A stretch of 64,000 nt of DNA from an uncultured delta proteobacterium (GTDB lineage: Bacteria > Desulfobacterota > Desulfomonilia > Desulfomonilales > Desulfomonilaceae). The stretch spans positions 864,001 to 928,000 of the forward strand of contig CAWBKB010000001.1 in the NCBI GenBank assembly GCA_963789265.1, written 5' to 3'. The position numbers were made by a program, and so were the translations under genes. How positions within the stretch are numbered: the first letter of the stretch is position 1; the number at the start of each line of letters is the position of its first letter. This document shows positions 1-64,000 of the stretch, piece by piece. The notes under the pieces are model-generated. The model did not search any database. It was not told the DNA's origin and worked only from the letters and a program-made list of their open reading frames with translations.

Positions 1-929
1 CGGACGACATTCTGCTAAATCAGCTCCCGTTCTTTCACATCTACGGGATGACAGTGCTCATGGGGGCAGCTATTTTAGCCGGCGCCACACAAGTTGTGGC
101 CAGCCGCTTTCGCCCTGTAGATGAGTTTTTGGCTCTATTTGATAAGTACCGACCGACCTTATTTTTCACGGTTCCACTAATTTTGCAGGAGTTTTGCCAT
201 CACCCGAAGGTCCCGTACATGGACTGGAGCGGCCTCCGGTACGTGAACACAGGCGGAGCGCCCCTTTCTCCGGAATTGCAGGCGCGTTTCACCCAGATTA
301 CCGGCGTTTCGGTAATACAAGGATACGGCCTCACGGAATCGTCCCCTACAACCCACACTTCGCCTCTCAACAAGATCAAGGTGGGCTCCATCGGAACCCC
401 TTTGTCGCTGACCGAACACAAAATTGTGGCCCCCGAAAGCGGTGAAGAGGTTGAGGTCGGTGAGGTGGGGGAACTTTGGCTGCGAGGACCTCAGGTGATG
501 AGAGGATACTATAAGGATCCCCAGGCCACCGCCGTCACGCTGGTGGACGGATGGCTGCGGACTGGCGACTTGGCCAGGGAGGACGAGGACGGATATGTAT
601 ACATTGTAGATCGCCTCAAGGAGTTGATCAAATGCAAGGGCTTCCAAGTGGCCCCTGCGGAGATCGAGCACATCCTTTTGGGTCATCCCGATGTCCTGGA
701 TGCCGCGGTGATAGGGGAGCCTCACGCTGTGCAGGGCGAAGTACCGGTGGCATACGTTGTGGCACGTAACGGATCAGGCCTCTCCCCGGAATCCGTTATC
801 GAATATGCGGCTGCCGGCATGGCAAGGTACAAACGGCTCTCCAAGGTAGTGTTCACCGATGCAATTCCCCGAAGCGCGTCCGGAAAAATCCTTAGAAGGG
901 TCCCGAAAGAATCACACGTACGGGCCTAG
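1..929 (+). CDS. AMP-dependent acyl-CoA ligase (4-coumarate-CoA ligase-like), 5' truncated by the window edge
   Basis: Adenylate-forming motifs LPFFHIYG, QGYGLTE, GWLRTGD, DRLKELIK and PRSASGKILRR; frame is open to the window start. Confidence 0.9.
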   Translation, partial: DDILLNQLPFFHIYGMTVLMGAAILAGATQVVASRFRPVDEFLALFDKYRPTLFFTVPLILQEFCHHPKVPYMDWSGLRYVNTGGAPLSPELQARFTQITGVSVIQGYGLTESSPTTHTSPLNKIKVGSIGTPLSLTEHKIVAPESGEEVEVGEVGELWLRGPQVMRGYYKDPQATAVTLVDGWLRTGDLAREDEDGYVYIVDRLKELIKCKGFQVAPAEIEHILLGHPDVLDAAVIGEPHAVQGEVPVAYVVARNGSGLSPESVIEYAAAGMARYKRLSKVVFTDAIPRSASGKILRRVPKESHVRA

Positions 930-971
930 CAGCTTTTCATCGAACGAGTAGGTTTTGTGGGGGGCGATGCC

Positions 972-1228
972 GATTCGCTTTCAAACGGGTGACACTGTGT
1001 TTCAGGCAGGACCGGGTTCCAAACCCGCCACTACATTTCGTCATGCCCTCGTACGCGGGCATCGAGGAGGGCGGCCCGTGGCCGCCGTCCCGCGGTTCGC
1101 AGGATCGGGCATGGCCCGACCTACTCCGGATCTGGGTCCAGAGCGACGAATGGCGTGCAGTTTCACGTTCCGCGGGGACTGCCCCACTATATACCGGCTA
1201 GGATTGTCACTTCATTGGCGGCGCATTC
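972..1228. mobile_element. MITE-like element (copy 1; degenerate TIRs)
   Basis: Ends CGATTCGCTTTCAAACGGGTGACAC...GGATTGTCACTTCATTGGCGGCGCA match the ends of the 46404-46635 element; both contain CATGCCCTCGTACGCGGGCATC. Confidence 0.6.
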
Positions 1229-1307
1229 CTTTAAAGGGACTCTCTTCCGATGGTGATTGTCGGAGTTTGACCTAAATGAAACAATGTGATAAAATTACTC
1301 AGTCTGT

Positions 1308-1652
1308 ATGCCCAGTTGGAGAATAAAATCTATGGTAAATCTACTTACAGTAGCTAGTATGCTAATGATGCTTATAATTCCATCCTTGGCGGCCTGCGAA
1401 GGGCAGGTCATGGATCGCACCGGCCGAGTGGTCGAGATAAGACAACGGAGCGGAGATACCACGTACGCGTATGACGGCAACCGGCACGCCGTTTATACTG
1501 CCACTTTGGTTAAGGGCGGAAAAGGAGCTCTGGATTTCCGAGACCATCATGGCGTGCATGTGGGTATAGCCGTTCGCGGTACCGCTCAGGAACTTCACCA
1601 GAAATGGGGCAGGGGACTGTTTAGCCCTGACCAAAATCAGAGCCAGCCTTGA
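1308..1652 (+). CDS. Hypothetical small exported protein
   Basis: Hydrophobic N-terminal segment ending SLAA followed by a polar beta-rich region (TTYAYDG); start codon uncertain. Confidence 0.5.
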   Translation: MPSWRIKSMVNLLTVASMLMMLIIPSLAACEGQVMDRTGRVVEIRQRSGDTTYAYDGNRHAVYTATLVKGGKGALDFRDHHGVHVGIAVRGTAQELHQKWGRGLFSPDQNQSQP

Positions 1653-2197
1653 CAGAGAGCATTCTACGATAACTTGACCGTTCACCGGGGATTTTACAAC
1701 CGGCGGGGAGGCCCGTCGTACCGGGATCATAGGGCCGGCATCTCCCCCGGCTAATGCCAACTCCCATAGCTAGAAAGCTACAACGAAACATGAAAACGTC
1801 AGTAGGACCGTCCCGAGCGGAACGCGGGATTGCCGGTCGGTAACAGGACGTTTTCATAGGAATTCGTATTCAAAATCCGCCCTTCCCCCATAGGCGTTAG
1901 AGTAGCTCCGCGGGCCGAGGATTTTCACCTCTTTCGAAAAGGAGGGCAGGGGGTTAGGGGGGATTTCACTTCATCATTGAACGCAAGTTCGCCCCCCCTG
2001 AACGACGAAAAGCCCATGCGCTTTGGTCAGGCGTTGAGAGGTGAGCCGTGTTCCTCGCATCAGTCCTAAAGCCCACCCCTCGTCTGACCGAGGACTCATT
2101 CCTCTTGTCCTCGCACATGGGCTCCCTGGAAGGGAGACTTCCAAGTTCCTCCCCCTCCATTTAGTTTTGTCACATCAGACGGGTTTTAGTTCCAGCC

Positions 2198-2280
2198 AAA
2201 AAAAGAAAAGCCCCCGGCAAAACCGGCGGGCTTGCACTCACGAGTCTTGGAGGTGACCGGTGAGGCGATGCATTAAACAT
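2198..2280 (-). ncRNA. Candidate ~80-nt small RNA
   Basis: Minus strand: TTGCTT (2314-2309) and TAATCT (2290-2285) promoter-like hexamers, short non-coding stretch containing TCACCTCC, then hairpin AGCCCGCCGG-TTTTG-CCGGGGGCT followed by TTTCTTTTTTT. Confidence 0.4.
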
Positions 2281-2485
2281 CGGAAGATTAACAAAACGCC
2301 CGCACGGAAAGCAAGCATTATTTCACGGCAATGAGCCTCATTGAATCCATCTATCGACACAACTTCATCTTAATGTATCGCATCAATGACATCATATAAA
2401 CTGTTTGCACTATAGCATAATTTGTAGTATGTTTTCTGTAATTTATATTGTTCGTCCGCTTCCGTTTCGGAAACCCGAGGTTTTC

Positions 2486-3427
2486 TTGAATTTTGACGAG
2501 GCCCTCCAACTTTTCTTGCGCCACCTTGCAACCGAGAAAGTCCGTTCATCGGAGACCGTGCGGGCATATACAGCGGATCTCCGCGGATTTCGGGACTATA
2601 TGCAAGCCCGGAAGCTGACAAAGCAATTGCAACGCGTGGATGAGATCGACGCTTTCCACGTTCGTGGATTTCTGGCTGCCCGATTCGGTCATATCAAAAA
2701 AGTTTCAGTTGGACGGAAGCTTGCCGCGGTCAGAACGTTTTTCCGATTTCTCGTGCGGGAGCGAGTTATTGCAACAAACCCTGCTGCGGGAATTCGAGCG
2801 CCCAAACGTGAGAAGCCCTTACCCAGAGCGCTTAGCGTAGATGAGGTCGACCGCTTTTTTTCTCGGAATCCTCACATGAAATGTCGTGATTTGGCGGTGT
2901 TCGAGCTGCTATATTCATCCGGACTACGCGTGGGAGAACTCACTTCGCTGAAGGTTCAGGATGTGGACCTGAACAATGGCTGGGTTAGAGTAGTGGGTAA
3001 GGGGAATAAGGAAAGATACGTGCCGGTGGGTTCACGCGCAGTGAGCGCCTTGCAAGCTTATCTTCCTTTTCGTGCAGGCCTGGAACTCCAAGCCCGGCCT
3101 CGGCACCCCAATGAATCGCTCTTTTTGAACTCACGGGGAGGGCCGTTGTCTTCGCGAAGTATCCGACGTATACTCAAGCCGTATCTGGACACCGCGGCCA
3201 TTGCCAGAGACGCTTCGCCTCATGCCTTCAGACACTCGTTTGCCACTCACATGCTTCATGGAGGAGCAGATCTGCGGTCTATTCAGGAGTTGCTCGGGCA
3301 TGCCAGTCTGTCCACAACGCAACGTTATACACAGGCTGATCTGCACCGCCTGATGGAAGTATATGACCGAACTCACCCTAGAAGCGGGGCCTTGGGCAAT
3401 AACGAGAAGCGTGAGAAAAAACCGTAA
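2486..3427 (+). CDS. xerC: Tyrosine recombinase XerC
   Basis: Catalytic motifs LYSSGLRVGE, GKGNKER, HAFRHSFATH, LGHASLSTTQRY; position upstream of hslVU; TTG start after GAGG inferred. Confidence 0.9.
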   Translation: MNFDEALQLFLRHLATEKVRSSETVRAYTADLRGFRDYMQARKLTKQLQRVDEIDAFHVRGFLAARFGHIKKVSVGRKLAAVRTFFRFLVRERVIATNPAAGIRAPKREKPLPRALSVDEVDRFFSRNPHMKCRDLAVFELLYSSGLRVGELTSLKVQDVDLNNGWVRVVGKGNKERYVPVGSRAVSALQAYLPFRAGLELQARPRHPNESLFLNSRGGPLSSRSIRRILKPYLDTAAIARDASPHAFRHSFATHMLHGGADLRSIQELLGHASLSTTQRYTQADLHRLMEVYDRTHPRSGALGNNEKREKKP

Positions 3428-3505
3428 ACAAGCTATCAGGCTAGCTCTTTGGCGCGAATTCTCGTGTTTGACGGCGATAGAAACGGCTGGTAGCGGGACA
3501 CGACG

Positions 3506-4063
3506 ATGACCTTTGAAAAAACTCGTTCCACCACAGTCCTGTGCGTCAGGCGTGGCGACCAGGTAGTGATGGCAGGTGACGGCCAGGTGTCGCTCGGGGA
3601 CACCGTGGTAAAGCATTCGGCTCGCAAAGTGCGCCGACTTGGAAAGAGCGACAACATTCTCGCCGGGTTCGCGGGCTCCACGGCCGACGCCTTGACGCTA
3701 TTGGAGAAATTCGAACAGATGCTGGAAAAGTATTCGAATAATCTCACGAGGGCCGCGGTGGAACTGGCTAAAGAATGGCGGACAGATCGGATGCTCAGGC
3801 GTTTGGAGGCCCTGCTAATCGTTGCTGACATTGACAAAACCCTACTCCTTTCCGGAAACGGCGATGTGGTGGAACCTGACGACGGTATCATTGCAATCGG
3901 TTCCGGAGGGAACTATGCTTTAGCGGCGGCACGTGCGCTTTCGATGCACACAGATATGGGGCCGGCTGAAATCGCGACTGTCGCAATGGCCATTACAGCC
4001 GGGATCTGCGTGTACACCAACGACAAACTGGTCATGGAAGTACTGGAAGCCGGGCACCGCTGA
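3506..4063 (+). CDS. hslV: ATP-dependent protease peptidase subunit HslV
   Basis: N-terminal TT nucleophile (RSTTVL), [23 protein letters not shown]. Confidence 0.97.
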
Positions 4064-4094
4064 AGAAAGACCAGACTATAGGTCGCAATAAACT

Positions 4095-5465
4095 ATGGAA
4101 ACCTTTACACCTCGGAAGATAGTTGCGGAACTTGACAAATATATAATCGGTCAGGATGTGGCCAAGAAAATGGTGGCGATCGCTCTTCGGAACCGTTGGC
4201 GGCGCAGACAGGTTCCGGAAGAGCTTCGTGACGAGATCGCTCCGAAAAACATTATCATGATCGGTCCAACAGGTGTGGGGAAGACCGAAATCGCTCGGCG
4301 GCTAGCGAAGCTTGCTCAATCCCCGTTCCTGAAGGTAGAGGCCTCAAAATTTACCGAGGTCGGTTATGTTGGGCGCGATGTAGAATCCATGATCAGGGAC
4401 CTCATGGAAATCGGGATCAATATGATAAAGGAGGAGGAGGACGAGGCCCTTCGGCCAAAGGCCGAGGAACTGGCGGAAGAGCGGCTCCTGGACATACTTC
4501 TCCCCATGCGGTCGCCTCGAAAGCTTCGACGTGCGCAAATAGGACCTTCGCAGCAGGAGCCGAGCGATGAGATGGAGGTGGCCCAGCGTACGCGAGAGAA
4601 GTTTAAGAAGATGTTGCGGAACGGCAGATTGAACGACCGAGAGGTGGAAATTGAAACTCAGGTTAGCTCGATTCCTGTCGTTGAGGTATTTTCTCCGGCT
4701 GGAATGGAGGAGATGGATATCAATCTCAAAGATATGTTCTCCAATATTTTCCCGAGCAAGGCCAAGCGGCGTAAGGTGAAGGTGCCGGAAGCGCGCCAGA
4801 TGTTGGTTCAGGAGGAACTCAGCAAGCTCATTGACACGGACAAAGTGGCGAAAATGGCCAAGGAGCGCGTCGAACAGACCGGTATAGTATTCATTGACGA
4901 GCTGGATAAAATTGCAGGCTCACATTCGGCCCAGTACGGCCCGGACGTCTCCAGGGAAGGGGTGCAACGGGACTTACTTCCGATAATAGAGGGGTCCACC
5001 GTCAACACAAAACATGGAGTAGTAAGGACCGACCACATCCTCTTTGTAGCTGCCGGCGCTTTTCATGTTTCCAAGCCTTCCGACCTGATCCCGGAGATTC
5101 AAGGAAGATTCCCGCTCAGAGCCGAGCTGTCCGCTCTCAGCCGCGCGGACTTCGTGCGCATCCTCACGGAACCCAAGAACGCGCTCGTGACTCAGTATGA
5201 GGAATTGCTCAAGACCGAAGGGGTCAAACTGGAGTTTGAGGAGGAGGCCATCCGGGAAATAGCCACTATGGCAGAGGAAGTCAATCTGCGCGCAGAGAAC
5301 ATCGGTGCCCGCCGACTTCACACCATAATGGAGAAACTTCTCGAGGAGGTCTCATTCGAAGCGCCGGACATGCAGGGAGTAACAGTACGAATTACTCCGG
5401 AGATGGTCCGTGAAAGGCTTCGAGAGATAGTCAAGAGCGACGACTTGAGCCGCTACATTCTTTGA
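4095..5465 (+). CDS. hslU: ATP-dependent protease ATPase subunit HslU
   Basis: [45 protein letters not shown]-terminal DLSRYIL. Confidence 0.98.
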
Positions 5466-5476
5466 TGGAATGGTGG

Positions 5477-5503
5477 CCGGAAGGGGAGAGGATTCCCTTC
5501 CGG
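5477..5503. terminator. Hairpin between convergent hslU and PxxKW genes (likely terminator)
   Basis: CCGGAAGGG...CCCTTCCGG 9-bp inverted repeat. Confidence 0.45.
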
Positions 5504-5514
5504 ACAAGTCATCA

Positions 5515-5802
5515 TCATTTCTTGGAAGCCGCCGCGCGCTTGGAAGCTTTAAGTGGGTTGATTTTCTGACTGGTCTCGACTGCCTTCTTCTGTAGGTGAG
5601 TAGCGAAGTTGCAAGACCCGCGGGCCCATTTGGTGGAAGGATTGGGAGCGACGGCGCAGAAGGTGCCTTCATCAAAGGTGACTGTCCGGGAGCATCCCTC
5701 GCAGGTATCGACGACCGTGTGGCAGCGGCCGCCGTTGAAATTGCACCCTTTCCTGGTCATAAATGCACACTCGACTCCCTTTTTCAAGGTTACGCACTGC
5801 AT
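5515..5802 (-). CDS. PxxKW-family cysteine-rich small protein
   Basis: C-x7-C, CEGC, PSTKW-x4-CNFATH and KINPLKASKR, typical of this deltaproteobacterial family; GGAGG RBS. Confidence 0.85.
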   Translation of the reverse strand: MQCVTLKKGVECAFMTRKGCNFNGGRCHTVVDTCEGCSRTVTFDEGTFCAVAPNPSTKWARGSCNFATHLQKKAVETSQKINPLKASKRAAASKK

Positions 5803-6131
5803 TTCTTTTTCCTCCGGTTTGAATATAGGGAAATGGGGGGAGAATCCGGCCCTCCCTATTATTGAATCTCTTAGTATAACATCCGACCGTCAGAGTTCAA
5901 CTAGGTTCTCGGAGTCGCGCAAACTTTTTTTCGTCTTGAACCGGAAATTTCGATCGCTCACAATCGCCGGCTAAGGGCAAATTCGGCTAAGTAAATAATA
6001 ATCCTAATGGTTGATTGACAAACATAACCGTAACCTGGCCCTCGCTTGAAAGCTAAATCAACGCCACAGAGCATGGGTCAATTATGGCGCTATCCAATGC
6101 CCTCGGCTACGCGGCACCAAACATCCTGAAC

Positions 6132-6293
6132 TTATCTTCCCGCCTGCCTGTCGGCCTTTTCTCTACGCCTGAAGGCTCTTTTCAATTGCCAATGCTTGAA
6201 GCCGATGTACGCCCGCTCCCAAAATACCAGGGCGCCGGCAATGCTGAGAATTGCCACCAGGAGGAATCGGTAGGGCCATTCGAGTTCTTGCAC
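6132..6293 (-). CDS. Small single-TM hypothetical protein
   Basis: GGAGG RBS before GTG; one hydrophobic helix and a basic C-tail. Confidence 0.5.
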   Translation of the reverse strand: MQELEWPYRFLLVAILSIAGALVFWERAYIGFKHWQLKRAFRRREKADRQAGR

Positions 6294-6531
6294 CTTGCCT
6301 CCCCACAAGAATCGTTGGTGTATTAAGGAATATCGAAACAGCAACTCCTCGTCAAGTCTAGATTTACAAAGCTCAAGCTCGCAATTGCCGGATTGGCGGC
6401 TTCCACGAACGCTCTCCACATGTCAAAATCAATTAATTTCATTATAATGTGAAAAGCCCTTTCCGGTCGGTTAAAAAAAATGAGCCTTCCCAAGTTTGCG
6501 ATTTTCCGGACAATCTCTTGAGGTCAGTTGC

Positions 6532-7752
6532 GTGAAACGACGTATCTACATGGACAATGCTGCCACCACCTTCCCCAAGCCCCAAGGTGTAACGGAGGCG
6601 ATGGTTCATTTCATGCAAAACATAGGGGCCAACCCGGGCAGATCAAAACACGATCTCTCCCTGGAGGCTTCGACAATTGTCGACGGGACGCGCAAAAAAC
6701 TGGCGTTACTCTTTAATGTGCCCGATCCCAAACGTATCGTCTTTACACTCAACGCAACCGAATCCTTGAATACGGTTATCTACGGCGTTCTGAAGCCAGG
6801 CGACCACGTTGTGATTACCCAGATGGAACACAATTCCGTGATTCGACCAGTGCGACATCTGGAAGAGATCGGCGTGGTCACGGTCTCTGTCGCTCCTTGC
6901 AACAAGATGGGGGAACTGGATATTGAGTCCTTGAGGGAATTGATGCGGGACAACACCGCTCTTGTGGCACTTAATCATGCTTCAAACGTGTGCGGAACGA
7001 TCCAGAATATTGCGGCGGTGAGAGAGGCTGTCGGACAAGTCCCTCTGCTCCTTGATGCGGCCCAGACCGCGGGAGCGCTTCCCATAGACGTTCAGGCGAT
7101 GGGCGTCGATTTTCTCGCATTCACGGGGCACAAAGGACTGTACGGACCCCAAGGAACAGGCGGACTATACGTGAGAGAAGAGTTGGCCATCCGACCGCTC
7201 AAGCGCGGCGGAACCGGCAGTGTTTCCGATCGGGAACTACAGCCTGATTTCTTTCCGGATGCGCTTGAAAGCGGGACTCGGAACAATGTAGGAATTGCCG
7301 GTCTCGGCGCCAGTCTGGACTTCATACTGCGGACAGGTGTGAATACTATTCGACGGCACGAGATGGATCTTCTTCAAAATTTTATCGACGGTCTCATCGA
7401 CGTGCCGGGCATCACCCTCTACGGCCCGCTTGAACCTGAAACGCAGATGCCCATCCTATCAGTCACTTTCGACAGGGCGCTACCGGATGGGCTTAGCGTC
7501 TCGTTCGGCGGTTGCGGGGGCAGGTCCATCCCCGCGACGTTCGAGACGCTTCATCCTGAGGAAGCGGGAACTCTACTGCAGGATCGCTATGAAATATCCG
7601 TACGTGTGGGTCTTCACTGCGCTCCGTTGGCTCACAAAGCGCTGGGAACATTTCCTGACGGAACCGTGCGCTTCAGCCTCGGTTACTTCAACACGCTTGA
7701 AGAGGTGGAGCTTGCAGTGGAAGCGATCAAGCGAATAGCCGAAAAGGGATAA
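6532..7752 (+). CDS. Class V PLP aminotransferase / cysteine desulfurase-family protein
   Basis: YMDNAATT, DAAQTAG, TGHKGLYGPQG (PLP Lys), RGGTGS, RVGLHCAP (catalytic Cys). Confidence 0.9.
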   Translation: MKRRIYMDNAATTFPKPQGVTEAMVHFMQNIGANPGRSKHDLSLEASTIVDGTRKKLALLFNVPDPKRIVFTLNATESLNTVIYGVLKPGDHVVITQMEHNSVIRPVRHLEEIGVVTVSVAPCNKMGELDIESLRELMRDNTALVALNHASNVCGTIQNIAAVREAVGQVPLLLDAAQTAGALPIDVQAMGVDFLAFTGHKGLYGPQGTGGLYVREELAIRPLKRGGTGSVSDRELQPDFFPDALESGTRNNVGIAGLGASLDFILRTGVNTIRRHEMDLLQNFIDGLIDVPGITLYGPLEPETQMPILSVTFDRALPDGLSVSFGGCGGRSIPATFETLHPEEAGTLLQDRYEISVRVGLHCAPLAHKALGTFPDGTVRFSLGYFNTLEEVELAVEAIKRIAEKG

Positions 7753-7762
7753 GAGCGGACCA

Positions 7763-8560
7763 TTATGAATTCTCCTTCTCGGAACCCCTTCTCCCCGTGT
7801 GGGTTTCCGCTCCCAAGCGGTTGATCATGGTCGCCGCGTACGCTGCCCCAAAGCCGTTATCGATATTGACAACCACCACTCCGGGGGCACAGGAGTTCAA
7901 CATGCCGAGAAGCGCAGCGATTCCACCGAAAGACGCTCCATAACCGATCGAAGTTGGTACAGCTATGACGGGCCTGTCAACCAGGCCGCCGATCACGCTC
8001 GGCAGCGCGCCTTCCATTCCCGCTACGGCAATGATGACCGATGCCGAGCGCAGCTTCTCGCTGTTCGTCAGCAGCCTGTGAATCCCTGCCACCCCCACGT
8101 CGCAGAGTGTTTCCACACGGTTCCCCAGCGCGTACGCCGTGACTTTGGCTTCCTCAGCCACGGGTATATCGGAACTACCCGCGCATACGACCAACACTGT
8201 TCCTTTGCCCGTTATCTCGATCGGTTTGCGACAGTACAAGAGAGTCCTGGCCTCAGCATTATGCTGGAGTCCGGAAACTTCTCCGAGAATCTTACCGGCC
8301 TTGACCTCATCGACCCGGGTTATCAACACAGTGTCTTGCCGAGCCTGAAGACTTTTGAAAATTCCGATAATCTGCTCGGCAGTCTTCCCCTCCCCGAAGA
8401 TCACCTCCGGAAAACCAAGGCGCACCGCGCGGTGATGATCCACAGCCGCGAAGCCGAGGTCTTCGGTCTGAAGATCCTGGAAGATGCGGCTCGCCTCTTC
8501 GGGGGACAAGCGGCCTTCCTTGACCTCATCGAGTATGCTCATTAATCGCAGTCGATCCAA
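7763..8560 (-). CDS. larB: Nickel pincer cofactor biosynthesis protein LarB (PurE-like)
   Basis: DHHRAVRLGFPEVIFGEGK, DVGVAGIHRL, AGMEGALPSV, VPTSIGYG, NIDNGFGA. Confidence 0.93.
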   Translation of the reverse strand: MDRLRLMSILDEVKEGRLSPEEASRIFQDLQTEDLGFAAVDHHRAVRLGFPEVIFGEGKTAEQIIGIFKSLQARQDTVLITRVDEVKAGKILGEVSGLQHNAEARTLLYCRKPIEITGKGTVLVVCAGSSDIPVAEEAKVTAYALGNRVETLCDVGVAGIHRLLTNSEKLRSASVIIAVAGMEGALPSVIGGLVDRPVIAVPTSIGYGASFGGIAALLGMLNSCAPGVVVVNIDNGFGAAYAATMINRLGAETHTGRRGSEKENS

Positions 8561-8913
8561 ACTCTTTCTCTCCGTATATCGGCCTAGGGCCGTGAATGCG
8601 CGGCCGGCCGGGGGCCGAATTTGCAGGGTCGGGGGAATTCGATATTTTCTTGTCGGGAATAGGCCCGGATAGCAAAAACTGGGAGAGCGGATAAAGGAAA
8701 GCCCCGGAAAGGAGGATGAGAACCGGGGCTTCGCATGGGGAAAAGGTATGTTGAGCAGCGGGCTACGCCACCCGCTGGGTTGCATGCGTTAAAACATGAT
8801 TCCGGATGGTTGTCAAGTATATTTAAAGTTATTTCTATAAATGAACTCATTTTATGAAACCGTAATATAATATTATTTATGTAACCATAAGTAATATAAA
8901 AGGTATCCATTGA

Positions 8914-9360
8914 TTACGTCAATGACCGGATCACGTCCACCTTGCCCACAATCCCCACCAACCTCCCCCCCTCGATCACCGGCAGGGTATACAACTTCCT
9001 TTCGCTCATGATTCGCGCCACTTCGGACAAGTCAGTGTCCGGCTCGACGGAGACCGCGGGTCGGGAATAGATGTCTCCGACGGTGGTCGCTGCGAGTCGT
9101 TTGAATTCCTTCTGTAGCCGCCACGGGTTTTCGAGGGGTATCACCGAGTCCAGGATCACAAACACGGTAGGTATGTGCAGGGGTCTGTTCTGGTCGACCA
9201 AATCAGATTCGCACACCACACCCAGGACCTTTCCTTTGTCGTCGACCACCGGGGCTCCGTTGATATTGTTTTCAGCCAGAATGTTGGCCAGTTCACGTAG
9301 CGAGGTCTCCGGGGTCACGGTGATTACATCGCGGGTCATAACGTCTGCTACCTTTGGCAT
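8914..9360 (-). CDS. CBS domain pair protein
   Basis: VADVMTRDV...GAPVVD...[23 protein letters not shown]. Confidence 0.9.
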
Positions 9361-9501
9361 CTTTTCCTCCTTATCATCCCACGTCGCCTTGCTGAGTTGC
9401 AGGGACACGAAAGTGCTTGTGTTGCTGTTGTATGTTCCGCATCATACAGGATAATGACTCGATCCGGACAGAGGAAGTCCCCTGTAATGAAGGAGAATAC
9501 C

Positions 9502-9921
9502 ATGAAAAGTTATCGGAAGGAGTTATGGTTCAACATCCCGACGCGGAGAGGGTTCGTGAACATAACGCGTGAGGTGGAAGGCGCAGTTGCTGAGAGCGGC
9601 ATCATAGAGGGGCTCGTGCTGATCAATGCCATGCACATTACCGCTTCCGTGTTCATCAACGACGATGAATCGGGGCTCCACCAGGACTACGAAAAATGGC
9701 TGGAACAATTGGCCCCTCATGAGCCGGTCAACCGTTATCTCCACAACCGGACCGGCGAAGACAACGGCGACGCGCATCTGAAAAGACAAATCATGGGCCG
9801 GGAAGTTACGGTGGCCATAACCAACGGCAAACTCGACTTCGGACCCTGGGAGCAAATCTTTTATGGGGAATTCGACGGTCGCCGGAAAAAGAGGGTGCTG
9901 GTGAAGATAATTGGGGAGTGA
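9502..9921 (+). CDS. yjbQ: YjbQ/UPF0047 family protein (secondary thiamine-phosphate synthase)
   Basis: [34 protein letters not shown]. Confidence 0.92.
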
Positions 9922-10114
9922 CGTATCAGTAATGATTGACAAACACTACGCCGGAGAGTCACGAGGAGATCGCGACAAGCTCGAATTTCACCCGTTGTTC
10001 AGCTTTGTTGGAAGTGGTGCCCCCTCGGGACTCGGGGGAACCGCGTCTCGCGCGGAATGCTCAGCCGGAATGTTTCCGGATGACCGAGACGCGACAGATG
10101 CTGCTGAACGCGGA

Positions 10115-10259
10115 TTTTCCCCCCTTTCTTAAAGGGGGGCAGGGGGGATTTTGGGATAACTCATTGAAAATCCCCCTTTAGAAAAGGGGGACTTCGATCG
10201 CCCTCGGCCTGCATGGACCTCCTGAAAAGCAACGAAATTGCCTTTAGTTAACGCCCATG
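10115..10259. repeat. CCCCCTTT-n-AAAGGGGG hairpin repeat (family A) ending in TTAACGCCCATG
   Basis: Near-identical core to 48575-48740; reverse copy at 36283-36360; partial copies near 1921-1965 and 33914-33938. Confidence 0.7.
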
Positions 10260-10296
10260 CGCGTGAGCGGGACCATCAGCACAACTCTCCAAGATT

Positions 10297-11997
10297 CTAT
10301 GCATCGGATGAACGAGAGGACACTGTCTTAGGCTGCCGCTCTAACGCTTCTCGTATTATCTTTTTGTTAATCTTGCCCACACTCGTTTTCGGGATCTCGT
10401 TCACTAGCTCAACGCGATCCGGGACCGCCCATTTAGAAATAAGTCCCTTTTCGACGAACTGTTGGAGAAATATTCGCAAGTCCTTTCCGGAAACATTCCC
10501 GTCGCAATCGGATTTTAGTACGACGAGAGCGACCGGGCGTTCACCCCATTTATCATGCGGAACACCGATCACGGCCGATTCCGAAACCGCTTCATGCTGA
10601 CTGAGCAAACTTTCCAGTTCCAGGGAGGAAATCCACTCGCCTCCACTCTTGATCGCGTCCTTCAACCGATCGGTAATTTGAACGTATCCCTCTTCATCAA
10701 CAGTAGCGACGTCGCCGGTGTGAAGACGACCGCCCCGCCACAGCTCTTCTGATTGGCCGGCGTTCTTGAAGTACCCTTGAGTGCACCAGGGTGTTCGCAC
10801 GACGATTTCGCCAACGGATTTCCCATCTCTCCGTACCGGATAGCCATCCTCATCCACGATCTCGAGATCCACCAGCGGTATTGGAAAGCCGGTCTTGGTC
10901 CTGAAGTCCAGTTGCCCTTCGATGTCCCAATCGATCATGTGAGGTTTCAAGTTCGCGAGTGTCAGGATCGGGCATGTTTCGGACATTCCGTAACCGTGAA
11001 AAACCTCCACGCCCATTTCTAAAGCCTTCTTGGCGAGACCTCGCGGTAGCGCCATGCCCCCGGTGTTGACCTTCCAACCGCAGAGATCAATCTCTTTGGC
11101 GAGAGGATGATTTAACAGCATGTGCAGGATAGTGGGGACGCAATGAGAGAAGGTCACTTTCTCTTGCTGTATAAGTTTAAGAATTGTTTCAGGCACATAT
11201 CGTCCGGGATAGACTTGCTTGGCCGCAAGAAGGGTGGCCACATAAGGGAACCCCCAAGCATGAACGTGGAACATGGGCGTGATAGGCATGTACACGTCAC
11301 CGGATTGCAATCTGCCCGGCGCAGTATACCCCGCCGCTGCAATGCTAACGGCCAGTGTATGTAGCACCAGTTGACGATGACTGAAATACACTCCTTTGGG
11401 CGGACCGGTCGTGCCCGTGGTGTAGAATATGGTGGCCTGAGCATCTTCTTCAAAATCGGGAAAATCGAATGACGCGCTCGCTCCTTCGAGCATCTCCTCA
11501 TATTCCAAACATATCGGCAAGGAGGTCGCAGGGCTCTCGGCATTGTCCTTGATCACAACGTAAGTTTGCACGGTTTCAAGCTCTGTCGCGACGCTTTCAA
11601 GGACCGGCACGAAATCTTCGTGAACCAGGACGACGGAATCCTCCGCGTGATTCATGGTGTAGAGAATCTGCTCCGGTGAAAGCCTGACATTGACTGTGTG
11701 GAGAATTGCTCCTGTCATGGGAATGCCGAAAAAAGCCTCCAGGTAGCGATGTGAATCCCAATCCAGGAATGCTACCGTATCACCGGGCTGAAGGCCGAGG
11801 GATGACAGGCCGGAGGCCAGCCTGTTGATGCGCTCGTAGAAGACTCTGTATGTGTGCCGAACTTGGCCCCGATATACTATTTCTTTGTCCGGGCCATAGA
11901 GTATCGGGGTGTGGAGCAACTGTTTTAGAAGCAATGGATACGAATATGCCGAGGGCGTGTGAAAGATAGGACGGAATCCTTCCTTCATTACTTGCAT
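10297..11997 (-). CDS. Medium/long-chain fatty acid-CoA ligase (AlkK/DmdB-like)
   Basis: [48 protein letters not shown]. Confidence 0.93.
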   Translation of the reverse strand: MQVMKEGFRPIFHTPSAYSYPLLLKQLLHTPILYGPDKEIVYRGQVRHTYRVFYERINRLASGLSSLGLQPGDTVAFLDWDSHRYLEAFFGIPMTGAILHTVNVRLSPEQILYTMNHAEDSVVLVHEDFVPVLESVATELETVQTYVVIKDNAESPATSLPICLEYEEMLEGASASFDFPDFEEDAQATIFYTTGTTGPPKGVYFSHRQLVLHTLAVSIAAAGYTAPGRLQSGDVYMPITPMFHVHAWGFPYVATLLAAKQVYPGRYVPETILKLIQQEKVTFSHCVPTILHMLLNHPLAKEIDLCGWKVNTGGMALPRGLAKKALEMGVEVFHGYGMSETCPILTLANLKPHMIDWDIEGQLDFRTKTGFPIPLVDLEIVDEDGYPVRRDGKSVGEIVVRTPWCTQGYFKNAGQSEELWRGGRLHTGDVATVDEEGYVQITDRLKDAIKSGGEWISSLELESLLSQHEAVSESAVIGVPHDKWGERPVALVVLKSDCDGNVSGKDLRIFLQQFVEKGLISKWAVPDRVELVNEIPKTSVGKINKKIIREALERQPKTVSSRSSDA

Positions 11998-12162
11998 CTC
12001 CGGATTGTCGGGGTGTGTGTTATCTCTTCAACTGCGGTCTTCATGCCTGTCTCTCTCCTCCCGCTTAGTGAACGAAGTTTAAAAAGCAGAGAATGAAAAT
12101 TGCTTTGGAACGATTTTTCTTGTCAAGGAAAAACCAAGCCGAAGTGGAAGAGAAAGCTTCTC

Positions 12163-14370
12163 TCAGTCAAGTGCTAACGAGAGTTGATGACCCGATATCT
12201 TTCTGAAAATGGGCTGAACCTTGGCAGGACCACATACATGTCTCAAGGTCTTGGCAGCGCCTTCTAGGGTACGTTCCTGCTGCCTAAACACGTCGACCGC
12301 GTGCTGCACTGAATCGGTTTGCCCAAGTTCGGCAATAAACTGGCTAAAAAGGCACACTCGTCGGTCATTCTCAGATAGCTTCAGACCTATAGACTCAATT
12401 CGGGCGATTTTTTGACAGGTTCTTTCAATTGCTTTTTTCAAAGCTTCTTCAGGCTCGGCTGGCGGGCGTACATCGTTCGCCTTCTTTACGCATACGAGAA
12501 TGACGTCCAACTGGATTGGGTCTTTGGCCTGAGACTTGGGGGCCGCAACAGACATTTCAGCCTTGACCGGGTGTGCATTAACAATGGAAAAACCCGCACC
12601 GCCGACTGCCTGTATAAGTGAAGCCCAGCCCTCTGCTCGGGAATGATGATACGTAAATACTAAAAGCCCGTTATCTTTCAAAACGCGACGACATTCTACG
12701 AAAACGTTCATCAGCTTTGCGGCGAACGCCTCTGGCCTCGCATCTTGTACCTCCCGATCATTTCGCGTTGTCCCGCCGTTGCGTAAAAATCCATGAGGGT
12801 ACAACGTTTCCCATGCATAGAAGAAATCCGCCAATTCCGCGTAGTGAACATTGTCGAAGAAGGGGGGATCCGTTACAACGAGATCTATGCAAGATCTGGG
12901 AAGGCGAGTATCGTGAGAGCTGTGACAAGATAGATAGATTCCGCGTTCGGCGAAATCGCCGGAGTCCGGCCAACGCTCCTCCACTCTACCTGAGAAAGTT
13001 TGGCCACAGCCGTACACCTTACCAGAACTATGCATGGCTACCTCGAAGGGCTCGGCTCGGTAGTCTAGCGCACGTAACAGACGGGTTTTGTAAAAGTTCG
13101 AGAATGAACCAGAACTCTTGGGAGTTCCCCAGACGTTGGCCTCTATGGGCATACGCTCCGGTTTGAGAATGTGGTGCGAAAACATGTGTCGAACTGCGCC
13201 GGTACCTTCCCCCTTGTATGAAGCAAACAGATTGTTGAACTCCAACACACCTGAAAAAAGAATGAACAGAGCATCACGAGCGGTCGTCGCCGGTAGCTGC
13301 GAAATGGCACTTTGTAGCCACGCTAGAGCCAGAAGTTGCCTGTCATTAAAGAAATCTCGCCAAGAGCCATAATTGTAGGCCAATACTTGACGAGTGTTAT
13401 ATCCGTCTTCCAGTGCCGTTTGGGGCAGTCGTATGGATTTGCGCTCCAGCTCTTTTATTAGCGTTACGGAGCATTCTCGATAGGCGTTTAGGTCAGCAGT
13501 GGTGGTGGGCAAATAGCGCTTTTGCCCTCCCGGCGTGAGCAAAAGCTTGCCGTATAGCCGATGTGCGGGAGGGTGTCCGGATGATCGAACTGCTTTAAGA
13601 ATAGAAAAGGAATGCTTGCAGATTGAACAGACGGCCTTGGCGCCACTAGAGGTACCCACATGAGGATCGAAGCTTAACCCACACCGGCTACAGCGAGCCG
13701 AGCGTTCGTCGGCCAGTGCAGGAAAAATTTCCCCACAGCGAGGACATAGAATCTGAACTTGGGGCTTACGGTCGGGGTAGGCATTCCGTGCAATTACGTA
13801 ATGATTAAATAAGTCCAGTGCTGAACCGCACTCGGGGCATTGCACCTGCTTCACCCAAAAATAATACAAAACATCACAAGATTGGCCGTCTTGGTCCTCA
13901 GATTTGTACAGTTCCATAATTCTTTGGCCCACGGTAGAAGCGAGGCTACCGAAGGCACTTTGCAGTTGCCGCCGACTAAGAGGACCAAGGGCAACGCGAA
14001 CGCTTTCGCAGGCCACGGGATTGATATCCCGCCCCAAAGCCACGCACCCAAGTTTGTGTGCTTCGCCAATTGTTGTGCCACTGCCCATAAATGGGTCGAA
14101 AACCGATATGTCCAGGCGATTGTGCTTTTGGTAAAAGGCATCCTGGAAGTCAGCAGACTCGTCGAGCAAACATCCGAGAAGGATTCCACGAAACACAGAA
14201 CCCAAGCGCTTGGCCCACCATTTGTGCAGATGGTAGACGGGGCGATAAATCTCTTTCCGCCAGCTCTCTCGCTGAGCAACGGCTGAAAGAAATTCGACCG
14301 GAAATTCATCCGTTTCAATCAGCCGGGCTGGCAAACCCGTTCGTTCGCTACTCGTCGCCACAAGAATCAC
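12163..14370 (-). CDS. Amino (N6A/N4C) DNA methyltransferase with Zn-ribbon insertion (DUF1156-like architecture)
   Basis: HKWWAKR, motif I DPFMGSGTT, four CxxC pairs, motif IV TDPPF followed by YAELADFFY, VFTYHH. Confidence 0.85.
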   Translation of the reverse strand: MILVATSSERTGLPARLIETDEFPVEFLSAVAQRESWRKEIYRPVYHLHKWWAKRLGSVFRGILLGCLLDESADFQDAFYQKHNRLDISVFDPFMGSGTTIGEAHKLGCVALGRDINPVACESVRVALGPLSRRQLQSAFGSLASTVGQRIMELYKSEDQDGQSCDVLYYFWVKQVQCPECGSALDLFNHYVIARNAYPDRKPQVQILCPRCGEIFPALADERSARCSRCGLSFDPHVGTSSGAKAVCSICKHSFSILKAVRSSGHPPAHRLYGKLLLTPGGQKRYLPTTTADLNAYRECSVTLIKELERKSIRLPQTALEDGYNTRQVLAYNYGSWRDFFNDRQLLALAWLQSAISQLPATTARDALFILFSGVLEFNNLFASYKGEGTGAVRHMFSHHILKPERMPIEANVWGTPKSSGSFSNFYKTRLLRALDYRAEPFEVAMHSSGKVYGCGQTFSGRVEERWPDSGDFAERGIYLSCHSSHDTRLPRSCIDLVVTDPPFFDNVHYAELADFFYAWETLYPHGFLRNGGTTRNDREVQDARPEAFAAKLMNVFVECRRVLKDNGLLVFTYHHSRAEGWASLIQAVGGAGFSIVNAHPVKAEMSVAAPKSQAKDPIQLDVILVCVKKANDVRPPAEPEEALKKAIERTCQKIARIESIGLKLSENDRRVCLFSQFIAELGQTDSVQHAVDVFRQQERTLEGAAKTLRHVCGPAKVQPIFRKISGHQLSLALD

Positions 14371-15152
14371 CCTGTTCGTCGTCTGTCGCCAGTTATGGTG
14401 ACTTCCCTCATGGCAACAGGTTGATCTGAGCTGTCACCCAGCCTCCAAGCCCCAAATTTGTGTTCCCTCCCGGCTGCTGGGTTACGAACAGTTCGAGGCT
14501 TGAGTACATTGTGCTGGAGATCGAAACTGTAGCCAACAATCAGTTTATCGGCTTCCGTGCGGACGAGCGTGCCGACCTGTTTGAAACCTCGTGGTAACGA
14601 ACTCTCTGTGGGAAGGATCAGTGTCTGCCCGTGAGCGACCCCATCTGCAAGTCCAAATGGGGTCGGAGCGACGTACATTTTCCTATCTCTAATCAAGATG
14701 TCCCCATAGCTTCCAAAGCCCCTGACACTCTTGTTCTTGTGAACGTATTCGTGATCAGCATTGAGAAAATCCCCGTGGCAAATTACCAAATCGAGGACCG
14801 GATAAGTGTCGCCATCAGGCTGGCTCGGATAACGGCCAAAAACATAAAATATTGTCCGACCATTGTGATATCCGGAAGGAACCTGACTGTTGCAGTCGTA
14901 GTTAAGCTCGCGGCCCGGGTACGCTAAACCTTTTACCTCGTAGCCATCGGTAACCTGCACCATGCGAAAATCCGGATAACTATTCCGCCCTCCCATTTCA
15001 TGATTAAATCCGGTTTCCTCTAGACGGGAGCGCACCCAATTCTGAAAATGAAATTCTTTGTCTTGACGGCTCACACGTCGTGTCATCTGATTGCGTCGGA
15101 TGGCGTCAATACATCTTTCGAAGACCTCAAAGACTGTCGATTCACATGGCAT
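14367..15152 (-). CDS. Putative PD-(D/E)xK restriction endonuclease
   Basis: E...YPDF-x8-YEVK motif; 4-nt GTGA overlap with the downstream methyltransferase. Confidence 0.65.
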   Translation of the reverse strand: MPCESTVFEVFERCIDAIRRNQMTRRVSRQDKEFHFQNWVRSRLEETGFNHEMGGRNSYPDFRMVQVTDGYEVKGLAYPGRELNYDCNSQVPSGYHNGRTIFYVFGRYPSQPDGDTYPVLDLVICHGDFLNADHEYVHKNKSVRGFGSYGDILIRDRKMYVAPTPFGLADGVAHGQTLILPTESSLPRGFKQVGTLVRTEADKLIVGYSFDLQHNVLKPRTVRNPAAGREHKFGAWRLGDSSDQPVAMREVTITGDRRRTG

Positions 15153-15688
15153 TGTGTCCCGCTCCAATGGGATTGCGGTGCAGAAGCTTTGGTGCTGAAG
15201 TCTTCTGAAGGATTTTGGACCTTATCCTCATACGCTTGCACTGGCCATTTGTCAATTGCCTCGTCGCTGAACCACCAGATCGAATGCCTCATCTGGAACG
15301 GAGAAACGATGGTTAGGCTCACCCAGATAAAAGGATTCGAGGCGGAAATAAGATGCCGAGGTTTTTCCAAAACGGCGGTCCCTCATCACAAAGCCGGATT
15401 CTCTCTTCTTGTAAGTATGCTTTTCGGTTCCGTGGATTAGTAGGCTCAGAGACGTCCCAATCGTACAACCCAGATCTGTTGATCGAATCGGCCTTGCTCT
15501 TATGCTAGGCTTGCGGATAACTGGCTAAAGATTGAATCCGTGGCAGTTTCCTGTGGTGAAAGCTTGCCGCAGCTAATTCAATCTTCTAAAGTTTCGCCCT
15601 TGGGTAATCTTAAGCGTTGAGAATAGCTTCTTGACTTTGTATCCGCGCATCCATGATACTCCCTTTATTTCTTTGGACAAAGGTCTCG

Positions 15689-16519
15689 ATGAAAAATCTC
15701 TACCAGTGGGTTCAAGACGCTGTCGGCTTTCTTGGGGGAAGAATCCGTTCACAACCGGAGGCGGCCATCGTTCTCGGTACGGGACTCGGAGGGATCGCTG
15801 ACCGGGTCGACGTGATAGATCGAATTCCGTACAGCGAGGTGCCTCATTTCTCCGAATCGACCGTCGAGGGGCACAAGGGAGATCTTCTCTTCGGAACACT
15901 CGCCGGCCGAAGCGTCGTGGTCATGCAGGGTCGATTCCATTACTATGAAGGCCACACACTTCAGGTGGCGACGCTTCCAGTACGCATAATGCGAGAATTG
16001 GGGGCGCGATACCTTTTCATCATCAGCGCTGCCGGCGGGCTCAACCCCGACTTCACCGCGAGAGACGTGATGATTGTGACTGACCATATAAACCTGCTTG
16101 GCGACAATCCCCTGAGAGGGGTTACAGACGAGCGGCTGGGTGAACGATTCCCCGACATGAGCCTGCCGTACGACGAAGAGTTGATTCGGAAGGCAAAAGA
16201 GGCCGCTCTGGACCGCAAAATCACTGTCCGCTTCGGCGTTTATGTCGCAGTGGCCGGGCCGAGCCTTGAAACCCCTGCGGAAACGAGAATGCTGCGCCTG
16301 CTTGGAGCCGACGCTGTTGGGATGAGCACGGTCCCGGAGGTAATTGTGGCGAAACATGTGGGGTTCAGGACACTCGCCCTTGCGGCAATAACGAACGTGA
16401 ATCGTCCTGAAGCGATGGAACCCATATCTGTAGGCAAGGTGATCGCCAATGCCGAGGCGATAAAACCGTCGATGGTTGCCATACTTGAAGGGACATTCAG
16501 GCGACTGAGCCCTAGTTAA
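15689..16519 (+). CDS. Purine-nucleoside phosphorylase (trimeric family)
   Basis: IVLGTGLG, VEGHKG, QGRFHYYEG, GPSLETPAE, AVGMSTVPE. Confidence 0.93.
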   Translation: MKNLYQWVQDAVGFLGGRIRSQPEAAIVLGTGLGGIADRVDVIDRIPYSEVPHFSESTVEGHKGDLLFGTLAGRSVVVMQGRFHYYEGHTLQVATLPVRIMRELGARYLFIISAAGGLNPDFTARDVMIVTDHINLLGDNPLRGVTDERLGERFPDMSLPYDEELIRKAKEAALDRKITVRFGVYVAVAGPSLETPAETRMLRLLGADAVGMSTVPEVIVAKHVGFRTLALAAITNVNRPEAMEPISVGKVIANAEAIKPSMVAILEGTFRRLSPS

Positions 16520-16548
16520 TTGGACCCCGATTCTGGGAGATTTCTCCG

Positions 16549-17910
16549 GTGAGCGCTGAAACGATACTCATAAACGGTCTGATTTTGACCGATCCTTCCA
16601 GGCCCGAAGTAGTACCTCACGGGCGGACGGTGATCAATGGGAACAGCCTGGTGCAAGTCAATGTTCTCAACGATTCGAATCTCCCATCTGAAGGTGTTAT
16701 CGACTGTTCAGACTGTTTGATTATGCCGGGGCTGGTCAATGGGCATACACATGCGGCCATGAGCCTTCTCAGAGGAGTTGCGGACGATCTGCCCCTGAAC
16801 GAGTGGCTTCAAAGGTATATTTTTCCTGCCGAAGCAAAACACGTTGTACCCGAATTCGTTTACCTGGGCACCTGCCTTGCCGCTGTCGAAATGGCATTAA
16901 ACGGCATCACCACTTTTGCTGACGGCTATTTCCACATGGAGAACTCTGCACGAGCCGCTCTGGATGTTGGGCTTAGATCGCTGGTGGCGCAGGGTATCCT
17001 CGACGTGCCCGCACCTGACGCTCCCATAGCCGGCTCGTGGAGAAGACGAGTGAACGAGTTCCTCGCAGAATGCCCCACGCATTCATTGATCACACCGGCC
17101 CTGTTTTGTCATTCGCCTTACCTCTGCAGTGCTGAGACCTTGCAGGCAGCCCAGGCTATCAGCAAAGAGCATAATATCCTTCTGTTTTCTCACGTTTCCG
17201 AGACTGCACAGGAAGTGGAGGAAATCAGGAAACGGTACGGTGTTAGACCTTTCAAGCACCTCCAAGGATTGGGAATCCTGGGTCCGAATTTTGTCGCTGT
17301 CCACGCGGTTCACTTGTCCGACTCGGAAAAAGAGCTGTTGGCCAAGTCCTCCACCGGGGTCGTGCACTGTCCCGAGAGCAACATGAAGCTGGCGTCGGGA
17401 GCGGCACCGGTCTATGATCTACTTGCCGGCGGAGTAACAGTAGCGATCGGCACTGACGGCCCGGCCAGCAACAACAATCTGGACCTTCTCGAAGAAATGC
17501 GTTCCGCGTCGTTGATGGCCAAGCTCGTGACGGGCGATCCCCAGGCCCTGGACGCTCGCACAGTCCTGCGCATGGCCACAATCGACGGCGCAAAGGCTCT
17601 GGGAATGGAAGATCGCATCGGCTCACTGGCACCCGGGAAGCTGGCCGATGTGACCGTGATCCACTTGAACCGCCCGCATCTTACTCCACTATATGATGCC
17701 ATATCTCATCTGGTATACGCGGCCAGGGGGAGCGATGTCCGCCATGTGATGGTAAACGGCAGATTAGTTGTCAGAGACGGTCGAATCACCACGGTGGATA
17801 AGGACGATCTGATGGCGCGGGCACGTTCTGTTGCGGCAAGCATCAGAAATGATCTCGGAATAGCTACTTATGGAGATCGTGTGATAAATGAAGGACAAGA
17901 TCACATATAA
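16549..17910 (+). CDS. Amidohydrolase, MTA/SAH deaminase (MtaD-like)
   Basis: PGLVNGHTH, HSPY, HVSET, HCPESNMKLASG, GTDGPASNN. Confidence 0.85.
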   Translation: MSAETILINGLILTDPSRPEVVPHGRTVINGNSLVQVNVLNDSNLPSEGVIDCSDCLIMPGLVNGHTHAAMSLLRGVADDLPLNEWLQRYIFPAEAKHVVPEFVYLGTCLAAVEMALNGITTFADGYFHMENSARAALDVGLRSLVAQGILDVPAPDAPIAGSWRRRVNEFLAECPTHSLITPALFCHSPYLCSAETLQAAQAISKEHNILLFSHVSETAQEVEEIRKRYGVRPFKHLQGLGILGPNFVAVHAVHLSDSEKELLAKSSTGVVHCPESNMKLASGAAPVYDLLAGGVTVAIGTDGPASNNNLDLLEEMRSASLMAKLVTGDPQALDARTVLRMATIDGAKALGMEDRIGSLAPGKLADVTVIHLNRPHLTPLYDAISHLVYAARGSDVRHVMVNGRLVVRDGRITTVDKDDLMARARSVAASIRNDLGIATYGDRVINEGQDHI

Positions 17911-18931
17911 AGACGCGGGAGTGGACGTGGAATTGGCCGACAAACTCATCGGCTCTCTCGCGGACCGCATCAAATCCACCTTCAGACCCGAGGTGCTGAC
18001 GAACATCGGCGGCTTTGCTGCGTTGTTTCGGCCCGAGTGGCGTCGATACCGAGACCCTTTATTGGTTTCGGCCACGGATGGAGTCGGGACAAAGTTGAAA
18101 ATAGCCTTCCTCACTGGAATACATGACACCGTCGGTATCGACCTGGTAGCCATGAACGTCAACGACCTTCTGGTGATGGGTGCGGAACCCCTCTTTTTTC
18201 TGGACTATTTTGCAACGGGGTCGATCCTGCCTGAAATAGTTCGGGCCGTGATTTCAGGCATTGCTCGTGGCTGCGAAATGGCCGGTTGCTCCCTCATTGG
18301 AGGAGAGACCGCGGAAATGCCTGACTTTTATTGCAGTGGCGAATACGACCTGGCTGGTTTTTGCGTCGGAATGGTGGATCGTCCGGATGTCGTGGATGGT
18401 TCAAGGATCAAACCGGGAGACGCCGTCCTCGGGATAGCCTCTTCCGGCCTTCACAGCAACGGATTCAGTCTGGTAAGAAAAGTCTTTCTGGAACGCAAAG
18501 GATATTCTCTGGATGCTAATTTTGCTGAGATCGGAAAGCCTCTCGGAGAGGAATTGCTGGTCCCGACGGTAATTTACGTCAAGCCGGTCCTCCAGTTGTG
18601 CAAAACTGTACCGGTGTCGGGAATGGCCCACATCACCGGCGGGGGCTTCATTGGCAACATTCCGCGGGTTCTGCCTTCAAGGTGTGCTATTTCAATAACT
18701 AAGGGGTCCTGGAAAGTTCCCCCGATTTTCGACCTTCTACAGAGAGATGCCGGTTTGGACGATGTGGAGATGTACGGCACCTTCAATATGGGCATAGGGT
18801 TTGTAGTAATTGTCGATCGCAATGATGCTGAAGCCGCGCTGGAAGACCTTCAAAGTAATGGGATGACCGCGTGGGGTATCGGTGACGTAATACCGCGCCC
18901 CGATGCAGGTGAAGCTGTGGTCTTTTGTTGA
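17888..18931 (+). CDS. purM: Phosphoribosylformylglycinamidine cyclo-ligase (AIR synthase)
   Basis: TYKDAGVD, TDGVGTK, GGETAEMP, GLHSNGFSL, HITGGG, TFNMGIG. Confidence 0.97.
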   Translation: MKDKITYKDAGVDVELADKLIGSLADRIKSTFRPEVLTNIGGFAALFRPEWRRYRDPLLVSATDGVGTKLKIAFLTGIHDTVGIDLVAMNVNDLLVMGAEPLFFLDYFATGSILPEIVRAVISGIARGCEMAGCSLIGGETAEMPDFYCSGEYDLAGFCVGMVDRPDVVDGSRIKPGDAVLGIASSGLHSNGFSLVRKVFLERKGYSLDANFAEIGKPLGEELLVPTVIYVKPVLQLCKTVPVSGMAHITGGGFIGNIPRVLPSRCAISITKGSWKVPPIFDLLQRDAGLDDVEMYGTFNMGIGFVVIVDRNDAEAALEDLQSNGMTAWGIGDVIPRPDAGEAVVFC

Positions 18932-18998
18932 CGGAGATGTACCACAGCATCAGTGTACTCCTTCCGTCACACGCGGAAAACGCGCTACTCCAACTGGT

Positions 18999-19083
18999 GT
19001 CATTGCGAGCGAAGCGAAGCAATCTCATTGAATGAGTGCCTATAAAACCGGGATTGCTTCGTAGCTTTGCTCCTCGCAATGAC
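18999..19083. repeat. Palindromic element GTCATTGCGAG...CTCGCAATGAC
   Basis: 11-bp outer inverted repeat plus inner CGAAGCAATC/GATTGCTTCG inverted repeat. Confidence 0.65.
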
Positions 19084-19150
19084 AACATTCCACCGCTAAC
19101 TGGATTGACATGTGGCGGTAGCGAACGCCCAATTTTGACCTGGAGCCGCG

Positions 19151-19615
19151 ATGCCCGTGCGAATAGTCATAAGCGCCTGCCTCGCAGGATTATATACTCG
19201 CTATGATGGGAGTTCGCGGCCTCACCCCATGCTGGCCACGTTACGTGCAAGAAGTGTTCTCGTGCCGGCCTGTCCGGAGATTCTCGGTGGATTAGGAATA
19301 CCGCGTCCTCCCTGCCGGTTTTCCGGAGGTGACGGTCATGCCGTGTTAGTAGGAGAGGCTCGCGTCATAGACACAAATGGAACCGACCGGACCCTTTCTT
19401 TTCTACGCGGAGCAGAAGAGACCGCCCGGGTGGTGGAACTGATTTCCCCGGATTTGATCATATTCAAAGAGGGGAGTCCTTCATGCGGTATTCGCAACGT
19501 GGATATCGAAGGCAAGAAGGAACAAGGTTGCGGGGTGGCCACTGCTAGGATGGCTGGCAGCGGTATTCTTATGATCTCGGAAGAAGACCCTCTGCCGGAA
19601 GATCTGCGGACCTGA
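19151..19615 (+). CDS. DUF523 family protein (2-thiouracil desulfurase-like)
   Basis: ISACLAG...RYDG, CPEILGGLGIPR, KEGSPSCG, GVATA. Confidence 0.9.
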   Translation: MPVRIVISACLAGLYTRYDGSSRPHPMLATLRARSVLVPACPEILGGLGIPRPPCRFSGGDGHAVLVGEARVIDTNGTDRTLSFLRGAEETARVVELISPDLIIFKEGSPSCGIRNVDIEGKKEQGCGVATARMAGSGILMISEEDPLPEDLRT

Positions 19616-19953
19616 TCCCCGGAAATTTCGAGAAAGCTCATATCGGTTGCCAAAAACAATGTCCATTTGGCCGCCCGATGCAAAGAATGCTGAACACGCG
19701 TTGCGGTGGCGTTTTGCCGTCGTTCCTGCGTACGTGGGAGTCCGGTAGGTCCGGCCTCCGCGCCGGTCAACCGTCGCCGGCAGGGACGCCGGCGCTACCC
19801 CCGGATCGGAGTCCGGGATAACAGTGTCATCTGGCAAATCGGCCGAAACTTTTGGCAAAGCATACAAAATAACCCCTTATACCCACACAACAAAGTATGG
19901 AAGCTATCCACCTGCTGTATATTCAAAGTCATTGCCGGAATCTGTGGGATTTT

Positions 19954-22941
19954 ATGTCCGCGCTCTCCATCGCGGCCCAAGATCGACTCATTGGAGAGAT
20001 CCTCGACAGCCCCAATCCTGAGGCCGCGGCAAGCCGTCTTGACGATTTCTTGGCCGGGGAGGCTGCCGAAAGCGCCGGACAGATTCTGCACGACGATTCT
20101 GTAAGGCCGCATTTTCTGGCTGCAATCGCCGGATCCAGGTTTCTCAATTCTATTCTCCACCGGAATGTGGCCCTCCTGGAGTCACTCTTCTTACAAAAAG
20201 GCTTCCTAATCCCCAAAACTCGCTCCGTTATGGAAAGAGATCTCCGCAGCCGAACCGAGGGCATTTCCAGAATCGCTGAGCTGGACAAGGTGCTGCGCTG
20301 TTACAAAGAGGAAGAGTATCTGCGTATCGGCACCAGAGATCTTGCAGAGCTGGCCGGCGTTCCGGAAGTGATGGCAGAGCTTTCGGATCTAGCCGGAACC
20401 TGCATTCAAGTGGCTCTGGAATTTCACTGGGGCAGGCTGGTGTTGAAGCACGGAAAGCCTCGGGGCGTTAATGACGGCACAGGACTGGTCATCCTGGGGA
20501 TGGGAAAAATCTCCGGCCGAGAACTTAATTTCTCCTCGGATGTCGATTTGATCTTCCTGAGAGGCCCGGAAGTAGGCAGAACCGATGGTCCGGAACCCTG
20601 GCCCGTCAACGCCTTCTACGGAGCATTGGTGCAATCGGTTAGACGGTCCCTCGCGGACATTACCGAAGATGGTTTTGTATTCCGGCTGGATCTCAGGCTG
20701 AGGCCCGAAGGCGAAAAAGGTGAACTCGTCCCGTCGGTGAACAATGCTCTTGATTACTATCTGGGATGGGGGCGAACCTGGGAACGGGCCGCGCTCATGA
20801 AAGCTGTTCCTCTGGCAGGAGATTTTGATCTCGGGCATGCCTTCATTGCAGGGCTGGAACCATTCATTTATCGCAAGCACCTGGATTATTCGATGCTGGA
20901 AGACATGAGGCTCATGAAGCGTAGCATAGAGATGCAACTTAAAAGGAAGCCGGGAATCAACATAAAGTTAGGCCAAGGGGGAATCAGAGAGATCGAGTTC
21001 TTTGTTCAAACGCTCCAGCTCATTAACGGAGGGAAAACACCACGAGTAAGATCCCGGGGGACTTTGGAAGCCCTGGGCCTTCTCCGGGAGGCAGGCCTTC
21101 TGGAGACAAGGACGATGGAAGAGTTGCGTGATGCATATCTATTCTTCCGCCGCACCGAGCATCGTATTCAGATCGATCATCAACTCCAAACCCACGAACT
21201 GCCCAGAACTGTTCAGGATCAGGAAGAACTGGCCAGAAGGATGGGTTACAGAAAAGATGCTCTCAAGGCATTTCTCTCGGATTTGGAAGGCAAGCGCCGT
21301 GCAGTTGAGGAACTCTTTTCCAGCTTGTTCCATTCTGAAGAAAACGGGAGCAAGGCCGTCTCACCGGCGGTAAAGCGAATCTTTGAAGTAATTCAAGACC
21401 AAGATTCCGCTTTGCCTGTTCTCTCGGAGCTTGGTTTTGAGGATGCGGCCGCGTCATATCCGATTTTGCACGATCTCTTGATCCCCTCGGATAGGAAAAT
21501 CAAATCCGAAAAAGGGCGCCATCTTCTGGAGCGGTTGGCCCCGCTTCTTCTTGAAGAGCTTTTGAAAGCCCCGGAACGCAGCAAGACGCTGATTGCACTG
21601 GACAGCTACGTGGACTCGCTGCATTCCCAGTCGAGTTATTTGGCAACCTTGCTCGAAAACCCGCCGACAATTGAATTCATAATGACGATCCTGCGGGAAA
21701 GCCGATTCTTCACAGATCTCCTGATTCGCCACCCCCAATCCATCGATTCCCTCATAGCCCGAGGAGCGCCGCATTACCCGAAAGAGAAGGAGTACCTGGA
21801 AACAGAGTTGTCCGACCGGCTCAGATATTGCCCGGACTTTGAGTCTGAACTCGATGTGTTGCGAATTTTCAAGAATGACGAAATGCTCATGATAGGCGTG
21901 CGCCACATTTCAGGCGAGATCGAGTCACCTGTAGCGCGAAGTCTCGTAACCGAACTGGCAGAGGTTTGCCTTCGTGCAGCCGTGGAAATCGCTTTAAAAG
22001 AGATGGAGCGACGGTTCGGCCGATTCGATTTCTTCGAGACCCTGCCGTTCGTGATCCTGGGGATGGGAAAGCTGGGCGGCATGGAGATGACATACCTGTC
22101 CGATCTGGACGTTATATTCATATACGACCCCCCTTCAGATCAAATAGGCCGGTTTTCCAGCCACGAGTGGTTCACCAGGCTGGCAAATCGAATCATATCT
22201 ATCCTCAGTGTTCCAACAGCCGAAGGGACAGTCTTCGCCATTGACGCCAGGTTAAGACCGTCGGGGAACAAAGGGCCCCTGGTCTCTTCGCTCTCTGCAT
22301 TTAGAGATTACCACAGGACGACTTCATGGCTTTGGGAGAAACAGGCTCTGATTAAGGCTCGATCCGTGACCGGGCCGCAGCGGCTTGCCGAAGAAGTCAC
22401 CCGGATCGTTCGGGATTGCATCATGAGCACGGAACTTTCAGACGATGGTCTGCGCGAAATCGCCAAATTGCGGAGAAGAATGGAAAGCGAGTTGGCGCTG
22501 GAAGGCGATTTGCAGGTAGATTTGAAGACGGGTCACGGCGGATTGGTGGATGTGGAGTTTTTTGTCCAGGCGAATATTCTGAGGCACGCGGCACACAGGC
22601 CGGATATAATCCGCAACAACACGCTGGGAGCGCTGGCAGCTTTGCATGACGCCGGATTGCTTGATGAAGAGTCGTTTCACACCCTGGATTTCGGCTACCG
22701 ATTCCTCAGTAATCTGGAGGATCGCCTCCGCATTATGGAATATCGAAGCATCGACCGAATGCCGCTTGAAGGAGACAAGGTTAAAGGTCTGGCATGGAGG
22801 ATGGGTTATGGAGATCGAGGCGAGGACAGCTTTCTCAACGATTATTTCAGGGTCACGGGCTCGATAAGGAACGTATACAACGCTTTTTTCGGTGCAGATA
22901 AAAACAAACCGACCCGAAGGGGGGCCGGAGAAAGGACTTAA
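19954..22941 (+). CDS. glnE: Bifunctional glutamine synthetase adenylyltransferase/deadenylase
   Basis: Two NTase domains GMGKISGRELNFSSDVDL and GMGKLGGMEMTYLSDLDV; DLRLRPEG; GGIREIEF. Confidence 0.95.
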   Translation: MSALSIAAQDRLIGEILDSPNPEAAASRLDDFLAGEAAESAGQILHDDSVRPHFLAAIAGSRFLNSILHRNVALLESLFLQKGFLIPKTRSVMERDLRSRTEGISRIAELDKVLRCYKEEEYLRIGTRDLAELAGVPEVMAELSDLAGTCIQVALEFHWGRLVLKHGKPRGVNDGTGLVILGMGKISGRELNFSSDVDLIFLRGPEVGRTDGPEPWPVNAFYGALVQSVRRSLADITEDGFVFRLDLRLRPEGEKGELVPSVNNALDYYLGWGRTWERAALMKAVPLAGDFDLGHAFIAGLEPFIYRKHLDYSMLEDMRLMKRSIEMQLKRKPGINIKLGQGGIREIEFFVQTLQLINGGKTPRVRSRGTLEALGLLREAGLLETRTMEELRDAYLFFRRTEHRIQIDHQLQTHELPRTVQDQEELARRMGYRKDALKAFLSDLEGKRRAVEELFSSLFHSEENGSKAVSPAVKRIFEVIQDQDSALPVLSELGFEDAAASYPILHDLLIPSDRKIKSEKGRHLLERLAPLLLEELLKAPERSKTLIALDSYVDSLHSQSSYLATLLENPPTIEFIMTILRESRFFTDLLIRHPQSIDSLIARGAPHYPKEKEYLETELSDRLRYCPDFESELDVLRIFKNDEMLMIGVRHISGEIESPVARSLVTELAEVCLRAAVEIALKEMERRFGRFDFFETLPFVILGMGKLGGMEMTYLSDLDVIFIYDPPSDQIGRFSSHEWFTRLANRIISILSVPTAEGTVFAIDARLRPSGNKGPLVSSLSAFRDYHRTTSWLWEKQALIKARSVTGPQRLAEEVTRIVRDCIMSTELSDDGLREIAKLRRRMESELALEGDLQVDLKTGHGGLVDVEFFVQANILRHAAHRPDIIRNNTLGALAALHDAGLLDEESFHTLDFGYRFLSNLEDRLRIMEYRSIDRMPLEGDKVKGLAWRMGYGDRGEDSFLNDYFRVTGSIRNVYNAFFGADKNKPTRRGAGERT

Positions 22942-22945
22942 GGCA

Positions 22946-24130
22946 TTATCGCAATCCCTGGATGCAGAGGTCTTTCGCGATCCTGTCCCGCGTGGCCTCG
23001 AACTCAGTTTCTACTTCGAGGAACGTTTCGACGAGTTCCGGATCAAAGTGCTTGCCCTTCTCCTGAATGATGATTTCTCGAGCCTCTTCGTGCGAATAAG
23101 ACCGCTTGTAGCGACGTTCGGTGGTCAAAGCATCATAAACGTCTGCTATCGCGACGATGCGAGCGGACAAGGGTATCGCTTCTTCTTTCAGCCCGAAAGG
23201 GTATCCGTTCCCATCCCAACGCTCATGGTGGTAGTAAGCCACATCCTTTGCGAGGAATAGATAGCTCTCCTTATCCCCTGCTTCACGCGCAGCCTCCTCA
23301 AGCGCGGCACCGCCGTACACGGAATGGCGCTTCATGATCTCGAACTCATCCATCCCAAACTTTTTCGGGTTGAATAAGATCGAATCGGGTATCCCGACCT
23401 TCCCTATGTCATGCAGTACAGAGCATTGGACAAGGTCATCGATGAACTCCTGGGTCATTAGTTCCTGATAGCGTGCGTGCGCTGCCGCCTGATTACACAG
23501 AATCCTGCAATATTCTTGAAGCCGTGAAAGATGAAAAGCTGTCTCCCCGTCCCGCGATTCGGCAAGCTTGGCAAGAGCGAAAATTGAAGCCCCCTGAATT
23601 CTTCGGATGCGTTGATACGACTTCATCAATTCGGTGGTTCTTTGCTCAACCTCTTTTTCCAGCAAGTATCTGTAATCTTTCTCAAACCGCCGAAGACGGC
23701 AATGTTCGATGCCTTTTTGGACCGTATTCAGGAGGATCTCTGTGTTCACCGGCTTCAGCAAGAAATCGTGAGCGCCTCGCCGAAGGGCCAACACGGCATT
23801 TTCAAGATCCCCGTGGCCTGTGACCACGACCACCGGCACCGTCCCGTCGATCTTCCTGATGGTGGCGAGGACTTCCAGACCGTTGATTTGCGGCATGTGG
23901 ATGTCTGTGACCACCAAATCAGGGCGACTCTCATTAAAGATTTCTATGGCTTTGCCCCCTCCGTTTGCGGTCAATACGGAAAAGCCTTTGATCGCCAATA
24001 GATCTCTGAACGTTTCGAGAGTGATGGTATCGTCGTCGATGATGAGGACGGAACCCCTGGTTGTTGGGGTTCCCGCCATGAGCGCATCATCAACGATAGA
24101 TTTATAAAGGTCTGCCGGCAAGAACTGCAC
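22946..24130 (-). CDS. Response regulator with HD-GYP c-di-GMP phosphodiesterase domain (RpfG-like)
   Basis: REC domain (IIDDD, VTDIHMP, FLLKP); LHDIGK, HHERWDGNGYP, ADVYDAL. Confidence 0.92.
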   Translation of the reverse strand: MQFLPADLYKSIVDDALMAGTPTTRGSVLIIDDDTITLETFRDLLAIKGFSVLTANGGGKAIEIFNESRPDLVVTDIHMPQINGLEVLATIRKIDGTVPVVVVTGHGDLENAVLALRRGAHDFLLKPVNTEILLNTVQKGIEHCRLRRFEKDYRYLLEKEVEQRTTELMKSYQRIRRIQGASIFALAKLAESRDGETAFHLSRLQEYCRILCNQAAAHARYQELMTQEFIDDLVQCSVLHDIGKVGIPDSILFNPKKFGMDEFEIMKRHSVYGGAALEEAAREAGDKESYLFLAKDVAYYHHERWDGNGYPFGLKEEAIPLSARIVAIADVYDALTTERRYKRSYSHEEAREIIIQEKGKHFDPELVETFLEVETEFEATRDRIAKDLCIQGLR

Positions 24131-24594
24131 TCCGTTCCATTCAACCCCTAAGACAAAACGAAAAGCTCCCCACGTGAAGGCCGTCGTCTCGAATCATGAG
24201 AAATCCTAACCCATAAGCCGGGCAGTGCGGGCAAAAAGGCCCAACCGGTGCTCGCTTCCCGTTACTACACTACAATCTGATCTTGTGTTGCTCTTCCGAT
24301 CGTTGCGTTATCACGATGTCCCGACGCCGTTGGATAAACCATCTTAGGCGTTGTGTCACACGGGTGTCAATGATCAATTCCAAAAGGTAGGCGCGTCCCG
24401 GCTAATTTGGCTCACGCGATTGACATGGCAACCGACATGATTTACCTGACTGGTGAAGTGTCATCGTTCAGCCGGCTTTTCCCCGGGCACGAGAGGCCCT
24501 TTTTGAACATTGCCTAATCCACTATCAATCAGTCTCGAGGGGCTTCTTTCCGCTGGGCGATTGCCTGAAAGTTTGATCCGGTAGGAGTCTCATA

Positions 24595-27183
24595 ATGCGT
24601 GCAGAAAAATTTACCCTCAAATCTCAGGAAGCTCTGGAGCTGGCCCAGAATACAGCGAGCAACCGCGGCAACCCTCAAGTGGAAACAGAGCACCTGTTGC
24701 TGGCATTACTCTCCGACGAAGAAGGCATCTGCGTTGAAATCCTCAAGAAGCTGGGAGCTGACCCTGAGCGTATCCGAAATGAAACCCTGCACGCGGTGGA
24801 AAAGCTGCCGCAACAGAGCGGTGCCGTTGCAGACCGGTACTATTCCAACTCACTCAGAGCGGTTCTTGAAGCTGCATTCAAAGAAATGGAGCAGCTCAAG
24901 GACGAGTACGTGTCCGTTGAGCATCTTCTGATTGCCCTTTCTGAGGTCTCAGGGACCGTGGCTTCCAAAATCCTCACCGGCCGCGGCGTTACCAAGGATA
25001 AGATCTACACGGTGCTGACGGACATTCGCGGTACCCAGCGAGTGACCGACCAATCACCTGAAGAAAAATATCAGGCTCTGAAGCGCTTTACCCGCGATCT
25101 GACGGACCTCGCACGCAAAGGGAAGCTCGACCCGGTAATCGGTCGCGACGACGAAATCAGGCGAATTATTCAAGTCCTGTCGCGCAGAACAAAGAATAAT
25201 CCGGTCCTCATCGGGGATCCCGGAGTCGGCAAGACTGCCATTGTAGAGGGGCTCGCCGGAAGAATTGTGTCGGGGGACATTCCCGAAACGCTCAGAGGCA
25301 AGCGAGTATTGGCGCTCGACATCGGCCAGCTTGTTGCTGGCGCGAAGTATCGGGGGGAGTTCGAAGATCGTCTCAAGGCCGTGCTAAAGGAAGTTACCGG
25401 CGCGGCAGGTGAAATCATCCTGTTTATCGATGAAATGCACACCCTGGTTGGGGCCGGCGCGGCTGAAGGAGCGGTTGACGCGTCTAACATGCTCAAACCT
25501 GCTTTGGCTCGCGGCGAGCTTCGATGCGTTGGCGCCACGACCATCAACGAGTACAGGAAGCACATCGAAAAGGATGCGGCGCTCGAACGACGGTTTCAGC
25601 CGATTTACGTAGCCGAGCCTTCTGTAGAGGACTCAATTTCGATCCTGAGAGGTCTAAAGGAACGCTACGAGATTCACCACGGTGTCAGAATTCAGGATGC
25701 CGCAATAATAGCAGCCGTGACCCTATCCCACCGCTACATTACCGACCGTTTCCTGCCCGACAAGGCCATCGACCTCATAGACGAAGCCTCGTCCAAGCTC
25801 AGGATAGAGATTGACTCGATGCCCACTGAAATTGATGAGATCGAACGGCGCATCATTCAGCTTCAAATTGAACAACAGGCGCTTAACAAGGAGTCCGACC
25901 CGGCCAGCAAGGAACGGCTCCAAAAGGTTAAAATGGAAATCGAGCGATTGACCTCGCAATCGGATCTTCTCAAGACGCAATGGCACAAGGAAAAGGATGT
26001 CATAACAGCCATAAGAGAGCTGAAAGAACGGTACGAGCGAGCCAAAACCGAAGCGGCCCAGGCAGAGCGGGAAGGCAATCTGAGCAAAGCGGCTGAACTC
26101 AAATACGGCATGCTCATATCCCTGGAAAAGGATATCAAAGAGAAAAATGAGGAACTTGCCAACATTCAGAAAGACGGCGGACTGCTGAAAGAGGAAGTCG
26201 ATGCGGAAGACATAGCCGAGGTCGTGGCAAAGTGGACTGGCATCCCCGTGTCAAGGATGCTGGAAGGGGAAGTCGCAAAACTCCTCAGCATTGAGGACAG
26301 AATCGGTCAACGAGTCATCGGCCAACGAGAAGCGATAATCGCGGTTGCAAACGCTGTGCGCCGCGCGAGATCGGGTTTACAAGATCCCAATCGGCCGATC
26401 GGTTCATTCATCTTCATGGGGCCAACCGGTGTCGGCAAAACCGAACTCGCACGAGCCCTTGCGGAATTCCTCTTCGATGACGAACAGGCCATGGTACGCG
26501 TCGACATGTCGGAGTACATGGAAAGGCACTCGGTCGCGCGGCTTATCGGCGCGCCTCCGGGATACGTAGGATACGAGGAGGGAGGATACTTAACGGAGGC
26601 TGTTCGAAGACGCCCGTATTCGGTGGTTCTTTTCGACGAAATTGAGAAAGCTCACCCCGAAGTGTTTAACGCCCTTTTGCAGATACTCGACGATGGCCGG
26701 CTCACCGATGGCAAAGGGCGCACGGTGGATTTCAAGAACTGCATCATTATTATGACATCCAACATCGGTTCCACGGAGATCCGGGATTTCGCGGGAAAAG
26801 ACGAAGAGAGAATGCGAACCAGGGTCATGGAAGCTCTCAGGATGCACTTCAAACCCGAGTTCCTGAACCGGCTGGACGATGTGATAATCTTCCATTCCCT
26901 GGACAGGGAGCAGATCAAGCAGATTGTAGACATTCAAATGCGGCGCCTCAACAAGCGGCTTGCGGACAACAAGCTCACCCTGGTCCTGGAGCCTTCAGCC
27001 AGAGACATGCTTGCAGCCGAAGGGTACGACCCCGCGTATGGAGCGCGGCCGCTCAAGCGTGCGATGCAACGGCTCATCGAGAATCCTCTGGCGATGGAAA
27101 TTCTCGCGGGTAAGTTCCAACCGGGAGATACCATAGAGGCCCAGGTCGAGGGCGATCATCTTCGATTTGCGAAAAAAGGATGA
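24595..27183 (+). CDS. clpB: ATP-dependent chaperone ClpB
   Basis: Two AAA+ modules ([16 protein letters not shown]), long coiled-coil M domain, 862 aa. Confidence 0.97.
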
Positions 27184-27476
27184 CCGACTGGATGAAAGCC
27201 GTATGAGAAGCCATGCAAGGGGCACAGTCGTGGGATGAGGCCGCCCTCACCCTGATCTCTCCCGCCAGGGGGAGTCTTTACGTCACCGTCGCCCCGGACT
27301 TCGATCCGCGGTCCAGGATTCCTGGATTTCGGCATTCGCCGGATTGGGGCGAAAAGCGCCTCCGCCCACTGATAAAAAAAAAAAAGGTTTGCGCGAAGAC
27401 TGAAGCAGCGTATTATCTGGGGGCAAGACCCGAAAGTGTGTTTATCTGAAAACCAGTTAAACAGGAGTTGGAACTC

Positions 27477-28034
27477 ATGCTCGGACTTCCAGATGTAGCC
27501 ATTGGCGCGGTGGTGGCGGCCCTTGTCGCGGGACTGGTTTCGTTGCTTGGCCTCATCATCAGTAAAGAGCAGAAGATTTCAGAGTTCCGACAGGCATGGA
27601 TTGATGCTCTTCGATCGGAAATTTCTGCTCTTATTTCTCATGCAAACGCCATTCATGGCACTAGTGCGGCTGGCTTGGAAAGGGCGTCAGAACTCTGGAA
27701 AGTAGTGAGGCCAGATTTCCTAGGAATCAATCAAGCTGCTGCAAACGTTAGGCTGCGGCTCAACCCGAAGGAGAAAGAAGCATCTGCGGTGTTGGAGCAA
27801 ATTGAGGGGCTAGAGCAGCTACTGCTCCCCGGACGCACAGTGGAGTACGCTCAGATAGATGAAACAGAGAAAAGACTCGTTGCTGCCGCGCAGGTTCTCC
27901 TCAAGCAAGAGTGGCTTCGCGTTAAGCAGGGAGAGCAGGTATACCGCATTGCTAGGATTTGTGCGCTCATTGTTCTAATGGTCTGTGTGGTTGCACTATT
28001 TACCATTGCGGTGATGAGGGCAGCCACCCTATGA
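27477..28034 (+). CDS. Hypothetical membrane protein (N- and C-terminal TM helices)
   Basis: AGGAG RBS; two hydrophobic helices flanking a helical region containing SEFRQAWIDALR. Confidence 0.7.
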   Translation: MLGLPDVAIGAVVAALVAGLVSLLGLIISKEQKISEFRQAWIDALRSEISALISHANAIHGTSAAGLERASELWKVVRPDFLGINQAAANVRLRLNPKEKEASAVLEQIEGLEQLLLPGRTVEYAQIDETEKRLVAAAQVLLKQEWLRVKQGEQVYRIARICALIVLMVCVVALFTIAVMRAATL

Positions 28035-28932
28035 ATTCTACTATCAAGTTCAAGCCGCGGCTTACCTATTTCATATAAAGAGCTAAAAAGGTGGGATAAC
28101 AAGTGCTGCACCCGATTCTGGACCTCTTGGTCCGTGAAGCCAACCGTTCTTTTGCTGCTCGAATGTCCACCGCTCGCCGGTGCCGCCACCCCTGATCCGT
28201 CCCCGGTCCTCCCATAGGATATGTTGCTCATCAAATGCCACGTACTCGGTCATTGGACCGGAATCCGGTCCCTCCCGGCCCCTGTCTATCTGTTTTTCGC
28301 TTCAACCGTCCCTCAGAAGAAATCGTGGCACAACCAGGAACCCGGCCCGAGTTTCGAGACAATTTCAGATGCCGGTCCCCCTTCTAGCGCGACTGGCAAC
28401 GACAGCGTGAAAATGTCATCTGCTTTGGAGAGTTGGTTGCCCTCGTCCGCGCATTTCAAGAAGGTCGGCTGGTAAAACTGCCTGGGTTGCGCCTCCGGGG
28501 TCTAAGATGACCGGCCCGGCTCAAATCTTTCGAGATGCCCTCCCAAGGCAAGCCTAGACCGGTGTCTCGGCAGGGTCGGCTGCGCTCGATGTCACAATCC
28601 GCACATCAATCGTTTTCTTCAGTAGTGAGGCTATCCGAACGAGCATGGACAGAGCATCGCCGTTATATAGTCTTTGCCAAGAATAATGTCTCTTTGCCCG
28701 TAAGATACGGAAAATCGAGAAGGTGCGCCATGTTGGGCACTTCACGGTCATTCCAGCGCACGCTTGAATTCGGTAGGGCCTGCCTCCGCGCGACGCTGGG
28801 TCGCTCCGAAGCCACCGGCAGAGACGCCGGCGCTCCCGGATCGGCGTCCGGGGTGACGCTGCCGAACAGGATTGCAAGCACACACAGGATTGCCCGAAAT
28901 AAGACACTGTATTTAGGAAATGGTGTACACAG

Positions 28933-29910
28933 CTAGCCCCGCAATTCCTTTATCTTTTCTTCGAGGGCAGGGACAACTTCATTGAGATCGCCCACAATTC
29001 CGTACTGAGCGACCCGAAAGATGGGGGCCCGCGGGTCTTTGTTTACAGCCACGATGAGCGGCGATCCTTTGATGCCGCCGAGGTGCTGGAATGCGCCACT
29101 GATTCCCAGGGCAAGATACACTTTCGGCTTGACCTCAACGCCGGAAGTGCCGACTTGATGGAACTTGGGAAGAAGGTTCTTGTCCACAATCGGTCTCGAG
29201 CAGGCCAACACGCCTCCCATCGTCTCCGCCAGTGATTCGAACACCTCCATGTCGGGTTCATCCCCGATGCCTCTCCCGACGGACACGACGATATCAGCCG
29301 AGGCTACATCTACGTCCCCTTTCTCCGCTTCCACGTACCCCACAAAGCGCTTGCGCAAAGGGTCGTCGGTTAACGGCGAAGGTAGTGCTTCGACTACGCC
29401 CGCTTCAGAGCCGGAAGGTTTGAAAGAGAATGCTCCGCCCCGCAGAGTCACAACTATCTTCTCAGCAGTTTTGAACGATACGACAGTATTGACTTTGTAG
29501 CTGTACATCTGCCGCGAAGCGAAGAACTTTCCATCTCTCACTTCCAACCCGTAGCAATCGGTGGCCAGCGCCGCGTCCAGAGCCACAGACAGGCCGGGGG
29601 CCAGATCCATGATCGAGTTCGAGTTCCCCATGATCAGTATGAACGGCTCGCTGTCCGGGAGGATTTTTACAAGCGCTTTCATGATTGCTTCAGAATTGAA
29701 AGGCTCGAACTTTGAGTCGTCCACGGTCAAGACCCGGGGGCACTCCTTTGCCAGCAGTCCGGCCATGCCCGCGACTTGGCTGCCCAGAAGGAGACACGTA
29801 AGCTCGGCTCCCAGATCGCTTGCCAGCTTGCGGCCCGCTGCAATGGCCTCCCATGTGGAATCTCTCAATTGATGCTTGCGGTGCTCGGCCAGGACAAATA
29901 TCTGCTTCAT
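28933..29910 (-). CDS. etfA: Electron transfer flavoprotein alpha subunit
   Basis: IVVSVGRGIG, ACSRPIVD, QVGTSG, GISGAFQH, AVNKDPRAPIF. Confidence 0.95.
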   Translation of the reverse strand: MKQIFVLAEHRKHQLRDSTWEAIAAGRKLASDLGAELTCLLLGSQVAGMAGLLAKECPRVLTVDDSKFEPFNSEAIMKALVKILPDSEPFILIMGNSNSIMDLAPGLSVALDAALATDCYGLEVRDGKFFASRQMYSYKVNTVVSFKTAEKIVVTLRGGAFSFKPSGSEAGVVEALPSPLTDDPLRKRFVGYVEAEKGDVDVASADIVVSVGRGIGDEPDMEVFESLAETMGGVLACSRPIVDKNLLPKFHQVGTSGVEVKPKVYLALGISGAFQHLGGIKGSPLIVAVNKDPRAPIFRVAQYGIVGDLNEVVPALEEKIKELRG

Positions 29911-30702
29911 CAACCGATACCTCCTTTCTCCTTCAATATCTTAGCGAGTCTCGCAGCAGCTTCTTCCGGGCTCCCCTTGATAATCTCGGCGCCTTCCCCT
30001 TCAGGAGGCAAAGAGACGGTTTCGATTTGTATCCTTGATCCGGCTGAGCCCACCTCAGACTCATCCAGACCGATTTGCTCGAGACCCAGGTACAGGGATT
30101 TCCAAGCCCGCGACTTTTCGCACCGCTCGGATAGAGACGAATCGAGGCTCGTTCAATCCGGTTGCAACCGAGACTGCCGCAGGCAGATCCATTTCAATTG
30201 CTTCGTAAAGCCCGCCTTCCAGTTCCCGGTTGAATTTGATTTTCCCATCCTGAGTTTCGATCTTAGAAACCAGCGTGGCTCCGGGAATGCCCAACATGGC
30301 TGCCAGCATTCCGCCCACCTGGCCGGAGCAATCGTCGTCGGCCAGGGTTCCTGTGAGAACAAGGTCGTGGGGCCGCTGTTTGATGAAGTGCGAGAGTATC
30401 CTCGCCACCGCAAAACCATCTGAACCCTCGAATGCATCGTCCCACAGGTGAAAAGCCTCGTCAGCGCCCCTGGCCAGACTCTCTCGGAGCATTTCTTCAG
30501 CCTCTTCCGGGGCTACAGTGACTGTCGTGACCTTACCACCTATTCTTTCCTTAATTTGGACAGCCTCTTCGACGGCAAAGCGATCCCAGTCGTTCACATC
30601 GAAGTCCAAGTCAACTTTCTTGATGTCTTTCCCGTCCCGGTCTACGGAAAGATCGGCTTCAGACGTGTCCGGTACCCATTTCATGCAAACAATGATGTCC
30701 AT
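29910..30702 (-). pseudogene. etfB: Electron transfer flavoprotein beta subunit, split by a +1 frameshift near 30090
   Basis: IVCMKWVPD, ARGADEA, LNEPRF; removing one base restores ...IPVLGLEQIGLDESEVG...GSPEEAAARLAKILKEKGGIG*, whose TGA overlaps the etfA ATG. Confidence 0.88.
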
Positions 30703-30758
30703 TGGTCCTCCCAAGCGTCTCAGGCGAGACTGCTTCATTCAATAGCACCGGCCGACAA

Positions 30759-32795
30759 TCAGCCCATGGATCGGTCCACAAGCTCAACGAGGTCGATCAC
30801 TTCAATTTTACCCTCGTTGCCGGTGGTCTTTATGGCATCCTCCAAATTAATCAGACAGAAAGGACAAGCCGTGACAATGACCTGTGCCCCTATATCTTCC
30901 GCCATGTGCACGCGGCGCTCGCCCATTCGCTCTTTTTCTTCGTCGTTTTCGTACCAGAGCAACAGCCCCCCACCGCTGCAGCAGAAGCTTCGGGAATACG
31001 AACGTGTCATTTCTCGCAGCCGAATTCCCGGTATTCTCCTCAACACGTACCTTGGATCTTCATACACGCCGTTGTGTCGTCCCAAATAGCAAGGATCATG
31101 ATAAGTCACAACCCTCTCGCCCAAGTAATCTCCGGAAAGGGTCAGTTTTCCTTCGCGAAGAAATCGGGCTATCAGTTGACTGGCATGAACTATTGGGAAC
31201 TTTTCAGAGTAGTCGTTTTTGATCGTGTTGAAGGCGTGGGGGTCAAAGGCAACGATTTCTTTGAATTCCCGGGCTCTAAATGCCTCAATGTTCTTCGTTG
31301 CAACCTGTTCGAACAGACCTTCCTCGCCGAGCCGCCGTATTTCGTTACCCGAGTCGGTTTCGTCCTGGCCCAAGATCCCGAAATCCGAAGAGGTCCTGTT
31401 GAGAATTCGTGCAAAAGACTTCGATATTTCCTGTATTCGCGGGTCAAAAGATCCGCAACTGTCCACGAAAAACAACAAATCTGCAGAGTCGCCTTTCGCG
31501 AGCTCTTTCACCTGCACCCCATCCAGATCTTTGGTCCAAGCCGAGCGTTTCGCCTTGCTCCCGCCGTAGGCGTTTCCCTTCTTTTTGATTTGTTGCATCG
31601 GCTTCTGAAGAGATTGAGGAAGGCTCCCGTGGTCCAGGAGATACCGTCTCATATCCACGATCTTGTCGATATACTGTATAAATATCGGACACTCCTGCTC
31701 GCAGGCTCCGCAGGTGGTACAGGCCCAGATCTCTTTTTCCGTAATAATATCGCCTATGAACTCGACATCGCCTCGATCCGGCGGTGTTCCAAACACAGGG
31801 AAATACTTGTACGCGTAGTCTCTTGCCTTTATGCTGATCATCCTCGGAGAGAGTTCCCTCCCCACTGCATTGGCAGGACAGTTATCCGTACATCGGCCGC
31901 AGTCCGCGCATGAATAAAAATCCAGGATATGTTTCCACGTGAAAGCCTCGAAACGGCCCACACCACATTCCGGCAGTTCCATCCAATCGGTGACGCCGCA
32001 TTGGACAGGCTTTATTGCTCCTTTGTTCAGATTTTGGAAGAACACATTGGGAATCGCGGTTATGACATGGAAGTGCTTGGAAACGGGTAGGTAATTAAGA
32101 AGTCCAAAGAATACGAGAACATGGCACCAATAGACGACAACGTGCATGACATTTAGGGTCGGCACCGCGGTTCCGGACATGAACCAACTCGAAAGGGTCG
32201 CGGCGGGAAACAAAGCTGCCACGCCGGTTTTGCCGCTTAGTTGTAGGGCACTTCCATCGAAAACCATGTCGGTAACCATGAGCGCGGCCACCAGTCCAAG
32301 GATTACGTATGCCTCATTCTCGTGGCCACCCGTATGGTTATGAGCGTAGCGAGCGGGTCGGAATACGGCTCGCCGGATGATTGCTATAATGCACACGGCA
32401 AAAACCATGAGGACTACGTAGTCCTTGAGAATCGCATAAGAGAAGCCCGCGGAGCCGGAGAGCAGCGGTAGGTGAAACTGTGGCGAGAAGCCGCGGCCTA
32501 TGAGTGTGAGCGAACGCAGAGACAGGATCAGGAATCCGGCAAAAAGGAGTATATGGAGGATTCCCGCGCCCAGGTACCTGGGTTGTCGCCACTGGCCGAA
32601 TCCGTAAACCAGCGTCAAGCGGATTCTTTCTGCAATGTCAGAGAAACGGGCATCGGGCATCCCCAGCCTGAGGAGCTTGATACGCCGAAACATCACGTAC
32701 GAAAACATCGAGATTGCTGCGGCAAAGACGACAAAGGCCACAGCAGGGGCAGGGATGCCGGCTAGCGGAACATTGGCCGGCTCAAGGATGGTCAT
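30759..32795 (-). CDS. Membrane-bound Fe-S oxidoreductase (HdrF/DUF224 type; ETF:quinone oxidoreductase-like)
   Basis: N-terminal TM region with His residues, two CxxCxxCxxxCP ferredoxin motifs, CCG-type motifs YHDPCYLGR, CCSGGG, TACPFC; directly upstream of etfBA. Confidence 0.88.
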   Translation of the reverse strand: MTILEPANVPLAGIPAPAVAFVVFAAAISMFSYVMFRRIKLLRLGMPDARFSDIAERIRLTLVYGFGQWRQPRYLGAGILHILLFAGFLILSLRSLTLIGRGFSPQFHLPLLSGSAGFSYAILKDYVVLMVFAVCIIAIIRRAVFRPARYAHNHTGGHENEAYVILGLVAALMVTDMVFDGSALQLSGKTGVAALFPAATLSSWFMSGTAVPTLNVMHVVVYWCHVLVFFGLLNYLPVSKHFHVITAIPNVFFQNLNKGAIKPVQCGVTDWMELPECGVGRFEAFTWKHILDFYSCADCGRCTDNCPANAVGRELSPRMISIKARDYAYKYFPVFGTPPDRGDVEFIGDIITEKEIWACTTCGACEQECPIFIQYIDKIVDMRRYLLDHGSLPQSLQKPMQQIKKKGNAYGGSKAKRSAWTKDLDGVQVKELAKGDSADLLFFVDSCGSFDPRIQEISKSFARILNRTSSDFGILGQDETDSGNEIRRLGEEGLFEQVATKNIEAFRAREFKEIVAFDPHAFNTIKNDYSEKFPIVHASQLIARFLREGKLTLSGDYLGERVVTYHDPCYLGRHNGVYEDPRYVLRRIPGIRLREMTRSYSRSFCCSGGGLLLWYENDEEKERMGERRVHMAEDIGAQVIVTACPFCLINLEDAIKTTGNEGKIEVIDLVELVDRSMG

Positions 32796-32837
32796 AGATA
32801 CCTCTGCAACCTTTTCCGGAAAACTTACGAATCGTGA

Positions 32838-33527
32838 TCAACTGACGAGGACCGCCAGGATCTTTGCCGGCTTGTCTCCGTGGGCCTTGACCAGGTGCAT
32901 GCTGGTGGAATCGTAGTAAATTGCGTCCCCCGGCCTCAGCACGTCGCGAGTGCCCTCCACCATGACTTCCATCTCGCCATCCAGGACGTAGATGAACTCC
33001 TGGCCGTCATGGGAAGATGGTTCGTCAGAGGCTGCCGGCTGGAGTGTGACGATAAACGGTTCCATCATCCGGTCCTTTTTGTCAGGTGCAAGGGATTCAT
33101 ACTCGTAACCGTGGCTGGCCTGTTTTGCCATTCCAAAACGACTGAACCTGCGCCGCTCGCCGGCTCGAACTATGGTGAACGCTTCTTCTCCGGTGGATAT
33201 CACATCCGACATCTTTAGTGACAGAGCTTTGCTCAGTCGAATTAACAGTCCCAGCGGCAGGAATGCTTCGCCTGCTTCCAGCCGGGCCAGAGCATCGACT
33301 TCGATACCGGTTTTCGCGGAAAGTTCGTCGATGGAGAACCCTCGCTTCTCGCGGACCGCACGTAACTTATGCCCGTGAGATATAGCCCTTTCGTCTTCCG
33401 CCCTTTCCTTGGCCGCGGCTACGGCGTGCGGGTCGGTTAGAAGGTCGTGCCCTTCTTTCTCCTCGCCATATCCTGATACGGCCTCGCTAAAGTCTTCATA
33501 AGAAGCTATGTTATTCCTGTCATCCAT
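32838..33527 (-). CDS. XRE-family HTH regulator with cupin domain
   Basis: KLRAVREKRGFSIDELS HTH; MEPFIVTL, HDGQEFIYVLDG, GDAIYYDS cupin. Confidence 0.9.
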   Translation of the reverse strand: MDDRNNIASYEDFSEAVSGYGEEKEGHDLLTDPHAVAAAKERAEDERAISHGHKLRAVREKRGFSIDELSAKTGIEVDALARLEAGEAFLPLGLLIRLSKALSLKMSDVISTGEEAFTIVRAGERRRFSRFGMAKQASHGYEYESLAPDKKDRMMEPFIVTLQPAASDEPSSHDGQEFIYVLDGEMEVMVEGTRDVLRPGDAIYYDSTSMHLVKAHGDKPAKILAVLVS

Positions 33528-33581
33528 AATCGATCCTTTCAGGTCGCCCAATGTTGAAGAATGTGTCTCAACACCCTGGAA

Positions 33582-33911
33582 CCGAACGAAATCGTAACAC
33601 GAATGCTCTCTTGTCCCGGCAATCCCGCGTTCCGCGGGACCGGGCTACTGTCACCAGTCCCTCCGAGACGCGTGCATTTAAGCCCCATCGGGGCGATAGA
33701 AAGTAGCCCGGCAATTCATTGCCGGGTGACCCACGAGCAATGATTCAGTTGTTCGTCCCCGAAGGGCGCTCGAAGGATTCATCCTTCGAGCGCCCTTCGG
33801 GGACGAACAAGGATCTCTTGGCCGTTCATTCCCGGCGATAAATCGCCGGGCTACTATGGTGCCGTCCCTCCGGGACGAAGAGGACTCGGAGCCAATTTTA
33901 ACGCCTATGCC
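33582..33911. mobile_element. ~330-bp multi-hairpin REP/MITE-like element (family B)
   Basis: Reverse-complement homolog of 48752-49102; contains GTAGCCCGGCAATTCATTGCCGGG and the long palindrome GAAGGGCGCTCGAAGGA...TCCTTCGAGCGCCCTTC. Confidence 0.75.
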
Positions 33912-34018
33912 TCAAAATCCCCCTTTAAAAAGGGGACTCTAAGCGCTTATGGTCCGGCAAAGGTGCTCACAGCCTGAGGTGCCGGCGCAAACCTAGAGTC
34001 TATGTCACGTCACCTGTA

Positions 34019-35188
34019 TTACATCGATCTGCCTGGAACTCCTATGTTCCTGGCTATGACGATCCTCTGAACCTCCGAGGTGCCTTCGCCTATGTCGAGA
34101 AGCTTCTGGTTTCGGTAGTGTCTTTCAACAGCGTAGTCCTTCATGAGGCCGTATCCGCCATGAAGCTGCACAGCGTGGTTCGCGGCCCTGTAGTATGTTT
34201 CCGAGCAGACAAGCTTCGCCATGGCGCTGTATTTGGGATTCAATCTGTTATTATCTGCCAGCCAGCACGCCTTGTAAAGGAGCAGACGGGCCATTTCTAT
34301 TTCCGTGGCCATGTCCGCCAGCTTGAATGCATTTGCCTGGAAAGATCCTATGGGCCTGCCAAACTGCGTCCTTTTCCTGGAATAGTCGAGAGCCAACTCG
34401 AACGCCCCTTGGGCTCCGCCCAATCCCATAGCCGCAATAGATAGGCGGCCGCCGTCGAGGGTCTTGAGCATCTGATGGAAACCCTCACCTCGGCCCCCTA
34501 GAAGATTATCCTTTGGGACTCGGCAGTCTTGGAAAGTAAGCTGGCCTGTGTTGGAAGATCTCCAGCACATTTTGTCATGCATAGTTTCCGCACTAAATCC
34601 GCGGGTGCCGTTTTCGACCAGAATACAGCTCACTTCAGGCTTTCCCTCATCCGAGCGGTCCGTGACGCACTGAACCACGCAAATCGCGCTGATGTCAGTG
34701 GTCGAATTTGTAATGAAGATCTTGCTGCCATTAATTACCCATTCGTTTCCGTCGAGAACCGCACTGGTCCTGGAAGCGCCGGCATCCGAACCGGCATCGG
34801 GCTCGGTCAGACCGAATGAGGCCAGGATCTTCCCTTTACACAGGTCCGGAAGCCACTTCCTCTTTTGCTCTTCGGTGCCGAAATAATAGATGGGAGCGAT
34901 CCCCAGGGAATTACCTGCGGCTACAGTAGCTGCCTGAGACCCATCAATGCGCGCGATCTCTTCCACCATTATTATGTAGTTGAGGTAACCAACGTCGCTA
35001 CCGCCGTATTCTTCGGAAACAAAAGGGCCGAAGAAATCGAGTTCGCCCATCTTGCGGGTAAGGTCGTATGAAAATTCTTCTTTGTCGTCCAGTTCCTGGG
35101 CTACAGGCGCAATCTCCTTCTCGGCGAAGTCTCTAACGACCTTCCTGGTAAGCTCCGCATCTTTGGGAAGATCAAAGTTCAAGGACAT
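34019..35188 (-). CDS. Acyl-CoA dehydrogenase
   Basis: FGLTEPDAGSDA, NGSKIFITN, LDGGRLSIAA, RTQFG, QLHGGYG, IGEGTSEVQR. Confidence 0.95.
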   Translation of the reverse strand: MSLNFDLPKDAELTRKVVRDFAEKEIAPVAQELDDKEEFSYDLTRKMGELDFFGPFVSEEYGGSDVGYLNYIIMVEEIARIDGSQAATVAAGNSLGIAPIYYFGTEEQKRKWLPDLCKGKILASFGLTEPDAGSDAGASRTSAVLDGNEWVINGSKIFITNSTTDISAICVVQCVTDRSDEGKPEVSCILVENGTRGFSAETMHDKMCWRSSNTGQLTFQDCRVPKDNLLGGRGEGFHQMLKTLDGGRLSIAAMGLGGAQGAFELALDYSRKRTQFGRPIGSFQANAFKLADMATEIEMARLLLYKACWLADNNRLNPKYSAMAKLVCSETYYRAANHAVQLHGGYGLMKDYAVERHYRNQKLLDIGEGTSEVQRIVIARNIGVPGRSM

Positions 35189-35519
35189 GCTTTAACCCCC
35201 GTTCACTCTGGAAGATACTATTCAGATTATGAAAGGTCCCGGAAGTCCGGCGACCAATCCGGAGTCATGCTACTACATGTCAACCGGGTTTGTCTGCTGA
35301 AAAGCAGTGTTCCGGAGTCGGAATCCATCGGGCATACGGACAACTGTGGATAAACTTTATTCTCAGTGTCGTGGAAAATGCCGGGCCTGCAATGTGCCCT
35401 ACGCGACCGGGTCATTTTCTGTTTCCGCGATCGCTTTTGAGAATCATCCTAGCCGGTTTTGATCTGCCGGAACTAATGAATACAGTATTTGTAACAAGGA
35501 GTGATAGAGGAGGAGCAAC

Positions 35520-36173
35520 ATGAATCTTCAAGAACAGCTCAACGTCATAAAGAGACGTTTTGAGTCCAGCGTGCCGCCTGCAACAGTAGCCATCATGCAC
35601 CACGCCACCGAGGAGATTCGGAACTCCGGCATTTTGGATCGCACATTGAAAGTTGGACAAAAAGCGCCTGAATTCGCTCTCCCCAACGTAAATGGCGAGA
35701 TAATCGCTTCAAAGGAATTGATTGCAAGGGGCCCGCTGGTGGCGGCTTTCTATAGAGGTGTGTGGTGACCGTATTGCAATGCGGAGCTGGAAGCTCTGGA
35801 AAACGTAAACCGAACCATTGCAGCCGAGGGAGCCACACTGGTGGCAATTTCACCCCAACTGCCGAAGTATTCCGGGATCACGGCCAGGAAACACAACCTC
35901 ACTTTCGACCTGCTGAGCGATGTCGGTAACAAGGTGGCCCGGAAGTTCGGACTAGTCTTTGAACTTCCTGATTATCTGCGCCGGCTTTATCTCGAACTCG
36001 GGACGGATCTGAAAAGGTACAACGGCGACGATTCCTGGACCCTGCCCATGCCGGGCACTTTTGTAATTGAAGAGAATTCGATAATCCGGCATGCGGAGGC
36101 GGACCCTGACTACACCATTCGGCCGGATCCAGAACACATCCTGGAAGTGCTCAAGAGGATCAGATTCCATTAG
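35520..36173 (+). CDS. Peroxiredoxin-like (AhpC/TSA) selenoprotein with UxxC motif
   Basis: ORFs 35520-35768 and 35841-36173 share one frame; FYRGVW-TGA(35766)-PYCNAEL places TGA at the first Cys of the WCPYC motif; SECIS-like hairpin follows. Confidence 0.88.
35769..35798 (+). promoter_or_regulatory. Putative bacterial SECIS element
   Basis: Stem CGGAGC/GCTCTG with 5-nt loop TGGAA (G at loop position 2) starting 19 nt after the in-frame TGA. Confidence 0.65.
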
Positions 36174-36282
36174 CAGAGCATTCGACTGGCGTAAGACGTG
36201 GTGAATTTTTCATTTCTCGGGGTGAAGCGCGCCTTCGGTGCGGTGATGGGAGTTGTGAGAATCGTGGGATTGAGGCGCCCTC

Positions 36283-36360
36283 AAAGTCCCCATTTTCTAA
36301 AGGGGGATTTTCAGGGAGTTATACAAAATCCCCCTAACCCCCATTTAAGAAGGGGGAGCC
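36283..36360. repeat. Family A hairpin repeat, reverse orientation
   Basis: AAAGTCCCC...AAAGGGGGATTTTCA...AAAATCCCCC matches the reverse complement of the 10115 and 48575 copies. Confidence 0.6.
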
Positions 36361-36737
36361 CGCATCGGTCGCGATAACCTGATCCACCGAATTTAGCACC
36401 AGCGATGCGGTTCTCACGCGAAGCGTAGGGTCACCGCATCCTACAAGAAATTGGTACCTCCGGCCGATAGCGGTTGGTCCCCCAGCCTCAGGTGCCCACA
36501 CGAGTACCGTTCTCCATGCGCCAATTCGAAAAATTATTGACCATCCTGGTTGTAACTGTTACCTTTTTAAATCAAGGGACTCTACTTAAGCTAAATTGCT
36601 TTCTCCGCGTTCTCTGCGATCTCCGCGGTGAACCATTACTGTAACCCATAGTGCGGCCAATTTTGCGAGGGTCCGGCTTCGCCGTTTGAATGATCGTTAA
36701 TGTAATTGTGTTTTTTTATGTATGAGGTTTCCGCTCG

Positions 36738-38168
36738 ATGACCGCGGAAAGAGTTGCTTACACCGAAGAGCGTCGTCAACACTGGGATGCCGTTGCCCTA
36801 CAAATGGATCGCGGACCGGGATGGGGCCAATTCTACCATCAACGAGTGACGAAGATCTTTCAGACCGTTGTTCTCCCAGGACAGCGAATAATTGAATTTG
36901 GTTGTGCATACGCGGATCTTCTGGCGTCACTTGAAACTTCTGTGGGGGTTGGTGCAGACTTTTCCGCTGAAATGATTAAGTTCGCTTCGGCACGTCACCC
37001 CGAACTGCAATTTGTGAACGCGGACGTGCATGAATTGGATGTCAAAGAGACCTTCGATGTAATCATCTTATCTGATTTGGTGAACGATCTGTGGGATGTT
37101 CAACAAGTGTTTCAAACCGCTGCCACGCTTGCGGAACCACACACCAGGCTGATCATAAATACCTACAGCCGACTCTGGGAGCTTCCGTTGGCAATGACCG
37201 AGCGGCTACACCTGGCTCGGCCGACCTTGTATCAGAATTGGCTTACAGTAGAAGACATAACAAACCTTCTTAAGCTGACAAATTTTCAAGTCATCAGGCA
37301 TTGGAGCGAGATCCTCTGTCCCCTTAACATACCGATTCTTCAACCTTTCCTTAATAGGTTCCTGGTCAAGATGTGGCCGTTCAGACTAGGAGGTCTATCG
37401 AATTTTGTGATGGCACGCCCCGTTCCTAAGGATAACCCAGGCAAGAAAAAGCCGCTTGTTTCTGTCATTGTTCCGGCCAGGAACGAAGCCGGAAACATCG
37501 ATCGGATCTTCGAGCGGGTCCCCGAAATGGGCCAAGAGACGGAGCTTGTCTTCGTGGAAGGTCATTCGACCGACAACACGTACGAGGCAATTGAAAAGGC
37601 CATGAATTCCGGTTCGCACCGCAGGTGCAAACTGTTGAAACAGAGCGGCGCGGGAAAAGGAGATGCCGTGAGGTTAGGATTCGCTCAAGCCGAGGGCGAG
37701 ATCCTCATGATTCTCGACGCAGATCTGACCGTTCCTCCTGAAGACTTGCCCCGCTTTTATGAAGCGCTGGTCTCGGGAAGAGGTGAATTCATAAACGGGG
37801 TGAGGCTTGTCTATCCCATGGAAGACCGGGCAATGCGTTTTCCCAATTTGGTTGGCAACAAGCTCTTCAGCCTTGCTTTTCGCTGGACCCTGGGCCAACC
37901 TGTTAAAGATACTCTTTGCGGGACCAAGGTTCTGTGGAAAGCCCAGTACGAGATCATCGCCGCCAATCGGTCATACTTCGGATACTCGGACCCGTTTGGA
38001 GATTTTGATCTTATACTTGGAGCCGCGCGGTTGAACCTCCATATACTCGATTTGCCCATACGGTATCGCGAACGTCGGTACGGGGCAACGAACATCCAAC
38101 GCTGGCGACATGGATTGTTGCTGCTTAGGATGGCATTGGTGTCTGCACTACGACTTAAATTTGTGTGA
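36738..38168 (+). CDS. SAM-methyltransferase-like / GT2 glycosyltransferase fusion (polyprenol-phosphate sugar synthase-like C-terminal half)
   Basis: N-half IEFGC...GADFS...ADVH; C-half VSVIVPARNEAGNI, EGHSTD, GKGDAVRLG, ILDADL (DxD), DTLCGTK. Confidence 0.88.
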   Translation: MTAERVAYTEERRQHWDAVALQMDRGPGWGQFYHQRVTKIFQTVVLPGQRIIEFGCAYADLLASLETSVGVGADFSAEMIKFASARHPELQFVNADVHELDVKETFDVIILSDLVNDLWDVQQVFQTAATLAEPHTRLIINTYSRLWELPLAMTERLHLARPTLYQNWLTVEDITNLLKLTNFQVIRHWSEILCPLNIPILQPFLNRFLVKMWPFRLGGLSNFVMARPVPKDNPGKKKPLVSVIVPARNEAGNIDRIFERVPEMGQETELVFVEGHSTDNTYEAIEKAMNSGSHRRCKLLKQSGAGKGDAVRLGFAQAEGEILMILDADLTVPPEDLPRFYEALVSGRGEFINGVRLVYPMEDRAMRFPNLVGNKLFSLAFRWTLGQPVKDTLCGTKVLWKAQYEIIAANRSYFGYSDPFGDFDLILGAARLNLHILDLPIRYRERRYGATNIQRWRHGLLLLRMALVSALRLKFV

Positions 38169-38186
38169 GGCTGTCGGGTCAAGGCC

Positions 38187-38973
38187 ATGATAAAAGAACT
38201 GCTTACCCATCCGCTCGCACGAGGACTGGACCTGGACGATCCCACAACAACTGAAGTGCGTCGTCGGATAATACAGACAAAAGGATATTCTGGGGCAAAT
38301 CTATCGCGACTGGTACAGGGCGGTCCTGGCGGCCTTGCCTCGGACAGATGGCCCAGTGTTGGAATTGGGTTCCGGCGCGGGATTCCTCAGGGATTTGTTT
38401 CCCGATCTGATAACGTCGGATATTCTTCGCATTAACGACTTGTCTCTTGTGCTGGACGGTACCGAGATGCCATTCGCTGCCGGTTCGCTCCGAGCAATCG
38501 TTATGATAGATGTCCTGCACCACATTTGCCGGCCCAGGCATTTCATCAGAGAAGCGGCCCGTTGTGTGAAGCCCTGTGGAAGGCTGGTGATGATTGAACC
38601 CTGGGTCACTAACTGGTCAAGGCTCGTGTATTCGCGTCTCCACCACGAACCCTTTGATCCGGAATCCGGAGAGTGGGAGTTCCGGGCGAAAGGGCCTTTG
38701 TCGGGAGCTAACGGGGCCCTCCCGTGGATAATTTTCCGGCGGGATCGGTCGCAGTTCGCGGCAGAATTTCCTCAATGGCAAGTTACGGATATCAAACCAC
38801 AAATGCCGATCAGTTATCTCCTGTCCGGAGGAATCTCGTTGAGGGGATTTGCACCGGCGAGAACTTTCAAGGCGATCAAGCGTATCGAAGGCATCTTGGA
38901 GCCGTGGATGGACAAATTGGCCATGTTCGCTCAAATGACATTGGAACGGCTCGACGTTGAAATTGACCAATAG
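38187..38973 (+). pseudogene. Class I SAM-dependent methyltransferase, split by a +1 frameshift near 38288
   Basis: Removing one base joins IIQTKG to LGQIYRDWYRAV...VLELGSGAG...DVLHH...MIEP. Confidence 0.75.
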
Positions 38974-38974
38974 T

Positions 38975-39175
38975 CCACCGCGGAGAACGCAGAGATCGCG
39001 GAGAATTTTGGTTTCGATGCGTGTCTATGCGATGCAGCACGGCAAATTTTAGCCAGTGGCAGGGAAAGAAATTCAAGATTGACTATACGCTCCGGCGACC
39101 CACATGACGCTGAATAAGATATCTTTTTTCTCTGCGTTCTCGGTGCATCCCGCGACTCGCGGGACGGTGAATCAT
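38975..39175. repeat. CCGCGGAGAACGCAGAG-type repeat pair (family C)
   Basis: Inverted pair here; related copies at 36601-36637 and 46277-46345, the latter also sharing TGCGATGCAGCA. Confidence 0.55.
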
Positions 39176-42100
39176 GATTGCCCTATGGATCGTCACGAAA
39201 TTGAAAATGGTGGGGAAGGAGAATTGCAACGTGAATAATCCCGCTGAATTACAGGATCCTCGTTTCGTAGAGATCTCTGGAGGCCGGCCAGGCACCCTGC
39301 GGCCCCTTTTTTCGATTCTCGCACTTTGTCTGATTTTCCTGGCATTTCTCGCTTTCGCTTTCGCTTTGCAGCACAAGGGCTTTAATTCAGCGATGGTATA
39401 TGACGGCGCTGCTCTGATTCACAACAACGCGGCCAAGTTCGCCGAACACGATCCCGGAAAAATCATGAGGCTGGTCCCGGTAAGGCCACTGTTTATGCTG
39501 AGCCTCTACTACAATTATGTATTGGCAGGAATGGAACCGTACTATTTTCGGATCGGGAATATGCTCGTAGTCGCTGCCGGCGGCCTGGTTCTGGTGTTGC
39601 TGTGTATGATCGTTTTCGAAATTCCAGCTCTGGGGTTGCCGGGGACGAGGTTATACAAACAGGGTGTGAGTGTTTTCCTCGGTTTGCTGTTTGTCGCCCA
39701 TCCCTTACAGAACTTTGTCGTTCTGTACGAATGGCAGCGAGAAGCCAGCATGGCTTACTTTTTTTACTTTTCGACCCTTGCCATGTATCTGGCAGTGCGT
39801 TCAGGCCGCTTCCGCCATACGGTCCCGGCTTACATCCTCACGGCTATACTCTTTCTGGTCGGACTATTGAGCAAGGAGAATCTGGCCACAGTCCCCGTGG
39901 TATTCGGTTTGGCAGAAGTAACACTGTTTCGCCAAACTCTTAGGGACTTGCTCAAGAGGGCGCTGGTAGTAGCCTCGATAACGGTCCCTTCCATAATCGC
40001 TTACATATTGGCAACCGGGTATTTGCACGGGCAAGCAGGCGCACACACCTGGGGAATTGCCAGCCGTCTTTCCGATTATTACAAATTCAGCGGGCAGACC
40101 TTTCCGCAAGTGGCGCTAACCGAAGCTCGGATCATCTTTTCCTATCTTTCGATGATTATAGCTCCCTTCTTATTCCCACCGGAATTTATCAGGGCGGAAA
40201 CAATTTCTACCTCGCTGCTGCATCCTCCTGCCACTTTAGCCGCCTGCGCGGCAATAGTTGCTTTGGTCGGCATTAGCACAGTGTGGTTACGAAAAAGACC
40301 GCTGATTGCGTTCGGCATTCTCTTCTATCTTATAGTCTTAATCCCTGAATGTCTCTTGATCCCGCAATACCTGTTCTTCGGTTACAGGGCGATCCTGCCG
40401 ATGGCGGGGGTACTGCTTATAGTCGGGGCAATAACACTCCCTCTCCTCGAATGGGGCAGATCGAATTTGTCCGCGACGACCTTCAGATCCGCTTTGGCCC
40501 TGGCCTCAATTATTCCGGTCGCCTGCCTTGGCGCGGTAACATTTCCTCAAGCTAAGAGCTGGAGCGCTCTCCAGTTTTGGAAAAGCCCGGCGTCTCAGTT
40601 GCCGAACTATTCCGAGAACGTCGAAACCGTCCCTTTTCTGGACATCACTGTTAATTACATGTCCAACCTGCTTGTATCAAAGAATTATTCCGAAGCGATA
40701 AACCTCTTCGGAAAAGTCAGCCAGACTAATATCCAGCCTGAAATGTCTTCACCAAAGCCGGGGGCCACGGTTTACAAACCTGAGCAAATCAACCAGGCCG
40801 CGGCGAAGTTCGTAGAAAAATTTAAAGGAAGACCTCATAGAACTTCTGCGGCTCTACTCGCGCTCGGCGGGGCACTCACATCCACGGGGAATTTGTCCGA
40901 GGCGATGACGGCATACAGGAAAGCCATCCAGGTCGATCCTTACAATAAGAATGCCCTTATGAATCTTGCCGGCCTTTTGTCTCAGACGGGAAAACCGCAG
41001 GAGGCCGTACATCAGTACATTAAAGTCATCTGCTTGGACCCTAAATCCGTGCCGGCGCATTACGGGCTGGGTCTCGCTTTGCAAAGGGCAGGCCGCCGCG
41101 ACGACGCTATAAAGCTGTACCGCAGAGCGATAGAGATTGATCGTCGCTCGGTGATCGCCTACAACCTGCTGGGGCAAGCGCTTAAAGAATCCGGGAAGTT
41201 GCACGAGGCGATACGACAATACAGAAAAGCCATCCGGATCGATCCCAAGTCTGCTGATTCTCACCACAATCTTGGAATGGCGCTGGCCAACTCCGGCAAC
41301 GCTTCCGAAGCGATAAAAGAATATCGCAAGGCCCTTGAGATTAACCCCAAGCTACAGAGTGCACATTGTAACCTGGGCCTTGCTCTGGAATACGCGGGGA
41401 ACATTTCCGAGGCGATGAAGGAGTACACCAGAGCGATCGAGATAGACACCCACTACGGTATTGCACACAATCTTTTGGGCGGAGCGCTCCGTAAATCAGG
41501 GAAGTTGCAGGAGGCAATAGATGAGTTCACAAAGGCGGTAGAGCTTGATCCAGGTTCTCCCATTTTGCACTGCAATCTTGGCATGGCGTTGGCTAATGTC
41601 GGAAGAGGCACTTATGCGATAAAGGAATACCGAAAGGCCCTCGGCATTAATCCTCGGATGGTGGCCGCGCATATCAACCTCGGGCTGGCACTGGAGCACT
41701 CCGGTCGGCTTGCAGAGGCCATGAAGGAATACGAGAGGACCATAGCGATCTCTCCCCGTTTTGCCATAGCGTACAAGGTTCTTGGCAGCGCCCTGGACAG
41801 AGCAGGAAATCACACGCTGGCGCTGGAGTACCTTAAAGTCGCGGCCAAACTGAACCCGAGCTTGCTTAACGGTGATTATCGTGTGGCTCACGACTTGTTG
41901 AAGAATGGGAAGGTAGCTGCTGCGATAGTAAGCTTCCAAAGAATTGTGGAACAGAACCCCGACCTTGCCGCGGCCCAGGCAAATTTGGGTCTCGCTCTGC
42001 TGAGAGACGGGCGAACCAGCGAGGCTATAACGGCCCTCGAAAAGGCCGTGGCGCTCAACAAGGACAATGCTGATACTTTCTACACACTTGGGCTTGCATT

Positions 42101-42263
42101 TGCAAAAGTTAACAGAATCTCTGAAGCGATAGATAGTCTTAAGGCTGCGCTGGTCGTAAACCCTCGTCACACAAATGCGAAGCAATATCTCGAACATTTG
42201 ATGAGCCGAAACAGGCAGGCCGAAAGGCCCGTGGTCTCGCCGGGCTCACAGGCGATCAATTGA
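39174..42263 (+). CDS. Multi-pass membrane protein with TMTC-like GT-C domain and long C-terminal TPR array
   Basis: About 11-13 hydrophobic segments with motifs VRPLFMLS, LLFVAHP...QR, LLSKE, YRAILP; about 13 34-aa TPR units (AHCNLGLAL...EA...Y.KA..I.P); start codon uncertain. Confidence 0.85.
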   Translation: MIALWIVTKLKMVGKENCNVNNPAELQDPRFVEISGGRPGTLRPLFSILALCLIFLAFLAFAFALQHKGFNSAMVYDGAALIHNNAAKFAEHDPGKIMRLVPVRPLFMLSLYYNYVLAGMEPYYFRIGNMLVVAAGGLVLVLLCMIVFEIPALGLPGTRLYKQGVSVFLGLLFVAHPLQNFVVLYEWQREASMAYFFYFSTLAMYLAVRSGRFRHTVPAYILTAILFLVGLLSKENLATVPVVFGLAEVTLFRQTLRDLLKRALVVASITVPSIIAYILATGYLHGQAGAHTWGIASRLSDYYKFSGQTFPQVALTEARIIFSYLSMIIAPFLFPPEFIRAETISTSLLHPPATLAACAAIVALVGISTVWLRKRPLIAFGILFYLIVLIPECLLIPQYLFFGYRAILPMAGVLLIVGAITLPLLEWGRSNLSATTFRSALALASIIPVACLGAVTFPQAKSWSALQFWKSPASQLPNYSENVETVPFLDITVNYMSNLLVSKNYSEAINLFGKVSQTNIQPEMSSPKPGATVYKPEQINQAAAKFVEKFKGRPHRTSAALLALGGALTSTGNLSEAMTAYRKAIQVDPYNKNALMNLAGLLSQTGKPQEAVHQYIKVICLDPKSVPAHYGLGLALQRAGRRDDAIKLYRRAIEIDRRSVIAYNLLGQALKESGKLHEAIRQYRKAIRIDPKSADSHHNLGMALANSGNASEAIKEYRKALEINPKLQSAHCNLGLALEYAGNISEAMKEYTRAIEIDTHYGIAHNLLGGALRKSGKLQEAIDEFTKAVELDPGSPILHCNLGMALANVGRGTYAIKEYRKALGINPRMVAAHINLGLALEHSGRLAEAMKEYERTIAISPRFAIAYKVLGSALDRAGNHTLALEYLKVAAKLNPSLLNGDYRVAHDLLKNGKVAAAIVSFQRIVEQNPDLAAAQANLGLALLRDGRTSEAITALEKAVALNKDNADTFYTLGLAFAKVNRISEAIDSLKAALVVNPRHTNAKQYLEHLMSRNRQAERPVVSPGSQAIN

Positions 42264-42322
42264 CCGGGTCCTCGATCGGCGCTATGGCTCTGGTAGCTGT
42301 CTATAACATACAGTAATTTTGC

Positions 42323-42352
42323 TTGACACTTCATGTTAGCTTACCCTAATAT
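42323..42352 (+). promoter_or_regulatory. Putative sigma70 promoter for the Thr-rich protein gene
   Basis: TTGACA-18 nt-TAATAT in an AT-rich intergenic region. Confidence 0.4.
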
Positions 42353-42717
42353 GAATTAAGTTGAGTTTTAGGAAGATATTATGCTTGGACTGTACTCAGA
42401 TTTGGTGCGGTCGCGAAAATTAATGTTGCACATTTGCTGGTTTCGGACAGATCGTAACGACAAAATCATGGTAAAGGGAGAGTGAGTGTAATGGACACTC
42501 TCAACCGAGGCTGGTTCGGCCGGACGGTTCATTAATCGGGTCCAAAACTATCGCTTCTTTACGCTCGTTGCCTTATGTCGCAACCGAGAAGTAGCGGGAA
42601 GTGGGGTTTGGGATATCCGGGTATCGTGACAATTTGGAGTAGCCGAAATCTGAACCGAGGGTTCGGACTGGGTTCCATCTTCATTGTTTGCATCCTCCCG
42701 TTCGGGGACGAATCTTT

Positions 42718-44442
42718 ATGGAGGGCCGCGAAATGATAAGACGTGAGTATGGTTGGGGAATGGGGATTCTCTTAGCAGTGGCTTTAGTCAGTTGTTTTAG
42801 TTTGCCGCGATCTTGGGCAGCGGACCCAAAGGGGGAGGCGCTTCTTACCCAAGAAGTGGGTAAAATCGAGCGAACTCAAGGTGCAACCATGGTAAGGCGG
42901 GCCGGCGAAACCGAATTCGGCCTTCTCACCAGTGGGGACCCCGTATTCGTTCAGGACACTATTGGTACAGATCCAACTGACAAGAATGCCAAGATCTGGT
43001 GGCGACACCCTGCACCCGCGAAGATGGACGCTTCACTCGGTCCCGACTCGTTGCTCGGTTTTGTTGCCTACGGCGAGGAGGGGCCGGTTTCGTCTTTCGT
43101 CGGCGCTGTGTCGAAGGGGATGGTCCGGTTCATAAGGAAACTCCCGGCAACAGATCCTGCCTCCTCTTTCACGATCATGACCCCGACGGCTCTCGTTCAG
43201 GTTGTCCCCGCTGATCGAGCCGCTGACTACGTAGTGTCGGTGATAGACGACAATCACACCGCCGTCACCGTGATTTGGGGAGTAGTTGTGGTAAAAAACG
43301 TATCTGACCAGCTCACCCAGGAACGACAGTTAACTTCGTGCCAAATGGTTATCGTCGAAAAAGATAAAGACCCTTCCGAGGTCATGGGAGTTGGGTCTGA
43401 CACCTTAAGAGAATTAATTCAGCTTACGACGATCCCCCATACGTTGCCTACGGATGTCCCGTCTTGCGAACCGCCGGCCCAACCTGTGCCCCCGGAAGAG
43501 TACATCCCGCCTGAATTTCCCGAGGTGATTGAGGGCTATCCCGGAGAAGAATACGGGCCCCCAGGCTTTATTCCCGTCCCGGTTCCATTTCCTCCTCACA
43601 CTTGGGACACGACCGATACGACGGATACAACTATAACGGAGACTACCGGCACGCTCGACACCACTCCGACTATATTTACTCCGATAACTCTGATAACTCC
43701 GATAACTACTATTGACACCACCAACACTCTATTGACCCTTATCACGCCGCTCACATTCGACACGATAAATACGATGTACACCATCCCGACGCTGCTCACC
43801 CTTGATACGATAAACACTATTCCCACCGGCTTAACGTTCAACACTCTCTTCACCTTGCCGACTATCTATACGTTCGATACCGCCATCACGCAGATTCCCA
43901 CTGTCCTGACTCTTGACACTTTCATGACGCTCAATACTCTTGTCACGTTCGACACTTCCAACACGCAAATCCCCACACTGATCACGTTCAACACAATCTA
44001 TACGAGTATCCCAACATTCTTCACGCAAGGTCCGATCGACACGACCTATACAGGCCCGATCGGGCCAGTGACGCTAGACACCACGACAACTGTTCCCACA
44101 GTTTCTACGCTGACTACAATACCCACGGTTAGTACCGCCACGACATTATCTACTTCAATATCCACAGTCTATACAGGCTATCCCACTTTTTCCACCGGGG
44201 GAGGGACGAGTGGCACCGGCCAGCCGTTCATCCAGACCTTCCACACTTATTCAACAGGCGGAGGTGTCAGCACCATGCATACTTTCCAAACCTTTTCGAC
44301 TGGAAAAGGTGAGGGCAACACCGGCCGTCGTTACTATCGTCCCAAGTCTAAGGGAGAAAGCGGACAGAACTTGATGCAGGAATTTAACAAACAGAACCAG
44401 GAGCAACCGCAGATGCAGAAACATGAATTTCACCGACGGTAG
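42718..44442 (+). CDS. Exported protein: FecR-like beta domain, Pro/Glu linker, (Thr-X-X)n repeat region
   Basis: Signal peptide ending SWA; GDPVFVQDTIGT...KGMVRF...FTIMTPTA...VTVIWGVVVVKN resembles FecR-like domains; T-X-X periodicity from 43600 to 44306. Confidence 0.8.
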   Translation: MEGREMIRREYGWGMGILLAVALVSCFSLPRSWAADPKGEALLTQEVGKIERTQGATMVRRAGETEFGLLTSGDPVFVQDTIGTDPTDKNAKIWWRHPAPAKMDASLGPDSLLGFVAYGEEGPVSSFVGAVSKGMVRFIRKLPATDPASSFTIMTPTALVQVVPADRAADYVVSVIDDNHTAVTVIWGVVVVKNVSDQLTQERQLTSCQMVIVEKDKDPSEVMGVGSDTLRELIQLTTIPHTLPTDVPSCEPPAQPVPPEEYIPPEFPEVIEGYPGEEYGPPGFIPVPVPFPPHTWDTTDTTDTTITETTGTLDTTPTIFTPITLITPITTIDTTNTLLTLITPLTFDTINTMYTIPTLLTLDTINTIPTGLTFNTLFTLPTIYTFDTAITQIPTVLTLDTFMTLNTLVTFDTSNTQIPTLITFNTIYTSIPTFFTQGPIDTTYTGPIGPVTLDTTTTVPTVSTLTTIPTVSTATTLSTSISTVYTGYPTFSTGGGTSGTGQPFIQTFHTYSTGGGVSTMHTFQTFSTGKGEGNTGRRYYRPKSKGESGQNLMQEFNKQNQEQPQMQKHEFHRR

Positions 44443-44577
44443 CGGGTCTGACGAACCGGGGAAACCACGAACGATAAAGAGGTCTGAGACCTCGTCAGAT
44501 TGGGGCAGTCACACCAACCCGGAAGGCGCAGATTTTCCGGAAGAATGACTGCCCTATCTTTTTCGGGTGACCTATCC

Positions 44578-45729
44578 TCAGTACCGCAATATGGCCGCGA
44601 CGCGCCTGTCATCAGGCACATTTTCCGGCTCTACGGCATAAACCGATCCGCCGTTGAGCAAGGTCCGGATGGCTGCGAAATCGAGAAGATCTTCGTCGCC
44701 GGGTTCGGCTGTATCATGCAAACGCACCGAGTCGGTATCGCCGTCGAAAGATCCCCATCGTTGCACGCCGAGCGCCACAAACAACACCTCCACTCGGCCG
44801 TGATAAGCGCCCCTAACGATATCTTCGAGGTCCTTGGATGTTCTGCCAGTTCCTGCCAACCTGTTGTACAAGCCGACCGCATCCTGTTGCGCCTTCTGGA
44901 AGTAGGGCTCAATGATGCTCCAGGCTTGCTCATGTAACTGCTGGGCAGTAAGGCCTTCAGGATTCCCGGGAATGCCTTGATCCAACAAATTCCCATAAGT
45001 GTTGGCTTCTTTGTAGATAGGGAATAGATAATCGACCGCGGCCAGCACCAAGGGGGCGTGCTCGTTCCCTATCAATTCGTGTAGACCTTTGTCTACTTGC
45101 CGAAGGAACTGAAGTATGTTCTCTTTGGGATCATCCGTCCCGCCACCGTGGCCATGAAAGGCAGGGGCTCCCTTTCCGGCCCCGCCTTGGGGGAAGGCCG
45201 GCCACTGGATCTGTTTTTCAGGAGTGTCCGGCCGCAAGGCTTCTTCTAAACTTCGAGGCACTCCATTTAGATCTACGTCATCGACGCTGTAACGGGTTCC
45301 TTGCAGAAGTCTCACCTGGTTTTGACTCAGGGCCAAAATGTAAAACCTCCCATCACCGCTAAGGAGAGGAAGCATCGGCTTCAAATGGAACCGATCTGAA
45401 ACAACCACTAACTCTTCGAATCGGATTGGAAGGTTATATTGTAAGTAGCCTCCAGAGGAAAAGAACACTGCCAGTCCATCGCTCTGATGTGACCAGAACA
45501 GATTGTCCTGAATCAGTGCTTGCGCCGGCTGGAGCAGGTCCTTTGCCTGAGGAGCGCGAAGTCCGTTCCGGATCAACTTCTCCTCGGCTACCTTGAGTAA
45601 GTTCTTGAAACGGATGCGATCCTGTTGGGTCTCCGGTCCGACCCTGTGAGAAGGCAGAAAAACCGACACGCAAGGACTTTCGCGTCTCTCCATCAACGTC
45701 CTTAATTCGCTCGTGCTCAAAAGGCTCAT
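44578..45729 (-). CDS. Bacterial archaeo-eukaryotic release factor family protein (baeRF3/baeRF7-like)
   Basis: PCVSVFLP...DRIRFKNLL, FHLKPMLP, FHGHG, PLVLAA, GRVEVL, AAILRY C-terminus. Confidence 0.75.
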   Translation of the reverse strand: MSLLSTSELRTLMERRESPCVSVFLPSHRVGPETQQDRIRFKNLLKVAEEKLIRNGLRAPQAKDLLQPAQALIQDNLFWSHQSDGLAVFFSSGGYLQYNLPIRFEELVVVSDRFHLKPMLPLLSGDGRFYILALSQNQVRLLQGTRYSVDDVDLNGVPRSLEEALRPDTPEKQIQWPAFPQGGAGKGAPAFHGHGGGTDDPKENILQFLRQVDKGLHELIGNEHAPLVLAAVDYLFPIYKEANTYGNLLDQGIPGNPEGLTAQQLHEQAWSIIEPYFQKAQQDAVGLYNRLAGTGRTSKDLEDIVRGAYHGRVEVLFVALGVQRWGSFDGDTDSVRLHDTAEPGDEDLLDFAAIRTLLNGGSVYAVEPENVPDDRRVAAILRY

Positions 45730-45841
45730 GCTTCATGCCCCTTTCTTGGATGGAAGACCAGTCAATTCCAATTGCCCGAGTTGCGCCATCTGTGGCTCTC
45801 GTGTGGGCACCTGTGGGCTCCTAATGAAGGCACGTCCCAGA

Positions 45842-46114
45842 CTATGAGCCCGTACCTTCAATCGAGCCCTTGACCGTTTCCCCCGCGGCTTCTCCCTCAG
45901 GACACGAGGAGCACAATTCACCTTCGGGGCCCGGTCGCACCAGACCCCGCCGCACCGCCTCGCGGTTCGCTATCAAAACGCTCATTTCCTCGTCATATTT
46001 TGCTTTCTGTTCCGGACCGGCCTCTTCCATGGCAGCTTCAAATTGAGCTATTTGAGCGTCACACTGCTCTACCACGGATTCCACTCTACGTTCGTATTCT
46101 CCTTCGTTTTCCAA
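45842..46114 (-). CDS. Small acidic coiled-coil hypothetical protein
   Basis: Helical Glu-rich ORF with CSSC, upstream of the baeRF gene on the same strand; start uncertain. Confidence 0.5.
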   Translation of the reverse strand: MENEGEYERRVESVVEQCDAQIAQFEAAMEEAGPEQKAKYDEEMSVLIANREAVRRGLVRPGPEGELCSSCPEGEAAGETVKGSIEGTGS

Positions 46115-46403
46115 TTTAAGTTCCCCCTTTGCAGTTTCACAAATCGAGCGATTTCGATGTGTAACAATTCCCGCGTCATCTTTGACGCCACCTCTAGTCT
46201 CAATGCCAATGGACAACACCACTACTTCTTATAATTTAGCCTTGGACAAGGTTCATGTCAAAAACATGTAACAATTAACCGCGGAGAACGCAGAAACCGC
46301 AAAGAATTCGGTATTCTTCGGCACGTCTGTGCGATGCAGCATGACGAGTCGCGGTCTCTGGCGCTAAGTCTGTCCGCCGCCATTTAGAGAGGCGGGCTGA
46401 TAC

Positions 46404-46635
46404 CGATTCGCTTTCAAACAAGTGACACAGTGTTTTTAGTGGGGCAGGCATCTTGCCTGTCGCCATGCCCTCGTACGCGGGCATCAATGGTAGGGGCAGA
46501 CCTATGTGTCTGCCCTGAGCGGACACGCGGGTCCGCCCCTACATGCCCGGATCGAAGTCCGGGGTGACGCATGGCAGGCAGGACGCCTGCCCCACCATGT
46601 CCTCGCGGGGATTGTCACTTGTTTGATGGCGCACT
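46404..46635. mobile_element. MITE-like element with 14-bp perfect TIR and nested REP palindromes
   Basis: TCAAACAAGTGACA (46414-46427) and TGTCACTTGTTTGA (46613-46626); internal GTAGGGGCAGAC...GTCCGCCCCTAC. Confidence 0.7.
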
Positions 46636-46806
46636 GGGCTGAGAAGGCTTTACCTTGTCAATCGAGGTACTGCCTGGATTAGTCGGTTAATCGTCGTTCA
46701 CTAGAAACGCAGCATTCTTGATAGAGTTTAAGTGACCCCTGTCTAAACAGGGGTCGAGCAACATTCTGTCACGCCGGCCTCGACATGGCCAAGCTTCTCC
46801 TCTGAC

Positions 46807-47793
46807 TTATTGGCCTTCAAACAGACGGCGGGGATTGTCTTCAATGATGGTTTTGATCTGATCGTCGCTTGCCCCTCCTTTTTTCAGGGCAGGGATGATG
46901 TTATTGAACAAGTGAGTGGGGTGCCAATTGGCGACAAATTGTAACGCAGGCTCCGGCAACTGAGGCGGCCGGCCCAACCACGTGCAAATCGTGTCATGAG
47001 AAATCAGGAGCCGGTCGGTATAACCCTTGGCAATCAGGTCGAGCATAACGGCATACCGATCTGCATCTCTGGGGCAGCCCACGAGGACCTCCAGGCCCAT
47101 GCGGTCCCAGGAAACGTACACTCCCTGATCGAGCGCCCTGACTTGATATGCGACATCAAGGTTGTCGCTCATGTGACCAACCTGGATGCGTTTGGGGTTC
47201 GCTCCGGCCGCGATGAGAAACTCTGCCTGCTCCGGCCCCATAGTTCCTTCCTGGGTATGGGTGATGATAGGAACGTTTGTTTCTTTCTGGACCCGAGCAG
47301 CCGCGCCCAGCATTAGCTTCTCATAATCGGTGATGCATCCCTTGCTGGTGCCCACTTTGATGACGCCGGCTTTGATCCCGGACCCCCGAATGCCCACCGT
47401 TACCTCCTTCATGAAAAGTTCGTAAATCTCATCTCTCACATCTCCCAACATGGAGCGGAATTTCCAGTACGCAGCAGCTCCTTCCCCTTCGAAGTAATAC
47501 CCGGTGGAACAGACGATGTTCACTTCGGATTTTTCCGAGATTTCTTTCAGCACGTCAACGTTTCTGCCGCAGTCGGCGGGGGTCGCGTCAACGTAAGTCC
47601 CCAGACCAAGACCCTTGAGTTGTTGGAGAAGCGCGACACCTGTCTCGACTATGGCCAGATGATTAAAGGGAGCCATAGTCTGGTCACCTTCCCAGCCCGG
47701 GTACCCAAACACCATGTGTTCGTGAACCAAGGTCACACCCAACTCCTCGGGAGAGATCCGCCCCAGGACGGTATTGATTTTGGCTGCTCCCAT
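46807..47793 (-). CDS. Phosphotriesterase-family metallohydrolase (PTE-like lactonase)
   Basis: TLVHEH, DATP..CGR, GVIKVG, ITHT, GHM, SHD, DNPRRLF. Confidence 0.92.
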   Translation of the reverse strand: MGAAKINTVLGRISPEELGVTLVHEHMVFGYPGWEGDQTMAPFNHLAIVETGVALLQQLKGLGLGTYVDATPADCGRNVDVLKEISEKSEVNIVCSTGYYFEGEGAAAYWKFRSMLGDVRDEIYELFMKEVTVGIRGSGIKAGVIKVGTSKGCITDYEKLMLGAAARVQKETNVPIITHTQEGTMGPEQAEFLIAAGANPKRIQVGHMSDNLDVAYQVRALDQGVYVSWDRMGLEVLVGCPRDADRYAVMLDLIAKGYTDRLLISHDTICTWLGRPPQLPEPALQFVANWHPTHLFNNIIPALKKGGASDDQIKTIIEDNPRRLFEGQ

Positions 47794-48107
47794 CGGTCTT
47801 CCTCCTTTACTTCAGTTTTCTGATACTTTGCCCGTTCCTGTTCCTGCAGTCGGCGCCACGGTATCATACCAGTTCCGATCTTGGGCAGCCACTCAACGAA
47901 CTCGATCAGGGGGGTACTTTTACGCCGACATCTGCTCCTTCGACCATTTGACGATCCGCTCGGCTGTGACCTTGATCATTCGCCGGGCCACAAGTATACG
48001 ATTATGTGTGGGCCGATGCTTCTATTGCATGCTACAATCGCGCCTGGTATAATTGTTTAAAGGTTTAATGGATACAAAAAATACTGCAAAGGAGGAGGAG
48101 CACTAAA

Positions 48108-48503
48108 ATGAGCAAAGTCGGAGAATTGTACCAGAGTGCTGATTGGAAAACCGAGAAACATGTCCCGGTAATCGAATGCCCGGACGCAGTAGCTGCCGAT
48201 GAAATGTTTGAAGTGGCAGTAGCATTGGGAAAGGAAGTGTCACACCCTAACACTACAGAACATCATATCAGGTGGATTCAGCTTACTTTTAAGGCTGAAG
48301 GGGAAAAGTTTTCCTACCAAATAGGGAATTTCGAGTTTACCGCCCACGGAGAGTCGGCTGATGGGCCCAACACGGGTGCGGTCTATACCGATCATTCGGT
48401 GAAGGCGAGATTCAAGACAAAGAAACCCGGGGAATTGTTCGCCACTTCATTCTGTAACATTCATGGGTTGTGGGAGAGTTCCAAAGCCATCAAGATCAAG
48501 TAG
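48108..48503 (+). CDS. Superoxide reductase, neelaredoxin type (class II SORL)
   Basis: EKHVP, HPNTTEHHIRW, CNIHGLW iron ligands. Confidence 0.93.
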   Translation: MSKVGELYQSADWKTEKHVPVIECPDAVAADEMFEVAVALGKEVSHPNTTEHHIRWIQLTFKAEGEKFSYQIGNFEFTAHGESADGPNTGAVYTDHSVKARFKTKKPGELFATSFCNIHGLWESSKAIKIK

Positions 48504-48574
48504 CCCGGCTCGCATGATGCCCACGTTCTTCACTCTGGAAGCCCACCGAAACTGAACTCAAGAACACGTCCTCT

Positions 48575-48740
48575 AAATCCCCTCTAACCCTCCCTTTAAC
48601 AAAGGGGGGGAAGGGGGGGATTTGGGGATAACTAATTGAAAATCCCCCTAAATCCCCCTTTACAAAAGAGGGACTTTGAAAGCCCGTCAGTCGTCTGAAT
48701 TGCTCAAGACCAAGCAGCGAACTCTAGTTTAACGCCTATG
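48575..48740. repeat. Family A hairpin repeat ending in TTAACGCCTATG
   Basis: Homologous to 10115-10259. Confidence 0.7.
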
Positions 48741-48751
48741 GGGGGAAGGGG

Positions 48752-49102
48752 GGCATAGTCGTTAAAATAGGCTCCAGGTCCTCTTCGTCCCGAAGGGACG
48801 GCACCATAATAGCCCGGTGATTTATCGCCGGGAATGAACGGTCGAGAGATCCTTCTTCGTCCCTGAAGGGCGCTCGAAGGTTTTCATCCTTCGAGCGCCC
48901 TTCAGGGACGAAGAACTGAATCATTGCTCATGGGTCACCCGGCAATGAATTGCCGGGCTACTTTCTATCGCCCCTATGGGGTTCAAATGCAAGGGTCCCG
49001 GAGGGACGGCAGATAGTAGCCCGGTCCCGCGCAGAACGCGGGATTGCCGGGAAAAGGAGCATCGTGCTACGAATTTCGCTCATGGTTTGATTTTTAGACA
49101 GT
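48752..49102. mobile_element. Family B REP/MITE-like element (inverted copy of 33582-33911)
   Basis: Long reverse-complement match including the GAAGGGCGCTCGAAGG palindrome and CCCGGCAATGAATTGCCGGGCTAC. Confidence 0.75.
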
Positions 49103-49190
49103 TTCGGGACGCCGGCGCTACCGTCCAATTGGCACCGTATTTATTAAAAGCTGCACTTAGGGATTGTCCAGAAACAAGTGGTGCTTAATA

Positions 49191-49222
<32 letters not shown>

Positions 49223-49501
49223 TCCTGTTCCTCGATCCATCTCCGCCAACGGATGCACCAGTTATTGTGGGACAATTCCTTAGCCCAGGTATTCGGGCAC
49301 CTTTTCCTACGTTTTATGTTTAACAAGCTAGTATAATATAGCGTAAACACGATTTGTTTTGACATATAGGTCCTGTCCGTGCTAATGTTGCGCATGCATT
49401 TGTGTGGATGCACTCCGCTGGAATTTTTCTGCAAGCGGCGCAGAGTCGAAAGGCTCCGAAGCCTCGGACGGTCAGTGCTGGCGGCACTGGAGAGAGTTGA
49501 T

Positions 49502-50426
49502 ATGAAATTTTCATTCGCAAGATATAGTGTCCCGATAATAGCGTGTTGGTTCCTCATAAACGCTGGCGGGCCGACCTGGGGGGCCGAGGCGGCCAACATC
49601 ACTTCCGTGCAAGTAGCGCCCGATCTCAAGCAGATAACGATCAGGTGCGACGGTCCCATCGGTAGACACTCAGCCTTTGTCATCCGACAGCCTTTCAGGC
49701 TCGTGGTTGATCTGGAATCCACAGGTTTAGGCAATATTCCTCGCAGGATCAGTGTGGCACGGAATCCTGTGAGTGAAATACGTATCGGATATGCCAATTC
49801 GCGTGCGCGAGTAGTTGTGGATTTCGGCGGGCATCCCGTTCCGTCGTTCAAGATTTACAAACAAAACAATAGTCTGGTAGTGAATCTCGGGATCGGGGCA
49901 GCTATGTCGCAGGCGAGCCCGGCACGTAAGCCTGCCGTAGATTTGCGGAAGGCTCCGCCCCAACCCAAAGTTACGGCGGCCGGTCCAGCCGCTCGAAAGG
50001 CTGACAGTTCAGCGGTTTCCGGTGAAAAGCGCGCGCGTCACAGACGATCTGGTTTTCGTGGAGTTGGCTGACAAAAACGACCCGAAGCGCACCTATAGAC
50101 TGGCAATAGATTTGGATGTGAACAAGTTGCAGGTTCGGAAGGCTACGATCAGTGATTCTCGGGGCCACTCGAGACGGTTCGACCTTGCCCCGGACAATTC
50201 AGGTGCTGAGATTTCCATGCAGCCGATGAGGACCGGCGGGGGACCACGCAGGACGGCGGGTCCTACTGCCGCGCCATCGAGAAATCACCCCAAATTCAGA
50301 TGGGGCATTCAGTCCGGAGCAGACGCAAGGGCGGCAGAAGCGAACTATCATGCCAACGGGCCCTTACGCGTCGAGACTTTTCGGCCCCGGCCGATCCACT
50401 CGGCAAAGATCGACGAGGAGGGGTAA
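49502..50426 (+). pseudogene. Exported AMIN-domain protein, apparently split by a +1 frameshift near 50021
   Basis: Signal peptide; QPFRLVVDL and VSEIRIG...ARVVVD AMIN motifs; downstream ORF 50022-50426 continues in the +1 frame without an RBS. Confidence 0.6.
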
Positions 50427-50582
50427 ATTCGATTGCTTGCACCGGGGAAGTCCTGCTATTATCACGAGTGACGCAGTCGGGGGAACTGCGGATGTCATCC
50501 ACACGGCTTCCAGCCGATACGTTTCAAATGCTCAAACCCAATGCCAACGAAGCTCGACGAGCCCTATGAGGAGGTCGGAACT

Positions 50583-52250
50583 ATGGAGAAACAGGTACGA
50601 AAGATCGCCAAGACCGCGTCTGCTTATCCCTATCCCCTGCTAATCAAACAGTTGCTTCACACGCCGATTCTGTACGCTCCCGATCAAGAGATTGTCTATC
50701 GTGACACGCTGCGTTTCTCATACCGAGACCTGTACAGCAGGATAAATCGGCTCGCTTCCGGGCTTGCCGCTCTGGGGGTCGGCCCCGGAGACACAGTTGC
50801 GGTCCTGGATTGGGATTCTCACCGTTACCTCGAGTGTTTCTTTGCCATACCTATGATGGGGGCTATTATCCACACTGTTAACATTCGCTTGTCTCCGGAG
50901 CAGATGCTCTACACGATGAATCACGCCGAAGATGATGTGGTCCTGGTCCACGAGGATTTCCTGCCCATACTGGAGAGCATTTCAAACCAACTTGCCACTG
51001 TTAAGAAATACATAATCTTCAAGGAGGGGGATGAGAAGCCGGCAACTTCGCTGCCCATAGCTGCGGAATATGAAGAACTGTTGGCACAGTCTTCCGATTC
51101 GTTCGACTTTCCCGAATTCGACGAGGATACGCAGGCTTCAACTTTTTACACAACCGGGACGACCGGTGATCCCAAAGGCGTCTACTACAGTCATCGTCAA
51201 CTGGTGCTGCACACCTTGGGCGCCGCGGTTGCTGCAGCCGGCTACACGGCCCCGGGAAGATTTCAGTCTGGTGACGTGTACATGCCTATCACGCCGATGT
51301 TTCACGTTCACGCCTGGGGGTTCCCTTTTGTTGCAACCATGCTGGGCGCAAAACACGTGTATCCGGGCAGGTACGAACCGGCCATGCTCCTTAAACTCCT
51401 TAAAGACGAGAAAGTCACCTTCTCGCACTGCGTCCCCACCATCCTCCACATGATCCTCTCGAGCCCCGCGGCCAAGGATGTGGACCTAAGGGGCTGGAAG
51501 GTGGTAATAGGCGGAGCCGCTTTCCCAAGAGGGCTGGCAAACGCCGCGATGGAGCGAGGAATCGAGGTCTACGCAGGGTATGGTATGTCAGAGACGTGCC
51601 CGGTCCTGACCATCGCCAACCTCAAGCCTCACATGATGGCATGGGACGCCGAACGGCAAGTTGACATACGAACCAAGACCGGAATGCCGATTCCTCTGGT
51701 CAATCTGGATATCGTTGACGTGGCCACGGGCAAGTCTGTGCCTAGAGACGGGAAGACCACCGGCGAGATTGTAGTGCGCACCCCCTGGCTCACGCAGGGA
51801 TACTTCAAGGACCCCCAAAAATCGGAGGAACTCTGGCAAGGGGGATGGCTCCATACCGGTGATGTCGCCAACATGGAAGAGACCGGGTACGTCCAGATTA
51901 CCGACCGCCTCAAGGATGTTATCAAGACTGGAGGCGAATGGATTTCGTCCTTGCTTCTGGAGAGTTTGATCAGTCAGCATCAGGCGGTTTCCGAAGTTGC
52001 CGTCATAGGCGTGCCGGACGACAAATGGGGAGAACGGCCTATGGCAATGGTGGTGCCGAAGCCGGAGTTCATGAGTGCCATATCCGCGGACGAACTCCGG
52101 GAATTTATGCACAAGTTTGTAGCGGAAGGCCAGATCTCAAAATGGGGAGTTCCCGACGCGTTTGTCATGGTGGATCAGATTCCTAAGACCAGCGTGGGCA
52201 AGATCGATAAGAAAGTAATAAAGAGGGGCGTAGCCGAGGGCTTATACTAA
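50583..52250 (+). CDS. Medium/long-chain fatty acid-CoA ligase (paralog of 10297-11997)
   Basis: [50 protein letters not shown]. Confidence 0.93.
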
Positions 52251-52380
52251 AGCAATTGCCTAATATGATGTCCTCTCATGCATCCGATGCATAGGTTTTG
52301 AAGAGGTTGCCGTAGGGAGCGGGTTTCAAACCCGCCCTTGCGCTCCTACCGTACAACTACAGACAAGGTGAAGGGAGAGT

Positions 52381-53358
52381 ATGATAGCCAAGAACAGTGG
52401 CAAACTGACACTTGTCACGGGCGGAGCCGGTTTTATCGGGAGCCACATAGTCGCGGGCCTGCTTGATCGAGGCGATGCGGTCCGCGTCTTCGACAACTTG
52501 AGTACGGGTAAGAGAGAAAATCTCGAAAACCTGTGCAATGGGCGTTGGAAAGTCCATCGAGACTTTGAATTCATAGAAGGGGACATTCGGGACACCGCAG
52601 CATTGGACAAAAGCGTAGCAGGGGTCGATGCAATTCTCCATCAGGCCGCCTTGGGAAGTGTTCCTCGGTCCGTGAAAGATCCGGCCACGACGCAGTGCGT
52701 CAATGCGGATGGAACCCTTAACGTCTTCTGGGCTTCCTGCAAAAATCAAGTTTCCCGTGTGGTATATGCCTCTTCTTCGGCCGTGTATGGCGACAGCCAA
52801 ATTCTGCCTAAACGCGAAGGGACGGAAGGTTTTCCGCTATCCCCTTATGCGCTGACAAAAAGGAACAACGAAGAATACGGGCGCCTTTTCAAGGACCTCT
52901 ACGATTTCGAAACCATAGGACTCCGTTATTTCAACGTGTACGGTCCCAGGCAAGATCCGCAGTCGCAATACGCGGCGGTAATTCCACGCTTCATAAGCGC
53001 TCTGCTTTCCGGGAATCAGCCGGTTATCTACGGCAGCGGCCGTCAAAGCCGTGACTTTACCTATGTGAAAGACGTGGTAAAGGCGAATCTTCTCGCACTG
53101 GAGGCTCCTCCGGCCGTGTGTGGCGAGGCTTACAATATAGGTCGCGGGGACCGGGCAGACCTGCTCACCCTGCTCGATACCCTGCAAAGTCTTTTGGGTA
53201 CCAGTATTGAAGCTAAATTTGATCCGCCTCGGCCGGGCGATGTCATGCATTCTTCCGCGGACACTTCCCGGGCTAGTGAGAAGTTGGGCTTTAATGCTGC
53301 CTACGATTTGCGCAGCGGTTTGGAGCAGAGTATCGAGTGGTACAAGAACAACCTTTGA
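52381..53358 (+). CDS. NAD-dependent nucleotide-sugar epimerase (WbpP/GalE-like extended SDR)
   Basis: TGGAGFIGSH, HQAALGSVPRS, YASSSAVYG, YALTK, RYFNVYGPRQ. Confidence 0.9.
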   Translation: MIAKNSGKLTLVTGGAGFIGSHIVAGLLDRGDAVRVFDNLSTGKRENLENLCNGRWKVHRDFEFIEGDIRDTAALDKSVAGVDAILHQAALGSVPRSVKDPATTQCVNADGTLNVFWASCKNQVSRVVYASSSAVYGDSQILPKREGTEGFPLSPYALTKRNNEEYGRLFKDLYDFETIGLRYFNVYGPRQDPQSQYAAVIPRFISALLSGNQPVIYGSGRQSRDFTYVKDVVKANLLALEAPPAVCGEAYNIGRGDRADLLTLLDTLQSLLGTSIEAKFDPPRPGDVMHSSADTSRASEKLGFNAAYDLRSGLEQSIEWYKNNL

Positions 53359-53649
53359 TACTGATTCATGTCAGTTGGCGGTATAGTCGTTGCCAAAAGT
53401 TTTGTCCGTTTTGCCCTGCGTTTCGCCAGGTCGCCCTGGGCTTCTATCCCGCGGTAGCGCCGGTGTCCCTGCCGGTGACTAATAAATAACCGGCATCCCG
53501 CGTCTCGTGGGACCGGTCCTACGGCGCGCTGTGGGAATGACAGCAAAGGGCTCCTCGCCAACTCTTCAAAATTCTATTCATCATATGGACAAAAGGACAT
53601 CATTTTGGGCAACCGCTATAGAGCCGGAGAGGCACGCTGGATGGACTGC

Positions 53650-53726
53650 AAGAAAAGAAAACCCGGAGCGGGGTCAGGAAGGAGCGCCGGGTTTTCGACC
53701 AAGCCCAGCCTCACGGCTGGTAGGTT
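53650..53726 (-). ncRNA. Candidate ~75-nt small RNA
   Basis: Minus strand TTGACA-18 nt-TATCAT with TG extended -10 (53761-53732), hairpin CCAGCC-GTGA-GGCTGG, terminator-like GAAAACCCGG...CCGGGTTTTC followed by TTTTCTT. Confidence 0.5.
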
Positions 53727-54206
53727 TTGTTATGATAACACAGACATAACAAAAATGTCAATGATGTCTTTTTGATAAAGTGTGCATTCCTTGCGTCTGT
53801 CTAATGAAAGCCCGCTCGTGCAGTACATAAAAAAAGAGTCCGACCCTAACCCCTATACCCTCTGCCGGACCCTAATACATGCCGGAACCAAAACATCCCG
53901 GACAACTGAATTGAAGATAAATGAACGCACACAAAATACACACCTGCATGCTTTTTGTCAAACTATAAACTACTTTAAGACACTTAGCTCAATAATCTCA
54001 AAAGGTGCGATCATCATCTTAATACTGTTTCTCGGATATTAAGAGGAATCACGTACATGCCTTCCGGCCGGTTAGGGCCCGGCATGCAGGGCCGTGCTGC
54101 CGGCCTCGGAAGCGGTTCCGCGTCTTAGAGGGGTTTTATTTGGAAATCATCCGCAGACATGATATGAATTACGCCTCGTCATTCCTCTTTGCAGGAGGGC
54201 CCTCTT

Positions 54207-55085
54207 GTGAGAACTTTCCAGTATCTCAAGCCTACCTCTCTGGCAGAAGCTCTGGATCTCTTGAAAACATGCGGAGACAAAGCCAAGGTGATCGTGGGCG
54301 GAACCGATCTCATGATTCAGTGGAAAAAGAAACTCGTATCGCCTGATTGTCTCATCTCTCTGAGGAACGTGCCGGAGCTTAATTTCATCAATTTCGACGG
54401 CAAGTTGAGAATCGGAAGCGCTACCACTCATAGATCGCTGGAGCTGTCTCCGGAGATTCGCAAGTGGTTCCCGGTGATCTCGGACGCAGTAAGCGGACTG
54501 GGTTCGGTTCAGGTGAGAAACTCCGCCACCATAGGCGGAAACCTCTGCAACGCCGCGCCTTCGGCAGATACAGCCCCCCCTATGCTGGTCCTCGAGGCTG
54601 AGGTCAAAATCGCTTCTCCAGCCGGAGAGAGATTAGTCTCTATCGAAAAATTTTCCACTGGGCCCGGCAGGACCGTCCTTCAATCCGGGGAGATTGTCAG
54701 CGAGTTCTCCATCCCCCAGCCGCTTCCCAATACCGGCATGGCTTACACAAAACACACTCGGCGAAAAGCTATGGACCTTCCCATTCTGGGGGTGGCCGCG
54801 TTGATTTCCTTCAATGACGACTTGAAAACGTGTGCAGGAGCGCGAATCGCGCTGGGCGTGGCCGCTCCCACCCCCATGAGAGCCAGGAAAGCTGAAGCCT
54901 TCCTTGAGGGGAAAAGGATCAATGAGACTGTTTTGGCGGAAGCGGGAGAGATGGCCGCGTCCGAAGCGAGCCCGCGAACTACCATTCGAGGTTCCGAATG
55001 GTACCGCCGAGATATGATCCGAGTGCTGGTCAAACGCACCGGCATGGTTTGCCTGCAGAGAGCGAAAGGAGACGGCAAACAATGA
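54207..55085 (+). CDS. Xanthine dehydrogenase family FAD-binding subunit
   Basis: VGGTDL, QVRNSATIGGNLCNAAPSAD, RIALGVAAPTP. Confidence 0.93.
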   Translation: MRTFQYLKPTSLAEALDLLKTCGDKAKVIVGGTDLMIQWKKKLVSPDCLISLRNVPELNFINFDGKLRIGSATTHRSLELSPEIRKWFPVISDAVSGLGSVQVRNSATIGGNLCNAAPSADTAPPMLVLEAEVKIASPAGERLVSIEKFSTGPGRTVLQSGEIVSEFSIPQPLPNTGMAYTKHTRRKAMDLPILGVAALISFNDDLKTCAGARIALGVAAPTPMRARKAEAFLEGKRINETVLAEAGEMAASEASPRTTIRGSEWYRRDMIRVLVKRTGMVCLQRAKGDGKQ

Positions 55086-55558
55086 AGCAGACTCTAAGGT
55101 TCGCGGTAAACGGTCACGCGGTGGAAGTTGAGACTCAGCCGCACTGGCCTCTCTTGCGAGTGCTGCGTGACGAGTTGGACCTGATGGGCGTCAAGCAGGG
55201 ATGCGGCGAAGGCGAATGCGGCGCGTGCACAGTCCTGGTCAATGGCGCCCCGGTGAATAGTTGCATATACCCGGCATTGGAAGCTGAAGGCAAAGAAGTG
55301 CTGACAATTGAAGGTTTGCTCGGCAAGAACAACGAACTCCATCCCATACAGCAGGCATTTCTGGAAAAGGCCGGCGTTCAATGCGGCTTCTGCACTCCCG
55401 GCATGATCATGTCCGCGAAAGCCCTGCTTGACAAGAACCTTAACCCCACAGAAGACGAAATAAGACACGCAATAGCAGGAAACATGTGCCGGTGCACCGG
55501 TTACGTCCAAATAGTCGAGTCCGTGATGCTCGCGGCTGAGATAATGTCAAAGCGGTAA
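55082..55558 (+). CDS. Xanthine dehydrogenase family (2Fe-2S) subunit
   Basis: GCGEGECGACTV, QCGFCTPG, GNMCRCTGY; ATGA overlap with the FAD subunit gene. Confidence 0.95.
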   Translation: MKQTLRFAVNGHAVEVETQPHWPLLRVLRDELDLMGVKQGCGEGECGACTVLVNGAPVNSCIYPALEAEGKEVLTIEGLLGKNNELHPIQQAFLEKAGVQCGFCTPGMIMSAKALLDKNLNPTEDEIRHAIAGNMCRCTGYVQIVESVMLAAEIMSKR

Positions 55559-55560
55559 GA

Positions 55561-55878
55561 TTGGGGGAACCTTCTTTGTAAAGAAGGTTCCCCCAAACCC
55601 CCTCCAAGAAACTTTTAACATTTTGTTGGGATGGCCACCTCGCCTGCGAAGGCGAGGTGGCCATCCCAACAAAGGTTGGAAGCTTCTGGCAGCGGTTCAG
55701 GATAGGACCTCTTCACGAGCAAGGCCACCAATCTCACCCCTTTGAGGGACCATTTAAGTGCGGTAGGACATGCAGCAAAGGTTAAGATTCGGCAGTCCGG
55801 TCGTACTAGGAGCCGAAAAATAGAAGTTTTTGGGGAGGGGTCCGGGGAGGGACTTTTTACAAAAAGTCCCTCCCCGGC
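55561..55878. repeat. Multi-palindrome insert inside the xdh-like operon
   Basis: Perfect hairpins at 55561-55596, 55622-55673 (23-bp arms) and 55842-55878. Confidence 0.7.
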
Positions 55879-55932
55879 AATTCTCTAAGAAATTCATAAG
55901 TTTTTGCACCGCCTTTAGGCGAGGAGTTGAAA

Positions 55933-58311
55933 ATGGGAGAGTTATTTGTAGGGAAGTCATATCCGAGGATGGACCGGGACAAGGTCACAGGTAGAGCGGC
56001 ATACATAACCGATATTCGCCTGCCTCGAATGCTCCACGGAAAGATCCTCTACAGCACGCGGCCTCACGCGCGGATCAAGAGCATAGACACTTCCAAGGCC
56101 GAACAATTGCACGGGGTCAGGGCGGTCTTGACGGGTTTCAACACGCCCGATGTGAGGGTTGGCTTCCTCGGCGATCAGACTCCTCTGAAAAAGGACAAGG
56201 TGCGACAGTTCAGGGATGAGGTCGCCGCTGTGGCCGCGATCGACGAAGACATCGCGGAGGAGGCTATCAGTCTTATCAAGGTTGAGTATGAGGACCTCCC
56301 CGCGGTTTTCGATCCCATTGAGGCTATGAAAAAGGACGCGCCGCTTGTCCACGAATTCGATGCAAGAGGCAAGCCGCGACGAAGCAACATTCTACCATTG
56401 CCTTGGAAATTGGCTGCCGGCGATGTGGACAAGGCTCGAGATGAATCGGCCTTCGTGGTCAAGGACACTTTTTCCACACAGTGGGTTCATCAGACCTGCA
56501 TGGGCACGAGCGGCGGCATTGCCGAGTTCGATGTGAACAACAATCTGATTTTCAGAAGCGTCACCAATGTTCCATTCGGCGGCAAGGACCGTCTCGACAT
56601 GTTCCTGCGAAACATAGGTATCAAAGGAAGCACTCGGATATTGACTCCTTATGTGGGCGGAAGTTTCGGCAGCAAGCTTGACACGGATGTATACGAATTC
56701 ATTCTGGTGCTGCTCGCGTGGGAGACTAAATGCCCGGTGAAGATCGTATTCAGCCGAAACGAGGAGTTTGTTGCAAGCCCGCCCAGGCAGCCGACAATCG
56801 CCACGGTGGAGCAGGGGTGTGACAAGGATGGCCGGTTGACCTTCAGGAAGGTCGATATGATTCTGGATAACGGCGCTTACACTTCATGGGGCGCCACAAC
56901 GCCGTCCGTGATGATGCTGCCTGTTTCGTCTCTGTATCGTGTGCCAAATGTGCAGTACCAGGCAACCTGTGTGTATACCAACAATATCTATGCGCAGGCT
57001 ATGAGAGGTTACGGCAATCCGCAGGCCACGTTTGTGGTCGAGCAGTCCATGGATCAATTGGCAGAAGAGGCGAAGATCGACCCGATGGAGTTTCGAGCCA
57101 TTAATGCGAACGAACCGTACGAAACATCGCCCATGGGCCTGAAGATCACGACCTGCCCTATGAAAGAGTGCCTGAATGAGGTCAAACAGCGCTTGGACTG
57201 GTCCACGAAACACGGCAAGAAGAACGGCCGCGGAGTCGGCGTTGCTTCGTTTCTTCATGTGGGTGGAGGCGCGCGAGTTTACCTGTCCGACGCGCAGGGA
57301 ATAATTCTCAAGGTTGATGATGATGCCAAACTTTCCGTTATCACGGGCGGCACCGATCAGGGTCAGGGGTCTGAGACCATTATCCGACAGATGGTTGCGG
57401 AGGCCACTGGCTTCCGGCCTGAGGACGTGTCCATCTTTCTCGGCGATACCGAGGTATGCCCTTGGGACGTCGGAACTCACGCCAGTCGCCATGCCTTTAT
57501 AACGGGGCACGCGATCCTGCTCGCGGGGCAAGATCTGAAGCGCAAGGTCCTGGAGCTTGCGGCCAAGTGGATGCAGACGCTCATAGAGCAGGATTTCCAG
57601 AAGAAGGCCCGAAGAGACCCGGATTTCAAGCCGCCGGAATTGGATTACAGCATTCTTGCCGATCCGTACAACTTGGACCTCCAGAACAGCACGATTTTCC
57701 TGAAAAGCGACCCGGACAATGCGTATTTTCGCATGCCCGCGGCACGGATACTCCGAAAAGCCCACATGGTCGGAACTGGAAAAGGGGAGATGGTAGTGTC
57801 CGAAGCCTTCTACGACCCGCCCAACGAGATGCTTGACCGGGAAGGGAAGGGGAACCTTTCGTGCTGTTACACCTTTGGCGCTCACGGCGTGGAAGTGGAA
57901 GTGGACACTGAAACCGGCCAGGTGACCATACAGAATTACGTGGCAGCGCACGACGTGGGCCGAGCTATCAATCCCATGCTGGTAAAAGGGCAGATCTACG
58001 GCGCAACAATCATGGGCGCGGGTTACGGCTTAACTGAGGAGATCCAGGTGAACCACGGCCGTGTAATGAATGCCAACCTTCTCGACTACAAGATCCTTAC
58101 AGCCAAGGACAAGATCCCCATTGACGCTGTCATCATCGAGCCCATCGAGCCCACCGGCCCGTTCGGCGCTAAGGGTATCGGAGAGCCCGCGTGCGTCCCG
58201 AGCGCTCCAGCCATCGCGAACGCGATTTATGACGCTGTGGGAATAAGGATAAAGGATTTGCCTATAACACCGGAGAAGATTTTGAAGGCGTTGAAAGAGA
58301 AGCGGAAATAA
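55933..58311 (+). CDS. Xanthine dehydrogenase family molybdopterin-binding subunit
   Basis: KVTGRAAY, VGGSFGSK, AMRGYGNPQ, HDVGRAINP, GAKGIGEP, LPITPEKI. Confidence 0.95.
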   Translation: MGELFVGKSYPRMDRDKVTGRAAYITDIRLPRMLHGKILYSTRPHARIKSIDTSKAEQLHGVRAVLTGFNTPDVRVGFLGDQTPLKKDKVRQFRDEVAAVAAIDEDIAEEAISLIKVEYEDLPAVFDPIEAMKKDAPLVHEFDARGKPRRSNILPLPWKLAAGDVDKARDESAFVVKDTFSTQWVHQTCMGTSGGIAEFDVNNNLIFRSVTNVPFGGKDRLDMFLRNIGIKGSTRILTPYVGGSFGSKLDTDVYEFILVLLAWETKCPVKIVFSRNEEFVASPPRQPTIATVEQGCDKDGRLTFRKVDMILDNGAYTSWGATTPSVMMLPVSSLYRVPNVQYQATCVYTNNIYAQAMRGYGNPQATFVVEQSMDQLAEEAKIDPMEFRAINANEPYETSPMGLKITTCPMKECLNEVKQRLDWSTKHGKKNGRGVGVASFLHVGGGARVYLSDAQGIILKVDDDAKLSVITGGTDQGQGSETIIRQMVAEATGFRPEDVSIFLGDTEVCPWDVGTHASRHAFITGHAILLAGQDLKRKVLELAAKWMQTLIEQDFQKKARRDPDFKPPELDYSILADPYNLDLQNSTIFLKSDPDNAYFRMPAARILRKAHMVGTGKGEMVVSEAFYDPPNEMLDREGKGNLSCCYTFGAHGVEVEVDTETGQVTIQNYVAAHDVGRAINPMLVKGQIYGATIMGAGYGLTEEIQVNHGRVMNANLLDYKILTAKDKIPIDAVIIEPIEPTGPFGAKGIGEPACVPSAPAIANAIYDAVGIRIKDLPITPEKILKALKEKRK

Positions 58312-58488
58312 AAGCCTTTTTTGTCACCTACTTGGACACCTTAGCCGGTTCCATTGAGACCGAGGAGGTGCGGTGAAAGAAGTGAACCACATAGAGAGTG
58401 AGAAAAAAGCCGATGATGCGGTTCCCCCGCGACCCCTGGGGCCTCCACATCCTATCGCGAGTTCTAAGGCCCTCGATCGTGAGATCAC

Positions 58489-59862
58489 ATGCTCCATGAC
58501 GCTTTTATAAGCCACGCATCCGAAGATAAGGATGCGTTCGTCCGCCCCCTGGCGAACGCATTGCGTGCCCAAAATGTTGCGGTGTGGTTTGACGAATTTG
58601 AGCTAAAGGTTGGTAGCTCCCTTCGCCGATCCATAGATTTGGGTCTATCGAGATCCCGATTTGGTATTCTGATTCTAAGCAAGGCATTCTTCGGAAGACG
58701 TTGGCCAGAATGGGAACTGGACGGCTTGGTGCAGCGTCAGATGTCGGCATCTGAACCAGTCCTTCTTCCGATCTGGCTGGATGTGACCTACGAAGATGTT
58801 CTAGGGTTTTCGCCTTCCTTGGCCGATAAGTATGCCTTGCGTGCAGAACAGGGACTTGATCGAATCGTACCTCAACTGCTGGAAGTGATAAAACCTCAGG
58901 GATCTTCTCTCGTTGTGGCTCGAGACCGTCTGGTTGAACTGGGCTATGATCCGCCTGTGGTCACGGATGACTGGTGGCACAATGCTATAGAGAAATGCGC
59001 TTCCCATCCTATGGATGAACACTGGGGGTTCCCGTTACCATCCGGAGGTCAAACCGCACAAGAAAGAGGAGAAAGAATAGCCTGGGCTGCTTTACAGTTG
59101 CATTGGCAGAAGAATTCCGCGTTTGAGAGGATGACGCAGATAACACGCCCCGGCGAGGTACACGATTTTATTGGGCGTATGCCAGGCTTAGCTGAAGCCT
59201 GCTTCGAGTACCCCGACTATTTAGCCTCCTATGTTCCTCAGCTCACACTGCCTGGATTTGGTGGTATCTTTGAAGAAGTATTCAATAGCTGGCTTCATCA
59301 TTCCCGAATGGTGCAGGAGAAGGAAAGACAGAGCGGTTCCTCGACGGGAAGAGCTCTTACCGTGGACGGTCATGTCCCTCTTTGCGATCTTCCTATAGCC
59401 CTTCACGACCCGTCTCTTGGGAATTACCAACCGGACGTACTCGCCTGTCTTTTTGTTCAAGGCGAACTTATGGGTCCACCGGTGAAGGTCTACGATTACA
59501 TTGACTATGCCTTGTGGCTCTTGTCGCATGCCAGCAAGTGGCTGCCTGCAGGCGTCAGGGGTTTCCTTCTAACGGGAATGAAAGAATGGGCAGTATGGCC
59601 CTGGTCAGGGTACGAAAATGACTCTGACTTTCCACGCAACAATTCTACGGGTAGTCTGCAGAACGATTTGATGCGAAGCAAGGGCTACAGTACTTTCAAA
59701 CTCAGTAAGAAAGGGCGTCGAGACTTAAACAATCGGGTTGAGCACTCTATCAATATACTCCAATTACCGGAGGAGGTTTCTGTGCTCAGTGAGCTATTCC
59801 TTACCAACGGTTTTGTACAGGCTTGGTTCAGACGCCGGGGAAGGCAAAAAAGGAGCACCTGA
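58489..59862 (+). CDS. TIR-domain protein with uncharacterised ~320-aa C-terminal region
   Basis: DAFISHASEDK...VWFDEFELKVG.SL..SID.GL..SRFGILILS..FF...WPEWEL...LPIW. Confidence 0.88.
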   Translation: MLHDAFISHASEDKDAFVRPLANALRAQNVAVWFDEFELKVGSSLRRSIDLGLSRSRFGILILSKAFFGRRWPEWELDGLVQRQMSASEPVLLPIWLDVTYEDVLGFSPSLADKYALRAEQGLDRIVPQLLEVIKPQGSSLVVARDRLVELGYDPPVVTDDWWHNAIEKCASHPMDEHWGFPLPSGGQTAQERGERIAWAALQLHWQKNSAFERMTQITRPGEVHDFIGRMPGLAEACFEYPDYLASYVPQLTLPGFGGIFEEVFNSWLHHSRMVQEKERQSGSSTGRALTVDGHVPLCDLPIALHDPSLGNYQPDVLACLFVQGELMGPPVKVYDYIDYALWLLSHASKWLPAGVRGFLLTGMKEWAVWPWSGYENDSDFPRNNSTGSLQNDLMRSKGYSTFKLSKKGRRDLNNRVEHSINILQLPEEVSVLSELFLTNGFVQAWFRRRGRQKRST

Positions 59863-59916
59863 TATAATGGATTGGTCTCTGGCTCCAGATCATGGGGACG
59901 AAACTACAGTCTGATT

Positions 59917-60087
59917 TTAGACTGCCGGAAGGGGAAATTCCTCCAGATACAACTCCGTCGCTTCTTTCAAGTTTTCTACAGCCTCGTCCAAGGTATATCC
60001 CTGGCTCACAGTGCCTACTTCAGGGCACTCCGCGACAAACAAGTCATCTTCTTTGTGAAGAACTGCGGTAAGTGTTCGCTCAGACAT
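59917..60087 (-). CDS. HicB-family antitoxin (short; no HicA seen)
   Basis: FVAECPEVGTVSQGYTLDEAVENLKEATELYLE; AGGAG RBS. Confidence 0.8.
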   Translation of the reverse strand: MSERTLTAVLHKEDDLFVAECPEVGTVSQGYTLDEAVENLKEATELYLEEFPLPAV

Positions 60088-60282
60088 GGCATTCACTCCT
60101 GCACTTATCATAGTCTTAGCCGGGCTCAGTTTCAATCTTTGAGGAGCGAAATTCAGTCAAGACCATGCGAATCCCGCTTTTCGGGGCACGGTTCACGTTG
60201 TGACGATATCCACTGACTTGATCTCAGAATCCAAACCGCTTATCTTCTTATCGTAGCGCAGATCAAAGAGGGGATTAGGCCC

Positions 60283-60534
60283 GTGACCTGGCAGCAACGA
60301 ATCATCATTGACCCCGCAATTCTTGTCGGGAAGCCGGTGGTAAAGGGAACACCCCTTGCCGTGAAGTCTATTGTCGAGCTTTTCGCCGAGGGCTGGTCGG
60401 AGCAAGACATTTTGGACAACTACCCGGGTTTGACCGGAGAGGACATAAAGGCCTGCTTGAGCTATGATAGGGATTGCGGCAGCCAGAGAGAGTCCATTGG
60501 CGGTAGTTACGGCTATGGAGGTTCGGCATGCTGA
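60283..60534 (+). CDS. DUF433 family protein (putative antitoxin), atypical C-terminus
   Basis: RIIIDPAILVGKPVVKGT...GWSEQDILDNYPGLT.EDIKACL. Confidence 0.75.
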   Translation: MTWQQRIIIDPAILVGKPVVKGTPLAVKSIVELFAEGWSEQDILDNYPGLTGEDIKACLSYDRDCGSQRESIGGSYGYGGSAC

Positions 60535-60773
60535 AGAGCTACGAAGCAGTTTACGAAGACGGCAAATTGCGATGGATTCGGGAGCAGCCGGCCTCCAAGA
60601 AAATGAGAGTTATAGTGACGGTTCTAGAGGAAGAAAATGATCTAGAAGCCGCTACAGCCCGAAAAACTTTGTTTGAACGTACCAGAGGGTGCGTCAGCCC
60701 CGGAAAATCCATTGAAGAAATTGATGCCGACATCCGGAAAATGCGGGCCGAATGGGAAAGGGAATGGGATTAA
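60528..60773 (+). CDS. Putative antitoxin (DUF104/AF2212-like N-terminus)
   Basis: YEAVYEDGKL motif, acidic MRAEWEREWD tail; TAATG overlap with the PIN gene. Confidence 0.7.
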   Translation: MLKSYEAVYEDGKLRWIREQPASKKMRVIVTVLEEENDLEAATARKTLFERTRGCVSPGKSIEEIDADIRKMRAEWEREWD

Positions 60774-61165
60774 TGAACCGGGGATGCGTGTTTGACTCAA
60801 ACATCCTCATTTATCACGTTAACGGCAATCTTGACGCGACAGCCGAACGAGTCGTTTTCGATTTGCTTGAACGACCGGTCTATATCTCAGTGATTTCGAA
60901 GATTGAGGTACTTGGATGGCGCGGACATTCCGATGAGTCAAGTAATATAACTGAGGGCCTGTTGAGAGCCCTGATTGAGATAGGATTGGACGAACCCAAA
61001 GTGCAATCCACCATCAATCTTAGACGCCATTACCCAGTGAAACTGCCGGACGCCATTATTGCCGCGTCGGCCATGTGTCTCGGTCTTCCGCTTGTAACTC
61101 GGAACGTCGAGGATTTTGGAAAAGTGGATGGGCTGGATTTGATTAACCCTTTTAAAGGCGGGTGA
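60773..61165 (+). CDS. vapC: VapC-like PIN-domain toxin
   Basis: VFDSNILI, ISKIEVL, KLPDAIIAASA, LVTRNVEDF. Confidence 0.9.
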   Translation: MNRGCVFDSNILIYHVNGNLDATAERVVFDLLERPVYISVISKIEVLGWRGHSDESSNITEGLLRALIEIGLDEPKVQSTINLRRHYPVKLPDAIIAASAMCLGLPLVTRNVEDFGKVDGLDLINPFKGG

Positions 61166-61191
61166 ATGTGAGGCCGGACGTCACGATCAGG

Positions 61192-61401
61192 CTAATTGGG
61201 TCTGCCTGCAAACACGAGACAAGCTTCAATATCTTTCGGCTCAAGCCAGTCATACCCTTCAAGAATGTCTTCAGGAGTGTCCCCGGCATCAAGCATTTCA
61301 AGGACGTGCTCCACGGCCAACCGATGTCCTCTTATGATGGGCTTACCACCGAAGATTTCGGGATTCCTTGTGATGCGCTCCAAAAGGTGGTCTTTGTCCA
61401 T
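61192..61401 (-). CDS. DUF433 family protein (putative antitoxin)
   Basis: RITRNPEIFGGKPIIRGHRLAV...GDTPEDIL..Y..LE..DIEACL. Confidence 0.85.
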   Translation of the reverse strand: MDKDHLLERITRNPEIFGGKPIIRGHRLAVEHVLEMLDAGDTPEDILEGYDWLEPKDIEACLVFAGRPN

Positions 61402-61501
61402 GTGGGCCTCCCGGAATTAATAGACCTGATTCCCTAATGCATGCAAGATAATTGTTCTGATCTCTGTTTGCGGCAGACAGTTCCCTGTCGAGGGTCTTTC
61501 T

Positions 61502-61795
61502 TCATAGAGGCTTGGCCTCCTTCAGAATGCGCCTTCGCAGAAGCCAGTAAATCCCTTTCTCGCTGACTACGTCGACTTTGCGCCCGAGCAGATCTCGCAA
61601 GTCCAATAGAAGCTCTCCAACATCGAACAAACTCCTGTCGGGCTCCATGTCAACCAGGAAGTCTATGTCACTCGTTTCATCGGCTTCCCCGCGTGCGACC
61701 GACCCGAAGACCCTGACATTCCGAGCCCCGTGGTTCGCGGCTATGCGTAAGATCTCTTCACGCTTTTCTTTTAGAAGCTCATCAACGCTCAACAC
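61502..61795 (-). CDS. Minimal nucleotidyltransferase (MNT) antitoxin
   Basis: VRVFGSVARGE...SDIDFLV...LGRKVDVV. Confidence 0.9.
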   Translation of the reverse strand: MLSVDELLKEKREEILRIAANHGARNVRVFGSVARGEADETSDIDFLVDMEPDRSLFDVGELLLDLRDLLGRKVDVVSEKGIYWLLRRRILKEAKPL

Positions 61796-61998
61796 GATTT
61801 CCTCAATTCCTGATTCGGAATCAAACGGACCCGTCAACCATGACACATTGTAAGCAATGTTAGATTTTATCGAGTAGGTCAAGCACAAAAGTAATTAATT
61901 AGTATGCATACAGTTACAGCCAGAATTCGCGGGCGGCTTCGTGGGGTGGGCTTTCTAGCCCGCCATTGAACAGGGATTTCCCCGGCAAGCTGGAAGAA

Positions 61999-62198
61999 AC
62001 TGTCTCAAAACTATTGTGGTGTCCAACATCGTGCCACGATGTCAGCCCGGCGCTAAAGCACCGGTCTACTTTCTATCGCCCCGATGGGGCTTAAATGCAA
62101 GCGTTCCGGAGGGACCGCAGATAGTAGCCCGGTAATTCATTGCCGGGAAAAGGGAGCATCGTGCTACGAATTTCGTTCATGCTATGGTTTTGAGACAC
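61999..62198. mobile_element. MITE-like element with TIRs, carrying half of the family B repeat
   Basis: ACTGTCTCAAAAC...GTTTTGAGACACT (one mismatch); internal CTACTTTCTATCGCCCC...GTAGCCCGG...GGAGCATCGTGCTACGAATTTCG is shared with 48958-49080. Confidence 0.65.
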
Positions 62199-62339
62199 TT
62201 TCGGAAAGCCTGCCCCACAAGACTGAATGGTAACATTAATTAGCTCGCGTGGGACGGAGCGAACAAAGCAAACACCCTCTGTCAGGATGGGAAATGCCAA
62301 TACCGGTTTCGAAGGTGATTCCCTTTGATTACCGCACAA

Positions 62340-63638
62340 TCAGCCCGGAATCGGGAAAACAAACTGTGACGTGGTTTTAATTTCCGGGTGCTGCTTGTTA
62401 TAGCAGATACCAAGCTCCCAGGGCCATTTTCTGCCTGGAGCCCACTGGCCGGCGACCAGCGGAGTCTCGCTACAGTGGTCTTTCCGGAATTTGATAGGCC
62501 CAACCAAGGTAGCCAGATTCGTTTCAGCGAGGGCTTCTCGTATTTTGCTCTTATCCAAGGTTTGGGCACGCTTCAGAGCATCGAGAGCGATCTCTAATGA
62601 CGCGTAGGTAAACCCCAGGGGCATCGTCCATTGTTTTCCCGTTTCCTTAGCCCAGGCTTCGCCCAACTCCATCGACGTTTCTCCTGTGATAGACGATCTG
62701 TAGGGATGGTATGGACTCCACCACAACTCCGAAATCAGGCCCTCAGGCAAATTGCCGGGCAGGGCATTCAGTGCTCCCGGGAATTCCGTGGCCTTGGATA
62801 CCGCTACCATCTTAGGCAAAAGCCCGTCCTGCCTCGCCTGACGCCAAAAGTTCGCCCAATCGGGAGGAATAGGCACACCGCCTATTATTTCAACCTTTTC
62901 TCGTTTGAAGAGGCTGATCATGTCAGTAAAGTCGGGAGTCCAATAGCTGAATCTTCCGGGGTCCACAACCTTGTACCCTCTGCCGGTAAGCTTCTTACCG
63001 AACACTTCCGCCCACGCTTTGCCGTCGGGATCGTTGGGCCACAATGCGCCAAAGACCTTGCTCGTCTTGTCCGCATACTCATCCCACATCCCGATAAAGA
63101 GATCGCTCAGAGAGTCCACTGACCAAAACGCATGGTAACACCACTCGTAAGGTCCTCCAGAAAGCCACGATTCGAGTGGAACATCCGCGGACACGCATGG
63201 AACGTGATATTTGTCGCAGACTTTGCTGACCGGGTTCACAGTATCCGGAGTGTGCAGGACGACCATTAGGTCGATCTTGTCTTTGAGAATGAGATCTGTT
63301 GCAACCTTAGCGGCCCTCTCGGGATCGCTCTGGGTGTCAACCAGCTTAACCTGCACCGGGAGCGATTTGTTCAATTCCTTGATGAAAATGCCCCCCTTTT
63401 TGTTCACCACAGAGATCGCGCGTTCATCGGCCCACGGCGAAACCGCGCCGAATTCGGAAATCATGCCGGTGGATGGGTTGGGGTGGCCGATGAGAATGTG
63501 GCCGCGGGCTTCGGCAGCCGCCGGCCTCACGTCCAGGAACGTCCCTGCCGCCCCCAGCACAAGGCCGGCTGCGCCGGCCTTCTTCAGAAACTCTCGTCGT
63601 GTGATTCTCTTATCCGCTTTCTTGATCTCCATAGTCAT
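62340..63638 (-). CDS. Tat-exported ABC transporter substrate-binding protein (branched-chain amino acid/LivJ-like fold)
   Basis: TRREFLKK twin-arginine signal; DTQSDP.RA, TPDTVNPV, WPNDPDG, TLVGPIKF. Confidence 0.9.
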   Translation of the reverse strand: MTMEIKKADKRITRREFLKKAGAAGLVLGAAGTFLDVRPAAAEARGHILIGHPNPSTGMISEFGAVSPWADERAISVVNKKGGIFIKELNKSLPVQVKLVDTQSDPERAAKVATDLILKDKIDLMVVLHTPDTVNPVSKVCDKYHVPCVSADVPLESWLSGGPYEWCYHAFWSVDSLSDLFIGMWDEYADKTSKVFGALWPNDPDGKAWAEVFGKKLTGRGYKVVDPGRFSYWTPDFTDMISLFKREKVEIIGGVPIPPDWANFWRQARQDGLLPKMVAVSKATEFPGALNALPGNLPEGLISELWWSPYHPYRSSITGETSMELGEAWAKETGKQWTMPLGFTYASLEIALDALKRAQTLDKSKIREALAETNLATLVGPIKFRKDHCSETPLVAGQWAPGRKWPWELGICYNKQHPEIKTTSQFVFPIPG

Positions 63639-64000
63639 TTTAAAACCTCTCCCAGAAGGCTTTCCGTGTGGGATCTTCAGAGACCGACGTCTCGTTTTTT
63701 ACGGTCTTCAGTTGTGTACCGTGCCAGGAAGGCTTGGTGCTACTTCATGTGCCGACCCTTTCCACGCGAAGATCAGGGACCTGTTTGATATGTTCACAGT
63801 CCTCTGTTTGGTCGGCGCAGCGATACCTGCTGGGTCTCAGCCCCATATCCAGATCAACCGGTAACGAGTCATGCTCTTCTCCCGCACTGAGGTCTATGCT
63901 TGACCAAAGCGCTGTATGAGAGTTCTACAGGTCCGCAAGCTGCTCGATTACAGCGCACAACTTCTCCTTACTTCTTACCGATGTTGTAGGTTTTGGAGCT

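Follow-up and report, generated by a model that had tools for sequence, protein, structure and literature searches.

A candidate periplasmic protein O-glycosylation locus in Desulfomonilaceae with a divergent TMTC relative and an exported Thr-repeat protein

A conserved four-gene cluster

The window, a 64,000-nucleotide stretch of DNA, comes from a soil bacterium of the family Desulfomonilaceae. A sequence-only reading of this DNA had described four consecutive, co-oriented genes (g1 to g4), and the ORF list, which places all four on the + strand, agrees with the domain matches in bearing this out. The cluster is conserved and has the following features.

36738..38168, + strand: g1, N-terminal methyltransferase-like domain and GT2 domain, 476 aa; candidate polyprenyl-phosphate sugar synthase
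38187..38973, + strand: g2, class-I SAM methyltransferase, interrupted in this assembly by a +1 frameshift near 38288
39174..40760, + strand: g3 membrane domain, GT-C (class A) glycosyltransferase fold, TMTC-like
40761..42263, + strand: g3 TPR domain, C-terminal, ~13 TPRs (Pfam TPR models and count by eye)
42323..42352, + strand: promoter-like site TTGACA-18-TAATAT, within the 470 bp separating g3 from g4
42733..44442, + strand: g4, signal peptide, FecR-like domain and Thr-x-x region
42733..42819, + strand: g4 signal peptide (MIRREYGW...SLPRSWA|AD), read by eye
42850..43452, + strand: g4 FecR/PupR-like all-beta domain, from predicted fold and structure matches
43600..44307, + strand: g4 Thr-x-x repeat region, ~236 residues; candidate O-glycosylation acceptor

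A candidate lipid-sugar synthase and an accompanying methyltransferase

The first gene had been read as a fusion of a methyltransferase-like domain with a GT2 domain carrying a DxD motif, and Pfam concurs: residues 242–371 match GT2 family PF00535 (E 8.9e-23; domain extent 242 to ~462), residues 46–187 match five class-I methyltransferase models (E 6e-12 to 2e-7), and the DxD motif is D327-A-D329. Motif I of the methyltransferase-like domain is degenerate (EFGCAYA), and hydropathy gave no transmembrane segment in g1 (maximum KD19 1.32). The best NCBIfam matches, AglJ (E 3.6e-28; 98.8 bits against a cut-off of 325 bits) and Dol-P-hexose transferase, all fall below the curated cut-offs. Among PDB sequences, the top four matches were the Dol-P-Man synthase 5mlz (1.8e-13) and three entries for ArnC (3e-11 to 2e-10); GtrB 5ekp also matched (E 3e-4). 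Among solved proteins, those closest to g1 are synthases of polyprenyl-phosphate sugars. The gene is single-copy in 29 of the 61 family genomes, 28 of which also contain a relative of g3. This co-occurrence and the closeness to Dol-P-Man synthase, ArnC and GtrB support the earlier suggestion of a DPM1-like donor synthase, and make g1 a candidate polyprenyl-phosphate sugar synthase as judged by sequence.

The g2 gene is present as two ORF pieces, 38187–38435 (82 aa) and the overlapping 38335–38973 (212 aa), the longer of which matches Methyltransf_11 (1.5e-8); motif I of g2 reads ELGSGAG. The two pieces share one frame in three relatives (L001, L002 and L005). A contig from a soil-metagenome run (228 nt, zero mismatches) is one base short at 38288, which restores the frame in g2, so an error of assembly probably explains the frameshift, a conclusion that draws on this one short contig of depth 2.9. 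The caveat that the methyltransferase is frameshifted thus holds for the assembly but probably not for the organism. A decaying cluster that has lost its function in this genome would also account for the frameshift; we regard decay as very improbable, given the base missing from the run contig, the intact state of g1, g3 and g4, and the nature of a nearby apparent break at 35766, where the frame contains a conserved TGA read as selenocysteine.

A GT-C membrane domain related to TMTC proteins

The g3 ORF (39174–42263) encodes 1029 residues, and the AlphaFold2 model of its membrane domain has a pLDDT of 89.5. In VIA-align comparisons, this domain matched AglB (3waj; Z 21.2, rmsd 4.8, 331 aligned), ArnT (5f15; Z 19.7, rmsd 4.6, 349 aligned), Pmt4 (9i5k; Z 19.2, rmsd 4.5, 342 aligned) and Pmt1-Pmt2 (6p25_B; Z 19.1, rmsd 4.5, 355 aligned), with STT3 also within the range of Z 19.1–21.2, and the first 35 Foldseek matches listed all have the GT-C fold, comprising glycosyltransferases and GPI-transamidase chain U. 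The model therefore folds confidently as GT-C, as the sequence-only reading had proposed. ArnT scores level with the protein transferases in this comparison, which lends some weight to an alternative in which g1–g3 form a Gtr/Arn-like system that decorates lipid A, O-antigen, another envelope glycan or other proteins, and g4 adjoins them for regulatory or historical reasons, perhaps serving as their FecR-like sensor or partner. We consider such a system unlikely, although it is the strongest competitor to protein O-glycosylation of g4; to our knowledge, the animal TMTCs are the only characterised GT-C/TPR fusions, and they act on proteins.

The Pfam matches of g3 are to TPR models only, and the TMTC signature PF08409 (TMTC_DUF1736) gave no match to g3 at E ≤ 10 and none genome-wide. 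Of 201 genomes of the phylum, 6 have a PF08409 match that passes the cut-off. An HMM built exclusively from close g3 relatives (22 sequences) matched seven of nine ORFs from these PF08409 loci over most of the domain (E 1.5e-35 to 2.4e-21), and a wider g3 HMM matched eight of the nine (4e-85 to 6.5e-38). Profile comparison shows full-length homology between the g3 membrane domain and bacterial proteins that bear the TMTC signature.

The three motifs noted earlier in g3, RPL (at 104), LFVAHP (at 172, within LF.AHP...R) and LLSKE (at 231), are present and invariant or near-invariant in alignments of 46, 22 and 27 sequences. The conserved residues are D77, R104-P105, H176-P177, K234-E235 and R405, and D77, R104, K234 and R405 are invariant in the 46 sequences. 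TMTC motif M4 is KE(T/Q)xxT in Table 4 of PMC7801869, as far as the available text goes, and K234-E235-N-L-A-T of g3 fits it; measured against the motifs given there, g3 keeps RP (M2), KExxxT (M4) and Arg (M7). Unlike TMTCs, g3 has YD[GS], with a single Asp, at the position where DD is strictly conserved, and is missing the DW motif. Because of the single Asp and the lack of a PF08409 match, g3 is a divergent TMTC relative and not a strict TMTC.

C-terminal to the membrane domain, Pfam TPR_1 matches ten stretches and thirteen TPR units can be counted by eye, in keeping with the about 13 first reported. The available text of PMC7801869 gives TMTC topology as 11-TM, N-in/C-out; by analogy, the g3 TPR domain would be periplasmic, where it may bind the acceptor.

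An exported protein with a periodic threonine tail

The g4 ORF spans 42688–44442 (584 aa from a TTG), and its start is likely the ATG at 42733, giving the 569-aa P0097; the same N-terminus recurs in P0098–P0100. The protein had been described as exported and extremely Thr-rich, a description that fits the signal peptide, read by eye, and some 240 residues in which every third is Thr. Each 40-residue block between residues 281 and 520 holds 10–16 Thr, and the Thr autocorrelation over residues 301–540 reaches 63 at lag 3, compared to 13 and 12 at lags 1 and 2. Tandem Repeats Finder gave only two tiny 9-nt arrays in the DNA, indicating that the periodicity is a property of the protein. AlphaFold assigned the Thr-x-x region no structure (pLDDT <50).

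The whole of g4 has no Pfam match (none to FecR at E ≤ 10), and its N-terminal domain is predicted at pLDDT 90–98. Foldseek matched it to the periplasmic cell-surface-signalling domains of FecR/PupR proteins (4m0h/4m0n and 6ovk_R, E ~2e-6), VIA gave Z 16.5 for 6ovk_R (rmsd 2.7, 140 aligned) and 15.3 for 4m0n, the unrelated structures that follow score Z<4, and the Atlas lead was FecR. That this is the fold of signalling proteins favours a Gtr/Arn-like system with g4 as a sensor; against it, g4 begins with a signal peptide and has no FecR/PupR cytoplasmic anti-sigma domain. Unlike FecR/PupR proteins, g4 has a Thr-repeat tail.

As the earlier reading had stated, g4 is preceded by a promoter-like sequence of its own, TTGACA-18-TAATAT, and may have its own promoter, but the number of sites of this type in the whole region is not above chance (6 compared to 7.3 ± 2.5 in shuffles). 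Separate transcription of g4, like the 470 bp that part it from g3, counts against the O-glycosylation reading, and separate transcription speaks for a Thr-x-x tail that is unglycosylated and serves as low-complexity sequence with a structural or adhesive role, as a spacer or in surface binding, and that lies beside g3 through phylogenetic inertia. We judge this to be improbable, somewhat more so than a Gtr/Arn-like system. For the GT-C mannosyltransferases of actinobacteria and fungi, a Pro/Thr-rich tail is a typical place of O-glycosylation, which argues against an unglycosylated tail.

Gene neighbourhoods in the family

We surveyed a sample of 61 genomes of the family Desulfomonilaceae, taking as g4 relatives all rows of the g4-relative search with E ≤ 4.4e-31. 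Just downstream of a g3 relative, 22 of 22 g4-family rows (21 genes at 17 loci, one gene being split) have Thr-periodic tails, so that every readable g3-adjoining copy is of this type. The 40 g4-family loci away from g3 comprise 34 Cys-rich forms, two of Thr type (L072 and, in its in-frame reading, L056), three others and one unreadable. Thus, g3 relatives pair with T-x-x proteins and with only that form of the g4 family, although the Cys-rich forms have the same FecR-like domain, an observation that argues against a Gtr/Arn-like system. Both computational checks named beforehand, structure comparison for a GT-C fold and a neighbourhood survey for T-x-x proteins, were run and proved favourable.

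Of 39 loci with a g3 relative, 13 have g1 and g2 immediately upstream and 15 have a g4-type gene downstream; g1/g2 are absent from seven of these 15. Three loci (L014, L024 and L027) have g1-g2-g3 and gave no g4 match, which weighs against the O-glycosylation reading. The g3 family clearly has other acceptors, as most paralog loci (24/39) are without a g4 neighbour, and this also speaks for a Gtr/Arn-like system, as does another GT-C/TPR cluster of this genome, which adjoins a pilin-like gene. On the opposite side, the g4-adjoining g3 copies are a distinct long form of ~1000 aa, compared to ~550–900 aa for the other paralogs.

Repeat units differ completely among g4 relatives (TLDTINTIP, PTRFTIPT, PTTPT, or (TG)n then KLPTLVPT), yet regular Thr spacing is kept, and synteny persists while the N-domain diverges to 37–50% identity across 11 genus codes besides the window's own; both observations argue against an unglycosylated tail held in place by inertia. 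The contrast of 22/22 with 2/40 counts relatives, which are non-independent. In an AU test, monophyly of all 26 Thr-type copies was not rejected (p 0.487), so these copies may form one clade, and the linkage of g3 to Thr tails may reflect one ancient event, inherited and kept, rather than many independent events. A single inherited event would suit both a Gtr/Arn-like system and an unglycosylated tail.

A proposed glycosylation pathway

We think it reasonably probable that the locus is a periplasmic protein O-glycosylation module that uses a lipid-linked sugar, with g4 probably the target of the g3 enzyme. The analysis demonstrates fold, homology, residue conservation and gene linkage; which sugar is used, how it is transferred and which protein accepts it are inferred. 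At the cytoplasmic face, g1, as a peripheral GT2 of the DPM1/ArnC/GtrB class, would load polyprenyl phosphate with a sugar taken from a nucleotide-sugar donor. The sugar might be methylated by the methyltransferase-like domain of g1, by g2 or by both, which is the weakest step. The lipid-sugar would then be flipped across the membrane by some protein; a GtrA-type flippase (PF04138) was not found in this 95.6%-complete genome. On the periplasmic side, g3, a GT-C enzyme related to TMTC O-mannosyltransferases, would use the lipid-sugar, with Asp77 in the first periplasmic loop as putative catalytic base, Lys234/Glu235 and Arg405 holding phosphate and metal, and the 13-TPR array holding the acceptor. 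The acceptor would be Sec-exported g4, glycosylated on threonines of its ~240-residue Thr-x-x tail. Mannose as the sugar of this locus is not supported.

Comparison with known systems

Metazoan TMTC1-4 (CAZy GT105) are ER protein O-mannosyltransferases of cadherins. Like them, g3 combines a GT-C membrane domain at its N-terminus with TPRs arrayed at its C-terminus. Unlike them, g3 would use some polyprenyl-phosphate sugar and not Dol-P-Man, because the organism is bacterial, and its acceptor, as proposed here, would be a disordered stretch of Thr repeats rather than a folded cadherin domain.

In the PMT/POMT family (GT39), including actinobacterial Ppm1 and PMT, a GT2 lipid-sugar synthase and a GT-C transferase serve Thr/Pro-rich exported regions. 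The locus shares this logic, and g3 matches the fold at Z 19.1–19.2; in contrast, g3 matches no Pfam PMT model and has TPRs in place of a MIR domain, and the candidate substrate gene adjoins the enzyme gene.

The acceptors of Gtr-type and ArnC/ArnT systems are glycans or lipid A, and these systems have no TPR domain. As outlined in the available text of PMC11127046, three-component Gtr-type systems consist of a GtrA flippase, a GtrB synthase and a GtrC GT-C protein. The resemblance of g1 to GtrB/ArnC and the ArnT fold of g3 recall these systems, whereas the TPRs of g3 and the lack of a PF04138 match in this genome set the locus apart.

The CryoSeek glycofibrils TLP-4a/b are described, in the available text of a preprint, as linear short peptide repeats with O-glycans on regularly spaced Ser/Thr, more precisely P-S/T-x-x tetrapeptides with dihydroxyproline, from source organisms given there as unknown, and diatom cultures for their study are being set up by the authors (bioRxiv 10.1101/2024.12.15.627649). 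Compared to TLP-4a/b as so described, the g4 tail has a period of three residues, is bacterial and is known from its gene alone; like them, it consists of short repeats with regularly spaced Thr.

Organization of the locus

The sequence-only reading proposed that four co-oriented genes constitute a TMTC-type O-glycosylation system, with a donor synthase, a methyltransferase, a transferase, and a Thr-rich acceptor, and the window does contain these genes in this arrangement:

36738–38168, + strand: g1, 476 aa, methyltransferase-like residues 46–187 and then a GT2 domain
38187–38435 and 38335–38973, + strand: g2, SAM methyltransferase, two pieces in the assembly (Methyltransf_11, 1.5e-8)
39174–42263, + strand: g3, 1029 aa, N-terminal membrane domain and then 13 TPR units
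42733–44442, + strand: g4, 569 aa, identical to the protein P0097; the ATG at 42733 is the most likely start

The genes around the cluster in this genome (6.06 Mb in 9 contigs, 95.6% complete) are ordinary metabolic ones, and Rfam gave no match within 35000–46000. By the names given to its nearest relatives, the organism belongs to the Desulfomonilaceae. The best reading of the locus, which we consider reasonably probable, is a module for protein O-glycosylation from a lipid-linked sugar, with the Thr tail of g4 as candidate acceptor. g3 would add sugar from the lipid-linked donor to Thr residues of this tail, and the donor sugar may be methylated by the methyltransferase-like domain of g1, by g2, or by both; methylation is the least supported part of the module. 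The eukaryotic DPM1/TMTC and actinobacterial Ppm1/PMT pathways follow the same logic, but the window locus differs from both in its divergent TPR-bearing enzyme, its synthase fused to a methyltransferase-like domain, and the placement of a candidate substrate beside the enzyme.

The frameshift flagged in g2 is present in this assembly but is probably an assembly error, because the two pieces share one frame in three related loci (L001, L002, and L005), from which the window version diverges past residue 34, and because a 228-nt soil-metagenome contig of depth 2.9, free of mismatches, covers 38194–38422 without one base at 38288. Removal of this base fuses both pieces (38335 − 38187 = 148). This frame-restoring evidence is thin, being a single low-depth contig from a run that possibly derives from the window's own sample; two further sequencing runs span 38459–38643 only and do not reach base 38288. 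A broken g2 would fit a locus in decay, which we regard as very improbable. Separately, 200 bp separate g2 from g3 here (38974–39173), and in L001 g2 runs to 8008, past the point (8001) where the g3 match begins; the gap may reflect a different true start of g3 or an insertion.

g1 resembles polyprenyl-phosphate glycosyltransferases

The GT2 domain that the sequence-only reading saw in g1 was borne out by a PF00535 match (8.9e-23) and by a DxD motif, D327-A-D329, as in GT2 enzymes of the GT-A type. The best four PDB sequence matches were the Pyrococcus Dol-P-Man synthase 5mlz (1.8e-13) and three ArnC entries (3e-11 to 2e-10), with GtrB next (3e-4). The best NCBIfam matches were AglJ (3.6e-28) and a Dol-P-hexose transferase (1.6e-11), although all 23 NCBIfam matches fell below their curated cut-offs (98.8 versus 325 bits for AglJ). 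By these comparisons, the nearest characterised relatives of g1 appear to be polyprenyl-phosphate glycosyltransferases of the DPM1/GtrB/ArnC/AglJ class. Residues 46–187 matched five Pfam class-I methyltransferase models (E 6e-12 to 2e-7) with a degenerate motif I, EFGCAYA, and g1 lacks a transmembrane segment (19-residue hydropathy, maximum 1.32).

g1 is single-copy in 29 of the 61 genomes sampled from the window's family, and 28 of these 29 also carry a g3 relative; g3 occurs without g1 in 9/61, and 23/61 have neither gene. Gtr-type three-component systems include a GtrA-family flippase, whereas a search of the window's 95.6%-complete genome for this family (PF04138) found none; the control search was positive in 8/14 genomes.

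g3 is predicted to have a GT-C fold and is related to TMTC enzymes

The membrane domain of g3 (residues 1–539) matched no Pfam family and no PDB chain by sequence at E ≤ 10. Its predicted structure (mean pLDDT 89.5, 46-sequence alignment) was compared with known structures. The first 35 Foldseek rows were all GT-C-fold proteins (glycosyltransferases and GPI-transamidase chain U), none with an E below 1e-3. VIA-align gave Z-scores of 21.2 for AglB 3waj (rmsd 4.8, 331 aligned), ~20.8 for yeast STT3, 19.7 for ArnT 5f15, 19.2 for Pmt4 9i5k, 19.1 for Pmt1–Pmt2 6p25_B, and ~18 for PglB, the whole AglB/STT3/ArnT/Pmt/PglB range being 21.2–17.6 over model residues ~45–500. Because of these Z-scores and the uniform identity of the Foldseek rows, we assign the modelled domain to the multi-pass GT-C class A fold, as the sequence-only reading had anticipated. 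The acidic residue that GT-C class A enzymes carry in the first extracytoplasmic loop is represented by D77, which follows the first transmembrane helix of the model (H48–69) and shows no variation in any of three alignments (46, 22, and 27 sequences).

In animals, TMTC enzymes mannosylate cadherins, and defects in them lead to disease; bacterial TMTC relatives are common in genomes. g3 has a TMTC-like layout, with a GT-C domain followed by 13 TPRs. The Pfam family PF08409 (TMTC_DUF1736) is absent from residues 1–539 at E ≤ 10, the best match in the whole genome (E 0.24) lying outside g3; in the same phylum, this family exceeded its cut-off in 6/201 genomes. An HMM of close g3 relatives (22 sequences, all ≥ 41% identical) nevertheless matched 7/9 ORFs from PF08409 loci (E 1.5e-35 to 2.4e-21) over most of the domain, and a wider g3 HMM matched 8/9; the ninth row is the longest ORF of its locus (L081) and probably not the gene.

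Among the seven TMTC motifs in Table 4 of PMC7801869 are M1 (DD in loop EL1), M2 (with RP), M4 (KE(T/Q)xxT), M5 (DW in EL4), and M7 (Arg). g3 retains the RP of M2 (R104-P105, invariant or nearly so), M4 (K234-E235-N-L-A-T239), and the M7 Arg (Y404-R405). K234 and R405 do not vary in any of the three alignments; E235 does not vary in two and hardly varies in the 46-sequence one. Metazoan TMTC enzymes have DD at M1 and DW at M5, whereas g3 has a single Asp at M1 (Y76-D77-G78; YDS/YDG in the consensus of its relatives) and no DW; bacterial ORFs bearing PF08409 have F-D-D at M1. In the g3 loop corresponding to EL4, E337-F338 is nearly invariant and is a possible counterpart of DW. Because homology to PF08409 ORFs and motifs M2, M4, and M7 are kept, but the DD of M1 is changed and DW is missing, we classify g3 from its sequence as a divergent bacterial relative of TMTC-type enzymes rather than a strict TMTC (GT105) member. 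We infer that g3 works like a TMTC-type enzyme. The TMTC literature searched, including PMC7801869 and PMC8724618, described no bacterial relative whose substrate or activity had been characterised.

g4 combines a FecR-type domain with a Thr-periodic tail

g4 consists of a signal-peptide-like start (29 residues, by eye), a conserved domain of ~200 residues, a Pro-rich linker, and a Thr tail of ~240 residues. Thr occurs at every third position in the tail (autocorrelation 63 at lag 3 versus 13 at lag 1 and 12 at lag 2). A DNA repeat behind this period was not found in the gene, which has only two 9-nt arrays of 20–30 nt. In a full-length model, pLDDT was 90–98 at residues 40–240 only and <50 in the Thr region. 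Residues 40–240 aligned with PupR 6ovk_R at Z 16.5 (rmsd 2.7, 140 aligned) and with BDI_1681 4m0n at Z 15.3, unrelated rows scoring below 4, and a protein-atlas lead agrees with this assignment; the modelled domain is thus predicted to be a periplasmic FecR-type fold. FecR/PupR anti-sigma regulators have a cytoplasmic N-terminal anti-sigma domain and a transmembrane helix, whereas g4 begins with a signal-peptide-like segment and lacks the anti-sigma domain, and hence is not an anti-sigma factor. At E ≤ 1e-20, the g4 domain was detected in 4 of 201 genomes sampled across the phylum, each of them a member of the window's family; at E ≤ 1e-5, it occurs in 50/61 genomes sampled from that family.

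Thr-tailed g4 genes adjoin g3 relatives

We surveyed 39 reference-genome loci that contain a g3 relative. g1 and g2 lie directly upstream of the g3 relative at 13/39 loci. A g4-type gene lies directly downstream at 15/39, two of the 39 loci stopping short of the expected g4 position; seven of these 15 lack g1/g2, and some have two to three tandem copies. g3 copies adjoining g4 are long forms (~1000 residues), and the remaining paralogs have ~550–900 residues. All readable g3-adjacent g4 copies have a Thr-periodic tail, with repeats that differ by group (TLDTINTIP-like, PTRFTIPT, PTTPT, or (TG)n and then KLPTLVPT). Three of the 39 loci have g1–g2–g3 without g4. No other Thr-rich ORF was found beside g4-less g3 relatives. 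An alternative, in which the acceptor is non-protein or another protein and g4 a bystander or partner, we consider fairly unlikely in light of the tails carried by g4 genes next to g3 and elsewhere.

g4 homologues from the protein search include forms with a Cys-rich tail instead. In a census of all g4-family rows with E ≤ 4.4e-31 (weaker rows, from 3.2e-28 downward, were excluded), genes were sorted by whether a g3 match lies just upstream.

Tail type of g4-family genes by position relative to g3. For 20 census loci, non-adjacency comes from coordinate comparison of g3 and g4 matches alone. The adjacent gene of L093 contributes two of the 22 rows (split by a frameshift).
Position; loci; Thr; Cys-rich; other; unreadable
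Adjacent to g3; 17; 22/22 rows (21 genes); 0; 0; 0
Not adjacent to g3; 40; 2; 34; 3; 1
Cut by contig ends; 3 (rows counted); 3; 1; 0; 0

The predicted pairing of g3 relatives with Thr-rich exported proteins was therefore found: 22/22 adjacent rows are Thr-tailed, versus 2/40 non-adjacent loci (L072 and L056, the latter in the correct frame only). Adjacent Thr tails contain 21–31% T and ≤ 1% C, and non-adjacent Cys-rich tails contain 8–19% C. The Thr-tailed form adjoins the enzyme, in contrast to the Cys-rich forms, and this difference within one family supports the compact enzyme–substrate hypothesis that the locus presents.

In a tree of the FecR-like domain (65 rows), Thr-type copies fall in at least three well-supported clades inside an unresolved larger clade, and the tail-type label requires at least three changes. 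An AU test did not reject a tree grouping all 26 Thr-type copies (p 0.487, log-likelihood difference 0.55), and the census counts are thus not independent events. On these data, a Thr-tailed gene could have arisen once beside g3 and then been inherited, duplicated in tandem, and moved a few times; the counts do show long retention of the g3–g4 pair. The pair was kept while the FecR-like domain diverged to 37–50% identity, over 11 genus codes besides the window's own, and while the tail sequence turned over fully with regular Thr spacing retained. Inherited synteny would also accompany a Thr tail that is structural and unglycosylated, an explanation that we judge unlikely in view of the synteny and Thr spacing kept through this divergence.

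Under the preferred O-glycosylation reading, a g4 tail glycosylated at every third residue would be an unusual, highly regular glycoprotein. A more specific version, which we think distinctly unlikely, is a putative glycofibril in which the g4 Thr-x-x tail would form an extended peptide core, the TMTC-like enzyme would place a glycan on each third residue using a lipid-linked sugar that may be methylated, and the FecR-like domain would serve as envelope anchor. A preprint describes pond-water glycofibrils with P-S/T-x-x repeats seen by cryo-EM (bioRxiv 10.1101/2024.12.15.627649), and it was the only work on Thr-x-x repeats found in the literature searched; it offers an analogy and not a match, as the g4 period is three residues. 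If true, the glycofibril version would provide the first defined enzyme–substrate pair for any bacterial TMTC relative and a three-residue counterpart of the P-S/T-x-x fibrils.

Additional observations

Cys-rich tails, with CxCxC/CPCP-type repeats (C 8–19%) behind the same FecR-like domain, characterize most of the g4 family (L055, L057–L064, L066, L067, L069–L071, L073, L074, L110, L112–L115, and L117–L129), and one source names one such member 'Cys-rich repeat protein'. Five loci from other genera have a fifth gene, also conserved, immediately after g4 (L007:13517–14956, L020:10629–12074, L006:13290–14828, and also L008 and L011). Its product has ~480 residues, looks multi-pass on visual inspection, and matches no Pfam family; this gene was not found in the window's genome.

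A second cluster in the window's own genome, L087 (C7:44000–60000; genes at 938–2572(−), 2874–5084(−), 5739–6332(−), and 7322–9355(+)), encodes two more GT-C/TPR-like membrane proteins, in which YDD, HPLQ, and LSKPSA motifs were seen by eye, together with a type IV pilin-like protein with a Ser/Thr-rich C-terminus, and also carries a g3 paralog (35% identical). L087 is a candidate pilin-glycosylation locus.

Three other genes in the window drew attention:

35520–36173, + strand: AhpC/TSA peroxiredoxin-like gene, one frame interrupted only by a TGA at 35766–35768
44578–45729, − strand: bacterial eRF1-like gene (baeRF family 3/7, E about 2e-49), convergent with g4
58489–59862, + strand: TIR-domain protein of 457 residues, N-terminal TIR_2 (2e-18)

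A second frameshift, in the AhpC/TSA gene, was considered and rejected, as the pieces share one frame with the TGA; the gene is likewise in two same-frame pieces in L005. Reading the TGA as selenocysteine gives FYRGVW-U-PYC, a UxxC redox motif, and the product is a probable selenoprotein. The eRF1-like protein has a further match, below cut-off, to an NCBIfam family of ribosome hibernation factors, and the TIR protein is possibly defence-related.
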